Both the position numbers and the translations under genes were made by a program. Below the pieces are notes generated by a model. The model made no database searches, had not been told where the DNA came from, and saw only the letters and a program-made list of their open reading frames with translations. Of a DNA stretch of 55,311 bases, positions 1 to 55,311 are shown in pieces. The stretch is from Fibrobacteria bacterium (GTDB lineage Bacteria; Fibrobacterota; Fibrobacteria; UBA11236). The DNA lies in contig JAYTHY010000118.1 in the NCBI GenBank assembly GCA_043732185.1, positions 1 to 55,311 on the forward strand, given 5' to 3'. Numbering within the stretch: the stretch's first letter is position 1; the number at the start of each line of letters is the position of its first letter.

Positions 1-643
1 CTATGCATTGAAAGCAAAAGATTTAGTTCAGGTTCCGATTGATCCGAGATGGTATAAAAAGGAAGTTGTGATTTTGGATGGCCTTTTTAATCGGCCGGGA
101 AAATATGCTCTGCTTTACCCGGGTGAAAAACTAGTCTCGGTAATCGAACGCGCGACGGGTTTCAAGGACAATGCCTATATCGCGGGAGGCCGATTTTTTA
201 GGTCGAAAGACAGTGTTGGTCGGGTGGGTGTCGATATTATGAAAGCTATGCATCGGCCCAAGGGGAAAGCCAATATAGCCCTCGTTGGAGGAGACAGCAT
301 TTTCATTCCCGAAAGATTGAATACGGTTAAGGTTATAGGTGAGGTGGGATTTGAAACCAGTGTGTTGTTTGAGGATGGGGCGTCGGTTCAGTTCTATCTG
401 GAAAAGGCTGGTGGCTTAACGCGAAGGAGCGAAAAAAATCGAATTGTTGTGCAGTATGCAAATGGGGAGTCGAGTCGGGAAGGTTATTTTAACCGGAAAC
501 CGGATGCGGGAAGCGTCATTTTTGTTCCGCAGGGGCCGGAGCCTAAGCCGGTGGATTGGTTTGTTGGAATCAATGCGATATTGGGAACATTGACTCTTGG
601 AGCAGCATTGTTATTGTCTATACAGAGTTTTCGGGGGAAGTAG
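1..643 (+). CDS. SLBB-domain polysaccharide export protein (Wza/KpsD-like), C-terminal part; 5' end lies upstream of the window
   Basis: SLBB motifs (G.FNRPGKY.L..GE; VKVIGEVG...F..G.S..FYLEKAGG; PDAGS.IFVP) and a C-terminal amphipathic/TM helix; heads a polysaccharide cluster. Confidence 0.85.
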   Translation, partial: YALKAKDLVQVPIDPRWYKKEVVILDGLFNRPGKYALLYPGEKLVSVIERATGFKDNAYIAGGRFFRSKDSVGRVGVDIMKAMHRPKGKANIALVGGDSIFIPERLNTVKVIGEVGFETSVLFEDGASVQFYLEKAGGLTRRSEKNRIVVQYANGESSREGYFNRKPDAGSVIFVPQGPEPKPVDWFVGINAILGTLTLGAALLLSIQSFRGK

Positions 644-694
644 TAGGAAATTTTTATTGGAAAATTATACCTCGCAGATTGATCGGCGATTAAA

Positions 695-870
695 TTGGCT
701 GAAAAAATCAGCGTAGTGATCATTTCAAAAAATGAAGCCGCAAAAATTGCCGATTGCCTTGAAAGTGTTAAATGGGCGGATGAAATCATAGTTGTGGATT
801 CCGGTAGCACGGATCTTACACGTGAAATCTGCCTGAAATATACCGAGCTTTTTTTTGAAGAATCCTGGGA
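695..870 (+). pseudogene. N-terminal fragment of a GT2 glycosyltransferase (WaaE/KdtX-like)
   Basis: ISVVIISKNEAAKIADCLESVKWADEIIVVDSGSTD is a classic GT2 N-terminus; similarity ends after ~58 codons. Confidence 0.75.
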
Positions 871-1683
871 AGAACACGGTTGTATTCGTGATCGATTCGC
901 TTACTGGAAATCCAGTCAAAAGAATCGTTCGCCGGCCGTCCTCCAAGCGCTATGAACATCGGATATTTCGAAATGCCGACCGGAGCATCTTCTCCGGTGT
1001 TGGAGGAGCAGCTGGACCCGAATACATTCTTGGACCTGGAGATGCGATTATTTGTTCCCTTTGGGTGATGAGGAAAAGAAAGGTTACTTGTTGCTCAATA
1101 AGGAAGGCAAAGTTTTCCTTGAAGGCATCGGATTGGTAGCACTTTCTGGAAACAATACCCAGGAGAAAAGCTCTCTTCGGTGGTGTCCAGCGCCCGTGGC
1201 TTCAAGGAAGACGCCTACGTTCAAAGAGCGCGCTTTTACCGTTCCAAAGATAGCGTCGGACGGATTGGAATCGATCTTTCAAAGGCCATTTCCAGGACGA
1301 AAAGCAGGTTCAATATCGGGATGGTTGGTGGCGACAATCTCTCCATTCCCGCATGTATAAACACTGTTACGGTCATAGGTGAAGTGGGCTTTGAAACTTC
1401 TGTGCTATTCGAAGTGGGCGCGAGTCTTGAATACTATATCGAAAAAGTCGGAGGATTTACCAGAAGAAGCGAAAGAAGTAGGGTAGTTGTGCAATACGCC
1501 AATGGGGAAACCAGTAGAGACGGCTATTTTAACAGGAAGCCGGATGAAGGAAGTGTTATTTATGTACCCCAAGGATCGGAACCAAAATCCATTGATTGGT
1601 TCACCGGGATAAACGCTATTCTGGGAACAGTTGGAGAAGCCGCCGCAGTCATCCTTTCATTTCAGGCGATTAGCAAGAAATAA
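870..1683 (+). pseudogene. Frameshifted, internally deleted second SLBB export gene
   Basis: EYILGPGDAIICSLW, frameshift ~1062, GDEEK..LLLNKEGKVFLEGIGLVALSG (Poly_export N-domain), then a jump at ~1156 to YPGEKLSSVV...RSKDSVGRIG, collinear with the C-terminus of ORF 8..643. Confidence 0.75.
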
Positions 1684-1826
1684 AGGCTTATCTTGACGGC
1701 GGGAAGAGGTGGGCAAGGGTGCCCGTTCCGGGACCCAAATGACCGTTTACAGCAGTAAAAATTGCTATTTTAACTCTTCAAATCAGCACCGTTGAGGTTC
1801 TACTTGGTCCGCTGCACGGGATTAAT

Positions 1827-2876
1827 ATGCTATTAAATTTAGAGTCCTTAAGATCTTTTGCTAGTCCTTGCTATTTGATTGCTGAAATAGGGGTTAATCA
1901 CGGCGGGGATATGGAGCTCGCCAATAAAATGATTCTAGCTGCAAAAGCTTCGGGAGCGGATGCAGTTAAATTTCAGACTTTTACCGCTGAAGCGCTCGTT
2001 TCCAAGGGCACTCCGAAGGTCAGATACCAAGAAAGCACAACTTCCAAATACGAAACTCATTATGAGATGATCCGCAAATTGGAACTGAAGAGGGAGCATC
2101 ACAAACCGTTAATGGAGTACTGTCATAAAGTCGGCGTCGATTTCATTTCCACGCCATATGATTTGGACAGCGCAAGCTTCTTGCATGAACTTGGTGTTGG
2201 AATTTTCAAAACCGCATCAGCAGATATCGTTGATCTACCTCTGCAATCCCTCCTGGCAAAAACAGGTAAAACGGTCATAGTCGCAACGGGGATGGCAACC
2301 ATGGAAGAAATCCGAGAAGTTTCCGATATCTACTCGGCCGCTAAAAACTCGAATCTCGCGCTTCTCCATTGTGTCTCGAACTATCCATGTTCAGACGCTA
2401 GCCTAAACCTTAGAGTCATAACTTCCTTGCAGTCGGCCTTCCCCAATTCCTTGGTTGGATTTTCTGATCACAGCGTGGGGGCCCAAGCAGGGGCTCTCTC
2501 TGTTGCGCTGGGCGCCAAAATTATCGAAAAACATTTCACCCTTGATAAAAACCTCGTTGGGCCCGACCATAAAGCTTCCGCCACCCCGGAAGAATTTTTA
2601 GAGCTGACCCATGCCGTACGGAAGGCCGAAATTTCCCTTGGTTCTCCGGAGAAATCCTGTCAAGAAGAGGAAAAGCAAATGGCGGCAGTTTCCAGAAAAA
2701 GCATTGTGGCTCGCTATCCCATTAAAGCAGGGGAGAGGATTACCTTTGAAAATATCATGATGAAACGGCCCGGGACAGGAATGAGGGCCAATCGTATTCC
2801 ATTTTTAATCGGAAAAAAAGCCAAACGGTCAATGGAAGCGGACCACCTTGTACAAATTCAGGATTTAGACGACTAA
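1827..2876 (+). CDS. neuB: N-acetylneuraminate/nonulosonate synthase with SAF domain
   Basis: IAEIGVNHGGD, GADAVKFQ, LLHCVSNYP, GFSDHS, IIEKHFTLDK, GPDH, KRPGTG. Confidence 0.95.
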   Translation: MLLNLESLRSFASPCYLIAEIGVNHGGDMELANKMILAAKASGADAVKFQTFTAEALVSKGTPKVRYQESTTSKYETHYEMIRKLELKREHHKPLMEYCHKVGVDFISTPYDLDSASFLHELGVGIFKTASADIVDLPLQSLLAKTGKTVIVATGMATMEEIREVSDIYSAAKNSNLALLHCVSNYPCSDASLNLRVITSLQSAFPNSLVGFSDHSVGAQAGALSVALGAKIIEKHFTLDKNLVGPDHKASATPEEFLELTHAVRKAEISLGSPEKSCQEEEKQMAAVSRKSIVARYPIKAGERITFENIMMKRPGTGMRANRIPFLIGKKAKRSMEADHLVQIQDLDD

Positions 2877-2928
2877 TGGGAATTGCTGAACATATTTTTC
2901 CATTATTAACCCGACCTCATTTTATCAA

Positions 2929-3570
2929 ATGACTGAGGATTTAATTTTAATCGGGGGCGGAGGGCATTGCCGGTCATGCATTGATGTCATCCGTGCAGAA
3001 GGCCGTTATAGGATCGTTGGCATAATTGATACACAGGAAAACCTTGGGCAAAAAGTCTCAGGATATGAAGTTATAGGTACTGATGAAAACCTAAAAGTTT
3101 TGGCAAAAAAGGGTGGGCAATTTCTCATAACCGTGGGACAGATTAAGTCACCCAAACGACGGATGGAGATTTATAACCTGATAAAATCCTGCGGAGGGAA
3201 TTTTGCCACGGTTGTATCACCCTTTGCCTATGTATCAAGTTTAGCCAAGATTGGAGAAGGCACAATAATCATGCATCATGCGCTAGTCGTTTCACATGCG
3301 ACTATCGGCAAGAATTGCATAATCAACAGTAAGGCGCTCATTGAGCATGATGCCCAAATCGGGGACGACTGTCACGTCTCCACCGGAGCCATTGTAAATG
3401 GAACAGCGATTCTTACCGGCCAAACTTTTCTTGGTAGTGGATCCATAGTAAATCACCAAGTCACAATTGCCGGCGGATGCATAATCGGCTCAGGTTCCCT
3501 GGTAGTTCGATCCATCCAAGAATCCGGAACCTATATTGGAAATCCTTTGAAGAAATTGAACCCGCTATGA
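2929..3570 (+). CDS. NeuD/PglD-family sugar acetyltransferase (hexapeptide repeats)
   Basis: LIGGGGHCRSCID N-terminus; IEHDAQIG catalytic EH motif; left-handed beta-helix repeats. Confidence 0.9.
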   Translation: MTEDLILIGGGGHCRSCIDVIRAEGRYRIVGIIDTQENLGQKVSGYEVIGTDENLKVLAKKGGQFLITVGQIKSPKRRMEIYNLIKSCGGNFATVVSPFAYVSSLAKIGEGTIIMHHALVVSHATIGKNCIINSKALIEHDAQIGDDCHVSTGAIVNGTAILTGQTFLGSGSIVNHQVTIAGGCIIGSGSLVVRSIQESGTYIGNPLKKLNPL

Positions 3571-4421
3571 TTTTCATTTCCACAGGTGGGTATTACGAAC
3601 GATCGGCCTATGAGAGCGCTCGTGAATTGATCGATAACGGGTTCTTCAACATTGAATTGTCTGGAGGACAATTCTCCGAGTCTCTTCGCCAAGATCTTCT
3701 CAAACTAAAAGGCCATGCCTGCTTTCAAATCCACAATTATTTCCCGCCGCCGAGTGTACCCTTTGTTTTCAATTTGGGCTCTTTGAATATAGAGACGGCT
3801 GAGGCGGCCATGCAGCATGCTCGGACGGCAATTACCTGGGCTGCGGATTTTTCGCAACCCATCTATAGCTTCCATGCGGGGTTTCTAATGGATCCGGCTC
3901 CCAAAGAGCTTGGAAGGCGGATAGGCAAGCGAGAGCTTTTCGACAGGGAGACCAGTCTAGAAAAGTTCATCTCCCGGGTGAATGAGCTGTCTGAATTTTC
4001 TCGCGAATTAGGCGTGGAGCTTTTAGTTGAAAACAACGTGCTTTCGTATTCCAACTATAAGGAGTTCGGCGAGAATCCTCTGCTTATGGTCACGCCGGAT
4101 GAGGCCGTCCGAATTATGGAAAGCACTAAGAGCAATGTAAACATGCTTATAGATGTCGCACACTTGAAAGTTTCAGCTCGCACGCTTGGATTTGACCCGG
4201 TTAGCATGTTCACTAAATGCCAGAAATGGATTCGAGCTTACCACCTAAGCGACAATGACGGACTCTCCGACAGCAATCAAGAAGTGCGAGAGGACTCTTG
4301 GTTTTGGGATCACTTGCAGCGAGACCTTAAGTACTACAGCCTAGAAATTTATAAAACGAACCTTGATCATATGAAGCACCAGCTTGCCTTGACCCAGAAA
4401 AAACTTGGATTGATTGAATAG
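3567..4421 (+). CDS. Xylose-isomerase-like TIM-barrel protein (sugar phosphate isomerase/epimerase family)
   Basis: IHNYFP, SFHAG, LLVENN, LIDVAHL, YHLSDNDG metal-binding motifs; ATG at 3567 overlaps the upstream stop (ATGA). Confidence 0.75.
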   Translation: MIFISTGGYYERSAYESARELIDNGFFNIELSGGQFSESLRQDLLKLKGHACFQIHNYFPPPSVPFVFNLGSLNIETAEAAMQHARTAITWAADFSQPIYSFHAGFLMDPAPKELGRRIGKRELFDRETSLEKFISRVNELSEFSRELGVELLVENNVLSYSNYKEFGENPLLMVTPDEAVRIMESTKSNVNMLIDVAHLKVSARTLGFDPVSMFTKCQKWIRAYHLSDNDGLSDSNQEVREDSWFWDHLQRDLKYYSLEIYKTNLDHMKHQLALTQKKLGLIE

Positions 4422-4428
4422 GATACCG

Positions 4429-5853
4429 ATGCTCGAAAACCTGACTTGTAAAGACAACCAAACGATTATTGATGCTTTAAGAAAGATAGACCTTAACGTT
4501 AAGGGCGCACTGTTTGTTGTTGATGAATCCGACAGGTTTCTGGGAACCCTGACCGACGGCGATATTCGTCGGGCGATCCTTTCTAAAAAAGGGACGGAGA
4601 CACTTTTGTCGGAATTACTGGTGGGAAAAGATTCGGTCTCGTTGCCGATATCCACCCCTGTTCGCGAACTTCTCCAAACCGCGAATAAGATGATCAAAAT
4701 AATCCCTTTACTCGACCAAGATGGGAAAGTTGCTGACTATTTCGAGTATAAAGCTGATTTCCATGCTCCTATTGCGTCTACCAACCTTATTGGCAATGAA
4801 CTTGCCTATGTCATTGAATGCGTTACAACCAATTGGATATCCTCCCAAGGCGAATTCGTTAATCGCTTTGAAAAAGGATTTTCCGAATACATTGGCACGA
4901 CCCAAGGTGTCGCAGTTATGAACGGAACAGTCGCCCTTCACTTGGCTCTCTTGGCACTTGGAATTGGCCCAGGGGATGAGGTCATCGTACCCGACCTGAC
5001 TTTCGCCGCGACCATAAATGCGGTGCTCTATACTGGTGCACGCCCAGTCATCGTTGACGTTGAATTTGAAAGCTGGTGTATAGGTACCAAAGCAATTGAA
5101 CAGGCCATTACCTCCAAAACCAAGGCCATTATTCCCGTTCATTTATATGGTCAACCCTGCGACATGCCGGCCATTATGAAGCTTGCCGACAAGCATGGAA
5201 TCAAAGTGATTGAAGATTGCGCAGAGGCACATGGAGCGGAAATCGGCGGTCAAAAAGTTGGGAGCTTTGGCCATATCAATTGCTACTCCTTTTTTGGAAA
5301 TAAAATCCTGACGACTGGTGAGGGCGGAATGTGCCTGACAGACGATGTTGAGTTGGCGGATAAAATGAGGCAGCTTCGCGATCACGGTATGGATCGAAAG
5401 AAACGGTATTGGCATCAGACGGTCGGTTATAATTATAGGATCACCAACCTACAGGCCGCCATTGGCGTGGGTCAGTTAGAGAGAATCGACGCGATTTTAG
5501 AAAAGCGGACTCAGATTCGCCATTGGTATGAAACAGGCTTAGCGGACGCACCTGAAATAGAGGTTCAAAAAATCATACCTGGGAGAAAATCAGTCACTTG
5601 GCTATATAGTGCCACTCTTAAACACGGAAAAATTTCGAGGGATCTCTTAATCGATAAACTAAAATCGAAAAACGTGGACTTAAGGCCTTTTTTCTACCCT
5701 CTGAGCCAAATGGACATTTATAAGGATTTCGCCAAAAATCCGACGCCCATTTCCAATGAGGTTTCTGCGCAGGGGTTAAGCTTCCCTACAGTTCTTTCAA
5801 TGAACGAAGAGGATTACCTATTCATTTGCGATAAAATCAAAGAATGCCTGTAA
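4429..5853 (+). CDS. CBS-domain + DegT/DnrJ/EryC1/StrS PLP aminotransferase (perosamine-synthase-like)
   Basis: GTLTDGDIRRAIL (CBS); NGTVALHLAL, IIPVHLYG, IEDCAEAHG, SFFGNKILTTGEGG, GYNYR; start may instead be TTG 4414. Confidence 0.9.
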   Translation: MLENLTCKDNQTIIDALRKIDLNVKGALFVVDESDRFLGTLTDGDIRRAILSKKGTETLLSELLVGKDSVSLPISTPVRELLQTANKMIKIIPLLDQDGKVADYFEYKADFHAPIASTNLIGNELAYVIECVTTNWISSQGEFVNRFEKGFSEYIGTTQGVAVMNGTVALHLALLALGIGPGDEVIVPDLTFAATINAVLYTGARPVIVDVEFESWCIGTKAIEQAITSKTKAIIPVHLYGQPCDMPAIMKLADKHGIKVIEDCAEAHGAEIGGQKVGSFGHINCYSFFGNKILTTGEGGMCLTDDVELADKMRQLRDHGMDRKKRYWHQTVGYNYRITNLQAAIGVGQLERIDAILEKRTQIRHWYETGLADAPEIEVQKIIPGRKSVTWLYSATLKHGKISRDLLIDKLKSKNVDLRPFFYPLSQMDIYKDFAKNPTPISNEVSAQGLSFPTVLSMNEEDYLFICDKIKECL

Positions 5854-5933
5854 TCCATTTTAAATGGTAGGGCCATTATTTTTAAGCGCCCTATTGTGGT
5901 TAATACAATGACTTTTTTCAAGGAGATGGGGAT

Positions 5934-6710
5934 ATGAAGCGCTCCAAAACTTCACAGAAGCTAAGCGAGATGCGAGTTCTGTTCATAATCACTGCAAGAG
6001 GCGGTTCAAAGGGTGTGCCCGGAAAGAATATCCGGGAAATCGGAGGAATACCGCTGCTTGCCTATAAAGCCATTTCAGCTAATAAAACCAGATGCGAGAA
6101 GCGGATCATCCTTTCAACGGACTCCCATGAAATCGCTGAGATCGGACGCAAGTGTGGCATTGAAGTTCCATTTATGCGGCCTAAGCATTTGGCTACAAGC
6201 AAAGCGTCATCAATTGATGTCATTAAACACGCCATGGGTTGGGTGGAAAAAAATGACGAGAATCAATATGATGCGGTTTTTCTTCTCGAACCCTCAAGTC
6301 CCTTTGGAACTTGGGAGGATTTCGAACAAGCATTAAACATATTGGCCAAGCCGGGAGTTGACAACGTGGTAGCCGTCAAAGAGGTCCACCCAAATACGAT
6401 TTTTTCGGTTTATTTAGGCCCGGATGGGTCCCTCGCCACCCTAGGGAAACGCCTGGCCAAATTGAAAACCATGCGCAGACAAGACTTCAAACCTGAATAT
6501 ACCCCCAGTGGCGCGCTGTATTGCTCACGATGGGAAGCATTCAAAAAAAGACCGACCTTTTATTCCTCTCGAACTTACACGGTGATCCAAGAAGACGCAT
6601 ATGCCGTTGAAATTGATTCCATGGTTGACCTCGCCTTTACGGAATTCGTGGTTGAAAAGGGCTTAATTGACCTATCCTACTGGAAAGACCTGCCAAGGAA
6701 AAACAAATGA
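5934..6710 (+). CDS. neuA: Acylneuraminate cytidylyltransferase (CMP-nonulosonate synthetase)
   Basis: IITARGGSKGVPGKN, LSTDS, EVPFMRP, LLEPSSP, EIDS..D. Confidence 0.9.
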   Translation: MKRSKTSQKLSEMRVLFIITARGGSKGVPGKNIREIGGIPLLAYKAISANKTRCEKRIILSTDSHEIAEIGRKCGIEVPFMRPKHLATSKASSIDVIKHAMGWVEKNDENQYDAVFLLEPSSPFGTWEDFEQALNILAKPGVDNVVAVKEVHPNTIFSVYLGPDGSLATLGKRLAKLKTMRRQDFKPEYTPSGALYCSRWEAFKKRPTFYSSRTYTVIQEDAYAVEIDSMVDLAFTEFVVEKGLIDLSYWKDLPRKNK

Positions 6711-8020
6711 AAAAGAATTCTGGAATTGAATTGTGGAACAAGGCGAAAACCATCATACCCGGTGGAAACCAATTGCTCTCCAAAAGGAGTGAACGATTTC
6801 TTCCAGACCAGTGGCCATCCTACTATGATCGGGCCAAGGGATGTGAAATCTGGGATCTGGATGGCAATCATTATTACGATTTCGCCCAAATGGGAGTGGG
6901 TGCATGCGTACTAGGATATGCCCACGATTACGTAAACGAAAAAGTGAAACAAGCCATAGATAAAGGTTCCATGGCAACGCTTAATGCACCGGAAGAAGTG
7001 GCATTAGCGGAACGGCTTTTATCCCTTCATCCCTGGGCCTCGAAAGTTCGTTTTTCCCGAACTGGCGGAGAGGCCTGTTCTATTGCGATTCGGATCGCCA
7101 GGGCTGCAACTAAAAAGAGCAAGGTCGCCTTTTGTGGATACCATGGATGGCATGACTGGTATTTGTCCGCCAACCTCTCCGACGGTTCCAATTTAGATGA
7201 CCAATTGCTGCCAGGGCTTAATACCAAGGGCGTACCGCGTGAACTAGCGGGTACCAATCACCCCTTTAAATATAATGATCTTACCCAACTCAAGGCCATA
7301 GCCGCAGAACACGGAAAGGATCTCGCATGTATTATCATGGAGCCGGTCCGGAACTTTGAGCCGGAACCCGCATTCCTCCAGGGTGTGAGGGATATCGCGA
7401 ACCAAACGGGGGCATTGTTGATATTCGATGAAGTAACATCTGGATTTCGCATGAACTTCGGCGGGATCCATTTGAGGTACGGAGTCCAACCTGATCTAGC
7501 CGTATTCGGTAAGGCACTTGGAAATGGTTATCCGATCTCAGCCATCATTGGCCGGAATTCCATGGATGTAGCTCAAGAAAGTTTTATCAGCAGCACTTTT
7601 TGGACTGAACGTATCGGTTTTACGGCTGCGCTTGCGACCTTGGATGTGATGGAAAAGGAAAATGTTTCAGCTAATCTTATCCATTATGGCGAAGCCGTTA
7701 ACGCGGGATGGAATAGAATCGCAGCAAAACATGGCCTCAAAATTCACATTAGTGGAATCACGCCCCTTACCCACATCGCCTTCGACTACCCCAATGCTAA
7801 TGCCATACAAACCTTATACTGTCAGGAAATGCTGAAGCGGGGTTTCATGCTTGGAGCATCGGTTTACGCCACCAATGCATATTCCGACGAAATCATTGCA
7901 AAATTTATCAATGCTTCCGACGCAGTGTTCGGCATGCTTTTGAAGGGTATCGCAAGTGAAACCATTGAAACTCTTTTGGAAGGACCGGTGATGCACTCAG
8001 GATTTAAACGGCTAACCTGA
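6707..8020 (+). CDS. Class III PLP aminotransferase (GSA-aminomutase-like fold)
   Basis: AKGCEIWDLDGN.YYD, FSRTGGEA, GYHGWHDW, LIFDEVTSGFR, FGKALGNGYP. Confidence 0.9.
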   Translation: MKKNSGIELWNKAKTIIPGGNQLLSKRSERFLPDQWPSYYDRAKGCEIWDLDGNHYYDFAQMGVGACVLGYAHDYVNEKVKQAIDKGSMATLNAPEEVALAERLLSLHPWASKVRFSRTGGEACSIAIRIARAATKKSKVAFCGYHGWHDWYLSANLSDGSNLDDQLLPGLNTKGVPRELAGTNHPFKYNDLTQLKAIAAEHGKDLACIIMEPVRNFEPEPAFLQGVRDIANQTGALLIFDEVTSGFRMNFGGIHLRYGVQPDLAVFGKALGNGYPISAIIGRNSMDVAQESFISSTFWTERIGFTAALATLDVMEKENVSANLIHYGEAVNAGWNRIAAKHGLKIHISGITPLTHIAFDYPNANAIQTLYCQEMLKRGFMLGASVYATNAYSDEIIAKFINASDAVFGMLLKGIASETIETLLEGPVMHSGFKRLT

Positions 8021-8067
8021 ATGCCAGCCCAAGTACTTGAGATTGTTCTGGCTAAACGGAGTTTTAA

Positions 8068-8841
8068 ATGTTGCTGAGCGGTAAGGTAGTGGTTGTAACC
8101 GGCGGCGCCGGGCTGATTGGAAAAGAATTCATTAAGGCCATTGCGGAAGAAGGGGCTACAGCGGTAATCGCGGATATCAATCCCAATGCCGCCGAATTGG
8201 CTGCTTCAGAGTTAGCGACCGCTGGCATGACTGGTAAAGTGGACTGGATCGGGATGGATATCACCTCGCTCGAATCTTTGCAAAATTCCATCGCATCCTT
8301 GAAGCAAAAGCATGGCAAGATAGATGCCCTGGTCAACAACGCCTATCCCCGCAACGGCAATTATGGACGGGAATTCTTTAAGGTTGAGTATAAGGATTTT
8401 TGCGAAAATATTGGATTGCATCTTGGCGGGTATTTCTTAGCCAGCCAGCAATTCGCTTCCTTCTTTAAGTCCCAGGGCTTCGGAAACATCGTAAGCATTT
8501 CGTCCATCTATGGAGTCATGGCTCCCAAGTTCGAAATTTACCAGGGGACGCCCATGACTATGCCCGTGGAATATGCTGCTGTAAAGTCGGCATTAATCCA
8601 TTTGACCAAGTATATGGCAAAATATTTGAAAGGAACAGGCATCCGCGTGAATGCGATAAGCCCTGGGGGAATCATCAACGGTCAGCCGGAACCGTTTCTC
8701 AGGAAATATGACGCCCAATGTTTATCCAAGGGCATGCTCGTTCCTTCCGATTTGCGAGGAACCTTACTTTACCTGCTTTCGGATATGTCCCATTTTCTAA
8801 ATGGTCAAAATATTGTGGTCGATGACGGCTTTTCACTATGA
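8068..8841 (+). CDS. ptmA: SDR oxidoreductase, PtmA (flagellin modification protein A)-like
   Basis: TGGAGLIG, DALVNNAYPRN, SSIYG, EYAAVK (YxxxK), RVNAISPGG, GQNIVVDDG; closely recalls PtmA of legionaminic-acid loci. Confidence 0.75.
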   Translation: MLLSGKVVVVTGGAGLIGKEFIKAIAEEGATAVIADINPNAAELAASELATAGMTGKVDWIGMDITSLESLQNSIASLKQKHGKIDALVNNAYPRNGNYGREFFKVEYKDFCENIGLHLGGYFLASQQFASFFKSQGFGNIVSISSIYGVMAPKFEIYQGTPMTMPVEYAAVKSALIHLTKYMAKYLKGTGIRVNAISPGGIINGQPEPFLRKYDAQCLSKGMLVPSDLRGTLLYLLSDMSHFLNGQNIVVDDGFSL

Positions 8842-10031
8842 AGAAACTGGTTCTTCTAGGCTACTTACCGCTAAGTAAGAAGCTCTGGGAAGATTATTTC
8901 ATCGACTATATGATAGAAGGGGGAATTGCCGTTGAATATTGGGAACTTTCCAATGTTATTTTCCCAGAGATTGATTCTTCTCACCATCCCACTGATTCCA
9001 TAATTCGAAAATTAAGAGATACTTCAGATCTTAGCGAAAGACTGAAAGCTGAATCCCGGACGGAAACTCTTTTCCTTACCCAAGTTACTTACGAAGCACG
9101 TGCAGTGCCACTTTTTAGAATGCTCAAGGCCTATTCATGTCAAACCAGTTTCTTCGCACGTGGCAATATACCCATACCTACAGCAAAGGAAATTGCTTCT
9201 ACTCGGGACAATCGGAGTCCATTATTGGCTCGGATGATTCAGGTTCTGCGGAAGGTAATGGATAAGCTTCCCCATCGTTATGCGTTGTTCTGTAAAATAG
9301 TCGGAATCACCAAATGCCATAATCTTGTATTTAGGGCTGGAAATACGGGTATGCAGACGATAGGAGTGGGTGCCAGGTTGGAAAAATCCCGGGCACGTAT
9401 CGTGGACATCAACTTCTTTGACTATGATAAATACATGACGGTTTGCGCTGAAAAGGAAAACCTTGTTGAGGGCGACTACTGTGTATTCCTAGACGAATAC
9501 ACCCCCTTCCATCCTGACTTTCTCCTCCTGGGTATTCCCACCGTTGAACCGTCCAAGTATTACAATTCCATGAACATCTTCTTCAAGGCCCTGGAAGCGA
9601 AGTTCAATACCCGCGTGATTATAGCCGCCCATCCAAAAGCGGATTATAAAATTAACCCGTATGATGGCCGCCAATTATTTGTAATGAAGACCTGTGAATT
9701 AGTCAAGAACGCTCGATTTGTGATTTCTCACTCCAGTACATCCATAAGTTTCGCGGTTCTATTCAACAAGCCGCTTATATTCATATACAATGATGAGATG
9801 CTCCGTTTATATGCCAATACCTATTGCGAATACTCCAAACACTTCGCCAAAACTGTCGGCTCCAAATGCTATAACATAGATGCCGTACCCGTTTCCAGTA
9901 TTGAGATAAGCCCTGTTGATAGAGCGTGCTACGAAGCATACAAATATGATTTTCTCACCTCGAAGGCATCGGAAAATCGCACTTCGAAAGAGGTAGTATT
10001 GGAAACACTCCTTAACCTAAAATTCGACTGA
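8838..10031 (+). CDS. Putative nonulosonate (sialyl-type) transferase
   Basis: AAHP and HSSTS motifs as in bacterial sialyltransferases/Capsule_synth-like GT-B proteins; lies between the CMP-nonulosonate genes and wzx. Confidence 0.5.
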   Translation: MKKLVLLGYLPLSKKLWEDYFIDYMIEGGIAVEYWELSNVIFPEIDSSHHPTDSIIRKLRDTSDLSERLKAESRTETLFLTQVTYEARAVPLFRMLKAYSCQTSFFARGNIPIPTAKEIASTRDNRSPLLARMIQVLRKVMDKLPHRYALFCKIVGITKCHNLVFRAGNTGMQTIGVGARLEKSRARIVDINFFDYDKYMTVCAEKENLVEGDYCVFLDEYTPFHPDFLLLGIPTVEPSKYYNSMNIFFKALEAKFNTRVIIAAHPKADYKINPYDGRQLFVMKTCELVKNARFVISHSSTSISFAVLFNKPLIFIYNDEMLRLYANTYCEYSKHFAKTVGSKCYNIDAVPVSSIEISPVDRACYEAYKYDFLTSKASENRTSKEVVLETLLNLKFD

Positions 10032-10040
10032 CAAGTCGCT

Positions 10041-11624
10041 ATGCAAACCTCTTACACCCTTAATTACATCCAGATTTACCTATGGCAGGGATTGGCCATG
10101 GTTGTAAACATCGGATCAATGGTTATCGTCACTCCCATGATCACGGCCTCGCCCGGAACCTATGGCATCTATTCTTTATGCATCGCCGCAAATATTTTCC
10201 TTCAATACGCGGATATTGGTTTTGTGGGTGCAGCATTCAAATACGCAAGCGAGTCCTATGCAAAAAAGGATATGCCCGAGGAGATTCGAACTATTGGCTT
10301 CGCCAGTTTTATCCTATTGGTTTTCGTGGCATTTTATTCAATTGCCCTTTTTGCTTGTTCACGGAATCCATCGCTTTTGATCAAAAACCTGCATGATCCG
10401 AATGAATTTCGGATTGCCTCGCAACTCTTATTGATCCTGGCTATTTTCTCCCCAATAACGGTTCTGCAGCGCTTCCTCCAGTTGGTTTTCGGCGTTCGTG
10501 TCGAAGACTATATCTTCCAGCGGATGTCCTTGGTCACCAGCATTGCCAAGATTCTTTCCGTCTTTTACTTCTTCAGCCCAGGTAAGTACGACATTGTGGG
10601 ATACTTTCTTTTTTCCCAACTGGTAAGTCTCGCGCTTCTAGTCACTTCCGTCGTAATCGCCAGATTCCGCTATGCTTACGATTTCCCTTTGTTTTTTCGC
10701 TCCATCCGCTTTTCGAAAAAGATGTTTAGCCGCATGAAGGCACTGGCTTTCGGCTCTCTGTATACAACCTTGGTTTGGGTTGCATTCTATGAGCTTGACC
10801 TTTTTGCCATAGGGAAGATGATAGGCCCTAAAATGGCCGGCATATACGCCGTTGGCTTTACCCTTTTGGGCTTCTATCGCGGAATTTTTGGAACTATCTA
10901 CTCCCCCTTCTCGGCCCGATTTAACCATTTCCGTGGACAGGAACGGGAAGGGGGGCTTAAAGAATTTTTTTTAAGAGTTATTATCATCACCATCCCCTTA
11001 GTAACCTTTCCGTTATTGGGGCTTGCAGCACTTCTAAAGCCATTTATCCTATCCTGGGTTGGGCCTGAATATACCACTTCCATTCCTATAACTTTACTCC
11101 TCTTACTGTCCTTTCTTTATAGCTTCATTAGCTATCCTGCAGGAATCCTGATGACAGCCCAAGTACGGGTCAAAGAACTTAACGTCATTTTCACTCTTGT
11201 TGGATTGGTAACTTGGACTGGCATATTCTTGACCTATTCCCATCTCCATGCCCTTGCTTTCGCCTTGTTTAAATTTGTTGGATTCAGCATCTTCGGGATT
11301 TTTTATGCAAGGGTGACTGTGCATTACTTGGGATTGGGATGGCTGGGATTTGCAAAAAAGGTGTTGGCACCACTACTCGTTCCGGTATTAGTCGAGGTTG
11401 CCCTTCTCCATTGGATTGGCGGAATGCTTCCTACGGAAAAAGGCAAGCTCCACCTTTTATTAACCGTTTCTTTTGGGGGCATTGGATCGGCAATTGCCGT
11501 GGCACTTTATTATCTCTTTTCAAAACCCTTTCAAGAATATATTTCCATGGTTTTTAAAAAGTTCGCGCCGCTTTCCAGAAACAAAAGTGTTGAGATTCAG
11601 CCCGATCAAACGGGATTCTCGTGA
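10041..11624 (+). CDS. wzx: Polysaccharide flippase
   Basis: ~12-14 hydrophobic segments; YGIY...D.G motif; MOP-family layout. Confidence 0.85.
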   Translation: MQTSYTLNYIQIYLWQGLAMVVNIGSMVIVTPMITASPGTYGIYSLCIAANIFLQYADIGFVGAAFKYASESYAKKDMPEEIRTIGFASFILLVFVAFYSIALFACSRNPSLLIKNLHDPNEFRIASQLLLILAIFSPITVLQRFLQLVFGVRVEDYIFQRMSLVTSIAKILSVFYFFSPGKYDIVGYFLFSQLVSLALLVTSVVIARFRYAYDFPLFFRSIRFSKKMFSRMKALAFGSLYTTLVWVAFYELDLFAIGKMIGPKMAGIYAVGFTLLGFYRGIFGTIYSPFSARFNHFRGQEREGGLKEFFLRVIIITIPLVTFPLLGLAALLKPFILSWVGPEYTTSIPITLLLLLSFLYSFISYPAGILMTAQVRVKELNVIFTLVGLVTWTGIFLTYSHLHALAFALFKFVGFSIFGIFYARVTVHYLGLGWLGFAKKVLAPLLVPVLVEVALLHWIGGMLPTEKGKLHLLLTVSFGGIGSAIAVALYYLFSKPFQEYISMVFKKFAPLSRNKSVEIQPDQTGFS

Positions 11625-12934
11625 ACGCAGAAAAGGAAAGTATTTCTGCACGAAGCACTCCTCCACCAAAGAGGCGCATCTTGTATTATACAGATTGCTA
11701 CATATTTGGCGGCTGTGAAAATGTCATCCTGAATCTGTTCCTGAACCGGGAAATCTCATCCGTCTTTGAATCTATATTTTCCTACCGCACCCATAAGGTT
11801 TATCGCGATGTTCTGCATTCCAGAGTTCCAAAGGGCATCCAAACCCATCCCCTTACTATCCTTAGCAATGAAAGTCTTTGGCACAAGATTGAAGCCTCAA
11901 GGGTATCAAATCTCCGGAAAACTCTTTGGAAGCTCCCATTCGCCTTGGCCAATAAATCGGGATTTTACGCCTTTTTCAACCTGATGCGGCTTTTTCTCTG
12001 GTTCCGAAAAATTCGTCCTGACATTCTTCACATCAATAACGGCGGCTATCCGGGTGCTGCAAGCTGCCGCTTGGCCGTTGTAAGTGCAAAACTGGCAAGG
12101 GTACCCAAAATCATATTTCATGTTCATAACCAAGCGACGAAACCGGACAATAAATTCGACGGGGTCTTGGACCGCTTCATTGGAAAGTCGGTCGATTACT
12201 TCGTTTCCGCATCACTCAAGGCAACGAAGACACTAACTGAAAACCGCCCATTTAGCAATGAAAAAGTGATTCAGGTTTACAACTTCGTTGCTGAAGATTT
12301 GAGTATCCGACCCAGGAAGGAAATCCGGGAGGAATTCGGCATTCCGGATGGAGCATTGCTAATCGTTGAGGTTGCATTTCTTACCGAGAGAAAAGGCCAA
12401 CGCCAACTCCTTCAAGCATTAGTCTCCATCAAAAAAATCAACCCCGACCTTTTCTCCAGAATCCGTATCATCTTCGTAGGTGAAGGAGAAGATCGGTCTA
12501 AAATCGAGGACTTTATCCGATCCAACCATTTGGATGAGAAGGTCTCCCTTACTGGGTTCCGGAATGACCACTCAGATTTCATTAATGCTGCTGAGATTTT
12601 TGTCCTTCCTTCAACCAAGAATGAAGATATGCCATTGGTCATTCTCGATGCCATGCGACTCGGAAAGCCTATTGTGGCTTCTGCCGTCGCCGGAATTGCC
12701 GAAGAAATCAGGCATGGCCAGGAAGGCATATTGATAGCACCGGGCGACACGAGCGAACTCGCAGGTGCACTTGTACAGTTGGGCCTGAGCATAGACCTTA
12801 GGGAACGCTATGGCATCCTCGCTAAAAACCGGTACAAGGAAGTATTTTCCAAACGGATTGCCATGAAACGATTCTTGGATATTTATCGTGGCTTAGCTCC
12901 TTCAATCGCAGGTAAGGAATTGCATGCCCAATAA
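11621..12934 (+). CDS. GT4 glycosyltransferase
   Basis: FGGCE, RKGQ, FVLPS..NEDMPLVILDAM..GKPIVAS. Confidence 0.9.
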   Translation: MNAEKESISARSTPPPKRRILYYTDCYIFGGCENVILNLFLNREISSVFESIFSYRTHKVYRDVLHSRVPKGIQTHPLTILSNESLWHKIEASRVSNLRKTLWKLPFALANKSGFYAFFNLMRLFLWFRKIRPDILHINNGGYPGAASCRLAVVSAKLARVPKIIFHVHNQATKPDNKFDGVLDRFIGKSVDYFVSASLKATKTLTENRPFSNEKVIQVYNFVAEDLSIRPRKEIREEFGIPDGALLIVEVAFLTERKGQRQLLQALVSIKKINPDLFSRIRIIFVGEGEDRSKIEDFIRSNHLDEKVSLTGFRNDHSDFINAAEIFVLPSTKNEDMPLVILDAMRLGKPIVASAVAGIAEEIRHGQEGILIAPGDTSELAGALVQLGLSIDLRERYGILAKNRYKEVFSKRIAMKRFLDIYRGLAPSIAGKELHAQ

Positions 12935-13862
12935 CCCGAAGCTTCTTATAATCGGCGGATTTGGATTTCTTGGTTCAAACTTGCTAGATCGTTTTCTTTC
13001 CTCGAATAAATATGAAATCATTGTTTTTGAATTCAACAACGTTGCGCCAAAACAACCGGCCCATTTCAATAGGGTCAAAGTCTATTATGGAGACTTTAAC
13101 AACCCTAAGGATCTGGAGCAAATATTTCTCGAACATAAAATTGAAATTGTTTTACACCTCATCACAACTACGGTGCCGGCGACATCGAACGCCAACATCC
13201 CCTACGATATCCAGTCTAATCTAGTTGATACCATTCATCTGCTAGAAATGATGCGGCAGTATAATGTAGGAAAAATCGTCTTCCTTTCTTCCGGAGGAAC
13301 CATCTACGGCGTGCCGGTTAAGGCCCCGACAAAGGAAACTGATCCGACTGACCCAATTTGCTCATATGGAATTACAAAACTTGCTATTGAAAAATACCTT
13401 CAACTATTCCATCATTTGTACGGCCTTCATTACTTGATTTTGCGCCCATCAAATCCGTTTGGGCCCTATCATACTTCAACCAAGCAGGGGTTGATAAACG
13501 TCATGCTAAGGAAGATCATCGCCAAAGAGCCAATCACCATTTGGGGGGATGGAAACATTGTACGTGATTACCTTTACGTGGGTGATTTTTCGGAATCGGT
13601 TTTCCAATTGATCGAAAGCGGGGTTTCCGGCGAAATCGTAAATGTGGGCAGTGGTTTTGGGCATTCAGTAAAAGATATTCTGGCCATCATGGGTAACCAC
13701 TTTTCTGGCCTCGACGTAATTTATCTACCCTCTAGAGGCTTTGACATCCAAGAGCTTGTTTTGGATTCGCAAAAAATGAATCGACTTTGTCAAATCCACT
13801 CTACAGGATTGGAAGAAGGCATTCTGAAGACTTACGCCTGGATGAAGAAGCAAATGTCATAG
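12924..13862 (+). CDS. NAD-dependent epimerase/dehydratase
   Basis: GGFGFLG, SSGGTIYG, YGITK, RPSNPFGP, RDYLYVGD. Confidence 0.9.
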   Translation: MPNNPKLLIIGGFGFLGSNLLDRFLSSNKYEIIVFEFNNVAPKQPAHFNRVKVYYGDFNNPKDLEQIFLEHKIEIVLHLITTTVPATSNANIPYDIQSNLVDTIHLLEMMRQYNVGKIVFLSSGGTIYGVPVKAPTKETDPTDPICSYGITKLAIEKYLQLFHHLYGLHYLILRPSNPFGPYHTSTKQGLINVMLRKIIAKEPITIWGDGNIVRDYLYVGDFSESVFQLIESGVSGEIVNVGSGFGHSVKDILAIMGNHFSGLDVIYLPSRGFDIQELVLDSQKMNRLCQIHSTGLEEGILKTYAWMKKQMS

Positions 13863-14128
13863 GAATCGAAATTTATAACTTTCTTGGGTGCCCTTCAGGC
13901 GCGCTTTAAATGTATTAGGATGCAAAATTTAATTGGCCAATACAGCGCACTGTATGGCACTTTTGGTTATTTATAATTGACACCTGGAAGACGAATTATT
14001 AAGCCGAGCCGAAAGTCCAACTTGAAACATCTGGATTACCGAGAGCTCCTTTGTGGTGAACATATTCTATTTTTCCAAAGGGAATTGGCCGGAAGGATCC
14101 AACTTGCGGCGGATAGTATTGAGGAGCT

Positions 14129-14911
14129 ATGCAGGCACCAATAGATAAATTTCTTTTTTCAAAAAACCTTATAAACTCCTCCGTCGAGGACAAGGTATCC
14201 TTTATTGAACGGGCATGTAGCGGCAAATCTGTTTTGGATATGGGCTGCGTCTGCCACAACGCTGAGTTCGCCGTCAGCGATCCAAATTGGTTGCACAAAA
14301 AAATAAAAGCCGTAGCAAAGGATGTCATGGGTCTGGATTATTTGCCTCAGGAAGTTGCGAAGCTGCGTGACCTCGGTTATGATATCATATATGGTGACGC
14401 GTCCAAACCAATTGACCTAGATAGGAAATTTGACGTTATTGTTGCCGGAGATCTGATTGAGCATTTACATAATTTCGAGGGATTTTTTGAGAACTGCAAA
14501 CGGCTCCTAAATAAGGGCGGAAAACTACTTGTCACAACTCCTAATCCATTTTTTGCTGACGAGTTTCACTATGTCGCTTTTCGCAATACCTTTTTGATTA
14601 ATCCCGAACATACTTGCTGGATTGATCCAATGGCGATGGCGCATTTAGTCGGAAGGTTTGGTTTCAGGATTGAAGCTTTGCATTTTCTCTCGGGAAGTTG
14701 GAAGCTGAAGAATTTGATTTTTGAAAGCCCGAAAGTTTACTTTGATATACTAAACGGAAAATGGATAAACGATACCTCATCGCAAAAGCAGTTCCGTCGA
14801 TTCGCAGGCGCTATATTTGGCGGGATTTATACAATTTACCGCATCCTTACCCTTCAAAACTCAAAGCTGGTACGGTATAGCGATTATATTGCGGTTTTGA
14901 TGGTCGATTAA
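14129..14911 (+). CDS. Class I SAM-dependent methyltransferase
   Basis: VLDMGC, FDVIVAGDLIEHL, GGKLLVTTPN. Confidence 0.85.
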   Translation: MQAPIDKFLFSKNLINSSVEDKVSFIERACSGKSVLDMGCVCHNAEFAVSDPNWLHKKIKAVAKDVMGLDYLPQEVAKLRDLGYDIIYGDASKPIDLDRKFDVIVAGDLIEHLHNFEGFFENCKRLLNKGGKLLVTTPNPFFADEFHYVAFRNTFLINPEHTCWIDPMAMAHLVGRFGFRIEALHFLSGSWKLKNLIFESPKVYFDILNGKWINDTSSQKQFRRFAGAIFGGIYTIYRILTLQNSKLVRYSDYIAVLMVD

Positions 14912-15249
14912 AATAATTTCGGTTGGATGTTTAAAGGCTATATAGCTGCATGCATTCCGTGATCCATAATTCAGAACAAAACGTGGGGTTGGGCCGTTAA
15001 TCTCGATAAGGTGAGTAATGAATATTTCCTGACTTTCAGCTAGGTTGATGCGTAAATCGCATTTTCCTATCCTTTCTACAGGAAGGTCAATGGAGAGCGC
15101 AAGGCGTTTCTTCTAATAAAAGCGAGCCGATGGGGACAGAGGCCCAAAAGTGGGTTCAAGATTTTGACTCTCGAAACGACTTTACAACTTTCTGATTAAT
15201 ATTTAATCCAAGGTACTCAATATTTTCCCGAAACAGAGCGAATTTGGAT

Positions 15250-16155
15250 ATGACCGCTTTAGTATCCGTCATCGTGCCGACATTCAATCGCGCAACGGTG
15301 CTTTCAAATACCCTTCAATCCATTCTTGAACAAAGCTACAGTAATCTCGAAATTATTGTTGTGGATGACGGCTCCAAGGATGACACTCGCCAAGTAGTTG
15401 AAAGTTTCAAGGACAACCGCATTGTCTACCATTGCATCGCAAATTCAGGAAGGCCGTCGGTCCCACGAAATGTTGGCCTTGAGTTTTCCACTGGAGATTT
15501 TGTCGCATTCTGTGATGATGATGACACATGGCTGCCAGAAAAGGTTGCTAAACAATTGGCCGCATTTTCCATCGCCAAGGATATAGTTTTAGTCGCCACA
15601 AACGCTTACAACTTTCCTGCCAAAGGCGGGAACTTTTTTTACGATTTCGAACGTCTTTTAGGCGGCAATTTCCTCGTTAACTCTTCTGTGATGGTGACTC
15701 GAGCCGCCTTGGATTCAGCCGGAAAATTCGACGAGGACATGCGCCTCAAAGCCGTGGAAGACTACGAATTTTGGCTTAGGATCTTGTATCGAAGTCGAGG
15801 CCGTGGCTATAAGCTCCGTGAACGCCTTACTGTTTATAACATTGCGACAGTTGGTATTGGCAGAGATTATACTCCATTTGGCATTAGAATTCTTTACCGA
15901 AAACATCTGTGTATTCTTCGAAAATTCGAAAGGGAAGCCTATCGACCTGTTTCCATCCAGAAAGCCAAAAATAGGCATAGGAAAATTATTCTTTCGAGCT
16001 ATTTCAAGGTTAACTTCAAACGGACTCCTGAATATCTCCTTCAGGTTTGGGCTTCCCAATGTTTTTTCAAAACGAAAGTTAAACTCAGTTTGGGATTTCT
16101 TATGGCTGGCAGGCTTCCATTTGAATCGATGAAGTCCGAAAAGGGGTGCGAGTGA
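15250..16155 (+). CDS. GT2 glycosyltransferase
   Basis: VSVIVPTFNR, IIVVDDGSKD, FCDDDD, EDYEFWLR. Confidence 0.9.
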   Translation: MTALVSVIVPTFNRATVLSNTLQSILEQSYSNLEIIVVDDGSKDDTRQVVESFKDNRIVYHCIANSGRPSVPRNVGLEFSTGDFVAFCDDDDTWLPEKVAKQLAAFSIAKDIVLVATNAYNFPAKGGNFFYDFERLLGGNFLVNSSVMVTRAALDSAGKFDEDMRLKAVEDYEFWLRILYRSRGRGYKLRERLTVYNIATVGIGRDYTPFGIRILYRKHLCILRKFEREAYRPVSIQKAKNRHRKIILSSYFKVNFKRTPEYLLQVWASQCFFKTKVKLSLGFLMAGRLPFESMKSEKGCE

Positions 16156-17348
16156 CTGCCCCAACCATTCGAGTTCTCCATATTTTTGTTGCCGATTACG
16201 TTGGGGGATGCGAAATCCTGACCCAGTCTCTAATTGAAAACTTCCCGTCTCAATATTCCATATCCGTTGCATGTCCGCCGGGCAATCTAGCTGACCGACT
16301 TTCCGCGGCAGGTATTGATGTACGGCGTCATCAATACCTTGCGCGTCTCTATCGCCGTGGTGGAAATTCAGGTTTTGCCAAAGCATTATTTGATTTCCTC
16401 CTGATGACTATAAAAGCAACTTTCGGAATCCTAGGTATGGTTAGCAAGGAGAAATTCCAGGTTATTCAGGTTAACAATGCTAATGCCGGGCCTCGAATAC
16501 TAGCGGCCGCCTTTCTTGCACAAACCTTATTTAGACCTTTCCTTTCAAAAACTAAATGGCTTCTCGTTAATCATAATGCCAAATACTTTTTCCGTAGTGA
16601 TGGGATTTTTGATCCTTTATGCGTCCTTTGCTTTAAAATGGTGGCTGTATCCAATGCCGTACGAGAAAATTACCACCCTTGGCTGCGTAACTCCATAATT
16701 GTCTTGTACAATGGAATTGAAACTGGACGGTTTCGGTTTTCACCTGAGTCCCGAGAATCGGCACGAATAGGGTTAGGTTTGGATACTTCGGAAACTGCTT
16801 TGGCAATCATTGGTCGGGTTTCTGAAACTAAAGGTCAACATCATGGAATCGAGGCTTTGGGCCTGATAAAGTCGCGTCGGTCGGAAGCCCGAGTTCGGTT
16901 GTTTCTCATTGGCATGGTACTAGAAGAAGATGAACCGTACCAAGATTCCCTGAAAAGACTTTGCATTGAAAAAGGGATTGTGGAGTCTGTTCAATTCTTG
17001 GGTCAGCGAAATGATGTTGCAGATATATTGTCCGGATTGGACATTATTATCAACGCTTCTCCAAGCCGGGTTAGCGAAGCCTTACCACTCACCTTAACTG
17101 AGGCTATGTCGTGTGAGAGAATCGTTGTAGCGCCCCGAATAGGAGGTATCCCAGAAATTATTACCGATGGATACGACGGCTTTCTTTTCGAACCTGACAG
17201 CTCGGAATCGCTAGCCTCGACTTTGGAAGGTATTCTGGATTTGGAAAAAGGACTCGGAAGAATCGGCTTAATGGCCCGTAAGAAAGCAGAAGAAAAGTTC
17301 TCACGTTCAAGAATGGTCCAGGAATATTCTCGTTTATATGATGTTTAG
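16152..17348 (+). CDS. GT4 glycosyltransferase
   Basis: VGGCE, YNGI, GRVSETKGQ, EALPLTLTEAM, GGIPEII; GTG start overlaps the upstream TGA. Confidence 0.9.
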   Translation: MTAPTIRVLHIFVADYVGGCEILTQSLIENFPSQYSISVACPPGNLADRLSAAGIDVRRHQYLARLYRRGGNSGFAKALFDFLLMTIKATFGILGMVSKEKFQVIQVNNANAGPRILAAAFLAQTLFRPFLSKTKWLLVNHNAKYFFRSDGIFDPLCVLCFKMVAVSNAVRENYHPWLRNSIIVLYNGIETGRFRFSPESRESARIGLGLDTSETALAIIGRVSETKGQHHGIEALGLIKSRRSEARVRLFLIGMVLEEDEPYQDSLKRLCIEKGIVESVQFLGQRNDVADILSGLDIIINASPSRVSEALPLTLTEAMSCERIVVAPRIGGIPEIITDGYDGFLFEPDSSESLASTLEGILDLEKGLGRIGLMARKKAEEKFSRSRMVQEYSRLYDV

Positions 17349-17354
17349 GAAAGC

Positions 17355-18635
17355 ATGACCCTTTACTTATTCATCCTATTCTCATCATTGGCAGGATTTC
17401 TAGTCTTTTTTTTGATCATTTCTCGAAAAACTGGGCTTTTCGGCTTTCCGGTTTTCACTTTCATTCCACGTCTATTCATTGGGATTCCTGCCTCAATCGG
17501 TTTTTTTATAGGCGCCTTTGATGGCAAAGGTATCCCAGCAGATGTGTATCTTTTAACGCCCGGACATTATATTTTTCTTTATCTTTTTTACCTACTTGAG
17601 GCCATTCTCTCCTTCCTTGCCTTGGCTCTATGCTACTCAAATGCAACTAAACAACCACTTAAGACTTTTCTTTTTGTTCCGACTGATACTACTAATTACA
17701 AAATATTACTAATAGTTTTCGGAGCATTGAACTTTTCAATTTTGTTTTTTCTCCATGCAAAATTTGGATTCGCCTACCTCACTCATCCGCGGGGCCTATA
17801 CGAAGTGACCCGCCAGGGATTCGGGCCCTTCTTTTTTATCCTTGGTATGGTACAGAAGCTGTTTTTCATACTTCTCTTGTTCGGAAAATACAATAACTGG
17901 CTGTCCATCTGTTTGATGTTTGTATCCGCCTATGGAACTGGTTCAAAATACAACCTTTTCGGAATATTCATGCTTTGGTTCATTTACCTTCTAATTTTCC
18001 GATTCAATAATAGGCTTTCCCCCAAAGCCGTAATCGGATTTGCGGTAGTTGGTGTGGGTTTCATTTATGGAATTTTCGCAATGACATTTGGAACCAACAG
18101 TAACTTTTTGCTTCTAATTATGGGATATGCCAACGAGCCCTTTAATAATATGGTCCTATTGATGGATACATTTAAGCATACCTTCCGAGATTATTTCTAC
18201 GGAAACATCTACCTCGAAAACAATATTTTTACCCGTATTCCACGCTTTCTGATGCCCGATAAGCCACTCATATTTGGGTCGTTCAAACTTTCAGATGCCT
18301 ATTTCTACGAACATACAGCTTTGGGTGTAGGCGCAAAAAGCTTCGGAACCTTAGGAGACTTTTTCGCCGATCTGGGGTATTTTGCTTTTCCTTTTTATTT
18401 GATCAAATCCATGATTATGCAGGGCGCGCTTGGTTACCTTTTAGGGAGAATACTAAAGATTGGTGATCGGACCAAATCGCTTTTTTATTTCATGTTCCTC
18501 ATGGTTTTTTGGGATATAAGTTTTATAGCAGTTCCTCCGGGCAACAATTTCCTGGAGAACGTCCTAATTGTAATGGGACTCGCAGCTTTCCTGGGACTAC
18601 ATAGGGCCAAGGTAAAGGAAACCGCCTCAATATGA
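17355..18635 (+). CDS. wzy: O-antigen/polysaccharide polymerase
   Basis: Multi-TM, Phe/Leu/Ile-rich protein with a large periplasmic loop (IPRFLMPDKP) inside a wzx/wzz cluster. Confidence 0.75.
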   Translation: MTLYLFILFSSLAGFLVFFLIISRKTGLFGFPVFTFIPRLFIGIPASIGFFIGAFDGKGIPADVYLLTPGHYIFLYLFYLLEAILSFLALALCYSNATKQPLKTFLFVPTDTTNYKILLIVFGALNFSILFFLHAKFGFAYLTHPRGLYEVTRQGFGPFFFILGMVQKLFFILLLFGKYNNWLSICLMFVSAYGTGSKYNLFGIFMLWFIYLLIFRFNNRLSPKAVIGFAVVGVGFIYGIFAMTFGTNSNFLLLIMGYANEPFNNMVLLMDTFKHTFRDYFYGNIYLENNIFTRIPRFLMPDKPLIFGSFKLSDAYFYEHTALGVGAKSFGTLGDFFADLGYFAFPFYLIKSMIMQGALGYLLGRILKIGDRTKSLFYFMFLMVFWDISFIAVPPGNNFLENVLIVMGLAAFLGLHRAKVKETASI

Positions 18636-19669
18636 TTTTCGATTTTACCATATTACGTCCTAGACTTGATGGAATGGGCATTTACAGCAAGAATATATTT
18701 GAGCGGCTCAATGACATGATCCAAGACGGAACATTACTCATAAATCGGAAGTTCGCCAATGATAATCCCGATGTTTGCCGTGGACGCAAAGTCAAGTTGA
18801 TTCGGAAAGTGCTTCTGCATCGCTGCTCACCTGGTCTTTATTTAAGTTTTACCTCAAAGGAGCTTTATTATTCTCCCACGCATCATGGACCGATTTTCTA
18901 TAATCGAAAGATCATCACCATCCACGATCTTATCCCTCTCCTTATCCCAACTAAATCCATAAAGCAATTTATTTATCAACTTATTTTCATGAGGCTTTCG
19001 GTCAAATTCTGTCGCCATATTATCACCGATGCCATCCTTACTAAAGCGCTCATAGAAAAGCACTTAGGGGTTCCGGGCCAGAAAATATCTGTTATTGTCC
19101 CGGGAACCGACGTTGAGAAAACTGTTCCAAAGCCGATTGCCGACCTTGTGGGCAAGAAATACTTTTTGATGGTAGGTATAAATTCCGAGTACAAGAATTA
19201 CCGTCGTGTTTTGGATGCTTTTCGAAGGATTGGAAATGCAGAAATTGGTATGGTCATTATCAGTAATACTGGAATAATCGCTGACTATTGTTCGAAGTTT
19301 CCGGGCGTAGAAGTGAGGCGTTATATCGAACTTGACGAGCTTGTGTTTTTATATAAAAGCGCAATGGCCCTTGTAAGTCCGTCCCTGATGGAAGGCTTTG
19401 GCCTACCGGCTCTAGAAGCAGCCCGGCTTCGAGTTCCAATAATCACATCCAAGGGATCAACCATGGAGGAATTTTTAGGGGCCGGAAATGCGATCTATGT
19501 ACAACCTGAGTCTGACCATCAAATCGAGACGGCAATGCGTACGGTAATTCAAGGCAATTACCCTGAACACCTTCAGGATCAGGCTTATGAGGCCACAGTA
19601 ACCTTTACCTGGGAAGGGACCGCCGCCAAAGTCGGAAATTTGCTTCACAATGAATTGTCAAAATTATGA
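18632..19669 (+). CDS. GT4 glycosyltransferase (mannosyltransferase-like)
   Basis: ITIHDLIP, YKN, PSLMEGFGLPALEA. Confidence 0.9.
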   Translation: MIFDFTILRPRLDGMGIYSKNIFERLNDMIQDGTLLINRKFANDNPDVCRGRKVKLIRKVLLHRCSPGLYLSFTSKELYYSPTHHGPIFYNRKIITIHDLIPLLIPTKSIKQFIYQLIFMRLSVKFCRHIITDAILTKALIEKHLGVPGQKISVIVPGTDVEKTVPKPIADLVGKKYFLMVGINSEYKNYRRVLDAFRRIGNAEIGMVIISNTGIIADYCSKFPGVEVRRYIELDELVFLYKSAMALVSPSLMEGFGLPALEAARLRVPIITSKGSTMEEFLGAGNAIYVQPESDHQIETAMRTVIQGNYPEHLQDQAYEATVTFTWEGTAAKVGNLLHNELSKL

Positions 19670-20583
19670 AATTTTCGATTCTCATTCCTACCTATAACGG
19701 TTTAGCCTATATTGGACCATTATTCCGGGCTTTGCGATCACAAACGGTAAAGCCCGATCAAATCATTATCGTTGATTCTAGCTCAGAGGACGGCACCGTT
19801 GACGCCATCCTAGCTCATCAGGATGCTTTTAAAATTATCGTGAAAATCATCCCTTCCTCGGCATTCAATCACGGTGGCACTCGCAACTTTGCCGCCAGCT
19901 TTACAGATGCTGACATTCTGGTTTTCCTTACCCAGGATGCTATTCCTGTTGGGCCCGATTCCATCAATAACCTAATATCCAGATTTTCCGATCCTAATGT
20001 TGCATCCGTTTACGGCCGACAAGTGCCTTATCCACAACATAATGAAATCAGCAAATTTCTCCGTGAATTTAACTATCCATGCGTTGATACCTCTAGGGAT
20101 CTCAGTAATTTTCGAGAGTTTGGTATCAAGGCTTTTTTCAACTCCAACTCCTTCTCTTCTTATCGCCGATCCCATTTTTTCGAATCGGGTACATTCCCAT
20201 CGAATATCATATTCGGAGAAGACACCATTCTTACCAAGAAACTGATTGAATCGGGTCATAAAATCATTTACGCTTCTGATGCAGCGGTAACGCATTCACA
20301 TGATTACACACCCTGGGAAGATTTTAAGCGATATTTTGATCTGGGAGTATGCCATGCGCTTCTTTTTCAAACTGAAGACTTGAATCGTGGAGGCGATGGT
20401 CTTAAATATGTTTTAGCCCAGAAACGATGGCTTCTTAGAAAACGGGCTTATGGCCTAATTCCAGTTTCATTTGTTGCCCTTTTCGCGAAATGGATTGGAT
20501 ACAAGTCCGGCCGAAACTACCGACGGGTTCCTAATTGGCTTAGACGCCTAATTTCCATGAATCCCCGATATTGGAAGAATTAA
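19666..20583 (+). CDS. GT2 glycosyltransferase (rhamnosyltransferase-like)
   Basis: ILIPTYNG, VDSSSEDGT, FNHGGTRN, FLTQDA, YGRQ, GED, HSH. Confidence 0.85.
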   Translation: MKFSILIPTYNGLAYIGPLFRALRSQTVKPDQIIIVDSSSEDGTVDAILAHQDAFKIIVKIIPSSAFNHGGTRNFAASFTDADILVFLTQDAIPVGPDSINNLISRFSDPNVASVYGRQVPYPQHNEISKFLREFNYPCVDTSRDLSNFREFGIKAFFNSNSFSSYRRSHFFESGTFPSNIIFGEDTILTKKLIESGHKIIYASDAAVTHSHDYTPWEDFKRYFDLGVCHALLFQTEDLNRGGDGLKYVLAQKRWLLRKRAYGLIPVSFVALFAKWIGYKSGRNYRRVPNWLRRLISMNPRYWKN

Positions 20584-20812
20584 GCCCCTGATTTGCTTTT
20601 AATTGAAAATGCCAAATAGGTTCTAATTTGGTCCGGATATATACTCGAATTTTCTCCGAAAATAGTATTTGAAGCCTTGAATTGTTTATGATTACCAGTT
20701 GGCATCGGCATCATTCCTTGCAAGTGAACCCGGCTCGGACCAGGATCCGAGAAATACTCCTTTTTGCTAGCTTTAGCTTGCGAGATTCTTCGATGAATCC
20801 TGCAACAACATT

Positions 20813-21847
20813 ATGGAGCGACGTCCAGTGAAGACACAAGAACCGGTGCAAACCCATTTGACCACCACCGTTGAGGTTGAAATATTGGATCTTTCCTTTT
20901 TCTTCCGTGATCTCTATAAACGTCGCTGGTGGATTCTATTATCCGGGATTTTGGGACTTGCTGGAGCAATGATATATTGCACACAAACCCCCACCACCTG
21001 GATTTCGGCATCCAAATTGCTGCCTACCGAGGCTAAATCCAAAGGCTCAAATCTTTCTGGATTGGCCGCATTGGCCGGCATCAACATCCCCCAACAAGAA
21101 ACATTTGAAATTTATTATAACGATATTTTGCTTTCCACCGATTTCCTCGACACCTTGCTAAACGTAAAGTGGAGCCTAAGCAAAGATCCAACCCGACAGC
21201 TCCTTCTTACCGAAATCCTTGGTGTCAAAGTCAAACCCTCAGAACCCGATGGGGAAGGCAGGCTACGTAAGATAATGATGGCCAAACTTTCCAAAATGAT
21301 ATTCTTTTCTACCAGTCCCAAAAACGGGCTTATGGATCTTGAAATTACCGCGCCTGACCCCTTGCTGGCTCGCGATATGAACCAATTCCTACTCAATATG
21401 TTGGATCGATACCTTCGCGTCACAAAGAAGAATAAATCATCTGAAAATCGAAACTTCATTTCTCGCAATCTCGAAGAAGTCGGCAGCTCACTTTCCAAGG
21501 CCGAACAACGGCTACTTACATTCAAAGAGAGGAATTTGAGTATTTCCTCTCCCGGACTCCAATTGGAGTTGCAACGCTTAGCCTCGGAAGTCGAATTGAA
21601 TCGGACCATCTATCTCGAGCTCAGGAAGCAACTCGAACTGGCCAAAATCGATGAATTTAAAAATATCGATTTTATAAGCATCCTGAATAAGCCGGAGCTC
21701 CCGGTTTCCAAGAGCGGCCCCAAACGCCGAGTCATAGGCCTGGTATGGACTATCGTAGGACTTTTTCTGGGCATGATGCTTTCCCTGATTGCGGGATTGT
21801 GGGAGCGAAGAGGGATAGAGTGGGTTCGGAATTTGCGACAAAATTAA
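20813..21847 (+). CDS. wzz: Chain-length determinant
   Basis: N- and C-terminal TM helices, LAALAGI motif, coiled coil, P..P..KSGPKR motif. Confidence 0.85.
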   Translation: MERRPVKTQEPVQTHLTTTVEVEILDLSFFFRDLYKRRWWILLSGILGLAGAMIYCTQTPTTWISASKLLPTEAKSKGSNLSGLAALAGINIPQQETFEIYYNDILLSTDFLDTLLNVKWSLSKDPTRQLLLTEILGVKVKPSEPDGEGRLRKIMMAKLSKMIFFSTSPKNGLMDLEITAPDPLLARDMNQFLLNMLDRYLRVTKKNKSSENRNFISRNLEEVGSSLSKAEQRLLTFKERNLSISSPGLQLELQRLASEVELNRTIYLELRKQLELAKIDEFKNIDFISILNKPELPVSKSGPKRRVIGLVWTIVGLFLGMMLSLIAGLWERRGIEWVRNLRQN

Positions 21848-21873
21848 TCCAAGTGCCGACTCGGATTTGAAAA

Positions 21874-23484
21874 CTAATTGCCGTCCAAATTGACCATTTT
21901 ACTTGATTGAATGGTTCGTCCATCCTCGGAAACCATTTTGATCATATAGGCCTTACCCGTAATACTAAGGGCTCGGGCGAAATCCAGGATTTCTGCGTCC
22001 GAACCGAATGTTTGTTTCCTAAATATTTTTCTGCCGATGGGATCGAATACAGTCATAGATGAGCCCCATGCATTGGCGATCGGAGACGCCGAAATAGGGG
22101 GTAGCTCAAATACTCTTTGCGTTCGCGGCAATGGTTCATTCTCGGAACGAAAGGGCGAAGCCGGTAACCCAGCTGAATTGTATAGATTGCCAATGGGATT
22201 GAAGGCAAATGCGTAGCGCACGAAAGCAGGATGGGCGATTTCAGCACTTCGGACAATAACCGTCCCCTTTTCAATTTGCGCCCTGCCCCATACAAATTTT
22301 TTGTCACTTCCAGCAATGGCAAAGCCTTCAAGAGGCGCCCCATTTGGAGTCATCAATCCATCTCCAAGATGTGTGAAATGAATCAGTGCCTTATCTCCTT
22401 CAATTTCCATCGATTCAAACAGCGGTCCGGAATATTCCATCTCCATTCCGTAAACAAGGGCTTTTGCGGGAAGGGCTAACCTCAAGCCTACGTCCCTTTT
22501 ATTATGCGGATGGATGGTGCCGGCCTCTCCAATGTCAATTGCTGAGGCCATTGATGTATTCCGAGTTGTTAAGGATAGCCGCTGAGACTCACGAATTTCG
22601 GCAAACGCACATGTATCCATGGGCTTAATTTGTTTTGGATACCAATTTGCCAACTGCACATAGAAAAAGGGGAAGTCGCCCATATTCCATATTTGACGAT
22701 AACCCTTGATCAGGCTTTCAAAATAGCGACGATAAGCGAATGCTGTCGGATATTGAGAATTCTGCTCCCCCTGATACCAAATCATGCCCCTAATTCCGAA
22801 CCCAACCAAAGGCGCCATACGGGTCCTGAATAAATCGCCATAAATACCAACCGGAATGGTTCTAAAACTTGGTTCATTTGCAATGGTCTGGGGATCCATC
22901 CATCTTTCAATCGTGGTACCGCCAACTGCGCATTGAATCAAGCCAACTGATACACCTAATGTGCGCTGAACCTCCCTTCCAAAAAAATATGCAGTTGCGG
23001 AAAATCCGGGAGCCGTTAATGGAGTACAAATTACCCATTTACCTTTTTTCCTTTCATCCATCATTCTAAGCTCTGGATGATCAGCAACCTTTATTGTATC
23101 CTCATAGTTATTGTAGAAGCTTAATGGCGTTTCCATATTAGACTGGCCACCGCAAAACCAAACTTCTCCAACCATGACATTTTTAATTGTGATGACATTT
23201 CCAGAACTCAGAGTCAATTCAAATGGGCCACCCGCCTCCATGGGATCCAGCAATACCTTCCAAACTGAATCGGATCCGGCCTGGGTGGATTTTTGTTGAC
23301 CGCGAAAATTTACTTTTACTTTTTCTCCCGGACCGGCAGTTCCAAATACCGGGACATAGATCCGTCTTTGCAGGACCATATTGTCTCCAAAAATCTTTAC
23401 GCTAACATTGGCTTTTGCCATAGGAGCGCACATGAAAAGCGCCAGGAAGAACTGAATGGGAGAAATTTTAAATCGGAACATCAA
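21874..23484 (-). CDS. Secreted sialate O-acetylesterase (SASA/SGNH) with T9SS-like C-terminal domain
   Basis: Signal peptide; DNMVLQR, GEVWFCGGQSNM, WYQGE, IHPHNK, VRYAF, LPASPFR; tail VFDPIGRK. Confidence 0.9.
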   Translation of the reverse strand: MMFRFKISPIQFFLALFMCAPMAKANVSVKIFGDNMVLQRRIYVPVFGTAGPGEKVKVNFRGQQKSTQAGSDSVWKVLLDPMEAGGPFELTLSSGNVITIKNVMVGEVWFCGGQSNMETPLSFYNNYEDTIKVADHPELRMMDERKKGKWVICTPLTAPGFSATAYFFGREVQRTLGVSVGLIQCAVGGTTIERWMDPQTIANEPSFRTIPVGIYGDLFRTRMAPLVGFGIRGMIWYQGEQNSQYPTAFAYRRYFESLIKGYRQIWNMGDFPFFYVQLANWYPKQIKPMDTCAFAEIRESQRLSLTTRNTSMASAIDIGEAGTIHPHNKRDVGLRLALPAKALVYGMEMEYSGPLFESMEIEGDKALIHFTHLGDGLMTPNGAPLEGFAIAGSDKKFVWGRAQIEKGTVIVRSAEIAHPAFVRYAFAFNPIGNLYNSAGLPASPFRSENEPLPRTQRVFELPPISASPIANAWGSSMTVFDPIGRKIFRKQTFGSDAEILDFARALSITGKAYMIKMVSEDGRTIQSSKMVNLDGN

Positions 23485-23638
23485 ACTGGACCCGTTTTTC
23501 GACCCACGTGGAATTTTCTGTCGGATTTGAACCCGCGCAGTGGCAATTTACTCAGTGTTTAAAAATACTTTTATTTGGCGACTTCTTTTGGTTTTTACCA
23601 ACTTGGGGCCAAATAGGAGGATCGGAACCTGGATGGCG

Positions 23639-24999
23639 TTATTCAACATTTCCCAGCGAAATATTCCCCTTACCACTACCGAGCATTGAGATACCTAATT
23701 CCTGACCTTGCTCCGCCGAAATGGTGCTAATATTTCCGATTAAAGCGCATTGGTGGGTATCCATCAAAACCAAGCCTCCTTTATCAAACTTTGAGGTGGA
23801 ACCTGATGTCCCATTTCCAGTAACTATGTTGGACGAAATGGCAAAAGAACCACAATGTGCAACCAAGATTCCTGAGGTTCCATTCCTTTCACATGCATTG
23901 CCGACAATGGTCCCTGATTGGGCATAAATTAAGAAAATTCCCGTTTTCTCGTTCGTACTACACACATTACCAGTGATAATCAGGTGTAACTCACGTGCCG
24001 GCCCCCCATTGTTAATGTCGATTCCGTCGTGATTGTTTCTTTCACAGACATTATTTGTTATGCCTACCCGCTTGGCCTTCCAATTGTTGTGGGTATTATT
24101 GAGGCCAATTCCGCTCCCTCCGTTGAACGACCCATCTGGATTGGTATTCGCGTTTTCGGCAATACCGTTCTAGAAGCAGTGATTCCCGGATACCGTGATA
24201 TACTCACCCGAAGCTATCCATATCCCCGACTCTGAGCAATCATGGACGATATTATTGCTGATGATCACATTTTGAACTGGGCACTCCTTGGTGCCCGAAT
24301 TTGATTTATGGGAAACCAGACTGATACCTCCTCGATGCATGGACTTGCGATTAGAAACCGTATTTCCTGTGATGAGAGCCTTTTTGCATCCATCGAGGAA
24401 AATTCCCGCATTAGTCCCTTGAAGGTGATTGTTGAGTATAGTCAGGTCCTCGGTATCGGCATATCCCAAACAAATTCCACAGTCCTCAAAAATGACGCCC
24501 GAGATAAACAGACCCTTAGGACCAAAATCGGACTCGGATTTTTTGGATTGGTCCGCATAGATGGCATCATTACCATCGCTCTTGAAAACCAAATTGACAA
24601 CCGCAACGTTTCGAGTGGAGTGGACGCGAAAATGGGCGCTTTCGCCCTTAAGTAGGATAATAGTGGCCGAACCTACACCTTCAATCCGGATTCCGGAGCT
24701 CAATAAAACAGTTTGCTTGATGTGGTACTCTCCGGTCGGGAATTTGAGGACACCGCCCCGTAGCATCGCATCTATCCCCCTTTGAATGCGTTTGCTGTCC
24801 TCGTCTTCTCCCGGCAGTCGCGGGAAATCTACAATGCTTAAAGCAGCCGTATTTATGGGTGGTAGGACTGTAAGTGGAGGTGCGGGAAAACAGTCTGGGC
24901 AATGGTTGCATTGACCTTTTCAACAACACCCAAAGACGCTAAAGCCGCCAATCCACTTGTCCCGAAAAATCTTCTTCTGGCATTTGAAAAATTCGTCAT
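23639..24999 (-). pseudogene. Tat-exported right-handed beta-helix protein (pectate-lyase-3 superfamily), disrupted
   Basis: ATG 24999 MTNFSNARRRFFG (Tat); frameshift ~24887; DSKRIQRGIDA..GGVLKFPTGEY; in-frame TAG at 24170-24172, after which GN/NN beta-helix repeats continue in frame into ORF 23639..23965. Confidence 0.8.
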
Positions 25000-25012
25000 A
25001 GGAGAAAATGTC

Positions 25013-25413
25013 TCATGGCGCCAGGGTACCCTGAGTAGAGAATTCGGTCTGCTTGGAATTCTCGACGCGCTCGGCCTTGAAATGAAAGAGAAAAAGGCTC
25101 TTCGATACCGGCGCCTTCCATTTAAGCATATGCTGGCCAGCAACAGCCCCTACCTTCCGGATACATTTTAATTCATGACCCCCAGCATCATAAATTGTGA
25201 GCACAAAATAAGCGCGTGTCTTGAAGGTCCGCTAATGGGTTGGCTTTTTCCAGCATCCGGGCTGGCCACCGCAATCCATTCTTCATTCGCATGGCTCAGT
25301 AAAGGCCAAAATAGCAGGACCACCAATGATGCGAACAACATCGCGCGAATACGCCAAAATTTTCTAAGGCTATAGGTAATTCGCGGCCTTTTCTCATCCA
25401 TATTGTATCCCAT
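25013..25413 (-). pseudogene. Remnant of a secreted BNR-type protein: signal peptide joined to a T9SS-like tail
   Basis: ANEEWIAVASPDAG and LTIYDAGG...KWKAP...GTLAP resemble the two ends of ORF 35240..37528; the halves are in different frames. Confidence 0.55.
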
Positions 25414-25441
25414 TCATTATGGCGCATTCTGCTTTTGCGAT

Positions 25442-26941
25442 TTACGGCTTTACCCAGAGGATTCGCTTTTGCATCGCATCGGTTTTGAATTCCACTAGGT
25501 ATGCGCCACTTGACGGTCCCTCGGGTTTCAGGTGATACGATCCGGCATCGCGAACCTCATCAAGTATAATTCCGACACGTTTTCCATTGTAATCGAAAAT
25601 TTGGATGGTAACATTTGTCATTTTAGATAAGGCAAAATTCAATTCTCCGCCCATTGAAAAGATATCATTTCCGGATAGCGCCTTATCAGTCGACCGAAAA
25701 AGGCTGGATATCTTGGCGGTCGTGAAGCTTTGTGTCGATGACCAGTCTCCGACCCCTTTTCCGTTCACGGAATACACCCGCCAATAGTATTTTGTGTCCA
25801 GAGTCAATCCGTTCAAGGATGAGACGGAGTCGGCTAAACTCGAATCAATCAAAAGATAGGAAAATGCCCTGGAATTTGAGACTTGCAGGCGGTAGGAAGC
25901 TGCATCGGGAACTCGGCTCCAGACCAGGTTCGTTGGAATAGACAGATTGGCGGCTCCATCGCCGGGAAACTTGAGAAAAGGTGCGGCAAGTTTGCTGGGA
26001 ACTAAGTTATAAGTCAATAGGACTCCAAATTCTCCAACTGCCCATCCTTTGCCATTTTTCAAAAAAATGGAATGCAGGGAAGGTTTTGATTCACAGGAAT
26101 CTGATAGCCAAGATTCCCCTCCATTTGACGTATGGATAATCCCCATAACGTTGCCCACCGCCCAGCCGGTTTTTGCATCCGTGAAGAAAAGGGAGATTAC
26201 TCTGGAGTAAAACTGGATTTTCGGGATGGATTGCATGGTCCAAGTTAGCCCGCTATCCGAGGTATGCAGGATTGAATCGATATCGCCCCCTATCCATCCG
26301 TTGCTTTTATCCGTAAAAAAAACGGAGTTGAATGTGACCGTGATTCCTGCCGATTGAAGCGTCCATGCGGCTCCGCCATTCACAGTACGGAGAATGGTTC
26401 CTCCGTAGCCTGCCGCCCATCCGTTCTTTGCATCAACGAACGTTACCGACTCCAACGACTGATTGGTTCCGCTAAACTGGGCGAACCAAGTATTTCCCCC
26501 GTTAACCGTATGGAGGATAGTTCCACCGCCCCCTACAGCCCAGCCAGTATTGGCATCAGTGAAAAAGAGATCCATCAGCTTTTCTGTCGTACCACTGGTT
26601 TGCTTGGACCAGTCTGCGCCACCATTAACAGTGGATAAAATCGTACCTTGACCCCCTACGACCCATCCGGTTTTTGTATCTGCAAAACGCACCGAGTTCA
26701 GGTATACCGCAGTTCCGCTGGTTTGCTGAGACCAGGATAACCCGCCGTTCACGGTTTTGGCGATAGTGCCTCCGCCGGCCGCTGTTGTCCCGCCTCCTGC
26801 AGCCCAACCCGTATCCTGATCTGTAAAAAAGATTGAGGAAAAAAAATCACTTGAGATGCCTCCTTGATCAAACCAGTTGACCTGCCCGTTTGAAAGGGAA
26901 ATTCCTGCCCATAAAAAGGCCATTGCGGAAATTGTCTTCAT
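25442..26941 (-). CDS. Secreted YCF48/BNR-repeat beta-propeller with Fn3-like domain and T9SS-like CTD
   Basis: Six ~41-aa repeats F.D..TGWAVG..GTIL.T.NGG..W; WSRVPDAASYRLQVS..YYWRV; IFDYNGK..GAYLV. Confidence 0.85.
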   Translation of the reverse strand: MKTISAMAFLWAGISLSNGQVNWFDQGGISSDFFSSIFFTDQDTGWAAGGGTTAAGGGTIAKTVNGGLSWSQQTSGTAVYLNSVRFADTKTGWVVGGQGTILSTVNGGADWSKQTSGTTEKLMDLFFTDANTGWAVGGGGTILHTVNGGNTWFAQFSGTNQSLESVTFVDAKNGWAAGYGGTILRTVNGGAAWTLQSAGITVTFNSVFFTDKSNGWIGGDIDSILHTSDSGLTWTMQSIPKIQFYSRVISLFFTDAKTGWAVGNVMGIIHTSNGGESWLSDSCESKPSLHSIFLKNGKGWAVGEFGVLLTYNLVPSKLAAPFLKFPGDGAANLSIPTNLVWSRVPDAASYRLQVSNSRAFSYLLIDSSLADSVSSLNGLTLDTKYYWRVYSVNGKGVGDWSSTQSFTTAKISSLFRSTDKALSGNDIFSMGGELNFALSKMTNVTIQIFDYNGKRVGIILDEVRDAGSYHLKPEGPSSGAYLVEFKTDAMQKRILWVKP

Positions 26942-27082
26942 TGGAACTCCAATATTGATTTCGGATAGGGTTAGAGCGATTTAAAAGTCTATTCAAAATA
27001 GTAATCCACGAGTAAGGAATTGTTGTAGCGAAACTTTGGATATATTCATAATGTTCATTTTTTCGCCTTCAATTTCCTCAGT

Positions 27083-29947
27083 CTATGGCAAATATTCGAA
27101 GAAATATTCTTCGCTTAAAATGAATACTCGGCCTTCCCATGTTTCAACTCGGAAAGCGCCCAATTTATTCAGGGATCCTAAATCCATCTGTGGTTTAATT
27201 AGCCAGGTCGAGGTTTTAAAATTATAGGACCAAACCTTTATTGCATTTTCCACGCCACCGGCATTCGCGAAGAATAACACTTCGTCATTTACTACGACTG
27301 ATTCAAAGCCAGCCGTACTCGGGGCATCAGGCATTTTGGGTTTTACAATCCAAGAGCCGCTGGCAGGATCGTATGCGACCATGGTGCCATTTTCCCCGAT
27401 TAAATAAACGGTATTACCTGCCACAGTCGAGGATGGCGAAGCGAATATTGCATTTGATATCAAGGGAATACTCTTTTTAGCTGTCCATGTATCCGTAGAA
27501 AAGGTGTACTCAAATAAATAATGGGTGAAATCCCATGTATCAGGGGAGGGCAGTACATAAATCAACTTATCGCCCACGGTTGCATTTACCAAGGCTCCCC
27601 GATAGGTATAGCCTAGGTCGAATGGAAAAAATGACTTTTCAATCCAAGTATGGGAAATTAGGTCATATTCATTAAGACGATAATTATCGACGACATTTGA
27701 TCCGGTGGTTTGTTTACCGCCATAGATATAGAGCTTGCCATTGGTTGAATACGCATTATAAGCCTGAAGATTCAAACCGAGGTTACGGATGGTGTTTGTC
27801 CAATTATCAAGATTCGGGTCGTAAACAGCAACCCCAAGGGCACCACCTCCCATATTTCCTACAGCTGTTAATTTCCCATCTACGGGTAGAATCGGAATCT
27901 GGCCCACAGCATCCAGGCTACCTGCCCTCGAATACCATTTTCCATCCAAGGGTCGATATTCTAAAAGATCCACCCGATAACCGCCGTTGAAATAGAAAGC
28001 GCCTTTTTCAATTGAATATATTCCGTTTCCAAGAGCCGTAAGTGTTGGGAGACCGGGATAATGCCTAGTCCTAGTTGGCAACTTCCTAAAATGGACGAAT
28101 CTAACTATCAGTGTGTCTAATCCCACTTCGCCATTGACCAGGGTAACTCGATATATGTAAGGGGTTCCCGTCAAATCTGGTACGGTCGAGGCCGTTATCG
28201 TCTTATCCTGAGCGGTTATTGGTACGAAGGCGCCGCCCACACCGATATTCCATTCCCTGGTTTTTATTGCCGTTCCATAAGGCGAAATGGATTTCCCATG
28301 AAGCACAAAGGGATCCCCAATCGCCACCGATGTGTCCAACCCCGCATCAACCATCGGAATATCACGAAGGATATAGACAAGCATGGTATCCATTCCTATT
28401 TCGCCGTTGGCTAGGGTAACCCGGTATATGTAACGGACACCACTACTATCGACAACACTTGAAGTCACCAGGGTCGTATCCATAGCACCTACCTGAACAA
28501 ATTTGCCTCCCGGACCGATATTCCATTCCCTTTTTTCCACCAGGGTGCCAAACCGGGAACTGGATTTTCCGTGCAGAAAAAATGGAGTATTTGTCGTGAT
28601 CGTGGTATCCGATCCCGCGTCCACTTGAGGAACATCCTTTAGAATATGCAGCAAAATCTGGGCATCGGCCGAGCCCGCGCCTTCGTCTTGAACGGTTACG
28701 CGAATTTGAGGGTTGGTTGCGCCATCATTCCAAACACGGGTTAAGGTATCAAACCCTTGCAGTGCGGAAACCCGGGTCGTTCGAATCGGCATAGGCACCC
28801 CACTCTGGTACCATGTCAAGGTTTTAACCCGCCTTGTGGGGTTGCGAAAATTTAAAACCAATTTAACGGAATCGCCTATCTGCATTATATTGTCTGATGA
28901 ATTTAAACAGGTTAAGTCTAGAGTGCTTGCGACCCATTCAGGTGACGCAACATGCACATCCGCCGATTCAAAATAATTTCCTTCGATGTCAGACTTGTTC
29001 AGCGCCCGAACAACATAGGAGAACGAACTTCCATCCAATGAATTCGTTAAGATCCCTCCGCGATCTGCATTGAAATATACCGAATCTATGAAAGTCGTAT
29101 CCGTAGTTCGACCGACATAGGCATAAGTTGGGAAAATCGCATTCGACTGTGTCCTCATGATTAGGTAGCCTTTTAGATTCTTATATCCGATCGGGCTCCA
29201 GGAAAGTAAGGCCAGTCCCTGCGTAGTGTCATAATTGGCCTTGAGGCCGCGGACCACTGGGATGCCGGTAAAGGGTAACCGTAAGGTATCCTTGAGGGTA
29301 TCAGTTTTTCCGCGATGGATTCTAATAGGAAAGGCCAATGGCGCGTATTCGGGAAAGGTGGTTATGGCTCGTCCCAGGTATTGACCTTCAGCCAGGCCAG
29401 AAAGACGGAATTGTCCTAATGAATCCACATTTACGAAGACATCGGTTCCCAGCACTTGTACGGTGACCGACCGCGTATCTCGATCAGGCTGCAATTCCAC
29501 TACCCCTGCCAACGAGCCTGGATTCCGTAAGGTATCCTTGGGAAGCCTAAGCATTGGAGTGAAGAATATGGAATCACGATAGGCGACTTGACCGTTCAAG
29601 GCGCTGAGAATATTGTATTCTCCCCTTTCCAGGGAATCCAATGTGTAAAAGCCTTTCCCATCAGTATGCGTTACAAAAACCAATGCCATAGCGCCAGAAG
29701 TCTTGGCCGGTAACTTGCGAATCACCGATCCACCGGGTATATGGTCTACTGAGAAAACCTTGACTTCGGCATCTATTGCTGGACTGCCGTCCGCCAGGAA
29801 AATTTGCCCTACCCGCACCTCGTTTTCTACTTCCGAGCCGCGATTGCTTTGATCGCTTTCCTTGGTTAAACAGCCGGCCAACAAAACAGCAGCCAAGACC
29901 AGAGCTTCTAGAACATGACGGCTGAATTTAATTTGGGAAGTATTCAT
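27083..29947 (-). CDS. Large lipoprotein: beta-sandwich stalk, two PKD-like repeats, C-terminal Kelch propeller
   Basis: Lipobox LLAGC, NRGSEVENE; YDP...W Kelch repeats; likely start ATG 29947. Confidence 0.8.
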   Translation of the reverse strand: MNTSQIKFSRHVLEALVLAAVLLAGCLTKESDQSNRGSEVENEVRVGQIFLADGSPAIDAEVKVFSVDHIPGGSVIRKLPAKTSGAMALVFVTHTDGKGFYTLDSLERGEYNILSALNGQVAYRDSIFFTPMLRLPKDTLRNPGSLAGVVELQPDRDTRSVTVQVLGTDVFVNVDSLGQFRLSGLAEGQYLGRAITTFPEYAPLAFPIRIHRGKTDTLKDTLRLPFTGIPVVRGLKANYDTTQGLALLSWSPIGYKNLKGYLIMRTQSNAIFPTYAYVGRTTDTTFIDSVYFNADRGGILTNSLDGSSFSYVVRALNKSDIEGNYFESADVHVASPEWVASTLDLTCLNSSDNIMQIGDSVKLVLNFRNPTRRVKTLTWYQSGVPMPIRTTRVSALQGFDTLTRVWNDGATNPQIRVTVQDEGAGSADAQILLHILKDVPQVDAGSDTTITTNTPFFLHGKSSSRFGTLVEKREWNIGPGGKFVQVGAMDTTLVTSSVVDSSGVRYIYRVTLANGEIGMDTMLVYILRDIPMVDAGLDTSVAIGDPFVLHGKSISPYGTAIKTREWNIGVGGAFVPITAQDKTITASTVPDLTGTPYIYRVTLVNGEVGLDTLIVRFVHFRKLPTRTRHYPGLPTLTALGNGIYSIEKGAFYFNGGYRVDLLEYRPLDGKWYSRAGSLDAVGQIPILPVDGKLTAVGNMGGGALGVAVYDPNLDNWTNTIRNLGLNLQAYNAYSTNGKLYIYGGKQTTGSNVVDNYRLNEYDLISHTWIEKSFFPFDLGYTYRGALVNATVGDKLIYVLPSPDTWDFTHYLFEYTFSTDTWTAKKSIPLISNAIFASPSSTVAGNTVYLIGENGTMVAYDPASGSWIVKPKMPDAPSTAGFESVVVNDEVLFFANAGGVENAIKVWSYNFKTSTWLIKPQMDLGSLNKLGAFRVETWEGRVFILSEEYFFEYLP
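28100..28645 (-). repeat. Tandem 273-bp (91-aa) PKD-like domain duplication
   Basis: ILKDVPQVDAGSDT..REWNIG..YIYRVTLANGE versus ILRDIPMVDAGLDT..REWNIG..YIYRVTLVNGE. Confidence 0.85.
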
Positions 29948-32520
29948 AAAGATCCACCACATTGAGAAGGTAAATATGACCGTTGACATTCTTGATGCGC
30001 AATGCACTTCCGGTGCCAACTGGGATTGAGGGCTTAACCATCCAGTGATCGGTTTTCCAATTGTAGGAAAAGACATGTACCTCGGTTTCGGAAGCATTCG
30101 TATCTTTAAAAAAGTAGATCTCATCTCCCACCGTAGTATGCTCATAATTCGGATATTGAGATGTGATCCCGAAAGCGTTTATAGGAGCCGAAAGGGAAAC
30201 AGTGTTCCAGACCGAGTCTACGGGATCATATTTATCTGCGTTCCCCTTATCACCCACTACAATTATTGATCCCCCTGCCAACTCCACTAATATAGGATAG
30301 ACTTGTGAATTTTCATTTAATGGAGTAGTCCAAGAATTGGATTCGATACTGTAAATCGACAATGGTTTATTCCACCAGGCTTGCATGCCAGCCACATAAA
30401 GAATTCCATCAGAAACAACCCAACCATTGTCTCCAATACCATAGTTACCCACCGGCATCTTCGGTCCAGCCGTCCAGGTATTTAGAATTGGATCATAGAT
30501 GTACAAATCCGCTTTCCTCTCTAGGCCTCCAAATGCCGGGGAGGGGTCACCCGGGTTCTCGTTTTCCGGACAGCCAAAACCCCCCGAAGGCAACAAGTTT
30601 ACCGCGCATGGCAACTAAATGGGCCGCGCTGCGCATTCTTGGCAAGGGACTCATTGTCCGCCAGGAGTTTGACGTGGGATCATATTCCATTAGTCGGGTC
30701 TTGTGAAGGCTGTATGGAATCGTGCACCCGCCTGGATTTGAATCTACAAGTGCGTACACTTTTCTATTAAGTGAAGCCATGGCTTCACCAGAATTTTGGA
30801 CGTATGGGAAAGGCTTTTTATTGGACCATTGGCGTTGAGTAGGGTCATACTGGACAAAATCAGAATAATGCGCGGAGAGGACAAAGAGCTTACCGTCAAC
30901 GGATTCAAGGGAGTTGTTAGAGGAAAGTGACCGTGGCATTTTGGGTAAGATGGCATAAGGAACAATCGTTATTTTTTTCGAAGCCAGACCAACATCACCC
31001 CGATCAGAGGTGACCCGTAATTCACAGACGAGCTCTGAACCCATCTCCATCGGCGCCTGCAATACCGTGTCGCCATTGCTAACCTGGATGAAATTTCCGG
31101 TACTTCCGATATCCCATTCCCATTTGACGATTCGTTCCTTCGGTGAATTAAGCAGGAAGCTTACCTTGCCGGACAAAGCAAATTTATCCCCAGCCGCTAT
31201 GTTCGTATCCAGGCCAACATCAACAACAGGTGGGTCATTTATCACTTGGATAGTGAGTTGCGCTTCATTCCTGTCATTGCCGTCATCAGTAGCGATTACA
31301 CTTATGGCTGGGTTGGTCTCCGTGCTCCAAGCATATCTTAAGGTATCTTTTCCCGATCCGGATGAATCCAATTTTACCTGAACGGGCTTCTTTACGCCCT
31401 CAACATACCACTCAATCCGGCGAACTTTTCGAGTCGGGTTCGAATATTCAAGACCGACCTCGACTGTATCTCCAATTCGAACCGAGTCTTGTGAATTTGA
31501 TAATGTGAATAAATTCAGACGGGTCCTAACCAACTCAGGTGATAGGGCTTTCACCTTTATCGAACCATAGTTTAATCCCTCTAAATCTGATTTGCTGAGA
31601 AGACGAATTCGATATTCCATATCCGGAATACTTGTATCCGCTAATATGTTTCCACCATACAAGGTATCTGCAAAGGTCGTATCCTCAGTTTTACCGACCA
31701 AAATATTATCTGAGGTTAAGGCGCCAAAAGGACGCCGGTAAATTTCATAAGCTTGAAAACTTCGATACTTTGTTTTATTCCAAGATAATTTAGCCGCCCC
31801 GACCAAGGTATCATATTCTGCCTTTATTCCTGTTACAACTGGGATGCCCGTGAAGGGTAACCATAAAGTATCCTTGAGGGTATCCGCAAACCCCGTCTTA
31901 ATCGAGATCGGAAAATATAGAGGCGTATATTCCGCCGTGGTCGTTATAGCGCGGCCCGTATAATGGCCCTGAGCTAATCCAGATAAGGTGAACACTCCAG
32001 CTTCCCCAACATTCACAAATACATTAGTGCCCATTATCTGAACCGTTACCGTAACTGGATCGTGATTAGGCTGCAAGCCAACAATACCTGTTAGTGACCC
32101 TGGAGTGCGCAAAGTGTCGTTGGCCAATTTACCACTAGACGCGGAAATAAATACCGAATCCTGGTAAGAGAATGCACCATTTAATTCACCGAGGACATTG
32201 TACTCACCCGCCAGCAGGGTATCGACTTTATAGCGACCTTTATTATCTGTATGGGTTGAAAAGGCCACACCCGCCATGGCCGCAGCATTATAAGTTCGAC
32301 CCCCGGCCTTGCGGATTGGAACTTCTGGGACATGATCCACTGAGTAAAATCGAACCTCGGCATCTATTGCAGGACTGCCGTCGGCCAGGAATATTTGTCC
32401 TACCCGTACTTCGTTCTCGACTTCCGAACCGCGATTGGTTTGATCGCTTTCCTTGGTTAGACAACCGCCAACCAGAAAGGCTATGAGAGCTACCCCGATC
32501 GCCATTAAGTTCAGCTTCAT
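29928..32520 (-). pseudogene. Paralogous Kelch-tipped lipoprotein split by a +1 frameshift in a G6T4 run
   Basis: Lipobox VGGC + NRGSEVENE; removing one base at 30576-30585 joins GKLVAFGGF to GCPEN...LYIYDP Kelch repeats. Confidence 0.8.
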
Positions 32521-32525
32521 CTGTT

Positions 32526-33359
32526 TTATTCTGTTACCGGGAAAATCTGGAAATTGCATTGGTATACCTTTTCTGGTATGGGATCTTCATTTGTGAGAGC
32601 CAAAAGTCGTTTGCGTAAAGCTCGGATTTCTTCCTGCGCCTTAATAAAACCGGTTTGTGAAAGAGATAGGGTTAGCGTTGAAACATCCCTTTGTTCTTTG
32701 GGATAGGTCTCTAAAGCTTGCATAGCCAATTCCATATGGGCTTTTAGAAAATTCGCTAGACTATCGAATTTCGAGTCTGGATCCTTTTTTAGGGCGCCAG
32801 ATCGTGCTCGGAAACTGCCGTCCTGCCCCTGTGAAATGAAATCAAGTTGTTTCAATAGTTCGATGGCCTTTTTGGCTTCCGAAGGTTTGATGGCAGGTTT
32901 GAGCTTCTTTGCCAGGGTCGCAAAGTCTCCGCTGAAGGACTCAAAAAACAGAAGTTCGCGAACAACGGCGTAGTACCATTTGCTGTAAAACTCGAACTTT
33001 TCTCGCCCGACCATCTCCGGCTTAACCTCCCGGAAAGAAAGGATTTTACGGAACCCTCGATTCTTTTCATCCAAAGAACCGGCCTGATTGAAGGCCACGA
33101 GAGCTTCAAAATAAGACTCCTCACGTTGTTTTAGCCCCAACAGCTTGGTTAATTTGAATAGGTAGACCCCAGTCAGGGTGATACGCCCCTGCAATAAATC
33201 CGAAAACCAGCCTGATGAACTAGCCCCCACGGCCAAATGAATGAATCGATGGGAAAAGCGCTTGTCTACTGCCTTACGGGCAAGGTAATAATCCTTTAAA
33301 TACAGCCTAAAATCGGTATAGTCGAAGATACGTATGGAGAGCGAATCAGGGTTAGTCAC
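32526..33359 (-). CDS. TIGR02147 family protein (HTH-like N-terminus + DUF4423)
   Basis: IFDYTDFRLYLKDYY..RK...FS.R, FY.KWYY.VVREL, RDVSTLTL, VYQCNFQIFP. Confidence 0.85.
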   Translation of the reverse strand: MTNPDSLSIRIFDYTDFRLYLKDYYLARKAVDKRFSHRFIHLAVGASSSGWFSDLLQGRITLTGVYLFKLTKLLGLKQREESYFEALVAFNQAGSLDEKNRGFRKILSFREVKPEMVGREKFEFYSKWYYAVVRELLFFESFSGDFATLAKKLKPAIKPSEAKKAIELLKQLDFISQGQDGSFRARSGALKKDPDSKFDSLANFLKAHMELAMQALETYPKEQRDVSTLTLSLSQTGFIKAQEEIRALRKRLLALTNEDPIPEKVYQCNFQIFPVTE

Positions 33360-33455
33360 GCCTTAAATATGGCCCCATTTACACAGGTTGGCAATCAGTG
33401 GGCACAACTTTATGCTCTTTTGATTAGAGCGGTGATGGTCTTAGGGTACCCGATT

Positions 33456-34003
33456 TCATTGCCGTGCCAATTTGTATTCAAAGAAATTTGTAACTCCACT
33501 ACCGTCCGATCGACTGTAAAAATAGAGCGAACCGCCCACGCTCACGACATCCATATTTGAATGCAGGCCTCCGTCCGGCGCAAAAGTTCGATGGTCGAGA
33601 CTGAACGGTTCAAGCCCCTTCCACCCACCTCCCAATTCAAGATTATATACCCAGGGGGAGAACTGCCCGGCGCTGTTTTGAAGCAGTAAGAAAAGCGTCA
33701 TTGCATCGTGCTGGACGAAATAGCTCTCTCCGTCAATTCCGGTAGGCCAAGGAATATCCATTCCCATTTCACAATACGGCTAGAACCCGCTCTGCTAGTA
33801 CCATGGAGCACAAGGGTGTCCCCAAAGGCAATTGCGGTATCCAGTCCTGCATTTGCCTGAGGATTGCCTAAATTATTTTCATGATTCACGTCCGGATCCT
33901 TTGCCAAATCTTTTGTGCTTTCGAATAAGCAAGACGACAGCAGTAGTGTTGTAACTAATAGTACGGATTTAATTGCACGATTAAATTTTTCTTGGTGTTT
34001 CAT
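33456..34003 (-). pseudogene. Internally deleted, frameshifted Kelch/PKD lipoprotein
   Basis: Lipobox LSSC; NAGLDT..LHG..KWEW(D)I half-PKD; frameshift ~33759; tail homologous to the C-terminus of ORF 34078..35259. Confidence 0.7.
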
Positions 34004-34077
34004 TTTCTTCTGTATTAACAAAAAGAACCCAGAAATGGCCTTAGCATTCCTCTGAAGTAACTTGTGCATCGCGGTTT

Positions 34078-35259
34078 TCAATGGGCAGGCAATTTACAAT
34101 CGAAAAAATTGGTGGCGTTACTTGAATCATGACGGCTATAAATGAAAACCACGCCATCTAAAGCCTTTGCTGTAAATAGGTCGTTGGATTGCGTATGGCT
34201 AGCCGTAAAAGCATGCCCCAAATTCAAGGGGGGCATTTTTTGCCATCCCCCACCATTTTCCAAATCATAAACAAATGGCATGGGCTCGGCTCCTGAATCG
34301 TGCAATAAAAATATCGTCATCTCATCCACATACTCAAATTCACTGATGCCTAAGTCATTGGCGCCATTCCAGGGATCGGTACTCCCATGAAAATTCCAAT
34401 GACCCGTTTCCGTTTCCGGATCATAATAATATGGGCTGCCAGAAATGGAATTCGACCCTAGGAGTAGAATGCGGTTGCCGATTCCCATTTCAGAAACCAT
34501 CCAAGGAGGCTGAAACCAAATCGAATCACCATCTTGAGGAGAGAAGTTTCGCTTCGAAATCCATTTTTCAGAACCAAAATCAAACTGGTCCAATGAGTTT
34601 AATGCTTGCTTATCTATCACTATCCCGCGACGGTAAAGCTTTCCATTGGCACTGAAAAGCTTGTAATCGTTAGAAAAGTTTTCAGTTAATTTACTCCAGG
34701 TTGCACCCTCGGGATCATAGCGCCATATTGGTTGTGGAAAATCGCGTTCGAATCCCCGAAGGAAAACTTGGCTGCCAGCGCCTAAAATAGTTGTGAACGA
34801 ACCTCCCGTAGCTTTTCCGCTTAGAGGAACATCAACCCAAGACTTGGATGACAAGGTGTAAATCCAAATGTGCCCGGAATAAAAGGTGGAGTAGAGATAC
34901 ACCCGACCGTCCATTTCAAAAGACTCTAAAAATTCTTCTGGGGTGTCGAATTCTTTTGCAACACTGGATTCTTCCTTCCAAATATTTCTGGCGCGGTCAT
35001 AGGCCTTCACGGTAATATTCGCACCCTTGGCACAAAAAGCCAATAGCCGATTTCCATCCGTATGGAAGAACAATTGATCCGGTTCCGGTTCGATGGATGC
35101 CAAAGCCCGGTAGGCGCTATCTAGGCCTTTCACCGTCCTGACATTGACTTCCTTTTTTCCCGTCTCAAATATACAGCCAGAGAATACACTGAAAACAAAG
35201 GAGGAAATGATTGTTCCGTATAAAATTGGCTTGTTCGATCTAAGGTGAAATAAAGCCAT
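34078..35259 (-). CDS. Kelch-like beta-propeller lipoprotein
   Basis: FSGC lipobox; YD....W repeats. Confidence 0.7.
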   Translation of the reverse strand: MALFHLRSNKPILYGTIISSFVFSVFSGCIFETGKKEVNVRTVKGLDSAYRALASIEPEPDQLFFHTDGNRLLAFCAKGANITVKAYDRARNIWKEESSVAKEFDTPEEFLESFEMDGRVYLYSTFYSGHIWIYTLSSKSWVDVPLSGKATGGSFTTILGAGSQVFLRGFERDFPQPIWRYDPEGATWSKLTENFSNDYKLFSANGKLYRRGIVIDKQALNSLDQFDFGSEKWISKRNFSPQDGDSIWFQPPWMVSEMGIGNRILLLGSNSISGSPYYYDPETETGHWNFHGSTDPWNGANDLGISEFEYVDEMTIFLLHDSGAEPMPFVYDLENGGGWQKMPPLNLGHAFTASHTQSNDLFTAKALDGVVFIYSRHDSSNATNFFDCKLPAH

Positions 35260-37528
35260 TAAGGGTTCCTATTTTAAAATGGTTCTCTTGATCAAAAACC
35301 GTTAATCGATACATATATAGGTCGCCCGTTGCCGGCGCGGTCCACTGGATCTCCTGAGCCCCCTTTTCCATTCTCCGCTGGCCGACTTGCCCGACAAGCC
35401 GTCCCTTCGCGCTGAATAGCGACAGTTTAATATTCGCGGCAACGGGAAGCTGGAAGGAAACGACCTTTGTGAATGGGTTTCCAACCAGGGTATAGCCTTT
35501 GGCATTCAAAGTCCATTTTTGCTGTTTTTCCTTAATGACCGGCCTCAGGCCCGTCGTCGTGGGAATTGGGATCGACACGGTCCAAAGGTTACCGGTATGC
35601 GTGCTTGCTACGAGCTTATCTCCCTTTATAACCATCCCGATCACCTGGTTGGAGTCCTCTCCCAAACCATTCTGATAAGGCTGCCAGGTGGCTCCTGTAT
35701 TCTCCGAATAAAAGAATCCCTTTCCCGTGCCAACAAAAAACATATTATCCAATGCTGCGAAAGCCCTAATCCCATAAGGAAAGTTCTCGTCGGCTTCCGG
35801 GACTGGTAGTTTTCGCCAATTCGGATGATTGCCTTTTTCCGTGAAAATAACTTGAGTAAAACCGGTTGGGTAATTGTCTATGCCATCCGCGTTACAGAAA
35901 ATATGTGTGGGAGAAAAATAGAGCGCGCGTAATCTAGACGGCCAGGGGCTTGGCAGAGGCGAAGGCATGGGCAATTCATTCCAGGTTTTGCCTTGATCGT
36001 CCGAATAGAAAACCGAAGAAAACTTCCCAGTAGGTGCGATTATCGCATATATGCGAGCCCCATCCGCTTCCATTGCCGTGATTTCTCCTTTAGGCATACT
36101 TGACAACGGCTTCCATGATTTACCAAGGTCACTTGATAGGGAAACACCCCACGAACCCGCATCAACTATAATCAAACCCCCTACAAATGCCCAAGAATGG
36201 ATTTGAAAGGACTCAATCTCTATAGCATCAGGATTTGCTAAACCGATGTCCGCAAAATCCCAAGTTGCGCCGCCGTCTCTTGAGATAACAAGTCCGGCAG
36301 CCTTCCTTGCCGTGTCTGGTCCGAGATTTATAACCAAAATTCCCCGGTCGAATTTTACGTCAACCTTTTCGTTGCCGAAATCATACTGGCTTGATACGCT
36401 CAGGTTCCTCCAGTTTAAAAGAGTGCTATCGGAAATAGAAAACCCGGTGTTTTTGACAACCAGTAGCTTATTACCTAATAGTTCAAGATTTGCGATTTCT
36501 CCTCCCGACAAGCCAATTATGCTGGGTGACCAATTTAGGCCACCATCCGTTGAGGCAAAAATACCCGATTCCCCCTTTGCAATGAGTCGATTTTCTAGTG
36601 CGAAAAGACTATAGGTAGTGTCGGCTAATGGGGAAACGTAAGTCATGGGATTCATAGGTATATGGGGATTTATCGATATGAGTTTCCAAGTCAAGGAATT
36701 ATCTATTGAACTCCAATATCTCTTTTCCCCAACGCTATCTAAGGTCGTGGCAAAAAAGCTTTTTCCGCTTCCACTAATGCTCTGTAAGTTCTTTGGTAAG
36801 GCTTGAGCAGGGGAAAGGGCGGTCCAAGTAGTACCTGAATCCAAGGACCGGTATCCGGTCTTGCCATCATGAATTAAAATACTGTTCGACAGGACCACCA
36901 TTTCTTTTGGTTGAAAAGCTTTCTGAACGGCATTGAATACTTGTATCCAACTATTGCCTTTATCTACACTCCTCCAAATTCCGAGGGTATTGCCGAAATA
37001 GAGGCTTCCCATTCCCAAAGCGCTAAACTGCACATCGCCGCTTGTCGACCTGGGTGGTCCAATATCCACCCAAGTCTTTCCCGAATCCTGCGAGACTCGA
37101 TTGCCCAAAAAGAGTGCCCCACTTCCCACCAAAATTTTGCCTGGATTTATTGGCATACCCCCTACGGTGCCAATAACAGTCTTCCAACCACTGGTACCAC
37201 GCATTGCTGAAAATAGACCATAGTCCGTGGAGGCATATATCAAATTCCCATCAAAGCCTATGGAAGTTGGTACATAAGTCAGGCTTTGCGGGACAACCGG
37301 CGCCCAAGTTAATCCGGCATCAATAGATGAATAAACCATTCCCGATTCAATACTTGGAACGGAAGGTTGGTGGTAAGTCGCCACCAAAAGCGTATCTCCA
37401 CCAACTGCCATGCAAAGAACTTTAGCCCCATCAGGGCCAGGCAATTTCTCCCAATTCGAATTGGAAAAAACACTTTCTTGACAGGCAAAAATCGAAATCA
37501 TCATAAGAAGGCTTTTTGCTTTTTTCAT
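35240..37528 (-). CDS. Secreted BNR/Asp-box repeat protein with T9SS-like CTD
   Basis: Many S.D.G.TW Asp boxes; tail NPF...ISF-type strand, LSLFSAKGRLV..WTAP..LYMYRL. Confidence 0.85.
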   Translation of the reverse strand: MKKAKSLLMMISIFACQESVFSNSNWEKLPGPDGAKVLCMAVGGDTLLVATYHQPSVPSIESGMVYSSIDAGLTWAPVVPQSLTYVPTSIGFDGNLIYASTDYGLFSAMRGTSGWKTVIGTVGGMPINPGKILVGSGALFLGNRVSQDSGKTWVDIGPPRSTSGDVQFSALGMGSLYFGNTLGIWRSVDKGNSWIQVFNAVQKAFQPKEMVVLSNSILIHDGKTGYRSLDSGTTWTALSPAQALPKNLQSISGSGKSFFATTLDSVGEKRYWSSIDNSLTWKLISINPHIPMNPMTYVSPLADTTYSLFALENRLIAKGESGIFASTDGGLNWSPSIIGLSGGEIANLELLGNKLLVVKNTGFSISDSTLLNWRNLSVSSQYDFGNEKVDVKFDRGILVINLGPDTARKAAGLVISRDGGATWDFADIGLANPDAIEIESFQIHSWAFVGGLIIVDAGSWGVSLSSDLGKSWKPLSSMPKGEITAMEADGARIYAIIAPTGKFSSVFYSDDQGKTWNELPMPSPLPSPWPSRLRALYFSPTHIFCNADGIDNYPTGFTQVIFTEKGNHPNWRKLPVPEADENFPYGIRAFAALDNMFFVGTGKGFFYSENTGATWQPYQNGLGEDSNQVIGMVIKGDKLVASTHTGNLWTVSIPIPTTTGLRPVIKEKQQKWTLNAKGYTLVGNPFTKVVSFQLPVAANIKLSLFSAKGRLVGQVGQRRMEKGAQEIQWTAPATGDLYMYRLTVFDQENHFKIGTLNGFISP

Positions 37529-37659
37529 TTGTACTCCCATTTTTGCTAACAACAAGACCTCAGCAAAATCAAATTGCTGAGAATTGAAGCCGAAATATGG
37601 CCATGCGAAAAAATTAACGCGCCTTCTAAATGTCGTTAAAATCTTAGAAAAGGGCTAAT

Positions 37660-38649
37660 TCATTTTTCAAAATCAGTAGGAGCTTCCGCCCGCCAATGTT
37701 CCAAAGCCCTTTCAAGCGGGTATTTAAATGTAAATCCTGCGTTTAGCAGATATTGGGGTTTGATAAAAGTGGGGGAGGCCACCTTACGCACTCGTACAGG
37801 GTGTATGGGAGAGCTTTTTCCAATCAGGCCCATGAGGAATTGGATGAGATGGGAAATACCAAGAAGCAATGGAAGTGGAAGCTTCATTGTAAATGCTCTT
37901 TTCCCGGTAACACTCTTGATTGTCTCTACCATACCTCTCAAATCGTGTTGAGGCCATTCAGTATAGTTATAGGTAATCACTGGTTCGCCAATCCTGTCCA
38001 TGACGAAATGAAAACTTTCAATTAAACCATGGATATATCCATAGGCCTTGTGGATGCCGGGGTCACCGGGGAAAAAGAAATAGCCTTTGCCAATGGCTTT
38101 GATCATGCGTAAAATATTCCCTACGTCATTGGGACCAAAGATCACGCTTGGCCTGCAAATGATGAGCCGGCGTGATTTGTTTGCGGCCAACCATGCAAGG
38201 TGCATTTTTTCCGCGACTAACTTGGATATGCCATAGGGCGTTTCCGCATATTGAGGCGTGGATTCCGGGGTCGGTTCGGCGGCGCGTCCATAAGTGGACA
38301 TGGTGCTGGTAAAGAAGATCCGCTTGGCATTCAGGCTTTCCGCAAAAGCTATGACATTTCCGGTGCCGACCATATTCGTGTCGAAATACTCGCGTGGTTC
38401 CGATCCGGGCTCCCTGCAGAGCGCAGCGAGATAAATAATCCAATCCCGATTGCCGTCGAAACCCTCTACCTCGGCCTGCATTGGGCTACGGATATCCGAA
38501 AACCTTTCGACCAGCCGCGAATCCATGATTCCACTTGGTTTTAAATCAAGATTGTAAATCCGTGCATATTTGCCCGAGGCCAAAAGGCTTCGGATGAGAA
38601 ATTTTCCGATATATCCCGAACCTCCGATAATAACGGCCACTTCTTGCAT
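37660..38649 (-). CDS. NAD-dependent epimerase/dehydratase
   Basis: GGSGYIG, YGISK, RPSVIFGP. Confidence 0.85.
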   Translation of the reverse strand: MQEVAVIIGGSGYIGKFLIRSLLASGKYARIYNLDLKPSGIMDSRLVERFSDIRSPMQAEVEGFDGNRDWIIYLAALCREPGSEPREYFDTNMVGTGNVIAFAESLNAKRIFFTSTMSTYGRAAEPTPESTPQYAETPYGISKLVAEKMHLAWLAANKSRRLIICRPSVIFGPNDVGNILRMIKAIGKGYFFFPGDPGIHKAYGYIHGLIESFHFVMDRIGEPVITYNYTEWPQHDLRGMVETIKSVTGKRAFTMKLPLPLLLGISHLIQFLMGLIGKSSPIHPVRVRKVASPTFIKPQYLLNAGFTFKYPLERALEHWRAEAPTDFEK

Positions 38650-38672
38650 TGCGTGCAGGGCTTCCCTTCAAA

Positions 38673-40118
38673 TCAGTAGATGTATGAAATTCTTAATCGA
38701 GCGATGTCGCTTCCGGCTCCCATTTGGTACCCGGCCTGAAAGGCAAATCCATTCCATGGCAAACTGGCAAAAATTCCAGTTGAAAAATTTGGGGAGGCCA
38801 CGTTGGCCAAGAAAATTTTCGGAGTGGTAGGATTAGCTGGCGCGGGATCGTTGATTTGAGATCCAAGGTCCTTACCTTTCCAAAGCAATTCGGGCTGGAA
38901 GGACAGATACCCCCCCTGATGCCTTTTAAAATAAACCTTGGCCTTGACGCTCTGTGAATTAGGCCCGTCTTGGTTTCCCAAGGGATAACCCAGATTGGCG
39001 GTCTGGGCAGAGTAGGGCGTGAAATGCGTATAAAGCCAAGGCTCCAAACGCGCGTATTCCAGGACGACGCCAGCGTCTCCATCCAAAATACTTTTCACCC
39101 AATGAACTCCGGCCATCCACCCCCATTTGTTCTGCGAATAATCCTTAGTGAACAGAGTAAGTGGCGATTCCAAATCGTCCAGTAAAAACTCCGAGTATAT
39201 GCCCCATTGGGAAGCTACCCGGTAGAAAACGTCAGCGGAAAGACTGCCATTGTTGGATCCTTCGCTTTGCAAACTTTTGGCCATGAACAAAGGAAATATA
39301 GGAGCGAAAAGGTAAGGGGCATTGTCTTCATATAGAACCAGTTGTTCCGAAATACCGATAAGGAGGTTTTCCATAGCCTTCAATTCATACCGATGCGCAT
39401 AGATTTTACGGTCTTGGTGATTGCGGTCCGAAATGTAAATATCGTCCACGGCAAGATCACCATAAAGACTGGTTAAAGTAAGCGGACCGAGTGAGGTGGT
39501 AAACCGATATTGAGGAAAGGGTATGGCGTCTTGACCGAAAACCAGATTTTCCAATAACCCCGGTCCCCAATGGGCGCCATCGCGGGCCACGGCTATGGTT
39601 CCAAAGGGAAGCTTTAAGGAAACGGTTCCCCGGTACCTTGAAAAGGAATCGTACGAAATGGTTCCCGTAATCGAGTCGAGTTGGCGATCCTGGCCTTCAC
39701 GATCAAAAGGGACGCCAGAATTAGGACCTTTTCCGTTGAAAAGTCTTGCATCTATGTCCAAGTGCAGTGGCCCATTTCGACCACTACCCATGATCCCAAA
39801 TTCCCCCAGAAAGGATTGCGAGCCCTGATATCGGTATTCTGCGCCGCTCAGGAGATCTATGCCGAGGTATTCCTGCCTATCGGACCTTTTATACTGGAGA
39901 TGAGAATGGTCTCGGCAGGACCAAGAGGAATCTGTTGCATCGCAATCTCTTGGATAAATGAAATTTGGATTGCGCTCCCCCTTGATTATTCGAGCATGTT
40001 CCGATTCAAGGGGAAATACTTCTGGTAAAACCAGGGTAGAAGTCCTACCAAGCGGAAGTAGGGACCCGGAAAAAACATTAGTGGCAAAAAGCACCCAGAC
40101 GAAGGAATGGGCGCTCAT
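38673..40118 (-). CDS. wzi: Capsule assembly Wzi-family outer-membrane beta-barrel
   Basis: WGPG, AHRYE, IGISE, YSEFLLDD, YTH...PLG..GPNS; terminal aromatic residue. Confidence 0.7.
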   Translation of the reverse strand: MSAHSFVWVLFATNVFSGSLLPLGRTSTLVLPEVFPLESEHARIIKGERNPNFIYPRDCDATDSSWSCRDHSHLQYKRSDRQEYLGIDLLSGAEYRYQGSQSFLGEFGIMGSGRNGPLHLDIDARLFNGKGPNSGVPFDREGQDRQLDSITGTISYDSFSRYRGTVSLKLPFGTIAVARDGAHWGPGLLENLVFGQDAIPFPQYRFTTSLGPLTLTSLYGDLAVDDIYISDRNHQDRKIYAHRYELKAMENLLIGISEQLVLYEDNAPYLFAPIFPLFMAKSLQSEGSNNGSLSADVFYRVASQWGIYSEFLLDDLESPLTLFTKDYSQNKWGWMAGVHWVKSILDGDAGVVLEYARLEPWLYTHFTPYSAQTANLGYPLGNQDGPNSQSVKAKVYFKRHQGGYLSFQPELLWKGKDLGSQINDPAPANPTTPKIFLANVASPNFSTGIFASLPWNGFAFQAGYQMGAGSDIARLRISYIY

Positions 40119-40125
40119 CAGCGCA

Positions 40126-41166
40126 TTATTTCGAATTTAAAGACTCCAGATCGGCTTTAATCATGATCTCAACCAACTGGTCAAATTTCACTTTTGGTGT
40201 CCACCCCAGTTTTTCTCTGGCCTTGGTTGGATTACCAAGCAAAAGCTCCACCTCGGCAGGTCGGTAGAATTTAGGATCGACTTCAACAATCACTTTACCG
40301 CTTTTTCGATCACGACCGATTTCACTATCGCCACGCCCTTCCCAACCAATTTCATACCCTGCGAAGGGTGCGGCTTTTTCGATGAATTCGCGTACCGTAT
40401 GGGTTTCTCCGGTAGCGGCCACATAATCGTCCGCTTCGTTCTGTTGCAGCATAAGCCACATCATTTCCACAAAGTCCTTGGCATATCCCCAGTCACGCTT
40501 GGCGTCCATATTACCGATGCGGAGCGTTGACTGTAAGCCAGCCTTTATGCGCGCTAGGGATAACGTTACCTTGCGGGTTACGAAATTCTCCCCACGGCGT
40601 GGGGATTCATGATTGAAGAGAATGCCATTGCTGGCATGCATGCCGTAAGATTCTCTATAATTCTTAACTATCCAGTAACCGTATAGCTTAGCTACCCCAT
40701 ATGGGGACCTTGGATAGAATGGTGTGTTTTCGGTTTGTGGAATTTCCTGGACCTTCCCGTAAAGCTCGGAAGTAGAAGCTTGATAAAACCTAGCGTCCAA
40801 TTTATTGCTGCGTATGGCCTCAAGTAAACGCAGTACTCCTGTGGCATCCACATCGGCTGTAAATTCCGGCGAATCAAAGGAAACTTTGACATGACTTTGG
40901 GCAGCTAAATTGTAGACCTCTGTTGGTCGGGTTTCGGCAATGATTCGGTTTAAGCTGCTGGAATCCCCCATGTCACCATAATGCAGGTCATAGATTTTAC
41001 CCTGTTTCCGGACATGTTCACGAACCTCTTCAATGCGGGTACGATTAAATAATGAGGTCCTTCGGATGATGCCATGAACATCGTACCCTTTTTCCAGTAA
41101 AAACTCGGCAAGATATGAGCCATCTTGCCCCGTGATACCGGTTATCAATGCAGTTTTCTTAGCCAT
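40126..41166 (-). CDS. gmd: GDP-mannose 4,6-dehydratase
   Basis: [50 protein letters not shown]. Confidence 0.97.
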
Positions 41167-41300
41167 GATTTCCTTATTTGCGAATCTGGGGTTTCCTACC
41201 GAAAGCAGTTTGCCTGCCCTTGCAGCCTTTCCTATACATTGGTTTCGCGATTACTGCCCAGAAAATAGAAAAAAGCCTGTTTCTTGCTAACTTTACCCCC

Positions 41301-42596
41301 ATGAAAATCCGCATCGGCATCATCGGCCTCGGCACCGTAGGCTCCGGCGTTCTCGACCTCCTCGACCGCCACCGCCAATTCTTTCTCCAGAGCCTTGGCT
41401 TCGAATTTGAACTCATCGCCATCTGCTCCCGCTCCCAGACCCGCCTCGACCGATTCGTCGGCCGCGCCCCAATCTTAACCCGTAACCCTCTCGAACTCGC
41501 CACAAACCCCGACATTGACGTCCTCCTCGAAGTCGCCGGCGGCGAGGACCAGCCCAAAACCTGGATCGAAACCGCCTTCACCCATAAAAAACACGTCATC
41601 ACCGCCAACAAAGCTCTCCTTGCCAAGCATGGCCAAGACCTTTTCCCCCTGGCAGAAAAGCACGGCCGCTTTCTCCTCTTTGAAGCGGCGGTGGGTGGCG
41701 GCATCCCAATCATCCGCACCCTGCAAGAATGTTTTATCGCCAACGATATCCATGGCCTTGCATGCATCATCAACGGCACCTGCAATTATATCCTTACTGA
41801 AATGGCAACGTCCAAGCTCTCCTTTGAAACCGCCTTGCAGAGGGCTCAGGATTTGGGCTATGCAGAAGCGGATCCCAGCTTTGATATAGAAGGTACGGAC
41901 TCGGCCCATAAGCTGGCGCTGCTCGCGTCCATTTGTTATGGCAAGTATGTGGACTTTGCCAACATGTCCGTGGAAGGGATAACGACCATTTCTGCGATTG
42001 ACATACAAATGGCCGAGGAGATGGGGCTCACCATTAAACTGCTCGGCATCGTATCGCAAGACAAAAAGGGACGCATTCAGAGCAATGTGTATCCCGCTCT
42101 GGTAGCAAAAAGCCATCAGTTGGCTACGGTTAATGGCGTGCTCAACGCCGTGTTTCTCAAAACATCTGCTGTGGGTGCCATCTTGCTATCAGGCGCTGGA
42201 GCTGGAAGTTTGCCCACGGCCAGTTCGGTAATTTCGGATTTGGTTGCTCTGGCCCGACAGTTGGCTACTGGCAATCCTGTACCGCATCCAATGGGTTTCT
42301 TTTCGGTTAAGAATCTCGCGAATCTTGCACCCATCGACGATTTGGAAACGGAATTTTATTTGCGTCTCACCGCCGTGGACAAGCCCGGCGTGTTGGCCAA
42401 GGTCACAGCGATTTTAGGGGAAGAGGGTATTTCCATACGCGCCTTGGTGCAAAAGCCCGAGCACGATCCTGAAAATGTACCCATCATATTTTTAACCCAC
42501 ACGGCTCGCAACTCACATATTTACAATGCTCTGAAGCGGATTGACGCACTGGACATCATCCGCGCACCCACTCAGGTGCTGCGGTTTTATCAGTAG
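41301..42596 (+). CDS. hom: Homoserine dehydrogenase with ACT domain
   Basis: GLGTVGSG, ITANKA, FEAAVGGGIP, NGTCNYIL, GYAEADP, DKPGVLA. Confidence 0.95.
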   Translation: MKIRIGIIGLGTVGSGVLDLLDRHRQFFLQSLGFEFELIAICSRSQTRLDRFVGRAPILTRNPLELATNPDIDVLLEVAGGEDQPKTWIETAFTHKKHVITANKALLAKHGQDLFPLAEKHGRFLLFEAAVGGGIPIIRTLQECFIANDIHGLACIINGTCNYILTEMATSKLSFETALQRAQDLGYAEADPSFDIEGTDSAHKLALLASICYGKYVDFANMSVEGITTISAIDIQMAEEMGLTIKLLGIVSQDKKGRIQSNVYPALVAKSHQLATVNGVLNAVFLKTSAVGAILLSGAGAGSLPTASSVISDLVALARQLATGNPVPHPMGFFSVKNLANLAPIDDLETEFYLRLTAVDKPGVLAKVTAILGEEGISIRALVQKPEHDPENVPIIFLTHTARNSHIYNALKRIDALDIIRAPTQVLRFYQ

Positions 42597-42638
42597 GTAA
42601 AGCGTCGGAAAATCAGGTAACGATTATAACCGGAATAA

Positions 42639-43091
42639 TTACTTGAGGTTCTCTATATCTAAAAGATCGCGAGGCCTTCCAGTAGCACGTTTGTTTTGGA
42701 TCAAATGCAATTTCGAAATCATTGGAATCTTAAGCCCGTAAAAATCGGACTTAATGCTACCGGTAAAAAGTTCCTCGTTTATTACCCCATCCAAAGAGGT
42801 AATCAAATCAATTCGAACGGGGGGGAAACCCAATTGAATGACATTTCTTTCGGTCTGAAGATCTGCCTGGGAAATGGAAAGCTTTCCAAATCCAAATTTT
42901 TTAAGTGCAGATAAAATTTTTACAGCGTTTTCCGAATTAGTCCCGATGAGAATGTCCAAATCGCCTGTAAATCGCGGGTATCCATGAAACGCCACGGCAT
43001 ACCCACCTACAACTAAGAATTCAACTTTTTCTTCCAACAATAAGGCTAAGAACTCTTTGAAGTCTTGGTTCAAGTTCTTGTCGAATTTCAA
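42639..43091 (-). CDS. Nucleotidyltransferase-fold protein (DUF6036-like)
   Basis: VVGGYAVAFHG.PRFTGDLD, NKRATGRPRDLLD; exact start uncertain. Confidence 0.8.
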   Translation of the reverse strand: MKFDKNLNQDFKEFLALLLEEKVEFLVVGGYAVAFHGYPRFTGDLDILIGTNSENAVKILSALKKFGFGKLSISQADLQTERNVIQLGFPPVRIDLITSLDGVINEELFTGSIKSDFYGLKIPMISKLHLIQNKRATGRPRDLLDIENLK

Positions 43092-43206
43092 AGTATTGCC
43101 CCCGTAGGATAGCCATCGCTTCTAATCTTTTAGCTGGTGTCTGGGCTAACCAATATTCCCTATCGCCCGAATCTTCGTCCAATTTCCGCAAGGTGATATT
43201 TTTCAA
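43021..43206 (-). CDS. Small partner protein of the nucleotidyltransferase (putative antitoxin-like)
   Basis: D..YW...TP..RL......R..RLQRV pattern typical of small genes preceding this NTase family. Confidence 0.6.
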   Translation of the reverse strand: MKNITLRKLDEDSGDREYWLAQTPAKRLEAMAILRGQYFEIRQELEPRLQRVLSLIVGRKS

Positions 43207-43391
43207 GGTATGTCAATTATAGCTTTATTGCCGTCTCCAATCCATTGTCACATTATCGTCACGCCCAGGTTTGAGTTCATGCCTTTGACCTACCTGGCTG
43301 CCGCCCAGGATAATCGAGATAGGTTTACTGGGATTCTGCGTCGTGTAACCTTGTATTTTATCTGCCGGCTACGGTTGGATGGGGAAGATTC

Positions 43392-44834
43392 ATGCTCGCC
43401 AGAAAATTCGAGAAATATCTCATCTTCTCCTCGGATGTGGTTTCCATTAATCTGGCTTTTGCGCTTATTTTCTGGATGCGCTATAAAAGTGGTTTTTTGC
43501 CGGATGCTTTGGACCCGGATAAGAGTTTCGGCCATTATACGCGTATCGCCTTCATATTGTCGCTGGTTTGGATAGCCTATTTTTTCATTAGCGGCCTGTA
43601 CCGGGACTGGTATTTGCAGTCACGAGCCGTTCAGCTCGTTGTCGTCTCGAAGGAAATCACCACCGGCTGCCTGATTATCTTTGCCGTCACCACCGGCTCA
43701 GATATCATGGAGCACATTTACGAACACAAGCTGTACCATATTTTCACATGGTCGCGGGCTACATCCTTTATTTCCTACTGGGGCACCTTCCTTATTTCCG
43801 TTAACGGTTTCCGCATGCTCGTGCAAGCCTTTGTGCGGCGCCTGCTGCGCCAGGGGCGTGGGCTCGACCGCATACTCATTCTAGGCGCTACGGAATCCGG
43901 TTTCCAAATTCAGAAAGAACTCAAAGCGGTTCCGGAACTCGGTTGGAAATTATTCGGCTACGTCGACGAAAACCCGGCGCTTAAAGGAAAACAATTTCAG
44001 GAACATCCCGTGCTCGGAAAATATGCCGACTTACCCGAGATCATTGATTCGAACCGGATTGGCGGAATCATCATCAGCCATGAATCGGCTTCACACAATG
44101 AGATCATCCGCATCCTATCCCATGTCGCCGAGTTTCCGCTTTCCATATTCATAGTGCCGGATTTGTATGACGTCGCCAGCGGGCATTTCAAAACCAGCGC
44201 CGTGCACGGCATCACTTTGAAAGTATTGTTCCCCGAGCACATGCCGGTTTGGGAAGCGCAGATCAAACGGCTGATGGATATCGTGGTTTCCGCCTTGATT
44301 CTGGTGGGCGGATTCCCGGTGCTAATTTTGACCGCCCTGGCCATTAAACTGGACTCGAAGGGTCCGGCCTTCTATAGTCAAGAGCGTATCGGTTTGTATG
44401 GGAAGCGGTTTTTCATTCATAAGTTCCGCACCATGCGTACCGATGCCGAGAGTCAGGGTCCGCAATGGGCGACGGCCAAGGATTCGAGGGTAACGCGCCT
44501 GGGACGTATTTTGCGTCGTACCCGCATCGATGAGTTGCCGCAGCTGTGGTGTATTTTAATCGGAGATATGAGTCTTGTTGGGCCTCGTCCGGAACGGCAG
44601 CATTTCATCAGCCAGTTAAAGCATGAGGTGCCGCTGTATTTGCGCAGGCTCAAGATGAAACCGGGCCTGACGGGATGGGCGCAGGTCAAGCATCGTTATG
44701 ATTCTTCTATTGAAGATGTGAAGACTAAGATTCTGTTTGATTTGTGGTACTTTGAGAACATGTCCATTTCCTTGGATATGTTGATATTGCTGCGGACTGT
44801 TTGGGTTGTTGTCACTGGGTACGGGGCGCGGTGA
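43392..44834 (+). CDS. Polyprenyl glycosylphosphotransferase (WcaJ/WbaP-like priming transferase)
   Basis: N-terminal TMs; KFRTM, RIDELPQL, GDMSLVGPRPE, KPGLTGWAQV. Confidence 0.93.
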   Translation: MLARKFEKYLIFSSDVVSINLAFALIFWMRYKSGFLPDALDPDKSFGHYTRIAFILSLVWIAYFFISGLYRDWYLQSRAVQLVVVSKEITTGCLIIFAVTTGSDIMEHIYEHKLYHIFTWSRATSFISYWGTFLISVNGFRMLVQAFVRRLLRQGRGLDRILILGATESGFQIQKELKAVPELGWKLFGYVDENPALKGKQFQEHPVLGKYADLPEIIDSNRIGGIIISHESASHNEIIRILSHVAEFPLSIFIVPDLYDVASGHFKTSAVHGITLKVLFPEHMPVWEAQIKRLMDIVVSALILVGGFPVLILTALAIKLDSKGPAFYSQERIGLYGKRFFIHKFRTMRTDAESQGPQWATAKDSRVTRLGRILRRTRIDELPQLWCILIGDMSLVGPRPERQHFISQLKHEVPLYLRRLKMKPGLTGWAQVKHRYDSSIEDVKTKILFDLWYFENMSISLDMLILLRTVWVVVTGYGAR

Positions 44835-44843
44835 TTCTGTGGG

Positions 44844-45060
44844 GGCCCGGCTCTGCGCCTGGTGCCTCAACGGCTGCGGTCTTGTCTAGTCGATGCATTG
44901 GGTAGATGTCCGGGCCGGGGGGTTCGCAGGGTTTGGATTGCTCCGTAGCGCGCGAGCAGGTTCTGTAAACAGGGGTCTTTAGCAGGGCGCTGTTAGAGGC
45001 CGGGACCGGCCGGACTCGCCGCGACCTTTGCCAATTCGGCCCCAGGCGCAGAGCCGGGCC
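44844..45060. repeat. REPIN/MITE-like element with perfect 19-bp terminal inverted repeats
   Basis: GGCCCGGCTCTGCGCCTGG (44844-44862) and its reverse complement (45042-45060). Confidence 0.8.
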
Positions 45061-45130
45061 TCCTCACTTTCGGCGGGCTCCGGAACCAGTTGACTGGGGG
45101 CGGGGCTGCGGGTCTAAAGGGAACACGGAC

Positions 45131-45225
45131 TGGGATGGGATGGGATGGGATGGGGATGGGATCGCTGGCGCGCGAGGGTTCGCGTGCGAACCCTTCTTTG
45201 GTGGGGGATGGGACTGGGATGGGAG
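45131..45225. repeat. (TGGGA)n tract flanking a REP-like hairpin
   Basis: TGGGA x4 plus degenerate units; AGGGTTCGC-GT-GCGAACCCT at 45175-45194. Confidence 0.8.
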
Positions 45226-45267
45226 GGGGAGTTTGGTCGCGACCTCTGACAGCGTAAATATCCTCAC

Positions 45268-45312
45268 TTGACTAATTGAATACAAACGAATACAATAGGT
45301 GTGTATGTATTT
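45268..45312 (+). promoter_or_regulatory. Sigma70 promoter of the RHH-RelE operon with probable operator repeats
   Basis: TTGACT (45268) - 17 bp - TACAAT (45291); GAATACAA direct repeats at 45278 and 45288. Confidence 0.7.
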
Positions 45313-45329
45313 CAAAGAGAGGAATTAGA

Positions 45330-45572
45330 ATGGTCACTAAAACGGTTACGATGCGATTGCCTGCGGATATTTATGAAAAAATATCCTTCCTAGCCAAGGA
45401 AGATAATCGGCCAATTTCCAATTATATCGAGACTATCGCGCGTCGTTATATCGAGCATGAATCTAATATGGATGAATTCGAAATGAAAGAAATTCTTGAA
45501 AACAAGCCTTTGATGGCACGATTGAAAAAAGCTCACGAAAGCGCAAAGAAAGGTAAAGGCCGTTTTGTCTGA
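45330..45572 (+). CDS. CopG/RHH antitoxin
   Basis: TVTMRLP...I..LA..DNRPISNYI; overlaps the downstream toxin gene. Confidence 0.8.
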   Translation: MVTKTVTMRLPADIYEKISFLAKEDNRPISNYIETIARRYIEHESNMDEFEMKEILENKPLMARLKKAHESAKKGKGRFV

Positions 45573-45846
45573 ACCTTTCCGAATATTCGAAACCGATGTA
45601 TTCCTAGAGGATTTGGAAAAATTGCAACCATCAATAAAAGAAAGGATCAAATCGAAATTGAAAAAGGATATTTATTCCATTTTAAGACAACAGCCACACC
45701 ATGGAAAAAATATCAAAAAACTAGTCAACTATAGTCCCGAAACATGGAGATATAGAGTAGGAGACTTCAGAATATTTTACACGATCAAGGACAAAACCAA
45801 AATTATTTCGATCCTGACAATTTCCGATAGAAAAGATTCGTATTAA
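45565..45846 (+). CDS. RelE/ParE-family toxin
   Basis: IKKL...WRYRVGDFRIFY.I.......I..RKDSY. Confidence 0.9.
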   Translation: MSEPFRIFETDVFLEDLEKLQPSIKERIKSKLKKDIYSILRQQPHHGKNIKKLVNYSPETWRYRVGDFRIFYTIKDKTKIISILTISDRKDSY

Positions 45847-45919
45847 ATCGCCACCATTTTCTAAGCGGGCGAGGATTGAGACCGGGTTTTTAATTCGACG
45901 ATTACAGGAAGGCGAACAA
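45842..45919 (+). pseudogene. Remnant of a HigB/Gp49 (DUF891)-like toxin
   Basis: Reads IKSPPFSKRARIETGFLIRRLQEGEQ, in frame with the downstream HTH gene and without a start codon. Confidence 0.6.
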
Positions 45920-46222
45920 ATGAATGCGAACAAAAAGAAAAAATTAGAGGCCGCTGGTTGGAGAGTCGGGGACGCCAAGGATTTTCTCGGATTAAGTGCC
46001 TCGGAGATGGAATATATTGAGCTCAAATTAACTTTAGCTAGGAATTTGGTAAGTACAAGAAAAGCAAAAAGACTTACGCAAACTCAGCTTGCGGAAAAAC
46101 TTAAGACGAGTCAATCTAGGGTAGCAAAAATGGAAGCGGGAGATGCTTCTGTATCCATTGATTTGCTGTTTCGGTCTCTTTTTGAACTGGACCTGTCTAA
46201 ATCCGAGGTTGCCAAGTTTTAA
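45920..46222 (+). CDS. XRE-family HTH antitoxin (HigA-like)
   Basis: KLEAAGWRVGDAKDFLGLS..E, LTQTQLAEKL.TSQSRVAKMEAG. Confidence 0.85.
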   Translation: MNANKKKKLEAAGWRVGDAKDFLGLSASEMEYIELKLTLARNLVSTRKAKRLTQTQLAEKLKTSQSRVAKMEAGDASVSIDLLFRSLFELDLSKSEVAKF

Positions 46223-46275
46223 AATCCGCTCCAGTTCACGGCACAAAAAAGGCTGCGTAAAAAGTACTACTGTGT

Positions 46276-46315
46276 GGGCCCGGCACTGCACCTGGTGCCT
46301 CAACGGCTGCGGTCT
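46276..46315. repeat. Direct copy of the REP-like arm at 44843-44882
   Basis: 38 of 40 bases identical. Confidence 0.85.
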
Positions 46316-46424
46316 AGGGTGGGAGTTGGCTTCGGATGAGGATGGGTTTGGATTGTTGTGGACAGCTTACCCACAAAATACACCAACTTAAACAAAATTA
46401 TTTTTGGTTGTTTCCTTGGCGGCC

Positions 46425-46456
46425 TTGGCAGATACCAAGTATATTTGGTAAGATAT
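46425..46456 (+). promoter_or_regulatory. Putative hicAB promoter with operator palindrome
   Basis: TTGGCA..TAAGAT; TACCAA-gtatat-TTGGTA inverted repeat at 46433-46450. Confidence 0.55.
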
Positions 46457-46471
46457 AAGAAAGGGCATCTT

Positions 46472-46657
46472 ATGCCGTTAAGTGGAAAGGAAATGCTCAA
46501 ACGCTATGAAGAAAAAGGATGCATACCGCTTCGGCAAAATGGGAGCCATGTTATTGTTGGAAAGGGTTCTTTCAGAGAAACAATTCCGATGCATCGGGAA
46601 TTGAAAAAGGGACTGGAAAAATACCTGTTAAAACGGTTGAATGAGATTCCGAAATAA
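46472..46657 (+). CDS. hicA: HicA-family toxin
   Basis: RQNGSHVI...IPMH.ELKKG. Confidence 0.85.
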   Translation: MPLSGKEMLKRYEEKGCIPLRQNGSHVIVGKGSFRETIPMHRELKKGLEKYLLKRLNEIPK

Positions 46658-46707
46658 AAAAAGAGATAACGTAGATAGCAAGTGCATTACGGGCAAAGGA
46701 ATAGGAA

Positions 46708-47352
46708 ATGATTTACCACTTCAAAGTACACAAAGAAGATGACGAGGGATTCTGGGCCGAATGCATTGAACTCAAAGGATGCGCCACTCAGGCGGATACT
46801 TTTGACGCTCTTTTAGAAAACATGAATGAAGCACTGGAGCTTTATCTAGATGAACCCCAAGATTCTGATCTTGAAATTCAATTGCCGAATCAATCATTAA
46901 TTGGAAAGGGAATTATTGGGGTTGCCGTTTCCCCAAACGTTGCGCTAGCACTTTCTCTTCGTTTAATGAGAAAAAAGCACAAGATGACGCAAAAGGAAGC
47001 TGCACATGCGATGGGTTTTAAAGGTTTATTTAGCTACCAAAGGTTAGAGTCGTCGAAAACCGCGAACCCGGAGTTAAATACACTAGATAAAATCAAGGGA
47101 ACATTTCCAGAATTTAGTCTTGACGATATTGTTCAGGGAGCTCAAGGAAAAAACATTCATGTCGTTCCACTCGAAAAGGGATGGGGAGTCATCAAGGAAA
47201 AGGACATAAAACTTTCCACTACTTTTAGAAGTCGCGATGAAGCCATAAGGGATGCTAGGAGTTATTCAAAAAGGGCAAAAACTAATCTTACGATTCGAGG
47301 AAGTGATGGGAAGATCATAAAGGATCGAAATGGAAAAGCATCAAAAAATTAA
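46708..47352 (+). CDS. hicB: HicB antitoxin + XRE HTH with a fused C-terminal DUF2188-like domain
   Basis: GFWAECIELKGCATQADT..EALELYL; MTQKEAA..YQRLE; HVVP...GWGV...F....EAI..AR......L.I.G.DGKI. Confidence 0.8.
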   Translation: MIYHFKVHKEDDEGFWAECIELKGCATQADTFDALLENMNEALELYLDEPQDSDLEIQLPNQSLIGKGIIGVAVSPNVALALSLRLMRKKHKMTQKEAAHAMGFKGLFSYQRLESSKTANPELNTLDKIKGTFPEFSLDDIVQGAQGKNIHVVPLEKGWGVIKEKDIKLSTTFRSRDEAIRDARSYSKRAKTNLTIRGSDGKIIKDRNGKASKN

Positions 47353-47425
47353 AGCAAATAAACCATAAGTTCGAAGGGCATCAAAGCCCCCAATGGACGC
47401 ACCCCCCTTAAATAGCACCCCCTCC

Positions 47426-48454
47426 TCACGTCAAATTGCTGCGGTACCATTCCATGGCCATGTCCAACCCTTGGCTTACACTGTGGCTGGGGGCGTAACC
47501 TAGAAGTTTCTCCGCTTTTCCGATTTCGGCTTGGGAGTGCATGACGTCGCCGGGGCGGTAGGGGCCGTAGTTGGGCTTTATGTCTTTGAGGTGCGGATAG
47601 TGTGGGAGCAACCGGTTTTTCAAATGGGCAAAGAGTTCGTTTAAAGTGGTGCGGTCGTTTAGGGCTACGTTGTAGGCTTGACCTGCTGCGCCGGGGGCGG
47701 TTGCGGTGGCGGCCAGGAGATTGGCTTGGACCACATTGTCTATGTAGCAGAAGTCGCGGCTGGTGTCGCCTAGTCCGTTGATGAGCACGGGTTCGCCTCG
47801 GATCATGGCGCTGGTCCACCTGGGAATGACGGCGGCATATTGGCCGTTTGGATCTTGGCGCGCGCCGAAAACATTGAAGTAGCGGAGTCCGGCGGTTTCC
47901 AGGTTGAAGGCCTTGTAGAAAATCTCTGCGTATTGTTCGTTCACGGATTTGCTTAGGGCATACGGGGAGAGCGGTTTGCCGATGCGGTCTTCCCTTTTGG
48001 GGAGGTTGGGTTCGTCGCCGTAGATGGAGCTGCTGGAGGCGAAGACGATGCGCTTGACTTTGGCGTCGCGGGCGGCTAGGAGCATGTTTACGGTACCGTC
48101 TACGTTAACAGCGTGGGTAGTCAATGGATCGGCGAGTGAGCGGGGGACGGATCCTAGAGCCGCTTGGTGGAGGATGTAATCCACTCCAGTGGCGGCTGCG
48201 TGGCATGTGTCGAGATTGCGAATGTCGCCTTCCATGAAACGGAAGCGATTCCAGGCCGCCGTCCCAACCAGCGCGGATACTTGGGTGAGGTTGTGTAGAT
48301 GGCCGGTGGCGAGATTATCGAGCCCGACTACCTTTTGACCTAGGCGCAACAGATTTTCCACCAAATGGGATCCGATGAAACCGGCTGCGCCCGTGACCAG
48401 CCAGGACTTGGGTGTTTGAGTCAGGTCTTGTTTTAAGATTGTATAGGCGGTCAT
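47426..48454 (-). CDS. UDP-GlcNAc(A) C4 epimerase (WbpP/TviC-like)
   Basis: [50 protein letters not shown]. Confidence 0.92.
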
Positions 48455-49329
48455 GGGGATGATACTCCAAATATGGCATGGTGGATTTCGGGATGCGTCG
48501 TCAAGGGATACTTAGCGGTTACGCGTTCTGACAATTGTCGGCACTGGGCGGGCGCGTATTCACGGGCGGTAGCTGCTTCATGGATGGGATCGCAATGGGA
48601 TGTCTCAATGGGGCCGGCGGCAAAAAGGAGAAGACGCAGTTTTTCAAGTTGGGCTTTCCAGCGTGGGCGTTGTCGCGGCCAATCGAGTACGGGCCAGGCA
48701 TTCTCGGCGGCCAAATGGCGCAGTTTTTTTGTCGGGCGCACGCAAAAGGGAAACTCGGAAAAGGCGAGTAAAAAGCGATCGTGTTCGTGATCGGAATAGG
48801 CAAAGGAAAGGGGTCCCGCTTTGCCATAACCTAGCGCCTCCAGGCGTTTCAATTTGTTGGCGCCTCGCAGATTTCCATCGCGGTACTTGGGTAGTGAGCG
48901 TAATGCAGGCACCGCCCAAATGAGTTCGCTGCCTTGAATATCGGCCATTGGGAAAAATACTTTGAGGTATCGGAGGTAAAAGGTTGCGCTGGCGGAGAGG
49001 ATCACAATTTTATGCCCAAGGAGGTGATGGGTCCAGAGCCTTTGCAGAACGGGCACATGCAATCGGCCGGCTAGAACCTTGCGCGTAAATTCTTCTGCGA
49101 GGCGATCGCGTTCCGGCGAGGTTTCCAGCCCCATTGGATACAGGTAGATGCGTTTCAGGGTATGGCTGTCCACCAGTCGCAAAACGAATAGAATCAGGCC
49201 CGCCCAGTTGAGCAGCAGGAAAATCCGGCGTGCTGGACGCTGGCTGTAATAGAAACGCAGCCAGAGCAGGATGCTGTCCCCGTCGAGCAAGGTGTCGTCG
49301 AAATCGAAAAAGGCATGGACCTGGGGCAT
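48451..49329 (-). CDS. HAD-IB family phosphatase
   Basis: [17 protein letters not shown]...D. Confidence 0.85.
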
Positions 49330-49376
49330 GCTTCAAAATTAGAATAGAAATCTATCTTGTCCGACTAGAGGGACGC

Positions 49377-51266
49377 ATGAACGGAAAAAATCCGTCCGAA
49401 ACATTGAATCGACTTTTGGAAAGGCTGGAAAAAGTCCTGGCCACTTCCGCGCTTGTATCCAGCTTGCGCAAGCTGGTTCATTCCCATGCTCGATTGCAGG
49501 ATGGCCGGCCCGTGACCCCAGCGGAGCGCGCGATGCTGGAAGCCCAGGGCAATGTGTGTGCGGATTGGTCCCGGGTGCGATGCCTGCCCGATGCGGATTG
49601 GACTTCGGTGCGGAACAATGTGTTGGCGGGCGACATTTTTTTGGCGGGCTTTAGAGGTGAATGCACGGGTAGCGATGGGCGTAAATGGGCAGCTGGCATG
49701 GTGGATTGCCGTGTGCGCGATGCCGTTATCGGCAATGCCTGCTTGTACCGGGTCTCGCAGTTGGAGCGGCAAATCATTGAAGCGGGAGCGATGCTTGTCG
49801 ATGTTGGGATAGTGGATTGTCCGGCACCTACTCTGTTCAGCCTTGGGCGGATTTTCCATCTGGGTACGGAATCGGGTGCGCGTGGCGCTTGGATGTGGGA
49901 TGGATTCACACTGAGCGATTACATGGATGCGATTTCACTTCCCGCTGAAGCGCAGAAAGCCTTCCAGCAAAAGGTGGATGCCGAACTGAAGGCATTACCC
50001 AGCCATTTTGGCTATGTGGGTTCTGGGGCTGAAGTTCTTCAAACCCGGCACCTGCACGGAGTATGGGTTGGACCCGGTTCCACTGTTTCTGGCGCGTCTC
50101 TAATCAGAGAGTCGGCATTGTTGTCCACACTCGATCAGCCTTGCAAGGTTTTGGAAGATGGGTGTATCGAACATTCCCTTTTGCAAGCGGGCGCATGCGT
50201 AGGTGGCGGTGGCGGTGGTGGAAAGGTGAGCGAAAGCGTGCTCTTCACTGGGGCGCGTGTCGATTGGGGTGGGATGGTCAAAGAATCCGTCATCGGCTCC
50301 GGTACCGAAGTGAGCAAAGGTGAAATCCAAGCATCAGTAGTGGGGCCGCACGTCGGCTTCCATCATCAGGCCTTACTCATCTCTGCGCTTTGGCCGGAAG
50401 GCGGCGGCAATATCGCTTATGGGGCCATGGTGGGAAGCAACCATACGGGCCGAAAGCCGGATCAGGAAATCCGTCCCGGCGAAGGCAATTTTTTTGGACT
50501 GGGTTGTTCGATAAAATTTCCCGCGAATTTTTCTGACGCGCCCTATTCTCTTTTCGCGGCCGGCATCCTCGCTTTGCCGCAAAGACTCACCTGCCCTTTC
50601 TCGCTCATCACTCAGCCACTCACGTCCATTCCGGAAATGGCACCTGGCCTAAACGAAATTATTCCGGGTTGGATGTGGTCGGACAATGCTTATGCCTTGG
50701 TGCGCCGCAGTTATAAGTTGTCAGGTAGTTTCCTGAATAGCCGACTTTTTTATCCGAGTCTGGCTCGCCTGGCCTTATCCGCCCTGCAAACGCTGCGCAC
50801 GGTTCCTCCACATCTCGATTATTACTTGGAAGAGCATGCGCCGAGCCTAGGCAAAAACTTTTTGCATTCCGAAAACCTTTCGCGCTCCCTTGCCGCCTAT
50901 GTCGATTATTTATGGTTCTTTCTAATGGTAATTCATACGGACTCGTTGGCTGAATCCGCTGCAGTCGAGATGAAGAAAGCGAATACTGCCCAAGATAAAG
51001 AAACCGTGGCAGCTATCAAAACAGAATTGGGCGCGATCGGGAACGCCCAGATATTTTTAGCAGCACAGAAACATCGACTTTCCGCTTTTAAATCCAGCAT
51101 CCTTGCATGCCTGGTCAAAGAGGACAAACGTGGCCGCCGAATATTCGACGACTATGCTGAGTTCCATATCCCCGCCGTCGCAGACCCTATCTACCTCCGC
51201 CTGGAGATTGAAATAGAGTCCCTTTCCCGCCGATTGGATGTGTTCTGCTCCACTTCGGGAGCATAA
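49377..51266 (+). CDS. DUF4954-like protein
   Basis: LEAQGNVCADWS, GPHVGFHHQALLI, MVGSNH, GEG.FFGL..SIKFP, PFSLI, EIIPGW. Confidence 0.7.
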   Translation: MNGKNPSETLNRLLERLEKVLATSALVSSLRKLVHSHARLQDGRPVTPAERAMLEAQGNVCADWSRVRCLPDADWTSVRNNVLAGDIFLAGFRGECTGSDGRKWAAGMVDCRVRDAVIGNACLYRVSQLERQIIEAGAMLVDVGIVDCPAPTLFSLGRIFHLGTESGARGAWMWDGFTLSDYMDAISLPAEAQKAFQQKVDAELKALPSHFGYVGSGAEVLQTRHLHGVWVGPGSTVSGASLIRESALLSTLDQPCKVLEDGCIEHSLLQAGACVGGGGGGGKVSESVLFTGARVDWGGMVKESVIGSGTEVSKGEIQASVVGPHVGFHHQALLISALWPEGGGNIAYGAMVGSNHTGRKPDQEIRPGEGNFFGLGCSIKFPANFSDAPYSLFAAGILALPQRLTCPFSLITQPLTSIPEMAPGLNEIIPGWMWSDNAYALVRRSYKLSGSFLNSRLFYPSLARLALSALQTLRTVPPHLDYYLEEHAPSLGKNFLHSENLSRSLAAYVDYLWFFLMVIHTDSLAESAAVEMKKANTAQDKETVAAIKTELGAIGNAQIFLAAQKHRLSAFKSSILACLVKEDKRGRRIFDDYAEFHIPAVADPIYLRLEIEIESLSRRLDVFCSTSGA

Positions 51267-51273
51267 TCCAGTC

Positions 51274-53082
51274 ATGCCTGAATTGCGCGCGCGCGTTCTC
51301 TCCAACGTTCATCTGCCCAGCGTCCCGAGTTTTTCGATTCAAACTTTTGGAAAATATTTGCCGCCTGCACAGACAACACCCATCTGGCGAGCGGAAATGG
51401 AACGACGCCGACTCTCGGAAATTCTGCCACTCATTCCTCAAAACGAACAACCGGACATACTGCTCATCTCCAGTCCTGAATACCTTCCCATCCCCGTGGA
51501 TATTGCCGATTTTCCGGGCCTTAAAATTCTGCTCATCACCGACTGGAATGTCTGTCTCCGTTTCCTCCCAGACCTTTGCCCGCTTTTCGATTTCTGTTTC
51601 ACCGATTGGCCCGGCTACCGGCTACTTAAAAAATCCGGTGTCACCAATATCCATCATCAACCCCTGTTCGGCCATGACCCGGAACGATTCCGTTGCCTGG
51701 ATGTGGACTTAAGTCTAGGTCTAGGTCTAAGACTAGATCTAAACCGTAATCTAGACGTTTCCTTCTGCGGGAATTTGAATTCGGGACTCCATGGTGAGCG
51801 CAACCGGCTTTTAGCCCGCCTGGCCAAATGGGGGGTAACCGAGGATGGACGCACAGTGCATTTGCGCCAAGCGTTTGATAGTGAGTATGTGGAGGTGCTG
51901 AACCGAAGCAAGATTGTGTTCAACTATTCCATCCGCGGAGAGGCCAATATGCGCTTGTTCGAGTCCATGGCCACGGGAGCTGTGGCGTTGGTGGAAGAAT
52001 CCAATCAAGAGGTCGGCATACTTTTTCAGGAGAACACGCACTACTTTCGATATGCACCTGGAAGTTTAGAGGAACGTCTCAACGTCTTGCTTGCTGATTC
52101 AGATCGTCTTGTATCCGTATCCGCCGCTGCGCGAGTTGCGGTGGGTCAACATACTAAATCACGGCAAATCCAAAGCCTGCTCGAAACGGCCTGCCGCCAG
52201 ACACCACTAAAATTGCACTCCGCATCTTTGCTGTTACCGAAGCAACAAATGGCACTTCTCAAGCTGCGTATACTTGGCTCCGGTTTCACGCTTGCGGAAG
52301 CCGTGGAGGAAATCCAAACACGATCCTCCGAATGCCCCGGTCTTGTCAGCGAAACACTCCCAGCTGCTCTGCTTTCCGTATTGATTTCTCAATCTACGGA
52401 TACACTCCCGACTTTAGAACGAATGCTGAGGCAATTTTTGGAGGATCCGGAATTTCCTTCAACCCTGCGGGCCTTCTTCAGTTTGAAGCTGGCTGTTCTT
52501 AACGGACAATGGACTTTCGTCCTCAATCATGCCATTCGCTGCATGGAACTGCTGACCGGTTCCTTGCCTGAAACGGAATCGGTTTTGAACCTCTATGGAC
52601 ATTTTTATCCGCCCATCGGATTAGGCAAGGGATTCAATTCCGACCTCAATCATGCTTTTAAAGAGGACTTGGCTACAGGGAAACCGAAAAGTTACCTGGA
52701 CCTTTTATTCGCCCATTGCTGCGTTGATTTGGCCAAGGCCTATCAAGCAGTTGGCAAGCACTCGGAATCGGTGATGGAATTGCAAAGATTGCCACTAAGT
52801 CGCTTCGCCTCTTTAGAGAGCAATCAAGACTTGTTGTCCGAACTGCTCCAAGTCGGTGACCGGGACGGCGCCTTAAATACGGCTAAGGAATGGTTTGCCA
52901 TATCTCCACTGGATACGGGTATTTGGAATCCTATCTATAACGCCTATGCGCGGCTCGGTGAAAAAACCACCACTATTCGTTTTCTAGAAGAGATCGAGAT
53001 ATTGGCGGAAGCATTCCTCAATGCAGATCAGATTGCCATGATCCGTGATTTGCTGATAAAGGAGCGATCAGAAACGGCGTAA
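51274..53082 (+). CDS. Glycosyltransferase (Glyco_trans_1_2/CgeB-like) with helical TPR-like C-terminus
   Basis: DVSFCGN..ER, LNRSKIVFN, NMRLFESMATG. Confidence 0.75.
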   Translation: MPELRARVLSNVHLPSVPSFSIQTFGKYLPPAQTTPIWRAEMERRRLSEILPLIPQNEQPDILLISSPEYLPIPVDIADFPGLKILLITDWNVCLRFLPDLCPLFDFCFTDWPGYRLLKKSGVTNIHHQPLFGHDPERFRCLDVDLSLGLGLRLDLNRNLDVSFCGNLNSGLHGERNRLLARLAKWGVTEDGRTVHLRQAFDSEYVEVLNRSKIVFNYSIRGEANMRLFESMATGAVALVEESNQEVGILFQENTHYFRYAPGSLEERLNVLLADSDRLVSVSAAARVAVGQHTKSRQIQSLLETACRQTPLKLHSASLLLPKQQMALLKLRILGSGFTLAEAVEEIQTRSSECPGLVSETLPAALLSVLISQSTDTLPTLERMLRQFLEDPEFPSTLRAFFSLKLAVLNGQWTFVLNHAIRCMELLTGSLPETESVLNLYGHFYPPIGLGKGFNSDLNHAFKEDLATGKPKSYLDLLFAHCCVDLAKAYQAVGKHSESVMELQRLPLSRFASLESNQDLLSELLQVGDRDGALNTAKEWFAISPLDTGIWNPIYNAYARLGEKTTTIRFLEEIEILAEAFLNADQIAMIRDLLIKERSETA

Positions 53083-53136
53083 ATTAGCCGGTATTCTGAA
53101 AAAACAGCATCCGGTCCACGGGGTCGGATTCTCGCC

Positions 53137-53310
53137 TTGGCCGGACGCGCGGCGCTTTTCGATTTGTACCCATTGACCCTTCCGGAAACACTGGCTCCGG
53201 CGGAGATATTTGCGGACCTAGCCCCCGTTATTTCCGACCGTATGGAATATGCCGATGCGGAAGCCGCATTTGACGAGTACCTGACACATGGAGGCATGCC
53301 AAGAGTCCGG
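53137..53310 (+). pseudogene. Internal fragment of an AAA_14/DUF4143 ATPase
   Basis: LAGR...LYPLTL.E and F.EYL..GGMP motifs; no Walker A; runs into the rfbA 3' end. Confidence 0.65.
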
Positions 53311-53329
53311 AGGGCATTCTCAAAGCGGG

Positions 53330-54196
53330 TTACACCTCGGCCCGGAACCGGTTCACCAAATACTCCTTATAAGGCGACTTGGGCATGCGGCCCACCGTTT
53401 CTTTAAACGTCTCCAAGGAAATGAACTTTCGCAGGTAGGCGATTTCTTCCAAGCACGCGATCTTGAGCCCCTGCCTCGCTTCCAGCGTATAAATAAAAGT
53501 CGACGCCTCCAGCATACTGGCATGGGTACCCGTGTCCAGCCAGGCAATTCCTCTTCCAAGCAATTCCACAGAAAGTTTTCCCTGTTTGAGATAGGCCAGA
53601 TTTAAATCCGTGATTTCGAGCTCACCGCGCGGCGAAGGTTTGAGACTGCGCGTCATCTTGACCACCTCATTGTCATAAACATAAAGCCCCGGCACCGCAT
53701 AATTCGATTTCGGAATTTTGGGCTTCTCTTCCAGGCCAATTACGTTTTTATCGGCGTCGAATTCGACCACGCCATAACGCTCCGGATCCTTAACGTAATA
53801 TCCGAATACTTTTGCGCCCGTTGTGAACTTGCTCATCATCTCATCCAACTTCATGGATCCGTAGAACAAATTGTCCCCGAGAATCAAAGTCACCGGATCC
53901 TTTCCGATGAATTCCTCGCCGATTGTAAAAGCCCTGGCAATGCCGTCCGGCTTATCTTGCACCGCATACTGAATGCGAATGCCCCAAGGTGAACCATCCC
54001 CGAGTAGCTGTTTGAATCGAGGCACATCTTCCGGTGTGGAAATGAGCAAATAGTCTTTGATGCCGCCGAGCATAAGCGTTGCGAGCGGATAATAGATGAG
54101 CGGCTTGTCATAGATGGGCAGCAACTGCTTGCTGGCTACGGACGTAAGCGGGTACAGCCGCGTTCCCGCTCCCCCTGCCAGAATAATGCCCTTCAT
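53330..54196 (-). CDS. rfbA: Glucose-1-phosphate thymidylyltransferase
   Basis: [47 protein letters not shown]. Confidence 0.97.
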
Positions 54197-54221
54197 ATTC
54201 GACCTCGATAATTTTTAATCA

Positions 54222-54908
54222 TTAATCTGGCGCTTCCGTACTTAAGGCATTTGAATTCATATGTCTCGGCTTCTCAGGAAGCCCCAGGGATTTTCTAATG
54301 GACTCGAACACTTCGGGGATAGACTTAGTGGCATCGACGCTATGTAGGATATTAATGCGCCGATAATAACTGATCATGGGTTCCGTTTTAACATGATAAT
54401 CCTCAATGCGTTTTTGAATCGCTTCGGGATGATCGTCTGAACGCTGTAACAGTTTGGATCCGCATACATCGCAAACACCCTCCACCTTGGGACGATGGCC
54501 GATCAGATTGTAATCGAGGCCACAGCCCCCACACACGCGCCGCGCCATAACGCGCTCCGTTACCAGACTGTCCGGCGCATCCATATGAATGACAGCATTG
54601 ATGTTATAGCTCTCGAACAAAAACTCCGCCTGCGCAAAATTGCGGGGAAAGCCATCGAGCACAAATCCATAATTCCAATTGTGCCAAGTCATCCGCTCAG
54701 AAACAACCTTGGCCACCAGGTCATCGCCAACCATCTGCCCCTTGGAAATAATCCGGTTCACCTTCGCAGCCAACTTGGTATGGTTAGCGATATGCCATCG
54801 AAAAATATCCCCAATGGAAATATGCACGAAATCGTATTTGTCGCAAAGCAATTTAGCCTGTGTGCCCTTGCCGCAACCTTGAATACCCATAATAATGAAT
54901 TTATACAT
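54222..54908 (-). CDS. adk: Adenylate kinase family protein with zinc-lid
   Basis: GIQGCGKGTQA, LDGFPRN, CGGC..CDVC lid, RSDD. Confidence 0.85.
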   Translation of the reverse strand: MYKFIIMGIQGCGKGTQAKLLCDKYDFVHISIGDIFRWHIANHTKLAAKVNRIISKGQMVGDDLVAKVVSERMTWHNWNYGFVLDGFPRNFAQAEFLFESYNINAVIHMDAPDSLVTERVMARRVCGGCGLDYNLIGHRPKVEGVCDVCGSKLLQRSDDHPEAIQKRIEDYHVKTEPMISYYRRINILHSVDATKSIPEVFESIRKSLGLPEKPRHMNSNALSTEAPD

Positions 54909-54990
54909 GCTGAATTATTGTTCCTTCCAGAACAAATCTAAAAATCCACCCAAATATTATGACACCCAACCCCCAAAAATTCCATCCCTC

Positions 54991-55043
54991 CCCCCAAAGA
55001 AGGGTTCGCCCCGAACCCTCGCGCTCCAGCAATCCCATCCCCC
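54991..55043. repeat. Inverted second copy of the REP-like hairpin unit at 45152-45207
   Basis: CCCCCAAAGAAGGGTTCGCCCCGAACCCTCGCGCTCCAGCAATCCCATCCCC matches the reverse complement of that region with few differences. Confidence 0.8.
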
Positions 55044-55267
55044 TTCCCCTAATCTCCACACCTTCGCACATCTATACATCTATCCATCCACATCGCCGCC
55101 GTCTAACCGCGCTCCACCACCACTCTGCCGTCCCCTGCGCCACTTCATCCCCGCACCACCACTCTGCAGCCCCTACGCCACTCCGCGCCACTCCCACCGT
55201 CCCCGCCCAAGCGACCAGGTCCCCCGGTATTGATTAGACCCCTGGATGTACTTGGCCCGCGGGGGTG

Positions 55268-55311
55268 CCCGATCTGGGCGAATCGCCCCCGGCGTCTGAG
55301 CCCAGATCGGG
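55268..55311. repeat. 12-bp inverted repeat/hairpin at the window end
   Basis: CCCGATCTGGGC ... GCCCAGATCGGG, with internal GGGCGAATCGCCC. Confidence 0.65.

What the first reader, a model, noticed from the sequence alone, without database searches (positions are those of the whole stretch)
1827..10031. Non-canonical nonulosonic-acid pathway with two aminotransferases and no NeuC/LegB
Seen: NeuB, acetyltransferase, TIM-barrel protein, DegT aminotransferase, NeuA, class III aminotransferase, PtmA-like SDR and a putative transferase in one run. No hydrolysing 2-epimerase (NeuC/LegG), PseG or HexNAc 4,6-dehydratase (LegB/PseB) is recognisable in the window. Established: the standard Neu, Leg and Pse pathways need these enzymes and do not use a class III aminotransferase. 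Inference: gmd (40.1 kb), the perosamine-synthase-like DegT enzyme and the acetyltransferase could supply a 4-acetamido-4,6-dideoxyhexose to NeuB. The SDR and class III aminotransferase could then oxidise and aminate the nine-carbon sugar, giving a new route or a new amino-nonulosonate.
Basis: partly seen in the sequence, partly recalled or inferred. Interest (0 to 1): 0.75.

Follow-up and report, generated by a model that had tools for sequence, protein, structure and literature searches.

The report
Perosamine-type sialic-acid-like sugar gene cluster
This operon should build a sialic-acid-like nine-carbon surface sugar by a widespread but unstudied route that probably starts from GDP-mannose and uses a metal-binding barrel enzyme in place of the textbook enzymes, so its product is probably an undescribed sugar.

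Summary
The gene run is real: one tightly packed operon. No NeuC/LegG, LegB, PseB or PseG reaches its curated cut-off anywhere in the 100%-complete, 139-contig genome. This is not an assembly gap. The core NeuB / acetyltransferase / TIM barrel / DegT / CMP-synthetase recurs in at least 504 metagenome stretches. In 37 such loci of 7 kb or more, 0 have any NeuC, PseG, PglF or WecB hit; the same queries hit 12-39 of 80 control loci.

The aminotransferase and acetyltransferase resemble GDP-perosamine synthase and perosamine N-acetyltransferase more than canonical legionaminic-acid enzymes do. One gammaproteobacterium has the operon gmd-neuB-AcT-TIM-DegT-CMP synthetase-manC.

Best reading: GDP-mannose to N-acetylperosamine, released by the TIM barrel, condensed by NeuB into a 7-acetamido-3,7,9-trideoxy-nonulosonate.

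The class III aminotransferase with its dehydrogenase is a separate, common, uncharacterised tailoring cassette. It also sits in canonical Leg and Pse clusters, usually beside or fused to the CMP-synthetase.

All chemistry is inferred. I rate it a new variant of a known kind.

The parts
1827..2876 (+). NeuB-family nonulosonate synthase (PEP + hexose condensation)
   Evidence: PF03102 284.7 bits; TIGR03569 385.3 under cut-off 399.65; PseI 276 under 340. In a FastTree it lies in a 37-row clade (SH-like support 99) made only of synthases from TIM-barrel loci.
2929..3570 (+). NeuD/PglD-type left-handed beta-helix N-acetyltransferase, PerB-like
   Evidence: TIGR03570 195.7, over 160.8; PglD_N and Hexapep domains. 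Best solved relative is perosamine N-acetyltransferase 4EA7 at 86.2 bits, a small margin over PglB 81.2 and VioB 80.2.
3567..4421 (+). Xylose-isomerase-like TIM-barrel metalloenzyme. Defining gene of the variant. Proposed to release the free sugar from GDP-N-acetylperosamine.
   Evidence: PF01261 57.3, over 31.1. Family of 2687 proteins, mostly 50-56% identical. AF2 model pLDDT 95.1. Structural neighbours are TTHB071, MJ1311, ketose 3-epimerases and endonuclease IV, TM 0.59-0.76. Present in 37 of 37 related loci by construction, beside NeuB in 35. The proposed role is inference.
4414..5853 (+). CBS-domain + DegT-family PLP aminotransferase, GDP-perosamine-synthase-like
   Evidence: PF01041 419.7; CBS 42.9; LegC family 349.5 under 420. 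Best solved relatives are perosamine synthetases 3DR7/3BN1 at 342 bits, next 7B0M at 303. A canonical LegC control scores 245.
5934..6710 (+). CMP-nonulosonate synthetase (cytidylyltransferase)
   Evidence: PF02348 64 bits; PseF model 145.5 under 205.7. Its stop overlaps the start of the next gene by 4 nt.
6707..8020 (+). Class III (GSA-aminomutase-like) aminotransferase; part of a widespread tailoring cassette
   Evidence: PF00202 158.5; NF004856 268.7 under 486. All 8000 scored candidates matched at E <= 0.001, and the listed homologues other than the window's own protein are 63-69% identical; the few that carry a source name come from several phyla. One protein is fused to CTP_transf_3. A cytidylyltransferase lies within 300 nt in 35 of 58 loci.
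8068..8841 (+). Classical SDR oxidoreductase of the PtmA-like family
   Evidence: NF006619 355.9, over 255; FlagModPtmA 264.6 under 350. A homologue is present in 17 of 37 TIM-type loci and next to the class III aminotransferase in the Leg-type locus L022.
8838..10031 (+). GT-B-fold protein without a family; probable nonulosonate transferase
   Evidence: No Pfam or NCBIfam hit. 87 homologues. AF2 pLDDT 93.8. Foldseek gives GT-B proteins (UDP-GlcNAc 2-epimerases, GT1 transferases) at TM 0.38-0.49. Invariant FLD and AAHP motifs. Absent from 37 of 37 TIM-type metagenome loci.
10041..11624 (+). Membrane protein with 10 hydrophobic segments (flippase or polymerase candidate)
   Evidence: No family hit; 10 TM-like segments by hydropathy.
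11621..12934 (+). GT4 glycosyltransferase
   Evidence: PF00534 106.3 bits.
12924..13862 (+). Extended SDR (epimerase/dehydratase family) ending the operon; role open
   Evidence: PF01370 169.5; GalE 135.4 and dTDP-glucose dehydratase 134.2, both under their cut-offs; LegB 84.2 under 475.
40126..41166 (-). GDP-mannose 4,6-dehydratase; proposed supplier of the 4-keto-6-deoxy sugar
   Evidence: PF16363 503.3; TIGR01472 546.8, over 415; sole copy in the genome. 58% identical to the gmd that directly precedes neuB in G584.

Best explanation
The operon makes a CMP-activated nonulosonic acid by a 'perosamine-type' route and then transfers it into the exopolysaccharide or O-antigen encoded by the rest of the window.

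Proposed steps (all inferred):
1. GDP-mannose is converted to GDP-4-keto-6-deoxymannose by Gmd (40126-41166).
2. The CBS-DegT enzyme, acting like perosamine synthase, gives GDP-perosamine.
3. The PerB-like acetyltransferase gives GDP-N-acetylperosamine.
4. The TIM-barrel metalloenzyme removes GDP and frees 4-acetamido-4,6-dideoxy-D-mannose.
5. NeuB condenses that sugar with PEP to 7-acetamido-3,7,9-trideoxy-non-2-ulosonic acid, i.e. legionaminic acid with OH instead of N at C5.
6. The PtmA-like SDR and the class III aminotransferase oxidise and then aminate a remaining hydroxyl. C8 is most likely, since oxidation there gives a methyl ketone; C5 or C4 are possible.
7. The cytidylyltransferase makes the CMP-sugar, and the GT-B protein transfers it.

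Why the textbook enzymes are dispensable: the sugar is already manno-configured, so no 2-epimerising hydrolase (NeuC/LegG) is needed, and housekeeping Gmd replaces LegB/PseB.

Shown here: gene content, operon structure, genome-wide absence of the canonical enzymes, conservation and distribution of the module, and sequence and fold affinities.
For: 1. No canonical genes, in this genome or in homologous loci.
- Own genome.
- 37 TIM-type metagenome loci of 7 kb or more: 0 of 37 have any tblastn hit (E <= 1e-5, at least 50% coverage) to three NeuC queries, PseG, PglF or WecB. 0 of 37 have LegB or PseB at 35% identity or more.
- Control: the same queries hit 12 (NeuC), 23 (PseG) and 39 (PseB) of 80 loci chosen for the class III aminotransferase.
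- Three sampled gammaproteobacterial genomes with the TIM family: NeuC over cut-off 0 of 3, LegB 0 of 3, PseB 1 of 3.

2. A conserved core. In those 37 loci: TIM 37, NeuB 35, DegT 29, acetyltransferase 29, cytidylyltransferase 24. Many contigs are truncated, so these are lower bounds. With a dehydratase this makes six steps, the same number as the Leg and Pse pathways, and TIM occupies the hydrolase slot.

3. Perosamine affinity.
- Three of 3 TIM-locus DegTs tested have perosamine synthetase as their clear best solved relative: 342 v 303, 275 v 216 and 323 v 272 bits. A canonical LegC control gives a tie, 245 v 246.
- Two of 2 TIM-locus acetyltransferases have PerB on top: 86 v 81 and 100 v 78. 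A Leg-cluster NeuD control has VioB 108, PglB 103 and PerB 75.

4. GDP-mannose genes nearby.
- The G584 operon reads wzx-LbH-gmd-neuB-AcT-TIM-DegT-cytidylyltransferase-manC.
- manC or gmd lies within 10 kb in 7 of 37 TIM loci: L107, L111, L128, L131, L166, L174, L180. Among the 80 class III aminotransferase loci the figure is 3.

5. TIM active site.
- 58 invariant columns include H56, H103, E155, D196, H199, H226, D235 and E260.
- A weak hhalign match (probability 37%) places FHAG, IENN, DxxH and HLxD over the corresponding stretches of E. coli endonuclease IV, a metal-dependent phosphodiesterase.

6. Tailoring cassette.
- A cytidylyltransferase lies within 300 nt of the class III aminotransferase in 35 of 58 loci that have at least 3 kb on both sides, and somewhere in the locus in 50 of 58; NeuB is present in 45 of 58.
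- The two are fused in P0059 and L046.
- The oxidoreductase partner varies: SDR, Gfo/Idh/MocA or aldo-keto reductase.
- The closest TIM-type locus, L113, has cytidylyltransferase-DegT2-SDR where the window has cytidylyltransferase-class III aminotransferase-SDR.
- An 8-amino nonulosonate exists in nature, in Flexibacter maritimus (passages of PMC3210612).
Against: - No enzyme activity or product was measured; every substrate is inferred.
- Among NCBIfam models the DegT's best hit is the LegC family (349.5, under the 420 cut-off), and no perosamine-synthase model appeared among the 24 families listed. LegC also uses a GDP-sugar, so affinity to Per may partly reflect shared nucleotide binding.
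- The window acetyltransferase's margin for PerB is only 5 bits.
- gmd or manC is absent from 30 of 37 TIM loci.
- In this window gmd lies 30 kb away on the other strand, and the genome has a true GDP-fucose synthase on contig C63 (499.9 bits). gmd may therefore serve fucose only.
- G440 and G584 each carry a PglF-like long dehydratase elsewhere (185 and 183 bits to the PseB model), which could feed a GlcNAc-based route.
- The TIM barrel's nearest structures include ketose 3-epimerases as well as endonuclease IV, and the alignment to endonuclease IV is weak (probability 37%). A nucleotide-sugar hydrolase with this fold is not known to me (recalled).
- The PtmA-like SDR occurs in 17 of 37 TIM loci without any class III aminotransferase, so it need not work with the aminotransferase.
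- In Campylobacter, PtmA has been assigned a different role, in GlcN-6-P supply (recalled; paper not read).
Confidence: 0.5

Rival explanations
1. Legionaminic-acid-type route from GDP- or UDP-GlcNAc. An unrecognised extended SDR (for example 12924-13862) acts as the 4,6-dehydratase. The DegT works as LegC and the acetyltransferase as LegH. The TIM barrel is a non-orthologous replacement for the 2-epimerising hydrolase LegG/NeuC. The product would be an ordinary 5,7-diacetamido-tetradeoxy-nonulosonate or a stereoisomer, then tailored by the SDR and class III aminotransferase.
For: - The best NCBIfam hit of the DegT is the LegC family, and NeuB scores closer to NeuB/LegI (385) than to PseI (276).
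- An extended SDR closes the operon, and a loosely defined extended-SDR cluster is present in 15 of 37 TIM loci.
- A second clade of TIM-associated NeuBs groups with two NeuC-associated synthases.
- G440 and G584 have PglF-like dehydratases elsewhere.
Against: - The DegT and acetyltransferase are closer to Per and PerB than canonical Leg enzymes are.
- No LegB-, PseB- or PglF-like dehydratase occurs in this genome.
- tblastn with a PtmE-type GDP-GlcNAc-forming nucleotidyltransferase hit 1 of 37 TIM loci, below 35% identity, against 15 of 80 control loci.
- The G584 operon carries gmd and manC, not GlcNAc-activating genes.
- The operon's SDR scores only 84 bits on the LegB model.
Confidence: 0.25
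2. The TIM barrel is a sugar epimerase or isomerase, as its fold relatives suggest. It would set the stereochemistry of a keto-sugar intermediate, for example C3/C5 epimerisation next to the 4-keto group. Nucleotide removal would then fall to an unlinked housekeeping hydrolase or a phosphatase. This rival includes a sugar-phosphate, Kdn-9-P-like variant.
For: - Foldseek neighbours include D-tagatose/D-psicose 3-epimerases, UlaE and Art22 isomerase at TM 0.6-0.7.
- The best sequence-profile hits are the tagatose-epimerase-like MJ1311 and D-tagatose 3-epimerases.
- The conserved E155...D196...H226...E260 spacing resembles the E-D-H-E metal site of ketose 3-epimerases (the motif is recalled).
Against: - It leaves the obligatory nucleotide-removal step without a gene in a module conserved across hundreds of loci.
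- The extra invariant histidines (H56, H103, H199) fit the endonuclease IV pattern.
- DegT enzymes of the Per/LegC type act on nucleotide sugars (established knowledge).
Confidence: 0.15
3. Nothing unusual: the canonical neuC/legB/pse genes lie in unassembled gaps of this 139-contig genome, and the product is ordinary Leg, Pse or Neu5Ac.
For: The assembly is fragmented (139 contigs). One SDR + DegT pair sits at the very edge of contig C94.
Against: - Marker-gene completeness is 100%.
- The same NeuC-less architecture is seen in 37 of 37 independent metagenome loci and 3 other genomes.
- NeuB belongs to a clade specific to TIM-type loci.
Confidence: 0.04
4. The class III aminotransferase and SDR do not touch the nine-carbon sugar. 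They might make an amino- or hydroxy-acyl substituent for an N-acyl group, or supply an amino-sugar precursor as proposed for PtmA/PtmF in Campylobacter.
For: - The SDR is of the PtmA family.
- NulOs carry many N-acyl groups such as 3-hydroxybutyryl (passages of PMC3210612).
- The SDR occurs without the aminotransferase in 17 of 37 TIM loci.
Against: - The aminotransferase is tightly adjacent to the cytidylyltransferase, or fused to it, in 35 of 58 loci.
- There is no acyl carrier protein, ligase or second acyltransferase in 1827-10031.
- The oxidoreductase partner changes family while the aminotransferase stays 50-69% identical.
Confidence: 0.2

Closest known systems
CMP-legionaminic acid pathway of Campylobacter jejuni (LegB, LegC, LegH, LegG, LegI, LegF; GDP-linked)
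   Same: Same logic and the same number of steps: 4,6-dehydratase, PLP 4-aminotransferase on a GDP-sugar, LbH N-acetyltransferase, nucleotide removal, PEP condensation by a NeuB-family synthase, CMP activation. The DegT hits the LegC family model and NeuB the NeuB/LegI model, both just under their cut-offs.
   Different: No LegB or LegG/NeuC in the genome. A TIM barrel sits in the hydrolase slot. The DegT and acetyltransferase are nearer to Per and PerB. The likely precursor is GDP-mannose rather than GDP-GlcNAc, so C5 of the product would bear OH instead of NHAc.
GDP-N-acetylperosamine pathway (ManC, Gmd, Per, PerB; solved Caulobacter enzymes 3DR7/3BN1 and 4EA7)
   Same: Gmd is over its cut-off. 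The DegT's best solved match is Per at 342 bits, and the acetyltransferase's is PerB at 86 bits. G584 links gmd and manC to the module.
   Different: In the known pathway GDP-PerNAc is a glycosyl donor for O-antigen. Here it would be de-nucleotidylated and extended to nine carbons by NeuB. I found no paper holding perosamine together with both neuB and nonulosonic (the one listed paper that holds perosamine lacks neuB).
Kdo8N formation in Shewanella (KdnB oxidises C8, KdnA transaminates)
   Same: An oxidoreductase plus an aminotransferase install an amino group on a finished ulosonic acid before CMP activation. KdnA (5K8B) is among the PDB hits of the window's DegT. Kdo8N is cited in passages of PMC3210612.
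   Different: Different enzyme families: a class III aminotransferase and an SDR here, against a DegT-type KdnA and an iron alcohol dehydrogenase KdnB (recalled). Different substrate: nine carbons rather than eight.
Oxidoreductase / cytidylyltransferase / class III aminotransferase cassette of Aeromonas group I flagellin glycosylation islands and the Legionella pneumophila Sg6/Sg12 O-antigen locus
   Same: The same class III aminotransferase next to pseF or the cytidylyltransferase, with a reductase nearby (passages of PMC7874193; gene table passages of PMC3694923). I saw the same in Pse-type loci L066 and L046 and Leg-type loci L022 and L023.
   Different: Those loci have canonical PseB/PseC(/PseG) or LegB/LegC/NeuC front ends. 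Here the cassette is joined to a TIM-type front end, a combination seen in 0 of 37 TIM loci and 0 of 80 aminotransferase loci examined. The cassette's function is unknown in all of them.
Endonuclease IV (Nfo) and ketose 3-epimerases (xylose-isomerase-like TIM barrels)
   Same: Same fold (TM 0.59-0.76). Shared motifs FH(A/P)G, IEN, DxxH and HLxD in a weak profile alignment to E. coli Nfo.
   Different: 11-18% identity only. hhalign probability 37%. No DNA context. The third-metal histidine of Nfo appears to be replaced by an invariant asparagine (Nfo ligand numbering recalled). Not a member of either family.

Membership tests
Canonical legionaminic acid pathway | NAD-dependent 4,6-dehydratase LegB (TIGR04180) | tested here: not met
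   Best in genome 158.2 bits, under the 475 cut-off; that gene is TviC/WbpP-like. The operon's own SDR scores 84.2.
Canonical legionaminic acid pathway | Hydrolysing 2-epimerase LegG/NeuC (TIGR03568) | tested here: not met
   Best in genome 91.8, under 235.9, and that gene is a WecB (334.9 on TIGR00236). 0 of 37 related loci have any NeuC hit.
Canonical legionaminic acid pathway | LegC-family aminotransferase (TIGR04181) | tested here: inconclusive
   349.5 bits, under the 420 cut-off. Canonical LegCs from L022 and L023 score 534.7 and 525.1.
Canonical legionaminic / neuraminic acid pathway | NeuB/LegI synthase (TIGR03569) | tested here: inconclusive
   385.3, under 399.65. Canonical examples score 454-477. 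It lies in a separate TIM-specific clade.
Canonical pseudaminic acid pathway | Inverting dehydratase PseB (TIGR03589) and hydrolase PseG (TIGR03590) | tested here: not met
   PseB best 57.7, under 407.75. PseG has no match.
GDP-N-acetylperosamine pathway | GDP-mannose 4,6-dehydratase | tested here: met
   TIGR01472 546.8, over 415, at 40141-41157 (-). It lies 30 kb from the operon.
GDP-N-acetylperosamine pathway | GDP-perosamine synthase activity of the DegT | not testable with these tools
   Similarity only: the best solved relatives are perosamine synthetases at 342 bits, against 245 for a LegC control.
GDP-N-acetylperosamine pathway | Perosamine N-acetyltransferase (PerB) | tested here: inconclusive
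   PerB is the top solved hit but only by 5 bits (86.2 v 81.2). The G584 homologue gives 100 v 78.
Xylose-isomerase-like TIM barrel (PF01261) | Pfam model over the gathering score, and the TIM-barrel fold | tested here: met
   57.3, over 31.1. AF2 pLDDT 95.1 with alternating strand/helix elements. Foldseek hits of the family.
Endonuclease IV | Nine-residue trinuclear metal site and significant sequence similarity | tested here: inconclusive
   hhalign probability 37%. Five ligand-bearing motifs align with invariant residues; the rest lies outside the alignment. Ligand numbering is recalled.
Class III aminotransferase / cytidylyltransferase tailoring cassette | Aminotransferase directly beside (or fused to) the cytidylyltransferase, with an oxidoreductase nearby, inside a NeuB cluster | tested here: met
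   Genes overlap by 4 nt; the SDR starts 47 nt downstream. The same arrangement holds in 35 of 58 loci.
Bacterial sialyltransferase-like GT-B enzymes | GT-B fold with D/E-D/E-G and HP motifs | tested here: inconclusive
   GT-B fold by Foldseek, but TM only 0.38-0.49 and the top hits are UDP-GlcNAc 2-epimerases and GT1 enzymes. Invariant L-D (followed by a majority E) and A-A-H-P. The motif definition is recalled and no sialyltransferase appeared among the listed hits.

The most novel reading that the evidence does not exclude
The TIM-barrel family is a new class of nucleotide-sugar hydrolase. It opens a GDP-mannose/perosamine-derived branch of nonulosonic acids (5-hydroxy analogues of legionaminic acid) that is widespread in marine and freshwater bacteria yet unknown to chemistry. 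In this genome the branch is further aminated by the SDR and class III aminotransferase cassette, giving a 7-acetamido-8(or 5)-amino nonulosonate that has not been described.
Probability: 0.4. Interest if true: 0.8.

Novelty: new variant of a known kind. Interest (0 to 1): 0.68.

Why it matters
Nonulosonic acids cap bacterial surface glycans and shape recognition by phages, hosts and antibodies. Their diversity is usually read from genomes by looking for NeuC, LegB or PseB.

A common NeuB cluster type exists that has none of these genes: at least 504 metagenome stretches, 3 of 400 sampled Gammaproteobacteria, and one horizontally acquired copy here. Marker-based surveys therefore miss or mislabel a whole branch.

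If the perosamine route is right, three things follow:
- a new sugar, a mono-amino 9-deoxy nonulosonate;
- a new enzymatic way to free a sugar from GDP, a TIM-barrel metalloenzyme;
- a short six-gene route from GDP-mannose to a CMP-activated sialic-acid analogue, useful for glyco-engineering.

The finding also gives a concrete, testable substrate hypothesis for the very common but unexplained class III aminotransferase cassette.

Tried and rejected
- Canonical genes elsewhere in the genome: rejected.
- The 397-aa protein as a hidden NeuC/PseG. It has a GT-B fold and its top Foldseek hits are UDP-GlcNAc 2-epimerases. But it is absent from 37 of 37 TIM metagenome loci, has only 87 homologues, and carries DE/HP-type motifs. 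It cannot be the module's general hydrolase, so I read it as the transferase.
- A Nudix-type GDP-sugar hydrolase in the G584 operon: the 170-aa ORF upstream of gmd is an LbH acetyltransferase.
- A TIM-DegT fusion in G472, suggested by an 'open frame 789 aa': a TGA stop separates the two genes.
- gmd next to the class III aminotransferase in L030 and L045 as evidence for a GDP-sugar substrate: those loci are canonical Leg clusters in which gmd pairs with fcl.
- Heptose genes (hldE, gmhA) beside the module in L111, considered as a hint of a ten-carbon acid: seen in the one representative locus annotated and not pursued.
- Looking for the TIM family in relatives: 0 of 60 relatives and 0 of 193 other genomes of the phylum.
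- Sequence search of solved structures for the TIM barrel: nothing better than E 0.00054.
- Literature:
  - No paper links perosamine with both neuB and nonulosonic.
  - No paper holding 'sugar phosphate isomerase' or 'xylose isomerase-like' was among the 25 shown of 108.
  - Among the papers listed (7 of 7 and 30 of 249), 'glutamate-1-semialdehyde' occurs with these sugar terms only in PMC3694923.
  - The Tenacibaculum O-antigen paper (passages) and the NulO-synthase phylogeny paper (passages) say nothing on these genes.
  - Supplements were not opened. bioRxiv supplements of the SugarBase preprint, which could list CMP-sugar masses, are closed.
- A first maximum-likelihood tree did not finish; FastTree was used instead. 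Canonical Leg synthases of L022, L023 and L030 are missing from that tree because my model-coverage filter (over 250 model columns) left them out.

Full report
**Observation**

The + strand from 1827 to 13862 carries eleven genes. Gaps run from -11 to +80 nt, six junctions overlap, and it reads as one operon.

- NeuB, 1827-2876.
- A NeuD/PglD-type acetyltransferase, 2929-3570.
- A xylose-isomerase-like TIM barrel, true start most likely 3567, ending at 4421.
- A CBS-domain + DegT aminotransferase, 4414-5853.
- A cytidylyltransferase, 5934-6710.
- A class III, GSA-aminomutase-like aminotransferase, 6707-8020.
- A PtmA-like SDR, 8068-8841.
- A 397-aa protein without any family, 8838-10031.

These are followed by a 10-segment membrane protein, a GT4 transferase and an extended SDR. 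The rest of the window is an EPS/O-antigen locus with more glycosyltransferases, Wzz, an initiating transferase and gmd at 40126-41166.

**Are the textbook enzymes really missing?**

Yes, as far as a 100%-complete, 139-contig assembly can show.
- NeuC: best match 91.8 bits against a cut-off of 235.9. That gene is a bona fide non-hydrolysing WecB in a PEP-CTERM EPS locus on another contig.
- LegB: best match 158.2 against 475; that gene is a TviC/WbpP-like epimerase.
- PseB: best 57.7 against 407.75.
- PseG: no match.
- tblastn with canonical NeuC, LegB, PseB and PseG taken from other loci gave only weak SDR or WecB hits, and none at all for PseG.

The genome holds a second NeuB, on contig C52. 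It sits in another non-canonical cluster and supplies none of the missing functions.

**The core is a conserved, widespread module**

The TIM barrel belongs to a family of 2687 detectable proteins. Most listed members are 49-56% identical, and named members come from Leptospira, Vreelandella, Methylococcaceae and Pseudohongiella.

I clustered the ORFs of the 37 kept loci of at least 7 kb. Counts of loci holding each gene:
- TIM 37
- NeuB 35
- DegT 29
- acetyltransferase 29
- cytidylyltransferase 24
- PtmA-like SDR 17
- ABC exporter 16
- some extended SDR 15
- UDP-sugar dehydrogenase 11
- Gfo/Idh/MocA oxidoreductase 10

Many contigs are cut, so these are floors.

Full Pfam annotation of five loci showed no Epimerase_2 gene. 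More systematically, 0 of 37 loci have any tblastn hit to three NeuC queries, PseG, a PglF-type dehydratase or WecB, and none has LegB or PseB at 35% identity or more. The same queries hit 12 (NeuC), 23 (PseG) and 39 (PseB) of the 80 control loci fetched through the class III aminotransferase.

In a sample of 400 Gammaproteobacteria, three genomes have the family. None has NeuC or LegB over cut-off. One (G472) has a PseB, in a Pse block next to the module.

The family is absent from 60 relatives and from 193 other genomes of the window's phylum. The operon here was therefore most likely acquired horizontally.

In a FastTree of 107 synthases, the window's NeuB sits in a clade of 37 rows (SH-like support 99), all from TIM loci. 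A second TIM-associated group of 25 lies elsewhere, together with two NeuC-associated synthases and one from a locus with no marker. The canonical Leg synthases of L022, L023 and L030 are not in that tree.

**Where does the hexose come from?**

1. The aminotransferase.
- The window's DegT matches GDP-perosamine synthetases (3DR7, 3BN1) at 342 bits, with the next structure at 303 and all others at 223 or less.
- DegTs from two other TIM loci, one from each NeuB clade, give 275 v 216 and 323 v 272.
- A canonical LegC from a complete Leg cluster gives only 245, tied with 246 for 7B0M.

2. The acetyltransferase.
- The window's enzyme has perosamine N-acetyltransferase PerB as its top structure, 86 v 81.
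- The G584 homologue gives 100 v 78.
- A Leg-cluster NeuD prefers VioB and PglB.

3. Gene neighbourhood.
- In genome G584 the module is a compact operon: wzx, an LbH acetyltransferase, gmd (58% identical to the window's), neuB, AcT, TIM, DegT, cytidylyltransferase and manC.
- manC or gmd lies within 10 kb in 7 of 37 TIM loci, against 3 of 80 control loci.

This precursor also explains the missing genes. Gmd replaces LegB/PseB. Because perosamine is already manno-configured, the 2-epimerising hydrolase NeuC/LegG is unnecessary and plain removal of GDP suffices.

Caveats:
- gmd or manC is absent from most TIM loci.
- In this window gmd is 30 kb away, and the genome also has fcl.
- The LegC family remains the best NCBIfam hit.
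- G440 and G584 have PglF-like dehydratases elsewhere.

**The TIM barrel**

It is the only core gene without a textbook counterpart, and nucleotide removal is the only step without a gene. I therefore propose that it hydrolyses GDP-N-acetylperosamine.

The model is confident (pLDDT 95.1). Its neighbours are TTHB071, MJ1311, ketose 3-epimerases, UlaE and endonuclease IV, at TM 0.59-0.76 and 11-18% identity.

The family alignment has 58 invariant columns, including H56, H103, E155, D196, H199, H226, D235 and E260. Profile alignments place FNLAS, FHAG, IENN, DVAH and YHLSD over INL(A/G), (I/F)HPG, IENT, DTCH and MHLND of endonuclease IV. These stretches hold that phosphodiesterase's metal ligands (recalled). 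The match is weak (hhalign probability 37%), and the E...D...H...E pattern is shared with sugar epimerases. An epimerase role therefore remains a live rival.

**The second aminotransferase**

It is not specific to this route.
- Among the 120 homologues listed, those other than the window's own protein are 63-69% identical; the five that carry a source name come from five different phyla.
- 597 genome stretches were found, spanning Bacteria and Archaea.
- It sits inside canonical Leg clusters (L022, L023) and Pse clusters (L066, L046).
- Of 58 loci with at least 3 kb on both sides, a cytidylyltransferase lies within 300 nt in 35 and somewhere in the locus in 50; NeuB is present in 45.
- Fusions of cytidylyltransferase and aminotransferase occur in P0059 and L046.
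- The neighbouring oxidoreductase varies in family: SDR, Gfo/Idh/MocA or aldo-keto reductase.

The gene has been drawn, without a function, in Aeromonas group I flagellin glycosylation islands (passages of PMC7874193) and in the Legionella pneumophila Sg6/Sg12 O-antigen table (passages of PMC3694923). Earlier notes of this scan say the same.

The simplest reading is oxidation of a remaining hydroxyl of the (CMP-)nonulosonate followed by transamination. In 9-deoxy acids, C8 gives a methyl ketone, a typical substrate of this enzyme class (general knowledge), and an 8-amino nonulosonate is known from Flexibacter maritimus. The closest TIM locus, L113, carries a DegT-type aminotransferase plus an SDR at the same position, which fits a modular 'oxidise and aminate' add-on.

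Against coupling: 17 of 37 TIM loci have the SDR but no such aminotransferase.

The window's combination of a TIM front end with this cassette was seen in none of the 37 + 80 loci. Metagenome fragments 93% identical to the window's TIM protein and to its 397-aa protein do exist (P0121, P0241).

**The 397-aa protein**

It has a GT-B fold (pLDDT 93.8; Foldseek TM 0.38-0.49 to UDP-GlcNAc 2-epimerases and GT1 transferases).

I considered it as a cryptic NeuC/PseG. I read it as the nonulosonate transferase instead, for three reasons:
- It is rare (87 homologues).
- It is absent from all 37 TIM metagenome loci.
- Its invariant residues fall in an L-D (majority E next) stretch and an A-A-H-P stretch, reminiscent of bacterial sialyltransferase motifs (recalled).

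**Verdict**

The non-canonical status and the perosamine idea stand up well. The class III aminotransferase is a known-but-unexplained accessory rather than the hallmark of the route. The key new player, the TIM barrel, was overlooked.

The cluster is a new variant of a known kind of system, not described in the literature I could search. All chemistry remains to be shown.

Noticed in passing
own genome contig C52, locus L020 2626-16365 (- strand): A second non-canonical NeuB cluster. Genes: cytidylyltransferase, Gfo/Idh/MocA oxidoreductase, PseC-like DegT, 402-aa SDR, WecD-like acetyltransferase, NeuB, formyltransferase, polysaccharide deacetylase, HisH, HisF/WbuZ and WbuX amidotransferase. 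It also lacks NeuC and PseG. The deacetylase + formyltransferase pair recalls the Ca. Kuenenia cluster proposed for free-amine/formyl nonulosonates (SugarBase preprint, passages).
   Followed up: partly
window 21874-23484 (-): A 536-aa protein with a sialic-acid-specific acetylesterase (SASA, PF03629) domain, just downstream of the glycan operon. It could remove O-acetyl groups from the nonulosonate.
   Followed up: no
window 25442-26941, 27083-30145, 35240-37555 (-): Large BNR/Asp-box and Kelch beta-propeller proteins between the glycan operon and gmd. BNR repeats are typical of sialidases. Their function here is unknown.
   Followed up: no
window 48451-53082: A HAD hydrolase, a 678-aa DUF4954 protein and a 614-aa Glyco_trans_1_2 protein next to a TviC/WbpP-like epimerase (47426-48454). 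This is an unexplained second sugar module.
   Followed up: no
L188 (genome G584) 6475-15201 (- strand): A compact operon: wzx, LbH acetyltransferase, gmd, neuB, AcT, TIM, DegT (363 aa, no CBS domain), cytidylyltransferase, manC. It is the cleanest natural minimal set for testing the proposed route.
   Followed up: yes
L111 4524-7521: In this TIM-type metagenome locus an extended SDR, an HldE-like kinase/adenylyltransferase and a GmhA-like SIS isomerase (heptose genes) lie directly upstream of neuB. The SugarBase preprint reports CMP-activated ulosonic acids longer than nine carbons in Magnetospirillum (passages). Any link is pure speculation.
   Followed up: no
L113 5071-7807: The closest TIM-type locus (NeuB 60% and DegT 60% identical to the window's) has cytidylyltransferase, a second DegT (403 aa) and an SDR where the window has cytidylyltransferase, class III aminotransferase and SDR.
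   Followed up: partly
own genome contig C94 325-2423 (locus L004): An SDR (dTDP-glucose-dehydratase-like, 158.7 bits) plus a PseC-like DegT (267.7 bits) at the very start of a contig. This is another amino-deoxy-sugar pair whose neighbours are cut off by the assembly.
   Followed up: partly
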